Shown here: positions 1-64,000 of the stretch, piece after piece
Position numbering within the stretch: the first letter of the stretch is position 1
Layout of the letters: each line of letters opens with the position of its first letter
Origin: Chlorokybus atmophyticus
Lineage: Eukaryota; Plantae; Mesostigma and Chlorokybus algae
DNA length: 64,000 nucleotides
NCBI GenBank assembly: GCA_009103225.1
Contig: RHPI01003642.1
Location: 1,045,099-1,109,098 of the forward strand
Direction: 5' to 3'
Translations under genes and position numbers: made by a program
The notes under the pieces: model-generated
Database searches by the model: none
What the model was told of the DNA's origin: nothing
What the model saw: only the letters and a program-made list of their open reading frames with translations

Positions 1-2079
1 ACTTGGCATTGGGCAGGATGATCTCCAGCCCACAGCAGCAGCATAGCACGCAACTTTGTAGTGCTTCCTGCAATGTACATGGGAGTTGGGTTCTAGGACA
101 AGTCTCAAGTCCTAGGACAGGGTCTAAAACGTTCTAGGACGAGTCTAAGACACGTTAATCTGTCATTTGGTCAAGCAGGCTGCTGGGTGTACCTGCTGCT
201 TGTTGATGCAGGTGGTCCGCGACATCGGAAGTAGCAAGTCCGTACTCTGTGCCAAACCCTTCGATGTAAAGGGACTCTAACTCAGTCACCAAGGGTTCCA
301 AGAACGGGTCCATGTTGTTAATCCCATTAGGAATCTGGTCTTTTGGCACAAAACCCACTGGCAGCAGCGAGGAGGTTTGCGTGCTTAAGAGCTTTCCACC
401 GTTTAAGACTGCAACGTTGATCATGAGGGTGCCTCGCTTGGTGGTTGTGGCAGTGCTGAAGCCATCCCAATGGGCAATAAAAGCCAGATTCCTCGGGTCT
501 CCGGAGGCTTTCTGCCTGAGAGCAGAGGTCATCTGCTGGCACTGGGCGTTGCGACACTTGAAGACCCATGCATACCCATCTTTTGTCTCAGCAAAATGGT
601 GTCCAGGACGATGAATTGTTCCACAGAACTCACATCTGACAGGCAGCTAAAAGGACTTGTCTGGGTTCCAAAAGTGCAAAAGCTCTCGCCAGCGGGAGCC
701 ATCCCAAGCCTCTTGCTGCGCTGCAGGAGGAACTGCAGGGTCTTTATCAAGCCATCTGTCGCATTCGCGCCATGATTGCAACCAGTCGTAGCAGATGGTA
801 GGGCAACGAAACATCAGTTGCAGTCTAGCCTTGAGAGGTAGGTAGTAGTAGCTCACGCAGTCCTTGCGCAGGTTACCACAAGGACACTTCTCTTGCTGCA
901 TTGTCTTGCGTAATTTCTCACGCTGACGCCAAGTAGAGGACTCTTCGGTAACGTCATCGCCAAAGTCTCTCGGGTATGGCTTGCTGAAGAGGTAAGAGCA
1001 GTCCTTGCAAACGGAGTAGTGCAAAGGCACTGGCATACCCATGCGATTGAACAGGCTGGTGGCAGTTTTGCAGGATGTTGGTAGCTTGCAACCCTCTGAT
1101 TCCGGACTAAAGGTCTTCTTGGTGGCCATACTGAGAAGAGAGTCATCGCCCTTGAACAGACAGGCCAGCAACTTGTTGATGCAGTCTTTCGACATACCGC
1201 CCTCGTCGGCAATGGTCATGATGTCTAGGTACTTGTCCATGTAAGACTTCTCGGGTTCCTGGTGCTCGGTAAGTGGGTCACTCTTTGCTGGTGCTACAGC
1301 AGGTGACACAACTTTGGGAATGGCCCGGAACTGCTGAAGCACGCGGTCTTTGTGCAAGTGGATTTGGATTACTGAGTTCCTCTGCAGCACCTGTGACAGA
1401 AAAGCTTAGGATCTAGCCAAACACGCTGCCAACGAAAGCCCTAAACCATCAAAACCACCAAAAGACAAGACTGCCATGGTCAAAAAGATCTGTAAGTCAC
1501 CTCATTGTTGCACTTGGAGCATGGACAGGATCTGAGAGATGTAGACAGCTGTGGGTCTGCAACCGGGTCTTCATTGGGCTGGACCAATGGTTCTAACGTT
1601 GCTTGCAGATGTGTAGGCAACTCCTTTGGTTCAGGTGAGGGTTGTGGAGGTTGGTCACATGGCAGCTCAGGAGTGTCACGAATGCCGTTCAGTGAACTGG
1701 CAAGAAGAGAATCTCCCAGCGGGTCTTGCGTGTGGATTGGATGTTCTGGTGTCTCAAGGTTGTGGTGATGCTGGTCATGTAAGAGGTCTTGCGAGGCTGG
1801 TAGAAGTTGCGGATTGTCTTGGTTTTCTTGCTGGTGGTTTGGCCGCGGCTGCTCTTCCGCAATGTTTGGAATGGACTGCAATGGGTTTTGGTGCTGACTT
1901 GCATTCAAGATAGTCTGCTGACTGTCACGCGGCTGGAATGCAGGCTGTCTTTGCTGCTGTTTGAACTTTGCTTGCGTGCGTCTGGATGCTTTATGGACCG
2001 GCACTTGGAGTAAAGCAACTGCCTCATTGAATGCATTGCGGCGGCCGATAGCGTCCAGCTGTGCAATGCAACTAGCCAT
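1..2079 (-). pseudogene. EnSpm/CACTA (CMC) transposase with introns and a premature stop; runs off the window start
   Basis: Exons about 2079-1501, 1391-193 and 67-1. Splicing gives CPCSKCNNE|VLQRNSVIQIHL (transposase-associated CPC..C..HL domain), then YYYLPLKARLQLMF, EAWDGSRW, RNLAFIAHWDGF, MDPFLEPLVTELESLYIEG and, after a GT-AG intron at 192-68, LRAMLLLWAGDHPAQC (Tnp2-type motifs). An in-frame TAG at 647-649 separates ORF 647-1390 from ORF 155-532. Confidence 0.85.
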
Positions 2080-2914
2080 GGATCTAGGAGAAACGAAAGA
2101 GCATGTTAGCTTGATACTGTCAACAGGCAGCCATAGCAGCTGAAAGACCTGGCTGGCTTGGACTAGCTAGGCATTTTACAAGGAGCTAATTCAAGACTGT
2201 AGTTACTACGGACAGGTGGTTGGAGGAAACTTGCACAGGCGCAACAATGCATGGCTAAGGGAAAGAATTCCACCCAGAGCTAAAATACAACCACAAAACT
2301 GGATCAAAACGGACTTCATCAGAGTTTGCATAGACGTACCTGGAAAGCTGGAGCAGGCTTGCTGCGGGTGTTTTAGCCGGCCAGCCCGCTGCTTCAACCA
2401 AAAGACCAGGTCTTAGACCGGCTTAACTCTGGTGAGCAACCCCTGAGCATGCAACAGCGGCTTATCAGCTTGGAAAGCTTGGGATGCTGGATGACAGCTG
2501 GGGCATTGGTTGCATAGCTTTCAATACACGCTTTTGCAGTGGTTTTGAGGCATTCTAAGCTTACGTTGACCAAACAAGCAGTTCAGCTGTCTGCAACCTT
2601 GCAAGTTCTAACACCGGGTCTGCAGCCCCGGTGCTAGAACGGTAGGTTGTGAAGCATTGGCAGCTGTTTGACAGCTGTAACAGTGTTTCTCCAGCTCCAG
2701 AACCGTTCCACCCAAAGACCTTGAGGTCCTGCAAGCTTCCGCCAATGGGTTTGCTGGTTGCAGCAGTAGCCGCAGCCGCCTCCTGGTCTAGCCTGGTCTG
2801 GCCTGGTCTAGCCTGCGGGTCTAGCCTGCGGGAGCTTCCTGAGTTCCGAATTGCAGTGCTCTCGAGTTTGTAAGCCAGTAATGGCATGTATAACTATCTA
2901 ACGTTGCTGGTTCT

Positions 2915-3273
2915 GAGTCTTTTGGGTTTTGGAGGTTTACGAGCATGTCTTTCCAGTATAGGAACGCATGTAGCTTGTGCCATTGCTGGGAAACTTAGGT
3001 TGCAACCGTTGCTGGTCTTAAACCAGGTTTACCAACACTGGCAAGCATGGTCTATGACCGGCACCGGTGTCAGAGGGCTTAAGCCAGTACTGAGTCTTTT
3101 GGGACTTGAAGGTTTGTGAGCAGGTCTTTCCAGTATATGCAAGCATGTAGGTTGTGCCGGTGCTGGAAAACGCGGTCTGCAACCGGTGCTGGTCTTTGAC
3201 AAGTTGTATCAATGCTGGCATACACGGTTTAAGACCAGCCCTGGGGTTAAAATGGTTTAAGCCAGTGCTGAGT
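2915..3273. repeat. Diverged tandem duplication, ~177-bp unit, about 2 copies
   Basis: gagtcttttggg...gtctttccagtat...catgtag.ttgtgcc...tgcaacc..tgctggtctt recurs at 2915 and 3092; aagccagt.ctgagt recurs near 3080 and 3259. Confidence 0.75.
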
Positions 3274-3314
3274 GAGATGGTTGTGCTAATGCTGGCTTTG
3301 TTAGCCATTCACGA

Positions 3315-3545
3315 TCAGTACTGGCACCAACTTTGTGCCAGTGAAGACGTCTGTGCCATTGCCGGCACAGTACTTGTGCCATTACAGGTCTATAATTCAT
3401 AAACTAGTAATGGCATAGTTTATGCCAGTACTGGCATGGGTCTTATACAGGTTGCCAGTACTAGCACGGGGTTTTTGTGCCAGTACTGGCACGGGTTTGT
3501 GCCAGTACTGGCACGGGCTGCAGGACCCATGTGGTGCTGGCAGTG
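3315..3545. repeat. Cluster of TGCCAGTACTGGCA palindromes
   Basis: Perfect 16-bp palindromes atgccagtactggcat (~3422) and gtgccagtactggcac (~3477, ~3499), with degenerate copies near 3317, 3354 and 3452. Confidence 0.85.
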
Positions 3546-3689
3546 TGGTTGTTGTGCTTGCTTAAGTACTTGCATCTTTGTTATCAGGTGCAATTCGCGG
3601 CATGGAGCAGTCTTGCAGCGTGCGGTGGCTTGCTCCAGGATTTTAACAAATGCGCAACAAGGTGCAAAAAACTCCGTGCTTGTCTCTGT

Positions 3690-4135
3690 CTGCATGAATG
3701 CTTGATTGTGCACAGGGGCGGCCTTGTGCTTAAGGCCTCTTGTTTGTGGTTGCAAGGATGCTTGTGCTGGTTGGTGCACAGGGGCGGCCTTGTGCTTAAG
3801 GCCTCTTGTTTATGGTTGCATGAATGCTTGTACTGGTTGGTGCACAGGGGCGGCCTCGTGCTCAAGGCCTCTTTTTTGGTGTTGTATGAATGCTTGTGCT
3901 TGTTGGTGCATGGGGACGGCCTCGTGCTTAAGGCCTCTTGTTTGTGGTTGCATGAATGCTTGTTTGTGCACAGGGGCGGCCTCGTGCTTAAGGCCTCTTG
4001 TTTGTGGTTGCAAGAATGCTTGTGCTGGTTGTGCACAGGGGCGGCCTCGTGCTCAAGGCCTCTTGTTTGTGGTTGCAAGAATGCTTGTGCTGGTAAGTGC
4101 ATAGGGGCGGCCTCGTGCGTCAAGGCCTCTTGTCT
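3690..4135. repeat. Minisatellite, 7 copies of a ~66-bp unit
   Basis: The gcacaggggcggcc anchor or a close variant occurs at 3710, 3776, 3842, 3908, 3968, 4033 and 4099 (spacings 66,66,66,60,65,66). Confidence 0.95.
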
Positions 4136-4828
4136 GTGTTCCTCTTTGTGCTTGTTGTTTTGCTTAGTGGCTTACCAGGTTGTTCATCACGCCTGCCAAG
4201 CAAAAACGGTTCGCTTTGGAGACCAGCTGCTTGCAGATAACTTTATGATGTTTTAGCTTTTCAACTCCAATCTCATGCTTTTCATACATCTCATGCTTGC
4301 TGGTAATGGTGCTCAAACATATATGTATCATTCTTAACAGAGAAGAAGATGAAAAGACAAGAGAAGCCTGAGAATGAACCTGTCCAACAGCCTGCAGGTA
4401 AGATTGTGCTATATTAGCTTCTGCAAACCCACTGTCAACTCAAATCTCATGCTTGCTCACACTGATGCTCAACATGTATGCTCATTGTCAGCAGAGAAGA
4501 AGTTAAAAACACCAGAATACCAGGAGAAGCTTGAGACAACCTAGTCCGACGAAGACGTTGTGGCCGAAGCAAAGCTTGTTACAAAGCGTTATTTTTACAG
4601 TGGAAAAGTGCCAGACGGACCAAGAAGCGCGACGTAATCCCATGGGACAACATGGTGTTTGATATCAAGGTAGCTCTGCAAAACAACATGGACTACCGCA
4701 CGCTCGATGATTCAAAGATGGAGTTATACAAATTCCTGGTGAAGTAGCTCACTCAATGTGATAAGGCAGCAGCTAGCGGCATAAACCTGGGGGACTTCAT
4801 CGACAAACCTAAAACTGGCCCTTCAACC

Positions 4829-5601
4829 TTGGGCACTCACATTTGGGAGTTTGGTCTGCCTGCTAAACAAACGGGTGCTGAGAGCAGGCTGGGTGGGTTG
4901 TTGAAGGAGAAAGCCCTGCGTGTGTTTGCTGCCTATGGTGATGGGAATTGCTTTTACAAATGCATTGCCCAGTCGCGCCCCACCGTGAACGCTGAATGCC
5001 TGCAGCTCAAGAAAGCACTTGATGAGGAGGATTTCTGGCGCGGCATTGTGCTGGACAAAGGACGAGAGCTGCCAATCGCAGTGCAAGCAGTTAAGCTGCG
5101 CAAGTTGTGTGCCAAGCAGATCAACCTTGCTTGGTTGAAGAAGTTTCGCAACTACGTTGCTTCAGACATGGGCAAGGACTACGAGCAGTGTGCTACAAGA
5201 TTGCATTTGAAGGAGCATATTAAGAATGATAATGACAAAGGCGTTATTGTCTGTCCAAAACAATTGCTCACGAGTCTGTTTATGCGGATGAACTGCACTT
5301 GGCTTTGATGGCGCAAACGCTCGGCTTTCACATCGGCACACCGCATACTATTGCAGATGCATATGGCAGGTATTGCTTGGACGCGGAAAAATCGGGCGCT
5401 CTCTCTGAGGGTGCAGATGGGAGCTACTTCTAAACAACTACCAACAAAGAAGGTAAATAACGGAAGTACGTGAAACCGGTCATGCTGCTTTGCGAGGATG
5501 TTGATGACCCGGCTGATCATGTGATCATTGGCAACACAAGTGCGGGCTCGAAGGAGGCGCATTACTTGTCTATTGGTCATCACAGTGGCAATCTCTCCTA
5601 G
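4829..5601 (+). pseudogene. OTU-family cysteine protease (deubiquitinase) relic
   Basis: Cys box GDGNCFYKCIA (4937). After a frameshift near 5230-5240 come YADELHLALMAQTLGFHI (5281) and the His box EAHYLSI (5560). In-frame TAA at 5431 and 5458. Confidence 0.8.
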
Positions 5602-5729
5602 GAATTTGGTGACATGCCACCACAAATCAGCCATTTCCTTCACCCCAATGGTTTGCCGACATTAGCGCCCAGTGCGGACTCTGCGCCTCTCCATATGCCC
5701 TCGTCTTGCAGTAGACCCCATGTGCAGGA

Positions 5730-6020
5730 AGCTGAGGTCTAGGCCAAGCAGGAAGTCGAGGCGGAGGCCAAGCAAAAAGCTGATGCCGAGGACCCTTGCA
5801 GCCAAGGCAAGCAGGAGGCCGAGCACAACGCCAAGCCGCAAGCTGATGCCGAGGTAAAAGCCAAGCATGAAGCTGCTGAGCCAACTTGGAGGCCACCTTG
5901 AACCTTGAACCTTGAATGCCAGGCAGGAGGTAAAGTGCAAGGCAGCTGCTGATGATAAAGCTAGGCAGAAGGCTGCTGAAGCCAAGGCCAGGCAGGAGGA
6001 TACTGCCTGCGGCAAGCATG
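5730..6020 (+). other. Degenerate Ala/Glu/Lys/Gln-rich coding-like repeat downstream of the OTU domain
   Basis: Reads as EVEAEAKQKADAE...AKPQADAEVKAKHEAAE with recurring gccaagc/gctgatgccgagg motifs; the frame is broken. Confidence 0.4.
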
Positions 6021-6327
6021 TACTGGTACTCCGGATGTACGGATGCAAATGGTCCACATGGCTGCGCATAGTCCATGTGGACATAAGCGTGATGCTTTGC
6101 AGATTGATGAGAAGGCTGAGGCTGCTGGGGATGTTCCTTTGGTTGGTTCCCAAAGTTCCGATGGTTACAGTCTTTTCATAAGGTAAGTGCCGTCAGTAAT
6201 ATGTACCTTCAGAGGTACCTGATTGTACCGCTTTGTCATGATTAGGTGTCAGACGTGATTGTTATCATCAGCTGTGCAAAAATGCGTGACAAATGTCAAT
6301 AAAACGAGAAAATTATTAGGTAGTCTG

Positions 6328-6502
6328 GTTGTACTAGCAGTAGTACTAGCTTAGTGGCGTCAGTAATGTAAACTCCACTGCGTGACACAAATAATAATAA
6401 AACGAGAAAATAATATCGTGGTCTGGTTGTACTAGCAGTAGTAGTAGCTCAGTGGAGTTTACATTACTAACGCCACTGAGCTACTACTACTGCTAGTACA
6501 AC
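6328..6502. repeat. Nested foldback: ~53-bp inverted repeat plus a perfect 30-bp hairpin
   Basis: 6426-6455 is the exact reverse complement of 6473-6502 (17-nt loop). 6328-6380 is an imperfect inverted copy of 6450-6502. A ~98-bp direct duplication (aataaaacgagaaaat...ctggttgtactagcag) is also present. Confidence 0.9.
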
Positions 6503-7019
6503 TACACTGCCACTATTGCTACCACTACCACTACTGCTACTACCACCATTGCACTAAGCTGCTGCTCCTGCACCGCCCGCTTCAGCTCCTCTGCCGCCGT
6601 TCTTCCTCCGCCGCTCCTAAAAAGCACAAGGCGGTCAACGCAACCAAGCAAACACAATGAACATACACAACATACACACTAACATGCCGCCGCTTGCCAT
6701 GCACCGCCGCCGCCGCCGCCGCCTCGTGCTGCCTACTGGCCAGCCCAGACCAAGCTAGTAGCCTGGCCTGGCTGCCCTAAGGCAAGAAGGTGGTTATATT
6801 GCATGCAGTGTTGCACGTGGTATAACGTTGGATAATTAAGCTCACCTGTGTGAGCCCGTGCCGCTGTTGTCGCCGCCGCCGCCGCACAACGCTCAACCGT
6901 GGTGAACAGTGACTGTTCACCTTGAAGCCGTTGAGCGCCGCAGTTATTCGAACGGTTTCAATGACTTGGGCAGCCCAAGTCATTTAAACGCGTTATTATA
7001 ACGTGACTTGCAAATAACG

Positions 7020-7200
7020 AGTTGCAATGGCATCATTGTATTATTATGATAGCACGAAAATTGCCATTGTCGCAATGGAACTATTGTACCGTAACATTCC
7101 TATGGTATATGCCATTGTTATGGCACGATAATGCCATTGTCGCAATGGCACTATTGTACCATAATATTAGACCATTACTATGGTGAGTACCATGATTATG
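7020..7200. repeat. GCCATTGT/CAATGGC palindromic repeat cluster
   Basis: tgccattgtcgcaatgg(c/a)a(c)tattgtacc occurs twice (~7062, ~7132), with further gccattgt/caatggc copies. Confidence 0.7.
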
Positions 7201-7234
7201 AGTTTATAAGTATGGCCCCCGCAACACTTTCAAC

Positions 7235-7420
7235 ATGGACGAGAGTGGCGTGTTCTATAGAGCCCGTCCCCGTCGCACACCGGTCACTGCCAGCGAGGAA
7301 GCTCGAGGGGAAGAGAGGGAAGGACAGATTCACAGTGGCGTTGTGTGTAAATGCGGACGGGTCCAAGAAGTTGCCACTTCTACTCATTGGTACATCCAAA
7401 AGGATAAAGTCTTTCAGGAG
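7235..7420 (+). mobile_element. pogo/Tigger (Tc1/mariner) transposase fragment, DDE_1 domain
   Basis: MDESGVFYRARPRRT, then in a shifted frame GKRGKDRFTVALCVNADGSKKLPLLLIGTSKRIKSF, matching pogo DETGLFY..P.RT / KDRLTV.LC.NADGS.KLP.L.IGKS. Truncated by the following repeat. Confidence 0.9.
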
Positions 7421-7440
7421 CACATGGATTCACATTGGTA

Positions 7441-7800
7441 TAGGGCTTTTACGCGCGGACCAGTCGTACGCGGCCCGCGGACCACTTCTGGTACGTTTTT
7501 GCATACATGTACATGTACCAGTGTCGCGACTGGTTTGGCGCGACCGGACCACCGGTGGTCCGGCCCCGGAGCCCGCCGTCATGGTCCGGTTGACCGAACC
7601 ACGGCTGGTCGCTCGCCTCTCGGTCTGCGAACCAGTGAATCATTAGTGCCGCACGGGGTCCGTACGGCAGGACCAGGGCTGGTCGCGGCCCCCGCGGCTT
7701 GCGGTGGTACCCGCAAACCAAAGCAGCAGCTGGTCCGGTACCACGCTGGTCACTACGCACCCGACATGGTCCTTTTCCAGCAATGGCGCCAGTGCTGGTC
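7441..7800. repeat. GGACCAG/CTGGTCC-rich palindromic repeat, copy 1 (possible MITE)
   Basis: Many ggacca/tggtcc motifs; perfect 20-bp palindrome ccggaccaccggtggtccgg at 7544-7563; shares ggaccagggctggtc with the reverse complement of 12590-12605. Confidence 0.6.
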
Positions 7801-8887
7801 GCGTGCCCCACCAGAGGAGTTTATAGCAATGCACATGCACTGATACAAATGCATTGCTTGCGCACCATGCATGGTACGCCTGGCTGCTCACTGTCGCTGA
7901 CCCAGCGGATTGGAACAAGCGTACGTCAGCAGACGCGCAAGCAGCCTGCAGCTTGTAGGTATCCGTGCTTGCTGAAGTGTCAATGCATTTTGTTGAGTGA
8001 GCTGAGGTGTCGTTGCAGGTGCGGTCCAAGCTGACGGCGGCGGCGGCGGTGCGGGCAGTAAGCGGTAGGTGGTATGTTGATTCACTGCTGCCGACAGCCA
8101 AAGCGTTCAGAGTACCGTGACACTGTTAAGAAACTTACTGCAGTCTTTATGCAAGCATGCTCAGTGTCGGAGCGGTAGCCGCTGCTGCCAGTGTGTTATT
8201 GCTAAGGCTAATGTTGGTTTGCTAACGGTGAAGTTGTGATGGGTGCAGCTTTTGGCTGACCGGCTGTTGACAGCTGTTGCTGTGGTTGTAATCGCTGCTG
8301 CTTGTCTCGGTGTATGCATGAGACAATGTAGCTACTGCATGTGTTTGCTTTGTCGTGTCAACAACTAATGTCGGCAGCTGCTGGCTGTTAGCTTGGTCAT
8401 TAACTAATCAGGCTGGTGCGAGCTGTGCGGAAGCTGCATGCCTTCAAGGCAAGTTCTACATGAAAGTTGCCTGTAAATATGCATTGGCTAACTGTCACCT
8501 TGGTCACATGAAGGTGCTTTGCATGGTTGCCATTGTGCAAGCTGACTTGCTAATTTACTAGATCATGCGAGTGTGGTTAGTGCTGCCAATTATAGGATGC
8601 TTGGCGGAGGAGGCTAGAGGCACACCCACACAATACTTGCAGGCGCGCTCGTGCGTGTGCAAAGTCATGCGTGTACGCATGTGTGCACGTGTATGTTTAT
8701 GTGTGGGTGGGCGCATGACTCGTTGTGCCCGTGCACGTGCACACATGTAGTACTTGACACTTGTGTCTCATGAGAGTGTCTAATTACCTTCAGTTCAGTT
8801 CAGTGGAACGGACACTGCACAGCTGCCAGGATGTCGCTGTCGGTGGGTAGAGCCGGATGCTGCTGCTCTGCTAAGGGCGCGGGACCA

Positions 8888-8922
8888 GGGGGGTGCTGCA
8901 AATAGCTACTTGCAGCACCCCC
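8888..8922. repeat. Hairpin gggggtgctgcaa...ttgcagcaccccc
   Basis: 13-bp perfect arms with a short loop. Confidence 0.8.
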
Positions 8923-9876
8923 TAAAAATGCACCTGCTGGACTTCAAGGTGAGCCGAGGGGTAAGGGGAGGGAAGGGGAAAGTGTGGGTGGGGGGNGGGG
9001 GGGCACAGCGGTCTATGCCACTTTCAGTGTTAATGTGTAACACGCAGGGTGCCGTTGGCTGCTGCCAGGCAACACGGTCTTTCTCTATCTCTTGCATGCA
9101 AACACACATGCATGTGCACTTGCCAACACACGCGCTCTGTCTCGCCCTTTCTAACAATATTGCAATGCTCGCGCAGGGGGCCTGCATGTCCGCGCGTTCC
9201 TGAACGCAACAGTCCGCGGCGGCCCCACTAAGACAAGAGTGTGCGCTTGCGTGCGCGCGCATTGTGAGACCTTTCTCATGTGTAGATGTGCAGGCACATG
9301 CTTACAACGAGCTCATAGACCGCGTTGCCCACACAGGCATGCGCACTGTCCACACAAGCACGCAAGTGCACTTTGGCACGCACGCATATGCACACATTCA
9401 CATCATTGTTGGGCTATAGACCACCGCGGTCTATCAGCCCAAGCAACTGCCACAGGCTGCACAGGGCAGTGCGGCACTGTCCAGTGCGGCCTATGAGGTA
9501 GTTGCTATAGGCGGCTCATAGACCGCACTGACTGACGCACACGCACACGCACAAGCATTTGCGCATGTGCACGCTCACACCTGCGCTCGCGCGCAGGTAC
9601 GCAGCCCGCCAAGCCGGCATAAGTTGAGTTTGTAGCGCACGGCTGCCAAGCAGGCAGTGCGTATGTAAGCACTACCTCACCCCAGCTGTCCGTGCCCTCA
9701 GGTTGGAGGCTCCAATATATTAAAGCTGCGATGGGTACCACAAGCGGTGTTTGTGCGCATGCGCATGAGTGTGCATGTGGGTGTTTGTGCGTGCGTGCGT
9801 GCGTCTTGCAATAAGCAGGCTCATGAACCGCACCAGCCTGGTCAGTGCGGCCTATGAGCCCTGACTGAGTCACTCA

Positions 9877-9930
9877 GCCTACAAGACAGTTCGTCCTCAA
9901 GCCTGGCTGAGGACGAACTGTCTTATAGGC
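9877..9930. repeat. 23-bp stem hairpin
   Basis: gcctacaagacagttcgtcctca / tgaggacgaactgtcttataggc, 1 mismatch, 8-nt loop. Confidence 0.9.
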
Positions 9931-10209
9931 CGCCTATGAGATTGCTGGCTACAGTGCCGCCTATTAGACAGGTCGTCCTCATCTCAGCTGTCCGTGCCCT
10001 CTTCAAGGTGCGATCAGTGCCACTCATGGTGTGCGCACGCGCACGGGCATGTGTGCGTGTATATGTGTGCCATAATGCACACCATGCACATGATGTCACA
10101 TGCACAGTGTTGCTGCGTTTGTCACTCTCACGGGTGTTGCTGTGCACACGCACGAGTGTGAGTGTGTGTTTCTGTGTGTGTTCCCGTCCCCCCCTTTCCT
10201 GAATGCCCC

Positions 10210-10344
10210 NNNNNNNNNNNNNNNNNNNNNNNNNNNNNNNNNNNNNNNNNNNNNNNNNNNNNNNNNNNNNNNNNNNNNNNNNNNNNNNNNNNNNNNNNNN
10301 NNNNNNNNNNNNNNNNNNNNNNNNNNNNNNNNNNNNNNNNNNNN
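10210..10344. other. Assembly gap (N run) flanked by poly-C
   Basis: 135 N bases. Confidence 0.99.
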
Positions 10345-12150
10345 CCCCCCCCCCCCCCCCCCCCGCCCCCTTCCTCTCCTCCCCCTCTCTCATTCTCTTG
10401 AGAGGGAGGCGAGGGAGTCCCCTCTTTCCCCCTACAAGCATGAGTAGTCGTGCACACCCAGGTCTGCACGCTCAAGCACACCGTGTACATGATGCAAGTC
10501 TGCATGCGCATGCATGCAGACGCACAAACGCACGCGCATACAACTGCAGCATATATGACGGTGGCGCTGCTCACACACATGCGCATGTGCGTCATAGGTG
10601 CGCACACTTGCCAACATACGGCTGCAGGTCAGCGGAGAGAGGTGCAGCACGCCACCAAGAAGCACGTAAGAGCTGCTTGTTATGAGCACGCATTCGTGTG
10701 TATGCGTTTGCATGCCAACAGCTCCGACTGTCATTGAGTGTTGCGTGCGTGATTGTGTCGACAATCTTGAGTAGATGTGGTATGGGGGAGGATATGTCCG
10801 CGCATACGCAAGCGCATGTGCAAACTCACGCACACGGGCATGCGTGTGCAAGCATGCATGTGCTTCATCGCACACGCATGCACATACACAGATACACATT
10901 CTTTATTACAGTCGCTTTATAGATCGCAGTGTCCAGCTGTTGCAAGACCGCACTGTCCAGTGCGACCTATGAGCCAGTTCTGCGTGTATTATACTTGTGA
11001 ACAGGTGTCCATCCCCCCCACGTCCTCCTTCAAGAGATGCGCACATGCACACATCTACAAGCATTCACGCATGCGCATGTCAACGCGTCCATGTGCATGC
11101 ACTCACGCGCACGCGCACGTGCAGGTACGCGGACTGTCCCCCAAGCTGGCAATCAGCAAATCGCTGCTTCGCGTACATCGCACTACTACTACTACACCTC
11201 GCCCCAGCTGCCCGTGCTCAACACCATCTTTAAGGTTCGAGAGTGTGTGCGCGCAAGCGCATGCGTGTGCGTTTGTGCGTGCGTGCCTACGCGTATGCAC
11301 GTGTATATGTTTGTGTGTTGTGAGACATTGCTCATGTGTGAATGTGCACACACGCGCACACTTGAACTTGCAATTGGGCTCATAGACCGCACTGTTCAAT
11401 GCAACCTATTAAGCAGTTGCCATAGTCGGGCTCATAGGCTGCCTCATGAGCTGCAGTGTTCAGTGCCTATGAGCATATGAGGCAGGTTGAACGGTTCATT
11501 ATTTGTTTGCGCGTATGTGTGTTGAACAAACACACAGAAAAATGCCACACATACAAGCATCACACCATAATACACACCTGCTCATGCACTGGGTGCAAGT
11601 TCAGAGCAGGTAGCACGCTCGTACACACGCACACTATGCGCAAACGCATACCATGCATGCTGAATGACGCACACGCTTGCAGGCCTCACACAACAGGGGT
11701 ACGGTGTGGCACTCTACTGGTAGGGAGGAGCAGGCATCAAGCTGTGGGAGGTACGGGTTTTGCAATGTGCGCATGTGACTGAGTGTTCAGCTATGCGTGG
11801 GTGTGTGTGCGTGTTGCAAGTAGGTAGTCAACGTGCATTGAGCTTAAGTAGTTACAAATGCCAGTAGTTGTTCGCTGCTGTAGTTACAATACAACCAATT
11901 GATTGTGCTTATCTATTGTTTGTGTTAGTTTGTTGATGTGTGTGTCTGCTGACTTATGTATGTATGCATGTACGTTATTGCTCGGCTGTAGAAGGTGAAG
12001 GCGGCTGAAAGGCCATGGTGATGGCCTTTCGACCGTCCTTGGCCTAGTCATGCAAGCCTAGGAACAATCAGCATGGACAGGCCAGAGGCGTGACCTAGTG
12101 CTCTTGGTATGGAGCACCAGGCCGCCCGCCAGGCCACCAGCAGCAGCGGC

Positions 12151-12210
12151 CTAACTGCAGTCAGCTGCGGCAATCAAGCCGGCCTAATTGCCGCAGCTGA
12201 CCGCAGTTAG
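12151..12210. repeat. 24-bp stem hairpin
   Basis: ctaactgcagtcagctgcggcaat / attgccgcagctgaccgcagttag, 1 mismatch, 12-nt loop. Confidence 0.9.
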
Positions 12211-12319
12211 CTGCCAAAGCACAGTTGTTTCAATTGCTACCGGTTGAATTCTTACAAGTCCGGCTGTAGCCGGCCAATGTGTAAACTATCTCAAAGACGC
12301 GCACCAGCCATGCTTCGTA

Positions 12320-12610
12320 GGTGCGGACCATGGCTGGTGCGCGGCTCTTGTCACAGGCAACTAGGCTTGAAAAAACAATCGGACCAAGGATGGTCCCTGC
12401 AAAGTACCATTCCCGGTCCGATTTACACCGGCTTCCAACCGGCACCAACCCTGGCTCGGTTTTCGGGGGGACCGTGGGACAATTACGTACTGTTTGGACC
12501 AGCCCTGGTCCCTGCGTGCAGACCAAGGTGGGCGACCCTGGTCCGGACCCCAAGCCGCACGGGCAAGTTGGCCCTGGTCCGTACCCGCGGACCAGCCCTG
12601 GTCCACGGGA
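12320..12610. repeat. GGACCAG/CTGGTCC-rich repeat, copy 2
   Basis: Repeated ggacca and ccctggtcc motifs (for example near 12325, 12382, 12496, 12504, 12536, 12571, 12590-12604). Confidence 0.6.
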
Positions 12611-12653
12611 AAAATCTCGTGTGTCTAGCATGAGCCAATCACAGCTCAGACAA

Positions 12654-12706
12654 GGTACCTATCGATAATGTACCTATCGAAAGATACCTATCGTAAGGTA
12701 CCTAGC
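12654..12706. repeat. Short tandem TACCTATCG array
   Basis: Three tacctatcg copies and one tacctagcg at ~14-15-bp spacing. Confidence 0.75.
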
Positions 12707-15700
12707 GAGATAGTGTTCACATTTTATCAAATGTGACACTAAATATATAGGCTTGAATAAGCGGTTCTACACCCATTGGGACTTATTTAAGCTATGATAA
12801 AGCATCATAGCCTTTCATAAGCGAGGAAACGTAGAAAAGAGGTATAAATAAGCATATTTAGATACTTATTCATACAGAATGTGTTATTTAGGTAGCAATA
12901 ATACCCCTATTGTTATTGCTTCCGTTACACAATGTGACTATCACTGCGGGTGTCAAGCATGCCATCCGCAGCACTACAACAACCCCGACGAGCGGCAACC
13001 CTGTGGCTAGCACTGGCGAAGACATTTAAGTTGAAGTGTCGATATTGTACGTCACATACTGCCTGCCTTACACCATCACTGTCAACTGCGGCACGAACAA
13101 TTCGTTGAGTTGCTTGCATGTCATGTTGCTGTAACGAATTTGGTATAAACTGTCGTAGAACTCACTCATGGTAGCGCTTTTGCTACCATAGCCTAGGTCG
13201 AAACCCCCTTTGTTACACATGCTGAGCGCATCCGTGGTTGCTTGCCTACTGCGCTCGCACATACGGGCACAGAGTGAGAGGACATCGTACTGTCGCTACA
13301 ATACTCCCGAAAAAGCAGTCATCACCGCAACTTTGACGTAAAATGGTATCTCCATCTCGCGCTCCCGCAACATTACAGTTGCTACCTCGTAGTAAGCTCA
13401 GTCTCGTAATGTTGAAATTACTGCTGTTGTTGTTGTGCTCACGTTCATCCCTTGAGCAATGCAGCATTTAAGGGCCATACAAAGTGCCCCTGTGCGGGAG
13501 CGTCTATGTGACCGCCGCCGTGGGCGTCGATGAGTGGGGCAATGCCTACAATGTGGCTCGGAACTTTGACGACGACGGCGCTTTTAACGATGCGAGACAG
13601 CTGAAACTCCTTTTCAACATATTCAACCTGCAGCTCCGTTTGGGGTCGTACCCGATACGCGTGCGAGCCAGCAGCAACAATGTCTCCTACCTCACCTCAA
13701 CTCAATCCCTGCCATTCATACTATCAATTTCACTATCATTGGCAACACTGCTATTATGATAACGCCCTTAGAAAGCTACTTCGCGAGCCCTTTGTCAGAA
13801 AGCGGCAATGCCAGAGCAACTATTGGCGAGCCATTCAAATTGATGTCCCATATACCACAGTCCGCTGCCTTCCTGCAAACTTTACCATCGACTGAAGTCA
13901 CGACCATGTGATAAGTGCACATGCGCAAGTTGCTGAGTGTACGCAGTTGCAGCCATTTTTCTCTTACGAAGTGACACTCTGGTGCTTGCGACAGGGCAAC
14001 AAAACAGGCTATTGCAAATATGGCACGAGTGGAGTCAAGCTCATCACGAAAACGCTCTCGCAAGAAGGCATTGAGGTGTCAAGCCGCAACGTAACAGCGG
14101 TTGCCACCGCATCGTCATGCACGACGTAAGTTTGTGCATGCACAAGTATTCGCATGCACATTATTGCTCTCCACAACAACACCACGTCCTTAAAGATGTG
14201 ACCAACATGGCAGCGTATTCGGAGGGAAGAGTGCGCGGCAAGCAAGGCTTAACGCATAATTGGGCAAGATCAGAGTTTTTGGCATGCAACCATCCCGACG
14301 ACATCCAGCTAGACACCAAGCTCTACATTGTATTTGCTAGCCATGGAAGCGACGATGCACAGGTAACACTCAAAACTGCTGCTGTCTTTCTTGGCTCAAG
14401 GCTTGAGCTGCTGCTTGGCAGCGCCATGTATGCAGTACATACGCATAATGGGCTTCTGTATGTGCAGCTCATTAAACGCGTTTTTGGCAACCGTACTATC
14501 GCCCAAGCCTTGTGTAGCCATAGTCTCACACGCAATACGTGTACTAGTACGTGATACGCAAAATACGTGTATTGTTTCATACTTTTTCCTCCGTACATTC
14601 GTCAGTACGCTTTTTATACCTTATTTGTATTAAATAGTAATGCGTGATAAGAATATATAACTTCCATTACATAAGCTCATACCTGATGAGCAACTCCCTA
14701 TACATCACAACACACTGTAACACAGTGATTGATCCACAGACAACACCGTAAAAGTCACTGCTATTGATAATGCATAATTTTGATGTGTGTTATGCATGGA
14801 GTAACAGCAGTTCATGATAATTGTTAATTACTTGCAGTGAGACCGGGCATATACCGGCGCTGCCGCGACCTGCCCGCAGCGTGACAGGTCGCGCGCGGCG
14901 GTCACCGACGGCTGTCTGCTGCGCCATAATCGGTCATTTAGGGTACATGACCTATTGTAGCCCGATAAACGATTTCACGTACTTTTAACGTATTCGACAA
15001 ATGCTTGCTGTACGCGTATTATTACGTAATATTTTGCCAAAAGTCGCGTACTATGTGACTACGTGCGCAGCTACCCTCTTCAGGCATGTTCGTATGTCGG
15101 TGGTTACATGTGCTTGCGTGTGTACATCATGCACGCTTGCAAGCATGATGCTTGTAGGCGTGCGCACATCACACGGTGTTTGTATGCCAGAGGTTTGCTT
15201 GTGCACATGTGCGGGTGTAGCAGCCAAGCGTTTCAGCCGATTGCGTGCATGGTAAGTCCCTGTGTTTTGCTCGCTGATATGTGAGAAATCTAGGTTGACA
15301 CCTTTGCAAGAGAGGCCACTGCAGCTCTACTCAATGCGGAGTTGGTGTACTATGCGCAGGTCGGGGAATTATCAAACTCCTTGCTTGCGTTCTCTTTTTA
15401 TGGTACATTTGACCTTTTTGTTTTTGTCGACCAAGCTTGATTAATGCTTAGTGTCCCCTTTCGGTCAAGCGTGACTTTTGAGACGGCTTGTACTATACGT
15501 GCAATCGTATGAATTATAAGTTGATCTAGCATTTGAATTCACGCATGTATGTTAATCCTTTGATGAGTGCTTTTCTGCACGCAGTGGATTAAGCCACAAA
15601 AAGGTTTTTTTCTCAGAACAATATGTTGTGCCCCTATCGAAACTGTTAATTCACGAAGCCGACGTTACGGATGTAGTAGCGTCCACTGCAGCTGGCAGCA

Positions 15701-17337
15701 ACTCCTTTTTGTGTTTAATAGTAAGTCACAAATAAATAGCGATATGCTTGTATTAAGTATCATGCTGATGCCTGCGCATGCATGACAAGGTTTATATGAA
15801 TGATCAAAGTGTATAAAACGGTAATCAAAGCTAATGTAGCATTGTTGTAAAACTGCTTGTTAACCATGTAGATCACATATTATAGATCAATGGTGATCAT
15901 GAGCATGGGTAAATGATACATTATATTTTATAAGCATCATGGGCATCATGATGCTAATATAATGTATATATATATATGTATTTATGGCATGCATTGTAAA
16001 CACATGTGTGTTTCTTGTACAAGAATTGGGAATGGAATTTGTCATGTCCTTACTGCATTTGATCAAAACGTCAGGAGGGAAATACCAAATTGTACTGCAT
16101 TTATTTCTCGCACACACCAGTAATTACATGCAAAATAATTGACAATATTGGGACACATCGGGTCTCACATGTGGGGTGCCATTGCTGATTAATGTTGAAA
16201 AAAATGTTTTGGTAAAAACTTGTATAATAGTATGCAAAACACAATATCGATTTGTAATGCAACAACACCATCCACCTGTATGACCGTCGCGTGCATTTTG
16301 CATAATTCATGAAAAAATCTGCATGAAAAGAATGCATGATGTAAAGGTAATTTTTCATTAATTGTGAATAATTTATTGTTGCATGTGAAGTGGGATAGAC
16401 AAGTTGAGGGTCGTCATGTTCACAATTATGGTGGATTGCCGTAGCTCCGGATTGCATGAACACACGTGAAAAGCATTGCTCGGAGTGTCCTTAGCTTCAA
16501 TGCAAAGGTGCATCAAGTCGTATTTCGTGTTGTTCGTCTTCAACAAGCATGTGTCATAACAGAGCAAGGTCTACAACCTGGGTTGTATTGGAGGCCTTAT
16601 ACCGTGCTATGTCCAATGCTCATTGTTTACGAGGCATGCGCGTACTTGTATAATTATTGCATGCAGTGTACGGTTTGCGGCTCCACCTTGTGTTACATGC
16701 CGCGATACACATCGCCAATCGTGGTTAACGTGCAATTCTTGAGTCCACAGTCATTACATCAAGGAAGCGACATCCCCTGCGTAGTGACAATAAGGCTCTT
16801 AACGTGCTTGGTCACGGATAGTGACTGGCTGCATCAAGGCTAGGTGCAGCACTGCGTTGCGTGTTTTGGCGGCATCCACGAGCCAGATCGGTTAGGCCTA
16901 CATCCAGCTGAGCAGGCATGTCTCAATGCGGAACAACACTCCTGATGGCGCCACAAACGATCCACGCAGCGAAAATTTGGCGCCAAACTCAAGCCTGAGC
17001 GGCAATCGGCCTTACCGAGTTACTTACAGCTCAAGTCTCAATTGTGACTGCAATGACGGCTACCATGTGATACAGCGTATCGCTGTGGGCAGTTTTTGGA
17101 GCAGTACCGTAGTTGCGTTTCGCCCGTTGGGCGAACATGAGTTACCTCTAACCGCGTTAAGACCGGGCGGGGCTAACGTTAGCGGCGGGGCTGCGGCCGC
17201 GGCTTGGCAACTGAGGAGTTTGTGCCCAGCTAACGTTCGTGGATGCGGGCGGCAAAGCAGGCTAGCGGTGAAGCTGCCAGGTGGCGAGTGTGCTTGGCGG
17301 CGCTGTCGGCGAGGTGGTCGTCGTCGTGAATGACGCC

Positions 17338-21252
<3,915 letters not shown>

Positions 21253-22548
21253 ACAACTGCACTGCACCATTCTTTTGCTGGACTTTGAGTCCGCTGTTTT
21301 GGTACAAACGGTGTACAGTATACACAGTTGTATAGTTGTGTGCAGTTGATGCCAGGGCCTCTTCCTGGCGTATTGATAATGGTGTTGCATAGCATTGACC
21401 AGAGGTATTGCCTTTACTGAGATGTAGTGTCGGTTACAAGTGATGAAGAGTATCACATGGGTCACCAGCAGCTAAGTTCGGAACTCCTGACGCCACTCTT
21501 ACATTTACACATCAGCAGCACACTACATCAGATTGATTGATGTTAGCCACATCAGGTGGCACATCTATTGGGTGGTTAATATGCGCCCCCTGCAACTGGC
21601 AGTGCTGATGCTGACACACCCAGTTAATGGTAGTTGTCATGGACCTCTCGGTCTAGCAGTACAAAACCAGGACAAGAGTCTCATGTGACCACCCTTCACT
21701 CGAATCGCTAAGTTGGCACACGCACATGGCTGAGCTCCGATTGGGCTGAAACAAACTGAATTCAGCCCAATTGCAGCACGTAATGGCATGTCTAGCGATT
21801 TGGTAATGGGACATAGGGCATAGCCTGCGTACCCAATGACACTGGGTTACTCGCTGATGACCAACACCATGTGGTTACAGCAAGACTCAGCTCTTTTCCC
21901 TCACTGCACTGCAAGTGATTGTCAGAAGAAAGGGCGTTACCAGGGACAGAGCACAGTTTCGTGTGCTCTCGCACTTTGCATTGTGTGATATGTTGAGCCG
22001 CCTAAGCCCAAGCCTAAACCACATGCCAGACAACACCTTGAATTACCGCGCACACTTGACTGGAATGCCAACCGCAAACTGTGCAAGTTGCACACTGGCC
22101 AGCACTACTGTACACGTACAGTGAGGTGTGGGTGTCGCAAGGACTGCACTAGCAAATGTACATTTGATTTCACATGCCACAGCTCGATGGCCAACATGGT
22201 TATAGATCTCATTGCAACTGTCGCCTTTTCCACTGCCAATATGCAGCTCACACTTACCATGCACATCTGATAAGCTCAGGAAAGGGCTGTCACATGAAAT
22301 GCCCGTGGTCAGTCAGATCACACTTATGTGCATCTTCCTTGTCATGTGTATCATAGTGAGTGGACAAGCGGTTCTGTGCAGCGCCCTGCACAGGACAGAG
22401 CGATACAGCTATGTCAGGTTTGCACTCTTCACCATGCAAGCTAAGTAGGGGTACAGATTGTTGCCAAACTGACGGTGTACAGTACCTTCCGTCCTTGTTG
22501 TTGAAACTGTTGGCCTGCTTTGGTTGCTGCTGCCTGGGAGTATTGCTA

Positions 22549-25195
22549 CTAGCTCACAGTTCGCCGTTTCAACATTGCTTGCAGACGCACTAGCAGTTCT
22601 GTCTTGTTGCCTTGTAACAGCGCCATGTCAGTCCGAAACAAAGCAGAATCCCTGTACACACATGCCATAATGCTTTATGCACGCACAAGCAGTCACAGTG
22701 CAGTTGCAAGTACTGACCGTCCTTAGCCGCTTTGACAGGCCGATAGATGAGAGCGTTGAGCAGGGAGCCAAACAGGATTGCCAGCACGGTGCTCGAGAGC
22801 GTGGCTACGTTGTATGGCATGGAAAAGTCTGGGGTTGCTACCGGAAAGGTCAAGCTGTTGGTGAACAGCTGCAGCTCGGGAGGATTCTGCGCAGCAAGTC
22901 AAGCAGTTGAGACGCAGAATCTCATCCAACGAACTCAGCTTTTGCAGCATGCATGGCCATGTACCTGCAGCATCTGTAACAAGGGGGTGCCAAGGGGCTC
23001 ATCGCCGTGCGAGGGGTTTGTAGCCTCCTCATCCGCGCGAACTGTCACAACGGCAGCGGGCAAGTCGAAGCCACGGTTGGGATCGGGAGGGTGTTCGTCG
23101 TTGCGCAGAAAGGCCTGGATACATTGATCATGCGTATTGAAATCTTGACAGCCGCTTGAATGTGACAGATGTGTTTGGAACACATGAAAGACCACACGGA
23201 CACACCTTGTCAAATTCCATAACAACGGACACCATTCTGGTAGTGGATGGCAAGCAGAGGCTAATTTCCAGGATGGATGGCTTCTCCCTGTCCTTTGCAG
23301 GTTGCAGCCTAAGCGCTCGTAGCGCTGAATCCGGCACAATCGCGCTATCGACTAATACCCGCAGAGTGTGTAAGTATATCCTTACATACCAAGGCGCCAT
23401 CTGGAAGATGTTAACGCACTTTCTGGAAGTGGTATTAGCTGCAACGCGCTTGTTTGCATGAACTTCAATAACCATGCCTCCACGCTCGTTGCCGTGTCCA
23501 GTGAGATAGCGATCAATTGTAAACTGAGCTTGCGTGTGACTCAACTTTGAAGGCGTGCTGCTTTTGCTGTTGCCAGCTATGTCGAGACCACGTGACAACG
23601 CGTACGCATAGTATTGGCCTTGATCCCCAATAAAAAGCGACTTTGCTGGAGACACCAATGAGTCGCCCATGCTGTCGTGCACATACACGCTGCTGACAGA
23701 AGCCACTTCACACGCGCCATCAAGGGTGCTTCCAAAGAGGGAGGACAAGCTCCATGCCTCAGCAGAGACGGGTTTCAACAACACAGTCAGGGTTTGAGTC
23801 AAGACCAGTTTGGGGCCCAACCGCTGGATGATCACGTCTTGACTATAGTACTGCGCGGCAAACAGCCGCTCGCGCTGGGCGAGAAGCTTTGCCAAGCCCG
23901 CGTGGTCTCGGCACGGAAGCAGCTTCAGCCATGGCGTGAGGTTTTCTGTGCAGACCGCCTCACGAGCCAGAGCCCCGTACTTAGTGTTCGTGAACTGTGT
24001 GACATCATCAGTGCTACGGTTGGCGGCAAATGGAATGCCCACAGGTCTGAAGGCGAAAGCTGGCGCTGCTGTCTTTGCAGAGCCCTCGAGGTAGTTCAAC
24101 GACGCACATAATAACCTGGCACAGGTGTACATGCGACTGGGTTGGCCTAACTTGATTATGTATCAACGCACGTGCGGGCAATGCACATACACGCGCATGC
24201 ACACGCATACCTGTGTACGCAAACAGATGCATGCATGTGTGCATGCACAACCATCTGTTTGCGTACATGGGTATGTGAAGGCAGCAACCACCTAACGAGT
24301 CTCACCCGCTCAGAGCATGTGTCAGTGACCTCCACTCCTCTTGGACTTGCGCCTCATTGAGCCGAGGGTCAAAGCGTGCCCACAGCTGCGCGCCGGCCGG
24401 GGCTGCGGTATGAGGCGGGGCGCCCCACGCGCGCTGGTTCCATCGCCCCTGCGCGAAGCTCACGTACAGCTCTTGGACTGCAAACTTCTGCACCTGCACG
24501 TATAGAAAAGCAGTATGGAGTACTTCTGTCAGTCTGCAGTGCATGAGCTGAAGTGTACAGTGTCAACGATGTACGCGCAACACACGTCAAGGTTGCCCTA
24601 GCTGCATGCATGGAAGCTGAGTGAAGTTCTGGAAGGTTTTACCTTGTCACCAATCTAATACGACACAGACGCACATGCTCGCATGTGTATCGCGTGCTGT
24701 ATGCACTACATGCGGCAACGATGTGCGCCGTCTCTCCACTGACACAACCTTCAACAATTGCAGCGAACTATTGTTTGTTGCAAAGCAATGCAGCGTACAA
24801 TCACCCAGCTTTCAAAGAACCACTGGCATTCTCACAACAACCAACAGTGCTGTGAACTCCGCATACAGTAGCATCTTATTTGGGCGTTCACTTGTCATCC
24901 GCTGCGTACCTTTCAACTGACATGCAGTTGAGTGACATACCAGCTGGTGGATGGCTTTGGGGAACAGCAGCGAGTCGACGAGTTCGTCGCCTTGCTCGGT
25001 GTCAATGCGCCTCTGGTTGGTAAATCGTAAATGCGCAATCACCGCCGCATTACCCTTTGCGGTCGGCCGCAGCAGAAGCAGTTCCTCTGTGAAGGCGCAG
25101 CTCACAGGCGCAGTGGCTACAGCCAACGCCGACAGCAATAGCAATACCGGCAGCAACGACCTGGACGATGCCAACGACGACAGCAACCCCCGCAT
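22549..25195 (-). CDS. PIGT: GPI transamidase subunit PIG-T/Gpi16 (spliced)
   Basis: Signal-peptide-like start MRGLLSSL...AFTEELLL, FPKAIHQL, SFAQGRW, REAVCTENLTPWLKLLPCR, PDFSMPYNV plus a TM segment. The last exon boundary is approximate. Confidence 0.92.
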
Positions 25196-25336
25196 TGGGC
25201 AGGGGGAGAGATAGCCTGAGCCCAACTAAGCAAAGCCAAGCGTCAACTCCGCTGCCGCAGCCGACGCAGCCGACACCAACAAGCACGACCACAACCACGA
25301 CCACAAGCGTCACCACAGTAACAAGCTAGCTTCGGC
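25196..25336. promoter_or_regulatory. Very compact bidirectional promoter/5' region (PIG-T and PPR-SMR)
   Basis: Divergent ATGs at 25195 (-) and 25337 (+), 141 bp apart. Confidence 0.6.
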
Positions 25337-25342
25337 ATGGGC

Positions 25343-25378
<36 letters not shown>

Positions 25379-28026
25379 GTACGGAGCTTGTTGTGTGCGT
25401 CCAACACCGCAGCCAGCGCCGGCCTGCTCTCACCCTTGCCAGTGTCACGCCACGGCGGGGGCGGCGATGTTGGGAGGCTTCAGCCTGCATTGCGACTGCG
25501 GCACAGGCGCTTCTTCGCCCTTCAAGCAGCAGCACCATGGGTCTGCCGCTCTATAGCTTCGAGCTCTGACACTGCCCTGCTCTTGTCCAGCGCCGACAGC
25601 AGTGACGAACAAGACATCAGTAATGACGAGGAGGAGGATGACGAGGGAGATGGTGAGGCCAATGACGACGACAGTGACTATGACGACAGTCAGGACGAGG
25701 TGCGTGCACGACAGCTTTGGTTTAAGGCAGTTGATACTGCAGAGCAGCGAATTGCAGTAGCTCTGGGCGTCAAACATATGTCAGATGACCCAGCTGCCCT
25801 GTGCATGCATGATCACGATCTGCTGTCATGTTTACATGAGATACACAAGTCCACGCACAGTAGTATTTCCTGCACATTGCATACGTTGCCTTCCAACTGG
25901 GACTGTGTTTGTTAAGGCAGCCAAAGCTGTCCTCAAATGCCAAGCAGCTGGTGACAAGAAGCAGCAAGCTCTCAAGATGGCATTGCGCCGCAATGAACGT
26001 AAGAAAAAACCCAGGTGTGTAGTACTTCACGTGTAGCAATTGCGTGCGGTTCTCAGCTCACATTGAGTATCAACTTGAGCTGCATGCATCCACAAACAGG
26101 GCCTGTGAGTTCATTGTAGCGGCAATGGACTCTCCCGGACTGGAGGAGTATGGTACGCTCGCTCGTTTGTATGCGCACAAGCGGCTCCACATGGCAGCCG
26201 CACGCTTGCCCAAGATGATGCACGATAGAGGCATCACGCCCAACCGTGACGTGTACTACCATTGCCTTCGTGCGTGCGCACGTGCCGCCCGGCCGGCCGC
26301 AGCAGCTGCACTCCTTCAAGACATGCTGCACGTAAGCGAGTTTCTATTTGATTATTCGTTGGATATCGATATGAAGCTTTGTTGCATTGCAAACAGCATT
26401 GCAATGCAGGAACGAATGGTGGTTGGCGCACGCGAGTACAACACGCTGCTCAGAGCTGCTTCCAGAACGGATGACTATTCCATCCTCACACAGGTCGGAA
26501 TAATCAACCATCTTCTGATACCCTTATGCATTGGCCCATAAGATTGTTGACGATCGTTCACTTGCCTGGATGACATTGATGTATGCACCGCGTCACTCGG
26601 GTGCTTCTTACAGGCACTGGCAGCGGATACTTGGCTGCTGTTGATGTCCGGGCGAGGTCACCCCGTGCACGAGCTGATAGGTGGATGCCAAGCTGTCTCC
26701 CGCGTGATGCCTTGGTGGGAGAAGATGTGGCAGCAAGGCACAACCTTCCCGAAACCTAACCTGGAGTCTTACTGGTAAGTCTTCAATGCTCTATTGACAT
26801 GATGTACACTTGTTTTTAACTTACTGCAAGTTGTACAGCGTGATGATCGTTGCCTATGGCTTTGACGGTCACACCAAGCTGGCGGAGCGCATGTTCAATC
26901 GCATGATCATGGCCGGCATCAAGCCAAACCGCAGGGCTATGTTTGCGCTGATTGAAGCACAGACTCTTGCGGGTAAGTGCCAGTTCCGTTGTCGTGAGTA
27001 AACACTCACGTGCATTTACGTGTGCATAATATACACGTGCACTGGCATGTGCACAACCACACACATGGCTGCATCTGCCTGCGATACAAATCATGACGAG
27101 TTGTTGACTATGCCAGGCAACTTGGCTGGTGCCTTTGCTGCATGGGAATACGGCATATCCATCCGTAGTGTGGTGCCGCTTCCCCAAGTGGTATCGCAGC
27201 GCGACGGCATACTGAAGTGGGATCTGCACGGCTTTACACCCTTTGCTGCCTGCATTGCACTCCTGAAAGGACTACTGCGTTTGCATGCCAATCTGCAAGA
27301 CCCGACAGGTGTCGGCTGTGTTGGTACGCGAACAGTGAAGGACAGAGGATTGACTTTCGCGTGTTTCAGGAAGGACTGCATCTATCCAAGAGATACACAT
27401 TATTGTTGGAAGAGGACTTAGAAGCGAGAAGAGACTGCAACCCACATTAAAGACAGCGATTGTGCGCTTGGTCGACTTCTTACAACCAAGGCATGTTGCA
27501 GTGCGCTGGGGCGTAAGTGTTGCTGTGTGCTGCATTATAACCTGACATGTGACGCAGAAACGTTTCCTATGCTGGTTCTCAGTCCACAGCCTTCATCAGC
27601 AAGCGACCTATGCATAAGCAGCCGTTACCAATCTCAGCGATGACATGTTGCTGCAGGCTGGAGTACAAGATATATGCAAACAATGATGGCTGTCTTGTAG
27701 TGAAGAGTGGTTCGCTTGGGCGCTGGGCCCAAACAGAGGGCCTACCTGCGCACATAAGTCAGCTGGAACAAGCTTCTACCCCAGTCACACAACAACTCAA
27801 TCAGAAGGAAGAAGCCCTGAGCAAACTTGACCCCGCTTTTGCAGGCAAGTCAACTCACAGTTTTCTTGTATGTAATACATGTACGCCTTTCCACCAGCAC
27901 TGTTGTATGTGTCTGACTTCTCATCAATGACGTCGTGCAGTGTTTTTACTACCGCCGTCATTATTAAAGCCACAGAAAAAGGGTAACAGAATCCTTCAAT
28001 TGGTCAACTTGCCGGAATGCTCGTAG
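25337..28026 (+). CDS. PPR-SMR protein with predicted organellar transit peptide (spliced)
   Basis: Ala/Ser-rich N-terminus and acidic tract. PPR-like repeats (GITPNRDVYYHCLRACAR; YNTLLRA; PNLESYCVMIVAYG...MFNRMIMAGIKPN). SMR motifs KWDLHGFTPFAA, IHIIVGRGLRSE...LKTAI and NDGCLVVK. The C-terminal exon is uncertain. Confidence 0.85.
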
Positions 28027-30069
28027 CATGCATGCAGAACAGCAGCAGCCACGAGTCAATCAGACCTTCACCTGTGCACGACTGGGGCTTCCACTGCAAG
28101 CCAAGGTAAGCTTGTGATAAAGCTGCACCAAGTGTGTCACACAGCATGCATGCTTTCGCTTCAGTGGCAATGGTGCCGACATCAAGTCTCTTCTACTGTG
28201 CAGGTGGAGGACTTGTCTCTTGGCAACATCTAACATCACCTAGCAAAGGCATTGGCGGCAGTTCTCATTGCCTGCCTGCTTGGCCGAGCTGTGCAGCAGC
28301 AGCGTCACCAACATGTGTGCCTCCTCATGCGCTTCGCCTCACGCAATGCGGTGCAAGGAACTGTATTGCCTCGAAACTTCCTTGGCTTGCGCTAATAATG
28401 TACATGGTCATGCGGCATCACCTCGACTATGCTATGCTTGGTGAGTACTTTGAGAGTCGTGCGCACCTCGCGCTTGTTCATAACGAGATACGTAGGTTAT
28501 GATGACAATCTGTTGTCGCAAGCATCAAGTTTGGTGCGGTAAAGGTCACCATCTTTGCATAGGGTATAAATCGAAGGTCAACCAAGCAAACACAGGCTAT
28601 GCTCAAAGGCAAAGCATACACCGTAAGCAAGGCAAGGCAGGCAAAGCAAGCGAGAGACATATTTACAGTTACACTTGTGGCCACCACCGCACACTACACA
28701 AAGTGCTCTTATGTGCTGTGCAATGCAAGAATGGGTGAGGCAGATAGTAGCAGTCACCCATGCGACTGCATGGAGTTAATCAAGCCTTTACTTTTATGTC
28801 ATTACACAGCCATTGATCTATATTGTGACGTTGACCATGTGATACGTGACAAAATCAGTCATATGAACAAATGCCAGATTTTTCCGCATTGAGAAGTTGT
28901 GGATTGGTTGAAGCATGCATGCAAAGCATAAACATCACATTACATGGTACACGGCGTGCAAGTTTACACGCCACTAGTTCACATAATAGCAGCATGCGTG
29001 TCGTTCAAATTCCATTCGTAGTGCAAACTATAAAGCCTTTGTAATCTGCCATGCAATATATGTTGACAGAGTGTCAACTTGCGACATCTGAGGTTTGGTG
29101 TGTAGATATCAAGAACTTAACAAAACTGTAACACAATTACCATTTTGTAACATTGTATCATGAATTAAATAAATGAGTAGTAAGATTCAAGCTTACGGAT
29201 ACTTTCTTTCACACACCAGGAGTAGAATGCGTATAATTATACGCATATATATTTATAACAAGCATACTATAAGTTGCTGCAAAACCTTATATGTTGAATT
29301 CAATATAAAATTATACATTGGATTGTGTTTGCTCATGAACACAATCTATACAAACTACTCATATGCAAGCAACGTGCTGCTTGAGCAAAGATTTGCATGT
29401 TAACAATCGTTACATGACTATATCCGCGTCCCTGCAAGACGTCTTGCGATATTGCAACAATTAATTGATCGATGTATGGTGGTGGCCCCCTGCAGGAAGT
29501 CTCGCTTGCCCCAGCCCCTACTTGCATTGCACTTATAACGCATCTTCGTAATGTATTTGGGTTGTTGTTGCTTATGCCCCACCAAGTCTACATCTTGTTT
29601 TTACATTTCGCTTTGTTTCTTTACTAAAACCATGTGCATGTGTGGTTGCCTTCATTGTGCATGTCTGCTCTCATGCATGCATTAAAAAAAAACATTTACG
29701 TCCCAGATATGTGTATAAAAAAGACGGAGCGGTTGGGGTGCGACGTAGCGAGTTGTTGCATGTATAAAAGCAGCTGTGGACCACAAATTGAGCATACAAT
29801 GACAGACTATCAGTGCATATTATGCAATTCGGGTGCATGCAGTTCATGTTGCTTGCCCCCTCTGTGCTATTCTCGTGCATGCATAAAAGCAGCTATTGCT
29901 ATGGCCCATTGGGTCATGGAGCTGTATCACGACCATATTTGTGAGATCAATCCCCGTCTCGAAAACTAGGGGTGCGGCTGATTGGGCGCGAGGCGGGCGG
30001 CCGTCACCAGCGAGTCACCACACAAGAATTGTCAGTACAATCCATCAGTGCAGGCTGAGGCCTGCCATA

Positions 30070-30491
30070 CGCCATCTCACCGTCACACCAGGCATACAAG
30101 GAGCGACGGACGGGACGTAGTGCAACAATGCAGCACAGCATATGGCGTCACTTAATAGAATATTGCTTGGTGTGCTAGCATACCGGATTATATGGCGCGA
30201 TATGCTCAACAGCATATGGATGGATATTACACATATGATATCATGCATGCAATGTGACCTGAACTCTGTTAACTCAGCGACGTCAATGATCACACGCCAT
30301 CTCACCGCCACAACAGGCATACAAGAAGCGACGGACGGGACGTAGCGCGATACTGTAGCACAGCATATCGCGTCACTTGATGAAATATCGTTTGGTGTGC
30401 AAGCATACGAGATTATATGGCGCGATATGCTCAAAAGCATATGGATGGTACACATTGCACACATATGGTATCATGTGCAATGTGATCTGAA
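30070..30491. repeat. Tandem duplication, ~225-bp unit, 2 copies
   Basis: cgccatctcaccg..caggcatacaag.agcgacggacgggacgtag...attatatggcgcgatatgctcaa...gcaatgtga.ctgaa starts at 30070 and at 30295. Confidence 0.92.
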
Positions 30492-30933
30492 GTAAAAAAA
30501 AAATGATTTCCAATTCCGTTATATTAGCTGCGTTTATGTCACATTATGACTTTACTCATTCAACCAAGATCTCACGACAATTATGCAACATTGCACTATA
30601 CCAAGCCATATCACACCATATGGTATCACGGAGATCGATATGCGGCATATGATGTCATATGGCGTGTTATGGCAGAATGTCGCGCGACGTCGCTGGACAT
30701 CGCAAGTTCCCTGTGCGTCATTAAAACGGAGTTCAAGTCACATTATGGGTCTGTGCGTAATGTGTCCTGCGTATGATGGGATATCATACGCGCCCGCGCG
30801 ATATGGTTGACGACTACCACAGCCCGGAAACCAAGTCGCATGCAAGCTCCTCGACGGCAGTGACGCCAAGATTGTCGGGCGTAGCCGCTGCGTTGTTCCG
30901 TTGGTGCATTGCGTCGCTTAGTTACTCACGTCC

Positions 30934-33107
30934 ATGGCGGGTTCTCGATGTTTTGCCACCTTCGAAAATCACTTCGTCCGCTGCATCTACGGCTGCAACC
31001 TCACAGGCATATACAAAGGCTGGATCGCCAGAGAGGGAGTGCAAAACTTCAGGTCTCACCTTACTAGCGGTATCCACAAGGACGCCTTCAATGCATTAAC
31101 ACGCCAACAGCAAGACAACTTGCTGAAGTACTTGTTGGATCTGGTGAGTCCTGCATGCATGGCATGTATTGTTGTGCACGGGTCAAATGTCAAACTGCTC
31201 CACAGCCTGGGAGCCTAACAATGTGCAATGTTACTGGCAACTTACTTAAAGTGCATGTTGATGTCTGCACGATCGCACAGACGGAATTATGCGGAATCCA
31301 ATTGCAATTTTGTTTATGTACTTGTTGCCACTTAGGGTCGGGCTGCAGTGGCACAACACAACTTCAATCCTACTATCGGTGCCTTTATGTCAGTTGCTGG
31401 AACGTGGCCTTTGCAGCAAACAACCCCCCTGCCACCGTTGCTGCATGATGTTTTGCACCCTGTTGAAATTTTATACGATCCTTACCTCATCGAAGACACG
31501 AACGCCAGTGCCTTGATTGGTGCCAACAGATGTACGTGACTGCTTCGTGGTAACATCAGTTTCCATGCAGTGCATATATCCAAACAGGTTCTCGTGTGAC
31601 TCCGTCCAAGCGCCGTAAGAACTTGTCTATGGTGCCTGATACTCCCACCACGTCTCATGTCATTGACGCTGAAACAGGTGATCAATGTCATCGTTGCAGA
31701 GGTTCCAACCTGATCATGTCAGCTATATAAACGCAGGGGAAGCAATGCCGCGTTTGTCAACTCACCAATTTACACCTGAGCTTATGTGTGCTGCTATCGA
31801 CACTTTCATTGCCAACCTGCTTCGTGAAGTACAAAACAACACGTCGTCGTCTACAAAACGAAAGTACCAGTATTTAGTACCATTATTTAACACACACCAC
31901 TGATGGCATTGTTTGCAGATTTTAAACTGGTTGACGAGAACATAGCCCTTCGCGAGCGCAGCCTAAAGCAAGCAGAGCAGCTACGCCAAAGCCAGACACA
32001 GCCGGATCCCCAGATCGCTACAAAGTTGTCGAAAATAATCAGTGAAATTAATGGTCTGCGTGTAGGCCATGCTGCTGCAGAATAACGTTTTGCTGACATG
32101 GAGCGTGCATTACACAAAGAGCGTGCTGAGCACGCAAAAATGACAGAAAGCGTTAAAAACGCAGACGCAGCAATCATTGTGGGTTTACGCAAGCAGCTTA
32201 CAGAAGCTCAGCGCAGGGCCACACAGTTGCAGCAACACAATGAGCGTAACAATGCAAAATTGGCATGTTGGCAATGCCAGATTGGAGAAGCCAACCAGAC
32301 GATTGCTGCACACAAAAACAAAAGGGGTGTGTTCCTGCATTGTTAGATATTCCAACTGACTTGCTGTTGTAGATCTCAGAGTTGACAAGCGTCCTGCGTC
32401 TTTAAACGGCAAACTGGCGATTTTGTGAGCGCGTTGAACCCAGTGGCGTGCAGCTCAAGAGCTTCTAGTTGGAACCGGAAGTCAATAGCAAGGAGTTGTA
32501 CAGCTTAGCAAAGTACATGTTGAAAGAGATCGACCTTGACAAACAGGTACTGAACAATCACAGTTATTACATGTATAAACAAATGCAACACTTTAGTGTC
32601 CACTGGTTGGCGTACCAAGTATCGCTCCTCGATCGCAGAGATGTTAACAGGGAGCAGCAACTGCAACTTCACCAAACACTCTGGGAGAAGCTTTGTACCT
32701 ACCTCTGCACATTTGCCCCATTGCTGCGTGAAGCAGCAACAACTGAAGAAATGCAGCAACATGTGCGCCAGGACTACAAGGGCAAGCGCGTGGTAGACAG
32801 TGAAGACAACACATGCGGGATCTGCTGCGAGCAGAAGCTAGTGGAAGCGTCGCTACCAATGCCATGTTGCGGAGCTACGCTGTGTCGTCAGTGCTTGAAG
32901 AAGCTGCGCACAGGATCTCACTCTTAAGTTGAGTGTCCTTTTTGCCACTGCTTTTATATTATTTTTATGGATCGCCCACAACGTGGTGCAGCGTCCCCCG
33001 ATTTCCCTGTATATGAACTGAGCAGCAGTGACGATGATGAGGATGTTGATATACACAATACCGGTGCTGCTGGTGCTGGGCCTTCGCAGCCACCCCCCCC
33101 TGAGTAG
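30934..33107 (+). pseudogene. Spliced gene relic: N-terminal C2H2/BED-like Zn finger, coiled coil, C-terminal RING, acidic tail
   Basis: VRCIYGC...QNFRSHLTSGIH; coiled-coil ORFs 31903-32346 joined across TAA 32083; CGICCEQ...MPCCGATLCRQCLKKL...S*VECPFC (TAA 32925 inside the RING); the frame continues to TAG 33105. Confidence 0.75.
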
Positions 33108-33873
33108 ACCTGTATCATGGAACCCGTTTTGCCCTTGTGTTAACATGACAAGCCNGTGCTCTGTTGATACCTGTATGGTTATGTTGTTATGGAACATGCT
33201 TGTACAACATCCACATGGCCGCACACATTGTGTTGTCACTGTGTGATATTTGCGATAGGCAGCATACGGATATTTCTTAATCTTCTGTGCATTTAACTAG
33301 GCTGGCAAGCAAAGTGGACATTGCTATCAATGCACACTGCATGTGCTACAACCATTTGTACATTTTTCTATTGCAGCGTCTGTTGTTAATGTGTATTAAG
33401 TATGAGTCATTGCCACAGTACAGTAACCAAGCTGTTGCACAGATTTGCAGCACCCAGAAGTTGAGTCGAGTGTCTCGCATTGCCATGCGTGTCAGCGACC
33501 CATAACATAGTGTACAGCACATAAAGGTTAAACACAGCGGGATAGTCGTTGCCAAGATCAAAGCTGCAAGGCGATCAGTGTATACACACATGCTAAAGCA
33601 CTGCAATTGTCTCCATCCACCTGTGTGGAAGGTGACGAATATGGAATCTCTCACACATACACTCCACTGCATACACTTACACCAAACACCACAGCATTCG
33701 TACATTTTATGAAGTTACACCAACACAGTTACACCTCTAATATGCACCCACCTGTATTATATCGATACCAAAGCATGGTGTCGCACAAACTGTCAAACAC
33801 ACATGGTGAACCCCACACAAACAATAGTTAGTTTCACGCCATTTTCTTGTTTTTACTGCCAAAACCGCTACCA

Positions 33874-34191
33874 CTACGTCGGCGCCCAAAATGCTTTGAA
33901 CCTTGGGTTGCCTTCATTCATATTGTAACCTTTGCACCCACGAGAATTGTATTGGGCGATATACCTAGTTTCTAACCAATCTATTCGCGCCTTGTAAGGT
34001 TCTTCATCTAAAACTTTCAACCGCACTTGCTCTTCAAAAGGTTTACTGCTATGTAAGTCATGCAACATTTTCTTAGGCGGGTGTCTACGATGTTCCCCAT
34101 AACGTCGACATGGGTGGCTACTTTGACCGATATATACTTTCTGAGTTGCCACATGCGTAAACTTGTAGATGAACTTCGCACCTGTGTTCAT
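33874..34191 (-). CDS. GIY-YIG endonuclease domain ORF (105 aa)
   Basis: FIYKFTH...KVYIGQS, RRYGEH, WLETRYIAQYNS, GYN: the YIG motif and the conserved Arg, Glu and Asn are present, with no internal stop. Confidence 0.88.
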   Translation of the reverse strand: MNTGAKFIYKFTHVATQKVYIGQSSHPCRRYGEHRRHPPKKMLHDLHSSKPFEEQVRLKVLDEEPYKARIDWLETRYIAQYNSRGCKGYNMNEGNPRFKAFWAPT

Positions 34192-35345
34192 GGGTTGCGC
34201 ACGTTTTGAGGTACGTGCAGAGGCCCTGATGTTGGTGTTGGCTTAATTGATGCTGTTTCTTGCTGCTGAGGATCGCTGGATCTTGTGAAACTCGTCTTAT
34301 ACCTGCAAAGAACAATGTTATGAATGCCGCAGTACACATCCGAGATTGATGTTGAACAATATTGACATACATGCGTAGCAGACGTAGAAGCAAGGAAACA
34401 GACAACGGGCAAAGGATAAGAAGCAAGGGAGACAATGAAAAAATAGAAGTGTAACAAAAGATGGAGTGATTGCATGGGTTCTGGCTTGATGTGTCCATTG
34501 TTGTTGGAACACTGCTCCGCCACCATAGCTCTCATGTCATCGCGTCATCTTGGCAAGCACAGTAATCCCATCATCAACTTGGATAACAACACACCTCATT
34601 GGCAGCAACATTTGCTACTGGAGCTTCCCTTGGGTCAACTTTGTAAATTTGCTTAATGATTGTTTCTGCCTTTCCTTGCGATATGAAACGCGCTGTCTCC
34701 CGTTGCAAACTTTGCGAACGTGCACCAGCTCGAGCACATGTCAAACATCTATTAACTATAGGTGCTTTGGCCAATGATCCAGTGTCACATTAATATATAC
34801 CTGATTAGCGTAAATTGGCTTTGCATTATCAGGAAGATCTGGGTTGTCATTGCGCATCAGAGTGTCCCACAGCTTGTAGGTTACTTGGCGCTTCAGGTCA
34901 TCACAAATGTCGATGCCGAGCTTTCTGAGGTAGTAGATGCATGTTCCTGCACATACATGTATCAGTTAACACATGCACCACAGTGTGTAAGTGTACTTTA
35001 ACCGCCTCTCACCAGTTGCAATGGAGTCCCCGTGGTTAATGCGAAACTCTTGAGCTCTCGCTTTGGCAGGGCGAATTAACTTATTGGCCTCAAGCTTAGT
35101 GCACAGTCCCTCTAGCTTGTCGGGAGTGATACTTGCTGAGTCACATGCTACCTGTTGCTTTGCTGTCAGCGGACGACCAGGCGCATCACCTGCAGAGCTA
35201 CTGGTACGTGAACGCTTAGAGCCAGGTTTGTCATTGATAATTTGAGCGTGGAGCCTCTCGAACAATTCTTTCCCGTCAAAGTCCATGCTGTCAACCAGAT
35301 GCATTGTCAATGTAACGCTAGCCAACATGTTGACTCACAAAGTTC
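34188..35345 (-). CDS. Unknown intron-containing ORF between the helicase and GIY-YIG (may be a relic)
   Basis: Exon-like segments with canonical splice signals: ~35330-35000 (DFDGKELFERLHAQIIND...), 34947-34800 (CAG|G TCIYYLRKLGIDICDDLKRQVTYKLWDTLM...NQ|GT), ~34750-34600 and 34302-34188. No family recognised. Confidence 0.45.
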
Positions 35346-35913
35346 GAAACTAAACAGAGGCAAACTGAGCCACGTGTTACCTGTGTCTGGCTAAGATGAC
35401 AGTCTTCGACGATGGGCAGGTGATGCGACGGGCATGTATGCACAGTGCCCTGCAACTTGACATCTTATCTGGTATGTACATTTGTAGCAACGTTAAATAT
35501 ACTGCCAATGTATATCTGCGTGGCAAGGAAAAGGTCTGCATCGGCAGAGCACCACGTGCTAAGCCATGCGGCGATGCGATTGGTGAGAAGAGATGATGGG
35601 ATGGAGGAGATGATTGCATAGAAAGCATGGTTGGATGACGGGCGATACGGCAATCAACTGAATGTGCCATGTCATCAAATGTACAATGTGTACAGCGTGG
35701 TCATGAGATGCAATTCATGTTACGCGACATGGTTTAATATCGTCCAACAAGGAACCATATAATGCAATGTTGTGCAACATTGTTCATACATGCTCAAACA
35801 TCATGCGATATGCGTTGATATCAAACAACGTTGCGCAACATCGTACCATATCGCCAAAATGATGCACGACATATGTCACACTACTGCGCAACACTGACTG
35901 AACTTCCCTAATA

Positions 35914-38900
35914 TCAACGTGAATCTCCAGGAACGGGCGTCATCTCTTCAGGGCACGGCAAACGAGTTAACCATAAATAGGCCCCGTTTCTCACATGTGA
36001 CAACGCCACATACCACAGTCCAAGAGCAAAAGCTTCCTGCATGTGGACAACAGTAGATGATTGTAGCGTTGCACCTTGACACTTGCACACTGTCATTGCA
36101 TACGCTAGCTGCAAAGGAAATACAGCTTTGTAGTATATTTTGCCTTGAAACGTTGTTGTTTGCTATATTGTTCGGCGCATCCACATGGATTCTGCCAAGT
36201 AATCAAATGTAACTTGTATACTGCTCACATTACCTTTATAGTATCTAAACTGCGTCACTGTTCTCAAAGACCCATTGGCTATACCATCTTGCAGTGAAAC
36301 GTTTTCAAAAACCAACACCTTTGCTCCCTTGGCAACTAAAGGTAAAAAGTTGAACTTGGGCTTGTGGATCAAGTCGTACAATTCGGGCACGTTCACTGCA
36401 TTAGAATTAATTTGTATTAGCATAATGGCATCGGCTGCAAAACGTTGTCTCACAATGATGCTGTTGAAAGCTAGTGTGTCTACATGTGAACACAATGATG
36501 CTGTTGAAAGCTAGTGTGTCTACATGTGAACACGATATGGTTGCATCAGTTGGTAATTGCTGTAAGTACTCCGAAGTGACCAGACAGCAACTTAGCGCAT
36601 CTGCGATCTCTGTTGAACTGGGTATGCCAGAACGAATTTGAATCAAGAATTGAGCAAACAGAGGGTCTAAAGCATGACGCACTGAAACAGAAAGAACATG
36701 TTGCCTACGTAATGGCCACCTCTGTGCTGCAGAAATATGGCATTTGTGGCAAACCTGCGATGTTTCTTGGACTTTGTGTCCACAAACTGCTGGCAGTTGC
36801 TTGTGGTCACCAACCAATATATCGCCAATTGTTTGTAGAAATTCTGGTCCATGAGTTTTATGTAAGCGCAGCATCACCAAGTCAAACAACTGCGATGTCA
36901 TCATGGAAAACCCGTCTATAATAAACACTCGACAATTTTGTAACAGTTTGTAAACATCATTCATAGCAGTTACAAACCGAAGTTGCTGACCGTTGACAGG
37001 TATTGCGAAGTTGCAATGTACAATTGAGGCAGATGAGCTCAGCCGCAGAGCCGCAGCGCCAGTTGTAGCACTGAGTGAAACAGGTATCGTAGCAACGCGC
37101 AACTGGTGAGTGATGGATTTGGTCAAAATTGTTTTGCCTGCTCCTGGACAGCCAAATATTACTGTAAACCAACTGGTGCTACAATGATACTACTTGCGGT
37201 GCGTTCTTGCTGGCTGGTTAAAGACAAATTGTTCGCAAACGCAAACTCCTTAACATTCACCGTACCTTGAAACATAGGAGGCAATACATCTGAGTCCGTT
37301 GTCACAGTTGAAGCTGGAGATGCAGGATTAGATGATGGTGCTGTTGGATACTGCGTGGTAGGTTCTGGTGCAGTGTGGCTGTTTGTCGGACCAGCTGCAG
37401 CCATAGAGAAGGCATCAATAGCATTATAAGTGGTCTACATCATAGCGTTCATCATATGGTGAATCTTAACATCATTGTATGGATGACGTTCGGCATAGCG
37501 CGTGACATGTGTCAACACACTGCGGTTTGTGTTGTTCATAAAACCCCGCAACAAACATTCTTCATAGTTTGTGCGTGATTGGTTGTTCAAAGAAATCAAA
37601 ACAACAGAACAAAAAGTAACCCGCTGAAGAAGTAAATTGAAACAAGACCCCTGAATGCTGTGTACAGGATGGTAATCTGTGAATCTGATGATGCGTGGGA
37701 CAGCTAACTCACAAACGAATGCATTCATTCTGTTTCTTAAAGTATGCACAGTGTTATGTGGAATAGTGTCTCCAGCTCGATGCATGTACTGTCGAAAATA
37801 GTTGTACATTATTACTCTTTCCACCTCGTCAAGCCTGACACAATAACGATGAATGAGATGCACAATTAGTGTCTATGCACGACTGTTCACCATGCGAGAA
37901 CAATTGTTAGGCAAACGCGTGTCAACATATGTTACATTGGACGACATTTGCATGATGGGAATATCCAAACATATCAAAGCAGCTTTAGCTGGAGCAATGG
38001 GTTTGGACAAGTACATTGTGTCAATATGCGCAATTCATGAACAGTCAATCCTTGCAAACCAAGTGCACTGGTGTCTAATGTATAATCAACAGTGCCACAA
38101 GGTTCCATTTTGGTTGTGTATTTCACTAAATACTTGCTCCAATGACTGTGACTAACTTGCAACACATTACAATGAGCACCCCACAACAATAAAATCACTG
38201 GATGTGTGGGAACAACATTGCGGTCACAAGTGCGTGGTCTATAATCGTCGTACGTGCGCGTTTCTGTGTTTAACTGAGGTCGACGATCTGGTTGTACGGG
38301 ATATGAAAAGCCCATGTCGCACTTGTTGTTAAATGCTCTGCAGCCACTGCCCACATCAGAACACTTGTGCATCTGCTTGCGTACAACATATTCATAAAGG
38401 ACTTGCAGTATGGAATCAATTGGTACAATCATTTGCTAATTTGCATGGTTAAAATCTTCGGGGATAAACGCAGTGATTTCATTACAAACTCGTTCAACAT
38501 CATCGGGGTGTAACCACAACATAACATGTGCATGCAAAGATCAACGGTGTTGTGTTTCATACCGGATAACAGAATGCATCACATGTGCAAGAATATCCTC
38601 TTGCATGATATATTCTTCAAAGAAGGTGCTGAATCGATGATGAAACAAACGTGCGCACTCCACAGGGGCATCGCGCCAGCTGAGTTACGCGGAGACGTTG
38701 TGGAGAACACTCTGCAAATCAATGATCCAAGGAAATTTGGTAATGGACATTTTATCTGCAGTCATGGTGATAAAGAGATGAGGCATACCCCCATGCTCAA
38801 CCAAACACAGCAGCTCACTCAACTTTTGTCGATGCCAGCGAAGATCCAATGCTGTCACCAGGGACACGAAATTTTATAGCGTTTTTGATGGCATCGTTGA

Positions 38901-40085
38901 TTGTGGCAGGGGGTCGTTGTTTAAGGAACTTTTCAATATCAGCGTCCACAAAACTTCGCGGCACTATCTGACTGTGAGAAGTGATTGACGAATTTGGTAC
39001 ATCAACAGCAAATAAGGCTTGTTCAATGTGAAAACTGAGAACGATTGTGTGAGACAGAACTAGACATAATCTTACAATCTGCTGTACACATTAACATCAA
39101 AGCAACGATTGTGCGGAAACAACATGGGAAACAGAGCAGACTCAACAGTTAAACCAGGAATGTTGTACGCACCACTTGTATCCATGTGTATTAAAAGAGG
39201 AACACAAGGCTCACGCAGCGACATATGTCCAACGCGCAACATGGTGTTCACTGTGACTTCAACTAAGCTGAGCGAAGGAAATGGCAACAAAGTGTTTAAA
39301 ACGTATGTGTATGCTGATTCACCAGCAATATTTAAAGTATTACGATTATGTGCACGAGACACAATGCTACGAATAGTAGATGAACCAACAATGGGAATGC
39401 CGTCAAAACAAGTGCTTGTTCTGCCAAAGTTTGATATTTTTGAGCGAGAGTATTGGACGATAATAGCTCGCTCAACAACTCCAGCAACATGGTGTTATGT
39501 TGGCACTGCTGTGTGAAATTATCCAAAGTGAGAAACGGACAGGTTGTTATATTCAACTGCTGAACTTGGCCTAAAGTGAAACTGTATGAGTTATATAACT
39601 GACTTGAAGTCGCAAAGCACCATGGACGTGTTGACAGAGGACAACATCTGCACTACCATGGGATGTGCCTCTAACAACTTGCGAATGTACACTGCGCTGT
39701 GTAACACAATATAACTGGAACGCTCCGACCCGTGACTACATCGATGGCATTGGTAGTAATTACTATCACACTTGGTACAATGGGACATAAAGACATTAAC
39801 CAAATCATATGGTGCAACAGTGGGTATTGATTGTTGATACATTGGACGATAAGTAGCAGCAGGAGAGTAAAACTGTACATGCCCGCACAAAGAACAACAT
39901 TGCATTTGCGTGACAAACTTACGTTGTGCATCTTGCCAACAGGAAAACATATCATCGCAGTCGTCCCACAATTCGCAATACTGAGACAAATCGCAGTGTT
40001 GCTCGTGAGTCACAGCGGATGACGAAACAATACCAATTGGAACATATCAACCGCCCTGACATTCGTCGCCATCCAATGAGCCATC
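35914..40085 (-). pseudogene. Helitron RepHel (HUH Rep plus PIF1-like SF1B helicase), frameshifted and with stops
   Basis: ESALFPMLFPH; GGMPHLFITMT (motif I); RYETQHR*SLHAHVMLWL (HUH at 38526-38534); HKC..C..C..GFSY; YLVKYTTK (motif III); GCPGAGKT (~37130-37150); SATTGAAA; FIIDGFSM; VGDHKQLP; R...D..F...L..IRSG; LAYAMTVCKCQGATL; YVALSHV. Confidence 0.93.
36451..36530. repeat. Perfect 40-bp tandem duplication inside the helicase
   Basis: cacaatgatgctgttgaaagctagtgtgtctacatgtgaa at 36451-36490 and 36491-36530; shifts the frame. Confidence 0.97.
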
Positions 40086-42423
40086 TCGGCACAGTCCAGC
40101 AATTAGGGCGTGCACTGAAGCAAAGTCCACATGTACAATATCTCTGATGTGTTGCAATACAAAACGCGTACGTTGCAATATGAAGCACATATGCTGCAAT
40201 ATGGTGCAATATGGCGCAACATGGTTGGCAACCTGCAGTTAAGTGTTACGAAACTTAATGTTCAACATAACGTTTACGCCACGGTACGTGCTGCGATATT
40301 CAGTAAGTTATGCCAAGGTTACAACCATCAAAATAATGCTAACCTAAATTACCTTAACGTTAAGATTCAACTCAACGAAACATCGTATCGTTAGGCCACC
40401 ATTTGGTCACGTATGAATTTGATCAAATGGGATCGCAACGGTGACAACAGCCGTTGCTAAAAAAGGCAGCAAATTGGCCAATCATTGCAGAGATGCGTAA
40501 AGATGCTAAAAACTATCTTTGCGGCAACTGCCTACCAACGGCGACCCAAATCGCTAGGGATGCGGTGCAATTGCAGCACAGTTAGTGGTTAAAACGGCCG
40601 CATTTTGGGCGGTACGAGGTCGGGGCAAGCCCCATACCCCAAAGACATATCGCCACTACTTACCCTCGGTCTAACTGATCAATTCTCCCATTTAACGCCG
40701 ATTGATTACATGCTATAGTTACTGCGTCATCAAACATGGTCAACAGCCGAAATATATTTGAGGTGTTGTATTTGAGCTGCATGTTGAGTGTAAAAGGGAG
40801 GATCCAAACCAAGCCCCACGTATTTCCGAAATACGGGCAACGGGGGCTGTTGAAGGGGCGGGGAGAGGGGAGGTGCGGAAGCAATAGTGGACCATACATG
40901 CTAGCACAAGTCAACAATTCAATTCTGCTGTTCGGGCGCATCCGTTGCCTGCCTGGGTCAGGTTGGGCCCCCCAAAGGCAGTGCCATCCTGGCAGCCACT
41001 GGCTTCGCCATTATCATGAGCATTGCCACGGTGGCCGCCACCGTGGGTATTTTGCGCCTTGTTAGTACACTGTATCACTAGTTGGTACATGTACGTTAAG
41101 CTGCGGCGTAACCCGTGCGTACGCAGCATCGGCCCAGTCGCTGTGGCGCGTAGTGTTCTATCGCGTTGGTAATCAAGCTGCGCGACGGGTAGGTAACCTA
41201 CCCGTAGGTTGTGGTGACGCAGCACCGGCGAGCACGTTTTTATCCGGCGACGCGCCCAAAGCAAGTTGATGACCACGCGAGGTATGGCGCGGATCAGATC
41301 AGAAGCCGTTTACGCTGCCGTTAGCACTACGTGGCAAATTTCTGTCTCAAAACCACCTCATCGCTGATGAGCTGGTCGTGCTCATCCACCCCCGTTGTCC
41401 AATCCGCAACAGCCGCGTACCTGGGCCAGCCCTATGTGACGTGGCCTTGAGGGTGGCCACGATATTCACCAATAAAGAAAGGCCCCCCGGCTCGACGCGT
41501 TGACTCCGTGGAGTCCATGCCAAACACGGGCAAACCCCGCACACAAGCAGCATTGACCTGGCCTGTGCTGAATGCAAGTCGTTGCCCTTTCTGCGCGCTA
41601 TGCTTGGCCCAAGCAGCAGGGGCAAGCTCAAACGTAAGATGGAAGTGCAGTTCCGATGACGTGAGCGGCAGTTCGGGCGCTGTGTTGGCACAGGCGGCCG
41701 TTGGAAGTCGTACACTCAGTCCTGCCGTACACAGACCTGCACAGCTGGACGCACCAACACAGCATCCACCGCGTCCGATTTATGCAACCCGATTGACGCG
41801 CCACGCGACTGCGAGATCCTGACCTGCGACCGAGCTGGGAGGGTTTTACTTTGCATACACGGGACCCAGCGCCGCTGGTTCCTGTACATCTAGATAGTTT
41901 ATCGCGCCGTTCCCCCCAGTTTCCAACCGCCCCCCTGACCGCACCGTTAGCCGTTGCACGCTGCGTCTCCCGCCCTCACCAGCTGGCCGCGGAGCCAAAA
42001 GTTGCCATCCAAGCGCGCCGGAGACTCCCCTCGGAACGTCCTTCGTCACTTTAACTGACTTAAAGCCGTTGTCGAGAACCCTTCATGCGCAGTTGCCGGA
42101 ACACTCCCGCACAGTTGAGAGCTTTTCAAGCCATGGTAGATAACCAATCAAACACGGTTGGTGATTTTTGTTCTTGAGGATCCGGTTAACTGCCCGATTT
42201 GGAGGCTTCATGTTTGCGATTTTGGTGGAAAATAGTTTGCCACCTTGGCACAAAGGCGGCGCTTTGCTTTCGTGACGGCGGGCTTGTGTAGGTCGATAGG
42301 TTGGGGTGGCGGCGGAGTGAAAGTTGGTGGCGACGGCTTGGGCGTGGAGGTTGGCGCTGTGGGATGCGGTGCAGTAGGGGAAGGAGTAGTTGTTGCTCGA
42401 GTAGTTGTTAACGTTTGTTGACC

Positions 42424-43403
42424 ATGGCCTCGTCTATGGCGATCGCCGGAAGGACGGTGGCGAGGACGGGCGTGCGGTTGGCGCACGCCGCCGCCACTGT
42501 TGCTGCTGAGGCGCCACGGCTGGCAGTGGATGACCGGGCGTGGGTGTTCTTGGGTCCTCCTGGTGTTGGGAAGGGCACTTACGCAAGCAGGCTGGCGAAA
42601 ATGCTCGATGTGCCCCATATCTCCGCTGGTGACCTCGTCCGGGCCGAAATTTACAAGGGCACAGCCCTCGCACGTCAGATGGCCGCAACCACCTCGGCTG
42701 GACAGCTTCTGCCCGACTCCTTGGTGCTGGACTTGCTTAGGAGACGGCTGGACGCTGGGTACGCTGCTGGAGAGCAGGGGTTCATCCTTGATGGGTTTCC
42801 GCGCACCTACAACCAAGCGGTGAGTGACGCAGTCTTTGCCTTAGACCTAGCTGCGTCAATGTAGCTTAGCAAGTTGTTACGTTGCAGACACTGCTATAGA
42901 CACTACCGCCCTTGCCTTGTCGTGTTGTTTATTGTTAGGGTAGATTGCCTGCTTTTGTACAAGCTTCCAGAAGCTAACGTATATGTGTCCTGCAGAAACT
43001 GTTGTCGGATGTTGCGGATATCTCTCGCGTCATTAACCTGCGCTTGAGGGAAGACATCCTTGTGATGAAGTGCACTGGACGACGCATCTGCTCTGAGTGC
43101 GGGGGTAACTTCAACGTTGCCAACATTGACTTGCCCGGCATTAAGATGCCTCCTCTTCCTGCCCCCACTGGCTGCGAGGGCAAGCTACTTACTCGCGCGG
43201 ATGATACCGAAGCTGTGGTGCGTCAGCGTCTGGCTGTGCATAGGAGGGAGTCCGCTCCTGTTGAGGCATACTACAGGAAAGCTGGGCTGCTGATGGACTT
43301 TGACATTACCGGAGGCATCCCCGAAACCTTGCCTCGTCTTCTGGAGGCTATTCAGGCGCACTCGGTCTCAGACGAGTCTGATGATGAGCCAGCCGTGGCA
43401 TGA
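42424..43403 (+). CDS. ADK: Adenylate kinase, plant organellar type (one intron, 42820-42995)
   Basis: WVFLGPPGVGKGTYASRL, HISAGDLVR, GFILDGFPRT..QA|, GRRICSECGGNFN, RADDTEAVVRQRL; N-terminal transit-like extension. Confidence 0.95.
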
Positions 43404-44594
43404 AGCATCGCTGGCAGCCATTCTGCCTGGCATGCACCACCGAGATACGCGATGTACACTAGTGCGCTGCAACCTCCCTGGCAACTCTAGCCACCCGCAG
43501 AGTGTTTTGACAAACCCACCCCCCCATTCAGGGCTTCGTGACGCATCCGCCTTCTACCCACATTGGTGAACTGGATGCACAATTTTTTCACACGCCCCGG
43601 CGCCCTATCACCCTATTCTTCGTCACCAGCATATCTGGTGATCTTGAAAAGAGGCTTCTGTCTACTGTCATAGACTTGTAGTTAGTCTATTCTTGTCCAC
43701 TCTCGTTCACGCAAGTGAATGCCTGTAGTAGGTTTGGTGGCTTCTGACATCAGAAACTACACCACATTCTTTCATTTATCGTGCTGACTGATTTGTGCGC
43801 TCCCAATGCACTGCACAAGCTTCTGTTTGCAGTGCATGCATGTTTACTGCCTTGTTTGTGATGCATGCACAGCCTGTGAGTGTCTTGATATCAGTGCACT
43901 ATTGGTAAACTGCTTCGATTACCAATGAAGTGGTCTTGTTTGCGAATTTGTTGCACACATAACTTGCATTCTGTGTACACTGAGTCGCAGCTGCTTTGAT
44001 GACCTCTATATCTGTGTACAGGATATGTGCGAGACAACTGTGTGTGTGACACAACCATAACATAACACATGATAGTGCTTTGGAATCTCCCATTCTGTGC
44101 AAAGGCACAGCGGTCGCGATAGAGTTGAGTGTGATTGTGGTAAGTGTCCATGCATTTGTCGTGTATGTTGTATACATCACGTGCATGTTCTGTACATTGA
44201 GTGATCAGTAACAAGATGTGTGTCGTACATGTCAGTGTTATTGGCAGCACACCATGCATAAGATATGAGTGTACAATATATAGGATGCAGAGATTGTGGC
44301 ATGTATCACAATGTGAGGCATGCATTGCACACCACACACAACAGCACACAACACTTACATTCACCACCGGGTGTTCTTCCTACTTACTACCTACCTAACT
44401 TCACTACTAGCCCAAACCCCGTTAGACAAGCACGCATGCACGCGCATCACCTGCACCACGGCCGTTGGTTAGCGGCTCCATCATCCAGCAGGCAGTAGCA
44501 GCAGCGTCAGCTGACTCAACGGACTCCCCCTCCTCCGCCCACATCACCGCCGCCACCCACGACAGCGTCGTCCCTGCTCAACGCGACTGCGTCG

Positions 44595-44603
44595 TTAGGG
44601 TTT
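44595..44603. promoter_or_regulatory. Telo-box-like motif (TTAGGGTTT / AAACCCTAA)
   Basis: Exact TTAGGGTTT in a GC-rich island between ADK and TTC1. Confidence 0.35.
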
Positions 44604-45599
44604 GCGCCCGTCGGCGCGCAGCATGCATATGCACAGCACGCCGCACTCCCTGTGTCGCAGTGCCGTTGCTGTGTGCGCCTACTTCGATGACACGGGCAGT
44701 TGGTACTGCTCCCCATGCACTCAGACTCTCTAGTAGGTATACATATATGCATGCGCACTTTGTGACCCTTTTCTTGTACAAACATGTCTCTGCTATGTAG
44801 GTGTACAGCAGCATACCCTGTTTGTACCCAGAACTAATGTACTGCTTGAACATCAACCACCATGCTCATGATCAGGCTTGTGCGGGCATTTAGGGTAGCA
44901 TAAAATAATCGTTCTACATCTCCTGGCTAATACTGTAGCGTTTGCCTGCTGTTATGGCCGGCTTATTGGTTTCCTACGTACATACCTGCATCCTCTTTCA
45001 TACCGTATGCATCGAAGGCAACTTAGGTGTTACAAATCTGCACGATTTGCTGCCATTGGCAGTGAATGCATTCTCAAGCCAGCAGTGCTGTGAAAGCACT
45101 GCCTTGCCCTGCTTGCCTAGACCAAACCCAGCAGCATAAGCGTCGGCAGTGGCGACTCGCCACACCTGCCTCCTCCTGCATCATCAGCTGCTACACCTGG
45201 ACTACTTGTTGTACTTGCTTTGACCGGTTGTTTGTTTCTGGTGCGTCCTTGCCGGTCACTAAATGGTCATTGAGTACATGCCTGTCACGCTGCCGGCCAA
45301 ACAGTTGTCTACCAAACCCATGTGGTGGTGGAGTAAGAAGCAGGCCACCTGCGGAGCTGTGCATGCGCATCAACAGGGGTGGGCAGCTGATAAATGGCCA
45401 CGCCGTTCCAGTGTGCAGCATATATTGACTATTTCAAAAGTTATAAATGCCAGCTTATCAAACAGGGCTAACAGCTCACACAGGGCTCAGCCGGAAAGGC
45501 CCCTGACTCAATAACATTGGAGTCCATCAGTTGCGCAGACCCATGAGACCGCCAGGTCTGGTGTTGAGCACTACAGCACTTGGCCTTGAACAGTAAATG

Positions 45600-47432
45600 C
45601 TACTGCTGAAACGATACGCTATAGCTTCCTGTATTGGGATCTTTGATAGTCTTGAAGTTGTCCAGCGACAGCCCAAACTTGCCCAGCACGGTGTTACCAA
45701 GATCCTTTAACTTCCCTGCCAAAAGACAACACCACGAGTGAGTGAACTGATGACGATATAGCATAATCAGCAGGTTGGCAACAGGTGCTGTTGACTGACA
45801 AGCAAAGCGCACCCATCATCTCTTCCTTCTGTTTCTCACGCAACTCCATGACCCGAGGTTCGAGCTTGTGAACCGTAGCAATCGCCTGTTTGTTTCCAGG
45901 ATCCAGTTCCTTCACCTTTTTCCAATCTGCAATGTAGTTAAAACTCGTTGTACTGGGACCATCTAAACACTGACTGCAGCAGTAGGCTTGGGCAGAGGAT
46001 AGAAACAAGTGCTGCGCGCATGCCTTGTCACTCACCCTCATAAACCTTGTCAATGTCATCAAGCTTCTCGTACGCATTTGCTCGACGAATGTAAGCTTTG
46101 ACATATGACGCATCAATCTTGATGGCAGACGAACACTCTTTTGCTGCGTTTGCGTATTGTTCCTGCCATCCCAACAACATGGTAAGCATATGCAACAGTT
46201 TAACTGCACAAGCACTTTACACAGGAAAGCCTCACATCAATCAGCTAACATCAGGCTTCATAGGCTGCTTACAACATGAAGGCATATGAGCGGCTTGCTT
46301 ACCATTTGAAGTAGGCATGCGGCGCGGTTGCAGTGATAGATGGCTCTTTGTGGAGCGTCAGGGGGTGCCATCTCCAGCGCCTGCAGATATAAGGATGACG
46401 CGCGCTCATAGTCGCCTTGCGAGTAAGCAGCATTGCCCTCCGCCTTGAGACTCTCCGCCTGTTGGCACAACCTCTGCACGACGAGGCAGCAAGTTGGCAA
46501 CTCGCAAAGTAACAACTGCATGCAAACAACTCAAGTTGTGCCTCAGAGAATGTTGGGCATTGATCTCTCTGACAACAAGTTGCACAGCTTGACTGCATTC
46601 ACATCCCGCAAAGGCTATAGATGATTGGCAAACTTTGACAGGATCCAACCTCGCGCTCTTCCTCAGTCATGGGAGCTTCTGGCTGCTCATCAGCTGCGTG
46701 ATCTGCTTCGTTGTTGTCGACGCGAGCATCTGAGAATGGATCGGTGGCGTCTTCATTGCTTCGGTGAGCTCTCGCACCGCTGTGGCTGGCCGTATGGCCT
46801 TGGGCTGGATGGTGCGAGCTGCTGGCGCTGCATTCTTCCTGTCGTGAACATAAGCATGTATGTAACGCACGCACACATGAAGCATGCATGTTGGTGATGG
46901 TTAGACCACCAGCTACCAACGGATGACATGCAACAGCAATAGGCAACACTGTACGTGTGCGGTGAGAAAATCAAAGCAACTGCAAAGCAGTACAACTGGA
47001 GGAAGCAGCAATGGGGAACGACCGAGTGACTGAATGGTTGCTCATGCGAAGATGTGACATTGGCTGCATACCAGTCACCTGAACTGCCGACAACATGCGA
47101 CACTCGACACAAACAAAGAGAGAAAGTAAGAGAAAACCACAGCAAACCACAGTTGTATATGACCAGCACTTGTCCTATCATGCTTACGGTAGCGATGTTC
47201 GAGACCAGCTTACCCTCAAGCCCTCAACGTGCTCCTTGTCGCCTTCATCGTCCTCCTCAGCACTGTAGTAGTCGTCTTCTTCCTCATCGTCGCTGTCATC
47301 AATGTCGTCAAACGACCTCGCCGCATGCTGTGCATGCTGCTCCGGAGGAGGCGGCGGCTGCTGGGGGAGTTTCGGCTGAACAGGCTTTGCCGGCACAGCA
47401 GGCGCCTCCTCCTTCACCTCCTCAATAATCAT
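45600..47432 (-). CDS. TTC1: Tetratricopeptide repeat protein 1 (spliced)
   Basis: Acidic N-terminus; [17 protein letters not shown]...YHCNRAAC; [15 protein letters not shown]; C-terminal [41 protein letters not shown]. Confidence 0.93.
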
Positions 47433-47681
47433 GCTGCCAATTACACGACCACAAGCACCACCTCCACCTCCGCCTCCGCCTTTGCCTCCGCCACAGTGTG
47501 ATGCAGCTTAGCCACAAGCTTAGGGTTAGTTGTTGTGTTGTATTGTTAGACTTTACCGCTCAAGTAAGCAGCGCTGAGCTCAGCTGCTGCGGCGGCGGCA
47601 GGCTGAGGCAGAGGAGGAGGAGGAGGAGGAGGACGAAGTGACGCTCAGTGTGCTGGTTTCAAGGGTGGTTGCAGTAGAGCG
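47433..47681. promoter_or_regulatory. Bidirectional promoter region (TTC1 and HEN2)
   Basis: Divergent ATGs 249 bp apart; partial telo-box TTAGGGTT at 47520. Confidence 0.55.
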
Positions 47682-50600
47682 ATGGCGAAGATCAAGATGA
47701 TGCAAGATGATGGTCAGCCAGGGGGGCCGGCGGTGAAACCGCCGGCTGGTGAGGGCCCTGGTGCCAAGCGGAAGTGGACGGAAGGAAGCGCAGGTGACAG
47801 ATTTTGTAGATGTGTTGAATTATCAAGCAAGGCTGTCGCAGTAGTTGCAGACGAAGGTTGCATGTTGCAGATCGTGCAGCTCTTTTGCAAAAAGGGTAGT
47901 AGAGTCGCAGCTTGGTGTGTATCAAGCCTGCTATTGCTGCTAATGCCTTGTGATTCTGCAATCTCTTTTGAACTCTCTTTTGAATTTCGAAAACAGCTTC
48001 TCTGTCAATCAGCTGTTGCAGCTTGCGTTTAGAACGCTCTTGCAACAAAACTTGGCCTTTGAGTGCTTGCATGCGCTCATGCACAATCAGGCTTGTGGAT
48101 AATTGTTTCCAATGTAGGCGAGATGCAGTAGCATGCGAAGATGGTACCACGTAATTCATCATAACAGTCCATGCAGCGTGGTTTTGTGGTTTCTTTGCCT
48201 TTTGTGTGCATGCACTTAGTCCATGCACGTTTTCGCAGATGATGTTGAACCAGAAGCCTCAAGACCACCAAAAGCAGCGACAGTTTCACAGCCTGCACCA
48301 AGACCCACACAGGTAACAAGGCAGCAACGCCCATGCACCATTGTGATGGATCATGATGCACGTTTGGAACATCCTTTATGAATCTCTTGTCTGATCTGCC
48401 TCTGTACTGTGCTTCTTGTGCAGTTGCCTCCCAAATCTTGCATTCACGAAGTGGCCCTTCCAGACGACTACAAGCAGGCAGAAGGCCTTACTGAAGAGGT
48501 GAACGGGACGATACACGACCCAAAGTATAATGGCGAGATGGCACAGAAGTACCCATTTGAGTTGGATCCATTTCAAAAAGCTTCTGTTGCGTGCTTGGAG
48601 AGGCGAGAGTCAGTGCTGGTCGCTGCGCACACGTCCGCCGGTAAGACCGCTGTGGCGGAGTACGCCATCGCTATGGCCTTCCGCGACAAGCAGAGAGTCA
48701 TATACACCTCGCCGCTGAAAGCCCTCAGCAACCAGAAGTACAGAGAGCTCGGTGACATCTTCAGCGACGTTGGGTTGATGACGGGAGACGTGTCGATATC
48801 TCCCAACGCAACCTGTCTCGTGATGACGACAGAGATCCTTCGCTCCATGCTCTATCGCGGCTCTGAGGTTCTGCGTGAGGTGTCTTGGGTCATCTTTGAT
48901 GAGATTCACTATATGATGGACAGGGAGCGCGGCGTGGTGTGGGAGGAGTCCATCATCTTCTTGCCACCGGCTTTGCGTATGATCTTCCTGTCGGCAACCA
49001 TCAGCAACGCCACCGAGTTTGCTGAGTGGGTTTGCCGCATACACTCCAAACCCGTTCACGTCGTGTACACGGACCACAGGCCTACTCCCTTACAGCACTA
49101 TGCTTTCGCTCAAGGCGGCAGCGGTCTGTATTTGGTTGTTGATGAGCGCGGCCGCTTCCGAGAAGACAACTTCAAAAAGTTGCTAACCAACTTTGCCTCC
49201 GAGCAACCCGAAACCGCCCCTCCACAAAATGGTGGCAAGAAGACTCCCCCTCCATCAAAGAACAACAAGAAAGGTGGTGGCGGTGGGCCTCCCGATGTCC
49301 ACAAGATTGTGAAGATGATCATGGACAGGAAGTTCTACCCTGTGATTGTGTTCAGCTTCAGCAGGAGGGAGTGCGAGCAGTACGCCTTGGCAATGTCAAA
49401 GCTGGACTTCAACACGGAGACGGAGCGCGAGAGCATTGAGGAGGTCTTCCGCAACGCCATGCAATGCCTTGATGAAGAGGATCGACAGCTGCCCGCCATT
49501 GAGACAATCTTGCCAATACTTAAGCGCGGGATTGGCGTCCATCACTCGGGCCTCCTGCCCATCTTGAAAGAGGTCATTGAGATCTTGTTCCAAGAGGGGC
49601 TCATCAAAGCACTGTTCGCAACAGAAACTTTCGCCATGGGTCTGAACATGCCAGCTAAGACCGTCGTGTTTACGGCTGTGCGAAAGTGGGATGGTGAAGG
49701 CCATCGCTACATGTCATCTGGCGAGTATATACAGGTACGCGGTTCTATGGCTGACCCAATGCAGTTGGGATGAAGCATATGCTGCATGTGATTGATAGTG
49801 CATGACGTGTAACATAGTGTTTAACGTCATGCTATTGGCCACATGCAGCACATGTTGATTATGCTTAAGAGTGGCTGGACTTGCATACTCATAAGGTGGG
49901 CCATATGCAGATGAGCGGTCGTGCAGGGCGTCGTGGCAAGGACGACAAGGGCATATCAATTGTCATGCTGGATGATCAGTTGGACATGAACACCTGCAAG
50001 AACATGTTGATGGGCGCACCGGCACCCCTCGTCAGCACGTTCAGGCTGAGCTACTACACGCTGCTTAATCTGATGAGCCGTGCAGAGGGCCAGTTTGATG
50101 CGGAGTATGTCATAGCTCACTCTTTTCACCAATTTCAACACGAAAAGGCGTTACCGCAAGTGCAGCAAACGCTGCAGAAGTTGGAGGAGGAGGCTGCGTC
50201 CATGGCTGTTGGAAGCACGGAAGAAGCTGAGGAAGCCCGCAAGCTGCGCTCTGAGATAGCATCGCTGGAAAAGGATATGATTAAACAGATTCTGCGGCCT
50301 GATCGCTGTCTGCACTTCCTGCGGCCAGGCCGATTAGTCAAAGTTCATGACGGGGAGGCGGAGTGGGACTGGGGGGTAGTGTTGAATGTTGTGAGGCGTA
50401 CCCGAGGGAAGGCGCAGAAGAATACTGATACGCCTCTGCCGAAGGACCTGCCAGCTGGCGCGTACTTGGTCGACATTTTGTTGCATTGCAGATCAAGTGA
50501 TGGCGTCACTGGATCTGTCAAGCCCAAACCTGCTCTACCAGAAGAACGCGGATACATGCAGGCTGTCCCTGTCCCGCTGCCGCTCATCACCGCCATCAGT

Positions 50601-52096
50601 TCGCTGCGGGTGTATGTGCCTCCTGACTTGCGACCTGCAGAGGCCCGTCAAAGCGTGCTGCTCTCATTACAGGTGCGTTGCTTAGCCAAACTCATTTGCA
50701 TCAGCAAAAAACATCAACCGCTGTGGTAGACAACAGCCAGTCCAGTTGACTACTGGATGAGGCTCTGTTGGCAAAAGAGATGTCGAGTACTCTGCTGTAA
50801 TAGGAGCTGAAGAAACGCTTTCCTGATGGGATCCCGCGGTTGGATCCGATTGAAGACATGGGGATTGACGATGCAGAGTTTGTGCGCACAGTTAGGAGGA
50901 TTGAGAAACTGGAGGTCGCTCTGCTGCAAAACCCAACGTTCAAGTCAGTCTTGCTTGTCATATCACACAGTGGAATATGATGGAGTTGGTATGCAGTTAG
51001 TGAAATAGTGCAGTTTATAATTTGAGGTACTGTCGTCTGTGAAAGTTATCTCATGTCGGTCTTTTTGCTCGCCAGGGAAAGCACACAGGGTGGTTCACAA
51101 GGCGAGCGTGCCAAGGCTCTGGAGAAGAAGGCTGCACTGGAGGCCCAGGCTGCCGAGATGAAAGCAAAGATGCAGGAGTCACAGCTGTCACTCTTCCGAG
51201 GAGAGCTGCGAAGCAGATCAAGAGTGTTAAAGCGGCTCGGCCACATCAATGAGGATGGCGTGGTGCAGGTCAGAATGAACATATGTCTTGACAATGGTTG
51301 AGCAAGTTGGAATGTGTTCTTGCATGCATGGCAGCGTGTGCGCAACGTTGTGGTGGTGTCTCCGTTGCTTGTGCACGGCATGACGCTGACTTGAGCGTTT
51401 GTTGCAGATAAAGGGCCGGGCTGCGTGTGAAGTTGACACCACAGATGAGCTGCTTATCACCGAACTGATGTTTGATGGCGTGTTCAACGACTTGGACGCT
51501 CATCAGGCGACTGCACTTGTTAGTTGCCTGATCCCAGTGGACAAGTCCAATGAGCAGGTTAGGCACGTGCATGCATTCATGTTGACCACATGTGGCTCGT
51601 GTGGCCAGTGCATTAAAGCTATTCTTGACAGGTGCACTTGACAAACGCGTTGACAGAGCCCCTGAAAGCTCTGCACGACACAGCGCGTCGCATAGGGGAG
51701 GTGCAAAAAGAATGCGGGATTGAAATGAATGTGGAGGAATACGTGGAGTCGTTTCGTCCATACCTCATGGACGTCGTCTACCAGTGAGTAACAGTAACAG
51801 CACGCTTGCATGTTTTGAATTCATAGCACCGGATTGGTGCTACGCTTGTCTATAATTGCTGAGCTGTTGTCTGCTTTTGCAGCTGGTCAAAGGGTGCAAA
51901 GTTTGCGGAAGTGATTGCAATGACGGACATTTTTGAGGGCAGCATCATTCGAGCGGTCCGTCGCATGGCTGAGCTCATGAGCCAGCTGAAAGCTGCTGCC
52001 CGTGTTCTGGGAGATGAGCGACTGGCAGAGAAGTTTGACAAGGGCGATGCGAGCATACGACGCGCGATCATGTTTGCCAACTCGCTGTACATATGA
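47682..52096 (+). CDS. HEN2: Ski2-like DExH exosome cofactor helicase, MTR4 family, HEN2-like (spliced)
   Basis: [77 protein letters not shown]/arch segment [31 protein letters not shown]-terminal [12 protein letters not shown]. From recollection these residues match plant HEN2 better than the nucleolar MTR4 paralog. Confidence 0.9.
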
Positions 52097-52400
52097 GGTG
52101 CGTGCATATCAAGTGCAGGCAAGCTGTCAATTGAGCGTGCTGCAACTCGCGGTTTGTTCTTATGTTCTAATGTTTCAACGCATGCAAGTGGATAGGGCAC
52201 TGCAGAGTCGAACGACCAGTCTTTGATCATGCATTCTGGCCACCCACTGCAGGTATGTCTCTCGTGCATGTTCCTGATGTCGCACATGCTGAGGTGTTTG
52301 TTGAACTGCTGTGGCAAAGCATGTTCGTTGGGATTTGTACTTACGATACACAAGGTTGCACTTACAAAGCACAATTGCTGACACATGGTCTTACAGGCGA

Positions 52401-54290
52401 CTACGGAGTCCCACTATCGCTGTCGTCATACCTGAATAGTGTCTGCATCTGCATGGCCAGCCGCGCTGCAACTGCCCTACGATCATGATCACTTAGATTG
52501 CGCGAATTTTGCCGAAAAGATGAAGCCTGCAGCATAAGCTTCTCCATTTGCTCAATTTCATTCAACATTGCGGCTTCCTCGCTATCCGTGCCCAGCTCAT
52601 CAGGTGCATCTCCAAGCATGGATGACAGAAACAGGTTGCGCTCTTGTGTGTCGTCCAGAATGGAGTACCGGCCCAGTCCATCATCACTAGTGGGTGACAA
52701 GTGTCCATCCGACAATGTTGTCTCTTCATGTCGACTGCAATCAGCTCCAAGCCCCGTGACAGAAGTTGCATCTGCGAGTGTGCAAAGCCTGTATATAAGA
52801 TGTTGCCATGATTGTGACGCAACATGCAGTGACTTGTCAGCCTGCCCTCACCAAAGCCAGGTCTCGGCTTAAGCACCAGGCCAGGCCACATGTGTGCATG
52901 GAGTGCATCTCTCACACGCGCAACACCCTGACGCTCGCCATCACCTCCACCTGGCGAATCACACTTAGCTGTAATAATGTACCAACATACACTGCAAGGT
53001 CATAACACATGCAGCATACGATCTTTGTACACTCACCTAGGTCGTAGCGCTCGTCACATGCACAGGCCTCCACATACTCAATGCCTGAGTCTATGCACCA
53101 ACTTTGCCAGTCTCCTCGACCCTGATGGCTGCCGCCTTGCAGCAAGTCCGCCTTGTTGCCCACGCACAACCGGACCTCGCAGGACTCCAACTCAGTGGTC
53201 GCCACCCAGTGCTGCACTGCCGTGAACGTGTCCATCTGAAACAGAATGCCCCCTCTCTATATATCAGCTGCTTGTTACAAGACAAACGCACCAGCATGTG
53301 CACACACCCATGACTTGCGGTGTGTGTAAGTTGCTGCTGTTGTCACAATACATACCTGATTGACGTCGAACACCAGTAGCAGCGCCTCGCAACCTGCTGC
53401 CAGTGCCTGCAGCTTTGCTTGGCTGCAGGATTCAGTGCCGTTATCCGCCAGCCGTGCCACTAAGACATCCACATCGGCAGTGTAGTATTTGGTGTCGACA
53501 GGCCACCTGCATGCTGTGACCTGTTCATCCGCTGCAAACCAACTGTGCAAAAACTCTCAACAAAGGCACGCATTGGAATCAACGCTGCGCACCTTCGCAG
53601 CTGCACCCCTTCATGACTGGCACTGATACCCGTCTGCGGCTCCTCTGCTTTCAGCAAGGCTGCAAAGCAGCAGCCGCTTAAGGCGGCATGAATACCTCGG
53701 ATCGTCATATCATCGCACGCAAACACAGCAGTCCAATGGACTGGACAACACCACCAAGAGTGCACACTAAGCATAACTTCTCACCATTAAGACATGACAC
53801 GCATGCACTCAGGCAGGTGTTGCGATCATCACACGTTCTGATTGGCTTGACATTAGTAGTCTATTGTTTTGCACAGAACACATGACTGTGACAGTATCGA
53901 GCTGAAGCTTAACAACGCATCATTAGAGCATTAACAGATGTACATCGACCCAAACGACTTGTACGCTACCACACGAAGAATATCCCGACGGACAGGGATT
54001 GCCAGCAGCTAAGCAGGAGAGGTGTGTGACGAATATTCAGACTGCTGGGATGGTCAGCATGCAGGCTGCTGCTGCTGCCAGTGACTGTGCAGATGCTATG
54101 TGACTGTGAAGCTAGCACACGCACTGTTGACGAGCGTCGCCTTGCCGGTGCCTGCAGCGCCCACCACCAGCACCCGAGGCCGCCCAGAGGAGGCGCCGGC
54201 GTCGCCCTGAACATCACCGCCACCATCAGCCGTCTGTGGCGAAGCTGGCTGCAACACCGGCGGTGATCCTTCTGACACAGGAACACCCAT
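52401..54290 (-). CDS. AAGAB: Alpha/gamma-adaptin-binding protein p34 (AAGAB/Irc6) (spliced)
   Basis: GTPase-like LVVGAAGTGKATLV, W.VDTKYYTADV, LCVGNKAD, WCIDSGIEYVEACA, ALHAHMWPGLVLK, C-terminal RRAVAARLAMQM. Confidence 0.88.
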
Positions 54291-54355
54291 CGCCACCACC
54301 ACCTGCCGCCAACAAGGTCGCCGACGACGACGCTGATGCTGATTGCAACATGTTG

Positions 54356-54364
54356 TTAGGGTTT
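54356..54364. promoter_or_regulatory. Telo-box (AAACCCTAA on the minus strand) in the AAGAB/CFAP45 divergent region
   Basis: Exact TTAGGGTTT about 65 bp upstream of the AAGAB ATG; the divergent ATGs are 416 bp apart. Confidence 0.45.
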
Positions 54365-54706
54365 GCTTGCTTGCTGGGCTGAGCGGATATCAGTGAGCTC
54401 TTGGTATATGTCCGCCACCGCGCGCGTACATCACGACTCTAGGTTGTCACGTGACCAGGGCGAGATATCGATCCCTGGAGTCGCGAATCTGGCGTTGCAT
54501 GCGGTCAAGCAACAAAGACTGGAAATAGGCAGGCTGGAGAGCTCTCGCAGGGCCACGTGGCAGCCTGCGCTGGTGGTGGCGGGAGGAACGCCGCCGCCGA
54601 CGCACACTACCGCCATCACCATCGCCACCGCCACCAGGGGAGTGTTGTCTCACGACAGGCTTGAGGTCTCTCCCGCCACCTCCTCCTCGCCACCGCCGCC
54701 GCTAAG

Positions 54707-57700
54707 ATGGTGAGTATAGTCTTGTATTGTAGCTCAGCAGTGCTCACCAGGCCAGCCTGGTCTGTTCCAGGAGTACACAGTGGGTTGAGTGTGAACGTGA
54801 CGCATACCAACAAGTTCTCATACGCTGTGCTGTGTCTCTTCCAGCCGGCGTCTGTGGCGGGGTCCACAGGGTCTAGAGGGAGCTCTGGCGCCAACAGCAG
54901 GACATCCTCAAAGGGCACCAAGTACAAAGTGGTAAGTCCGGACGACCAATGAACGGAGTAGTTGGTTACTATTACAGTATGAAACTGATGTGCGGTCTTA
55001 AACACGCACAGGTGGCGGCTAGAAGTCAGGTTGACGAGTCTCTGTTTGGCGCAAAACAACAGGTGCGGTTTTCTTGGAGCTCACAACACAGTAGCACACA
55101 ACCCGCAAAATAGGTTGTTGTCACAACCATGAATGCTGATGTGGTACTGTGTACCCATCACTCATTGGAGGTCGTAAATTTGTGTGCCTATGTGCTCACA
55201 GAATGAGTCAACAACAGCCCTTCGCACAAACAACAACGGCAACTCCCCCAAGTACGGCACAAACGCGGCCGCCGTGGCCGACGCCGTCACGCTCACCCCG
55301 GCCGACCTCGCCCGCATCAAGGTGTGTGTTCATTTTAATAGCGTTTATTTTTCACATCACCAATCCTGGTTTGGCTGACTGACGCGGATTATGTTGTAGA
55401 GCGGGTGTGATATTATGACCGCGGAAGAGAGGAGTCAGTTGCGAAAGAAGCAGGAGGAGGCGAGGGAGAGGGAACGCGCCACCGCCATGGCACGAAAACA
55501 GGCTATGCTGAAGGCAAGGAAGAGTGTTGCGCTGGACAGCGTTGTTGTTGATGGTGTTGTGTGCTGAGGTACTTGAAGCTTCGCAAGATCGTCATTTTGA
55601 TGAGGTTGTGTGGTTGCAGATGGAAGAGGAGAGGAAGAAGCGGGCGCCGACAGAGACAGAAAGGCTCAAGGCAGAGGCTGATGCCAGGCAAGTTGCGTTG
55701 CAATGTGACCCAACACAGCATATAATTTTGTGCAAACGTTGTTGGTTGGTTGTGCGTTGTCTAATGTTGAAACTACTTGCTGTCCAACCCCAATCAATAC
55801 ACATCTACACGCGCAGCACGCTGGCGAAGGCGAGGGCGATGCAGGAGGAGGAGCTGGACGAGGTGAAGCGCATGAACCAGATGGTGCACTACTCCAAGTG
55901 CGTCACCATCCGCGACGCACAGATTGAAGAAAAGGTCAGCATCAACGGCATGGTCTTGGTAGCTTGATGAGTGGTTTTAACACGCCTCTGGTCTCAGCAA
56001 CGCATCCGAGACGACGAGACCGCGTACCAGCGCTCACTCGACCAGATGATGGAGTCAGAGAGGGTGAGAGAGAATTGTTGTTGTTGTTGTGTGGGTGGGT
56101 GTATGTGAGTGTGGTTGGGTGGGAGCTTGAGCACGTGGATGTTGGTGTGGGTGTGTGGGTTGTGTGCATGCGTGCGTGGGTGGGCGGGTGGGTGTGCTCA
56201 CTATCTCGTTATGTGCGTGTGTCGCACAATCTCGACAACACCCATTGTCCACAGGTGCGTGCGCTAATTAGTTACGAGGACCGCGAGGCGCGGCGTGCCG
56301 AGAGCCGTCGTCAGGGCGCGACCGTGCTTCAGAAGCAGATCGAGGAGCGCAGGGTCGAGCGGCAGGTCGCCGAGGAGATGCGCGACCAGGAGAGAGTGCT
56401 CATACTCAAAGAGATCGAACGCGTCAAGGAGGAGGAGAAGGCCCAGGTGTGTATGCGTGGTGGTTCGCATTTGTACCATGTGTCACGCACACGCATGTAC
56501 ACACACGCTTACACGTTGGCGTGAGTACGTGCACATACACGCACATACACGCCCACCCACCCACCCTCACACGAACGCGCGCGCGCATGCGCACGTGCAC
56601 GCGCATGCGCACGCGCACGCACGCACGCACGCACCCACGCACGCACGCTCACACTCCCCCACCCAGGCCGCGGATCGTCGTGCCGCCGGCCGTCGTCTGT
56701 TATCCGAGGTCGCCGCCGCGAACGCCGATCAGATCGAGCGCAAGCGCGTTCTGGCGTCGGCGGAGCGCGAGGACGACGAGCGGATCGCGGCGTACCTGCG
56801 CGCGCGGGAGGCACGGGAGGCGGAGTTGGCGGAGGAGGCGGAAGCGAGACGGAGGGAGAAGGAGAAGGAGACGGCACGGCTACGGTCACTGCAGGTGGGG
56901 ACGATGATGTGTTACCACCACATGTTTTGTGTTGTGTTTGTGTCGGGAGCGTTGACAGCGTTGGTGTTGGTGTACTGGTACTGTGTTGTATCACGACCAC
57001 CGCAATGTGTGTGTTGGTAGTTTAGTCTCAGTAGTAGCAAGTATCCTTGCTACCAGATGTATCACTGATACTACTGGAAGCGACGGTATGCTTGCTACCA
57101 GCGTTACCTGCTGCTCGTGAATCGGTCGCACTGTTAGATTTTTGCTCATCACAACTGATGCCACTGGTCAATGCGTAACCGGTTCACAGATGTGATAATG
57201 GTACCGCTACTTTACAACCACTGGTGCTACTAACAGCAATTGGTGCGAGATCGGCCGTAGTATTGCTGCCACCAGTGGCGCACGGACTAGTTACTACGAC
57301 TAGTGGAGTACCACTGGATTGTTAGTTTGTGGTACTAGTGTTCGAGAGCCGTATACCCGTGGTATCACTGGCAGTCACTACTGCCAGTGATCATTCCACC
57401 GCAAGTGGTACAACTGCCGGTACACTACTGATGGCTAGTGATACCCGTAAAACCACCACTGGTTACTGCCAACTTTGACAACCAACTCGCCCTCATAGCA
57501 CTAACCCTTCCACCCCCCTCCCCCTCTCCCTTCCTCAGGAGCGCGCCAACGACAAGGCCGCCCAGCTCGACGAGCTCCGCGCCCTCCGGGCCCAGGAGTC
57601 CTACGAGCGGGACTGGCGCGACCGGGAGCGGGTCGAGGCCCTGCGGTCGACCGCCATGAACGCCGAACTCGCCAGGGCAAGGGAGGAGCAGCAGGCGAGC

Positions 57701-58345
57701 AGGGTGAGGCAGATGGCGGCGGCGGCGAGGGCCGAACAACAGGTGAGGGGAGGGTGTGGTAGTTATCATAGTTGTTGTCGTTGTCATTGTGATTGTTGTT
57801 ATTTCTGTATATGTCACTACTAACACAATCACTGTTTGATGATTACTATGATATCATTGATGCTGTACTGTTGTAGTATTACATTATCATAATTATTACT
57901 ATAGTATGACATGCAAGATACACAACAGAGATTTGTGTCCACACAAACTGCTCGCTGCTATCACTACAGCAACCACTCGACTACAACTCCGCCAACTCTG
58001 CAATCCTGAGTCTAACTATCCTCTGCTCTGCTGCCTTAGGAGTTCGAGCGTGTCGTTGCCGCCCAGCGCGCCCAGGAGGACGCCGACACCGCCTTGTCCT
58101 CTGCCGCCCGTCGCTTGCGTCTCACCCACAAGCAGGAGCTGGTGAACCAGATCAACAAGAACGAGGAGGGGAGGCGACGGGACCGGGCGGAGTATCTAGC
58201 CGAAGGGGCGAGGCTGAGGGAGGCGCACGAGATGGCCAAGGCGAGAGTGGAGGAGATCAGGAGGAGGAAGTTGGGGGAACTGGAGGAGGCGGGGGTGCCG
58301 GCGAAGTATAGAGCGGAACTGGAGAGGAAGAAGATCAGTGTCTAG
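54707..58345 (+). CDS. CFAP45: Cilia- and flagella-associated protein 45 (about 12 exons; first coding exon is the ATG alone)
   Basis: VDESLFG; EEELDEVKRMNQMVHYSKCVTIRDAQIEEK; E/R-rich trichohyalin-like coiled coil; C-terminal GVPAKYRAELERKKISV-TAG. Confidence 0.92.
57010..57480. repeat. CCACTGG/CCAGTGG/TAGT-rich palindromic insert in a long CFAP45 intron (possible MITE relic)
   Basis: Hairpin gtagcaag-tatc-cttgctac (~57035) and many ccactgg/ccagtg/actagt motifs; composition unlike the flanks. Confidence 0.4.
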
Positions 58346-58834
58346 GAGTTGGTTTCATTAGCAGACATTGCCGTACTGTATCATACCTCATACACCACGC
58401 TATAGCTGTGTTACCCAACACAGGGCTGGCTGATGTCACAATCAACTGGATGCGTACATGGGTACACACGTGGGTGCGCAGACACTCGCATATACGCGTC
58501 GCCACACTAACACGCCATGCTCCGCCACGCCACGCCAACACGCACATGCTATACACACATACCCAAACACGTGCACCGGCACGTACACATGGCCACACAT
58601 GTACACATGAAGCTGTACGCACACGCATGGTCAATATTGTGCATCTTTGCCTGATGTTCCTTGCCTCTTGAGCTCCGTGGTTCATGCTGTCTCAAACCGC
58701 AACATCTTGCATTACATGCAAGCAGCGCCATGTACACGCGTAGCACCCACACCAACTCAACTGTATACACAAGCACACTGGTTGTCTTATTCGACCAACA
58801 CCAATCTGAGAACTAACTAATACCACCACTCCTA

Positions 58835-61189
<2,355 letters not shown>

Positions 61190-62953
61190 AGTGACGTGCG
61201 CTGGATTTGTCGATGCACAACACCACCTCTGGGCAGTGGGTCTGTCAACCCATGCTGCGGTGGTGGCAGAGGAGGAGCAGGAGGGGGAGGAAGAGGAGGA
61301 CACGGCGGCGGCGCAGAGGAGGCGGAGGTGGAGGATGACCAGAAAGTGGTCACGTGACCTTGGCTTAGACGAGGACTCCCAACAGACCTCGATATAAGCG
61401 CTGTCGATACAATGGTGCAACGGATGTCAACCTCATGTGTTGAACAATGGCCGGTTGTTGCAATGGCTTACATACCCCAGACTCTTTATGGCCTGTGCAG
61501 GCTGCACTTCCAAGCATGTGTACATAAACCTATACACACTACTGCTGCTACCTAGACATGTACCTACTGAAGTCGATTGTTGACATCCTTGAGGATATAC
61601 GATTAACGAATTCTTGTTGTTTTTGTTTTAACTCAATGATGTATTCAATAAGACGGTTAGTTTTGGAGTTTATCCCAACGACTTGTTATGTCATTTTATT
61701 CACATTAACAAGAGATACATTTGCAACATGCGTACCCCATTGTATTTTTGGTTGAAATAAGATGCATCGCGTACGACTTATGCTTGCGTATTTATGGGAT
61801 AACAATCACTCATTTAAAACAAACATTACAAACGATCAAGTTGACACGATTGTGGGTTTAAAGGACTTGTATACAGTACATAAGAGCTGCGCTATATGTA
61901 TAATTCAACACCGGTGTTGGCGTTATGTAACATTTGGCATACACAAATCTTGAAGTAATGATCTCCGTAACATGCAATCAATCTTCGAGGTGTTAGTTAT
62001 TATATTTTGAACAATACACGCAATAACAGACTTCTGGTAATATCAATAATAAGTTATATGCAAAACACAACATATGTGAGCAAGGTCGAAGACCCTATCT
62101 GATATATGGTCTATAGATTAACATGTGGATAATTGACGTTGATGTCTTGCGTTGCCTTTCGTACATTGCCTTTTTGATAGAAGCTATGTGAATGCATGAA
62201 TGGGCTTGCGTAAGACACGAATGTTCAACTTTGTGTTTGCATGTTTGATGCTATTACATGAATTTGATTAATTGCGACACCTCCATCTAACCATATGCAT
62301 TAATGCAAGAACATATTCAAAGACATAACATCTCGAAGAAAAATACGTTGACCCTTGAAAACCACTGCAGGTCAAAGCTACCAATTCAAGATTGTGCGTG
62401 GCGTATGAAGCAGTGCATCTTTAAAATTCAGGTTGCCATTGCAATGCCATGAATGGTATTTTATCTTTGAAACCATATCTTGAACGTATTGCTATCACAT
62501 ATATTCATGAACATGTGAACACGACTCAACACGATTGTAATTATGACAAACGTCAGAAACACTTCCGACTGTGATGGAAGTTGTCAAGCATCATCATTCC
62601 CTTTTGGTACCTTCCGCCACGGCAGCGCACCAGTCGCGTCGCCTGCCTGTGTGTTGCCGCACAGACCCACTGTCAGCTTCGCGTCAGAAGGGGAAGTTAC
62701 GAATCTCCGAGCCGTGCGTCAGGTGTTGACATCTCACTCGACATAGCCTCTTGCCCCGGGCCAAGCGGGCCGCGGTGTTGACATCCGTCGCAGCCCAAAC
62801 CAACGCATGGGCGGAAGCGCTACAGACTGAACCACCGCCCAGGCCACATGCCCCTGGCGATATTTACGGTGAGGCTTCGAAGATTTCACGGTTGGGCTTC
62901 AAGATTGAACGCTCACTCTACCAGGGGGTAATCGGTGGCCTCACGGCTGTGGT

Positions 62954-62958
<5 letters not shown>

Positions 62959-63000
<42 letters not shown>
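62959..63000. repeat. (AG)n microsatellite
   Basis: About 21 units, just upstream of the acceptor TGTAG at ~63014. Confidence 0.97.
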
Positions 63001-63002
<2 letters not shown>

Positions 63003-63044
63003 GTGTATCTGTAGGTTTGCTGGTTGGAGTGCTTCCCTGCAGCT

Positions 63045-63202
63045 ATGACGGCGGCGAAGAGCGCGTGGACCGGGGTGGAGCAGTATGCCGAGGCGGCGGG
63101 GATGGAGAGCAATACCTCCACGAGCAGCAGTAGCGACGAGCAGCACAGCAGGGTCGTTGTGGTTGCGGTGGACGGCTCCCCCTGCGCCGAATACGCCCTC
63201 AG
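63045..63202 (+). CDS. First coding exon of a universal stress protein (USP)-domain gene; the rest is not identified in the window
   Basis: MTAAKSAW...RVVVVAVDGSPCAEYALR|GTAC matches the USP N-terminal motif R.vvvavD.S..s..Al.W. Confidence 0.7.
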
Positions 63203-63256
63203 GTACAACGTCCGACGCTGTGCTGAATCAGACACAAGTACTGTTGACAGAATGCA

Positions 63257-63802
<546 letters not shown>

Positions 63803-64000
63803 CTCTCTCGCTGTCGCTCTCTCGCTCGCGCTCTGTGCGTGTACGCAGAGTAGTGTGTGTGTGTGCGTGTGTGCTTGCGCGCGATTGCATTCTACAGCAT
63901 TGCCTTGAGGTCTCTTGCAAGCTCTGTTGCAGTTATCCTTCCTAGGGCATCCCAATATTGTCTTGGGACAAGTGCACACAACTTGTGACACATTACGATG

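What the first reader, a model, noticed from the sequence alone, without database searches (positions are those of the whole stretch)
29966..40600. Large Helitron-type element carrying a GIY-YIG nuclease and a RING-finger gene
Seen: a complete but decayed RepHel, then on the same strand an unknown spliced ORF and an intact GIY-YIG ORF, a convergent Zn-finger/coiled-coil/RING gene, a 225-bp duplication and a CTAG|T candidate 3' end. Known: Helitron variants carry AP endonuclease (Helentrons), OTU, RPA or Fanzor cargo. Inference: this is one ~10-kb rolling-circle element with a second, GIY-YIG nuclease plus an E3 ligase, possibly an uncharacterised Helitron subgroup. I cannot confirm whether the combination is already catalogued.
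Basis: partly seen in the sequence, partly recalled or inferred. Interest (0 to 1): 0.85.

Follow-up and report, generated by a model that had tools for sequence, protein, structure and literature searches.

The report
Helitron nuclease behind a leaky stop
This is a dead copy of an algal rolling-circle transposon whose family carries a DNA-cutting enzyme behind a second gene; in seven distant relatives that enzyme has no start codon of its own and seems to be made only when ribosomes read through a stop codon, a control I found no report of in Helitrons.

Summary
The anatomy is real, but this copy is dead: RepHel, the spliced ORF2 and the RING gene all carry stops or frameshifts; only the GIY-YIG core is intact. 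The RepHel is Helitron2 (HLE2) type. GIY-YIG follows ORF2 beside RepHel in 10 of 11 related lineages that can be judged. That pairing is in print once (Sphagnum HelenSM92, PMC11417382), and this scan noted it before on other DNA of this genome.

New here is the junction. In seven lineages (GIY-YIG 18-41% identical) ORF2 ends at an in-frame TGA 3-13 codons before the catalytic Tyr, with no ATG between. TGA-CT, a known readthrough context, occurs in four; three have no splice acceptor that could skip the stop. Two others join by an intron (one only probable), one lies in the -1 frame. This window has an ATGA stop/start overlap; a related copy appears to add an A_AAA_AAC slippery site. Best reading: a rationed ORF2-nuclease fusion; no translation data exist.

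The RING gene is probably family-specific cargo. The element's ends, including the CTAG|T end, were not established.

The parts
35914..39989 (-). RepHel pseudogene (HUH-Y2 Rep plus PIF1 helicase), HLE2-type motif 2 with a stop inside it
36451..36533 (.). 40-bp tandem duplication that breaks the helicase frame; largely missing in an X1 contig
34188..35286 (-). ORF2, a spliced helical protein with a low-complexity basic tail; exons 35286-35013, 34946-34801, about 34728-34595, 34302-34188; broken (TAA at 34299 and 34245, probable frameshift in exon 3)
34188..34207 (-). ORF2/GIY-YIG junction: A4 run (A6 in an X1 contig, by its indel table) and ATGA overlap; TGA lies 20 nt before the first Tyr codon
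33874..34191 (-). I-TevI-like GIY-YIG nuclease domain, catalytic residues intact
30934..33107 (+). Convergent spliced pseudogene: putative Zn finger, coiled coil, RING-like domain (about 32811-32945), acidic SIM-like tail; stops at 32083 and 32925; probable cargo
30066..30491 (.). Two copies of a unit of about 200 bp, 225 bp apart, 86% identical
30520..30720 (+). Degenerate CATAT/ATTGC-rich spacer upstream of the RING gene
35690..35900 (-). Same kind of spacer upstream of ORF2
40110..40290 (-). Same kind of spacer upstream of RepHel
29966..29977 (-). Candidate 3' end ending in CTAG then TTTT; one copy of a 12-bp direct repeat; unproven
40554..40565 (-). Second copy of the 12-bp direct repeat (11 of 12 identical), upstream of RepHel; role unknown

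Best explanation
A dead copy of a roughly 10.6-kb Helitron2-type element from a green-lineage clade with two core genes: RepHel, and ORF2 followed by a GIY-YIG nuclease. SHOWN: the gene order, its conservation, and the layout of the junction in each lineage. INFERRED: one ORF2 mRNA makes mostly ORF2 alone and a minority ORF2-GIY-YIG fusion, as Gag and Gag-Pol are made. Most lineages do this by readthrough of a UGA in a leaky context. This alga's family and L009 would use a -1 frameshift (or, here, restart at the ATGA overlap). L008, and probably L003, join the two by an intron. More speculative (about 0.35): ORF2 carries the nuclease to the nucleus and to DNA, where it nicks target or donor DNA to aid integration or copying, the role Helentrons are thought to give their AP endonuclease; rationing would limit damage to the host genome. 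The RING/SIM-like gene is cargo of this family and may blunt host silencing (inference only).
For: GIY-YIG after ORF2 in L002/5, L003, L006, L007, L008, L009/10, L011, L012, L172 (convergent to RepHel) and L173. Catalytic residues kept at 18-41% pairwise identity, so the domain must be translated. In-frame stop with no Met before the first Tyr in 7 lineages: 7 of 7 TGA, 4 of 7 TGA-CT against 3.3% background, nominal p about 4e-5. UGA-CU is a published readthrough core (PMC4207609). No AG between stop and Tyr in L006, L007, L012. Strong RNA stems 3' of the stop in L007 (z -5.0) and L011 (z -2.1). TGA junctions occur in at least three separate parts of the RepHel tree. An X1 contig lacks the window's TAA at 34245 and has two more A's at 34203, which gives A_AAA_AAC in the ORF2 frame with GIY-YIG at -1; A_AAA_AAC is among the most shifty heptamers in mammalian tests (PMC5009743). 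L009 shows the nuclease inside Helitron2 termini.
Against: No RNA, ribosome-profiling or protein data: no RNA run holds the stretch. The lineages share ancestry, so the p-values overstate independence; against 17 ordinary stops, TGA alone gives Fisher p 0.054 and +4C p 0.085. Five of seven junctions have no notable 3' structure, nor do L009 or the window. The X1 junction is read from an indel table, and not all 25 substitutions of that contig are shown. Near-cognate start codons lie after the stop in six of seven lineages. The Edaphochlamys element (L174) lacks GIY-YIG, so the nuclease is not essential to the clade. ORF2 has no known fold. The window's ends were not found.
Confidence: 0.62

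Rival explanations
1. GIY-YIG is a separate small protein made from the same mRNA by reinitiation or a non-AUG start after the ORF2 stop (AUG at the ATGA overlap here; CUG, AUU, AUA, ACG or UUG elsewhere). It is coupled to ORF2 but not fused.
For: The ATG overlapping the TGA in the window is in the GIY-YIG frame; an unchecked scan note reports the same overlap in another copy (s1-182590); near-cognate codons follow the stop in six of seven lineages; green algae have bicistronic mRNAs (PMC11291117).
Against: It does not explain why frame, TGA and TGA-CT are kept. L172 has no near-cognate start. ORF2 is rich in AUG (11 in the window exons, 16 in L012), against leaky scanning, and PMC11291117 found no support for reinitiation in algal bicistrons.
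Confidence: 0.2
2. The stop is decoded or removed by another route: UGA read as selenocysteine, RNA editing, or a small intron.
For: All seven stops are UGA; introns do join ORF2 to GIY-YIG in L008 (197-nt in-frame intron) and probably L003; L011 has a CAG after the stop.
Against: The position is in a variable linker, not a catalytic site; three lineages have no acceptor; UGA is an ordinary stop for RepHel in 6 of 9 loci, so the code is standard.
Confidence: 0.08
3. The RING gene is a separate insertion or neighbour; the element is only RepHel plus ORF2-GIY-YIG (about 7 kb) and ends between 33140 and 33870.
For: The L009 element ends about 230 nt after the GIY-YIG stop with no RING; no RING in L172 or L173; no X1 contig bridges RING and GIY-YIG, and X1 contigs diverge at 33138.
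Against: RING exons are multi-copy in X1 at similar depth and about 90% identity; its upstream spacer resembles those before RepHel and ORF2 (top 0.4-2% of a null set; regions chosen by eye); the 12-bp repeat brackets all three genes; several unchecked scan notes report the trio elsewhere in this genome.
Confidence: 0.2
4. Chance neighbours or an endogenous virus remnant.
For: RING look-alikes in the Atlas are mostly viral clusters, all under 0.9.
Against: Conserved order across ten lineages; spliceosomal introns; the best matches in viral contigs are distant PIF1-like helicases at 28-29% or less.
Confidence: 0.03

Closest known systems
HelenSM92, HLE2 family of Sphagnum magellanicum (HELIANO, PMC11417382)
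   Same: HLE2 element carrying a GIY-YIG domain besides RepHel.
   Different: Described in one sentence as a captured domain in one family; no ORF2, no clade-wide conservation and no recoding mentioned. Its supplement was not held, so kinship could not be tested.
Helitron2 (Bao and Jurka 2013, PMC3627910), including Fanzor-carrying CRe-1/2/3
   Same: HLE2-type Rep; asymmetric terminal inverted repeat plus 3' hairpin seen in relative L009; an accessory nuclease gene in a green alga.
   Different: The nuclease is GIY-YIG, not TnpB/Fanzor, and sits behind a stop codon; DUF6570 was not detected; termini not seen in the window copy.
Helentrons (Thomas et al. 2014, PMC4067079)
   Same: Same Rep motif-2 signature; a second endonuclease travels with RepHel.
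   Different: Helentron AP endonuclease is fused to RepHel; here the nuclease is of another fold and belongs to a second gene.
I-TevI GIY-YIG homing endonuclease
   Same: Best sequence match (E 1.6e-7) and best structure match (TM 0.57-0.65) of the catalytic domain.
   Different: The domain is C-terminal, behind ORF2; no I-TevI-type C-terminal DNA-binding region.
Gag/Gag-Pol recoding of retroviruses and LTR retrotransposons (own knowledge; PMC5009743 for heptamers)
   Same: An upstream protein in excess and an enzyme fusion rationed by readthrough or -1 frameshift, with lineages switching between routes.
   Different: A rolling-circle DNA transposon; no paper on recoding in Helitrons turned up.

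Membership tests
Helitron superfamily | HUH-Y2 Rep with motifs 1-3 | tested here: met
   Motifs FITMT, ETQHR*SLHAH and YLVKYTTK present, motif 2 broken by a stop
Helitron superfamily | PIF1 helicase in the same gene, C-terminal to Rep | tested here: met
Helitron superfamily | Defined termini, no target duplication | tested here: inconclusive
   No second copy or empty site in hand; 12-bp direct repeat of unclear meaning
HLE2 / Helitron2 | Ser in motif 2 and aromatic-x-x-Arg just before it (PMC4067079) | tested here: met
   The window has Arg before motif 2 and Ser in it; nearly all homologues likewise
HLE2 / Helitron2 | Asymmetric terminal inverted repeats with 3' hairpin, T|T insertion | tested here: inconclusive
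   Met in relative L009 (15-bp repeat, 7-bp hairpin, 5' boundary from L009 vs L010); not found in the window copy
HLE2 / Helitron2 | DUF6570 marker domain (proposed in PMC11417382) | tested here: not met
   No hit at E 0.01 in six full-length relatives; a proposed marker, not part of the original definition
HLE2 / Helitron2 | Placement in the HLE2 clade against Repbase references | not testable with these tools
   No reference sequences available; the tree holds relatives only
HLE1 (canonical Helitron) | Leu in motif 2; 5' TC, 3' hairpin plus CTRR, A|T site | tested here: not met
   Ser, not Leu; hairpin before CTAG not significant
Helentron | AP endonuclease fused to RepHel | tested here: not met
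   No such Pfam hit in relatives; RepHel ends after the helicase
Proto-Helentron | HLE2-type Rep with 5' TT and 3' CTAG ends | tested here: inconclusive
   CTAG candidate at 29966 unproven; L009 has inverted-repeat ends instead
GIY-YIG nucleases | Y-x10-YxG, Arg, His, Glu, Asn and the fold | tested here: met
   (pLDDT 84)
Programmed stop-codon readthrough | Leaky context plus conserved in-frame coding after the stop, no own start | tested here: met
   7 lineages; met in relatives, not in the window copy
Programmed stop-codon readthrough | Measured readthrough product | not testable with these tools
   Needs reporters or ribosome profiling
RING E3 / SUMO-targeted ubiquitin ligase | Complete RING ligands plus SIMs | tested here: inconclusive
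   Below Pfam cut-off, no His at the usual ligand position, stop inside the domain; SIM by eye

The most novel reading that the evidence does not exclude
A green-lineage clade of Helitron2 elements has a conserved second gene of unmatched fold whose C-terminal GIY-YIG nuclease is rationed by programmed UGA readthrough, replaced in some lineages by -1 frameshifting or splicing. This would be translational recoding in a eukaryotic rolling-circle transposon, and would make the nuclease a regulated part of Helitron transposition.
Probability: 0.55. Interest if true: 0.8.

Novelty: new variant of a known kind. Interest (0 to 1): 0.62.

Why it matters
Why some Helitrons keep a second nuclease (AP endonuclease, Fanzor, GIY-YIG) is an open question. 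A conserved device that limits how much nuclease is made would show that it is active, costly and under selection for dose, not passive cargo. It gives short natural readthrough and frameshift cassettes from the green lineage that can be tested at once in reporters. It also explains why gene callers truncate or miss this domain (most database versions start at an internal Met), so it is probably undercounted.

Tried and rejected
Direct homologue searches with the GIY-YIG ORF and the RING exon found nothing (length-limited, so blanks mean little). The metagenome scan gave one true relative (L012) and otherwise distant PIF1-like helicases; the viral scan gave only distant helicases. Some loci are microbial contigs from human-gut metagenomes; none was taken for human DNA and none was used beyond one bulk HMM scan. 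ORF2: no Pfam, Atlas or PDB match (model pTM 0.47). Termini in the window: hairpins not significant, inverted repeats at chance level. A reassigned genetic code was rejected (RepHel ORFs of 1,350-1,600 codons have no internal TGA and often end in TGA). Leaky scanning was judged unlikely (AUG-rich ORF2). The careful tree did not finish; the quick tree was used, and the GIY-YIG tree was not built, so co-phylogeny is untested. For the tree only, RepHel pieces were read with X at each break. Reads were laid on the interior, so X1 could not be used for the ends.
Full report
Setting. The window is from an intron-rich alga-like genome. Scan notes name Chlorokybus; I did not test that. The stretch 29966-40565 is 45% GC against 52-53% in the flanks.

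RepHel. Full-length relatives of 1,350-1,600 aa align along 39989-35926 on the minus strand at 29-40% identity. Pfam finds Helitron_like_N and PIF1. The gene is dead: a TGA inside Rep motif 2 (38543), several other stops, frameshifts, and a 40-bp duplication. Motif 2 has the Ser and the upstream Arg that Thomas et al. give as diagnostic for the Helentron/Helitron2 side (PMC4067079). There is no AP endonuclease and no DUF6570 in six relatives.

GIY-YIG and ORF2. The ORF at 34191-33874 passes the Pfam cut-off, keeps the catalytic set, folds with pLDDT 84 and is closest to I-TevI by sequence and structure. I fetched contigs for twelve RepHel lineages. GIY-YIG follows RepHel by 1.3-2.7 kb on the same strand in L002/5, L003, L006, L007, L008, L009/10, L011, L012 and L173, and lies convergent in L172. 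It is absent in Edaphochlamys (L174); L001 ends too early to judge. Between the two lies ORF2. Its window exon 2 is the top hit for an HMM made from relatives alone (E 0.006), exon 1 is a weak second-ranked hit (E 1.1) and exon 3 is not detected. ORF2 is predicted helical, with no match in Pfam, the Atlas or the PDB. Spliced models were searched exon by exon; the joined step was left out.

The junction, the main result. In L002, L006, L007, L011, L012, L172 and L173 a frame open for 57-266 codons, ending in most cases in a basic, NLS-like run, stops at an in-frame TGA 3-13 codons before the first catalytic Tyr, with no Met between. The next codons are CTG, CTC, ACA, CTA, CAA, AGC and CTA. TGA-CT is 4 of 7 against 3.3% of 815 background stops (nominal p 4e-5; Fisher p 0.014 against 17 ordinary gene stops). 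UGA-CU is a published readthrough core in fungi and mammals (PMC4207609). Three lineages have no AG between stop and Tyr, so splicing cannot skip the stop. L007 and L011 also have stable stems downstream; the other five do not. The domains are only 18-41% identical yet keep their active site, so they are being translated. The seven are not independent: four form one clade, L173 is in another, and L011 and L172 are unresolved (quick tree). The simplest reading is an ancestral UGA junction kept for a long time.

Other lineages reach the nuclease differently. L008 has a 197-nt in-frame intron, and L003 a clear acceptor just before the domain. L009 has GIY-YIG in the -1 frame with G_GGA_AAG shortly before the ORF2 stop; alternative splicing is not excluded there. 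In the window the TGA at 34190 overlaps the GIY-YIG ATG and lies 20 nt before the Tyr codon, one base short of the 21 nt in L011, L012, L172 and L173. The exon-3 donor is phase 0, which picks the last-exon frame that holds two TAA stops and runs straight into GIY-YIG; an extra small exon in that intron would change this. Run X1 (a relative at about 90% identity) has a contig that lacks exactly the TAA at 34245 and has two more A's at 34203. By that table its ORF2 ends at the TGA, carries A_AAA_AAC in frame 12 nt upstream of the stop, and has GIY-YIG at -1. This is inferred from an indel list, not from a sequence I could read. AUG-rich ORF2 argues against leaky scanning.

RING gene. Convergent, spliced, 30934-33107. 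The RING is below Pfam cut-offs and is split by a TAA at 32925; another TAA at 32083 reads CAA in X1. Atlas look-alikes are RING clusters, all under 0.9. For membership in the element: similar multi-copy depth in X1; an upstream spacer resembling those before RepHel and ORF2 (regions picked by eye); a 12-bp repeat found only at 29966 and 40554; unchecked scan notes of the same trio on other pieces. Against: no X1 contig bridges it to GIY-YIG, and it is missing from L009, L172 and L173. I put it at about 0.75 as cargo of this family only.

Ends. Sister contigs L009 and L010 diverge just before a TTC start, and L009 has the inverted copy of that start followed by a perfect 7-bp hairpin and a T run about 230 nt after the GIY-YIG stop. 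That is the Helitron2 layout (PMC3627910), with the nuclease inside. In the window no such repeat was found, and the hairpin before the CTAG has z 0.2.

How it probably works. Shown: anatomy, conservation, junction layouts. Inferred: RepHel peels and copies the element (established for Helitrons); ORF2 is made in excess and a small share is extended into the nuclease; the fusion nicks target or donor DNA to help integration or copying, and rationing limits harm to the host. The last step rests on analogy to Helentron endonuclease and Fanzor only.

What is known. HELIANO mentions a GIY-YIG captured by one Sphagnum HLE2 family (PMC11417382). This scan had noted the RepHel/GIY-YIG/RING arrangement on other DNA of this genome. 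Neither those note summaries nor my paper searches mention readthrough or frameshifting in Helitrons; the library lacks most subscription journals and Repbase. Verdict: a new variant of Helitron2; the pairing is partly known, while the recoded junction appears new and is directly testable.

Noticed in passing
L009:105-8640: A complete 8.5-kb Helitron2-type element with intact RepHel, clear termini and GIY-YIG; a good model copy. A SET-like fragment may lie in the ORF2 region at 7537-7830 (by eye).
   Followed up: partly
L001:6404-7060 and L003:6167-6973: Long open frames (217 and 267 codons) begin in frame right after the RepHel TGA; in L001 it looks like the start of ORF2. Possibly a second coupling point.
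   Followed up: no
L172:6800-8300: ORF2-GIY-YIG with the same TGA junction lies convergent to RepHel: an inversion or a neighbouring element.
   Followed up: partly
L174:15440-25440: The Edaphochlamys RepHel has no GIY-YIG within 10 kb; a gag-like gene follows instead.
   Followed up: partly
window 33140-33750: About 0.5 kb between the RING and GIY-YIG stops is absent from run X1 contigs: a possible insertion or divergent 3' region; it contains an N at 33155.
   Followed up: no
window 28900-29965: AT-rich stretch (40% GC) with a perfect 20-bp palindrome at 29227-29246, beyond the candidate end; may be another repeat or part of the element.
   Followed up: no
window 1-7800: Other transposon remains by eye: CACTA-like and OTU-like pieces (also in scan notes) and a pogo-like DDE fragment at 7131-7646; a 66-bp tandem array at 3708-4138.
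   Followed up: no
window 23100-28900 and 42400-59600: Ordinary host genes recognised by eye only: PIG-T-like, PPR/Smr-like, adenylate kinase, MTR4-like helicase, CFAP45-like flagellar protein.
   Followed up: no
L002:6830-6870 vs L005:8170-8200: Sister contigs diverge about 80 nt after the GIY-YIG stop, where L002 forms a hairpin: a possible 3' end for that lineage.
   Followed up: no
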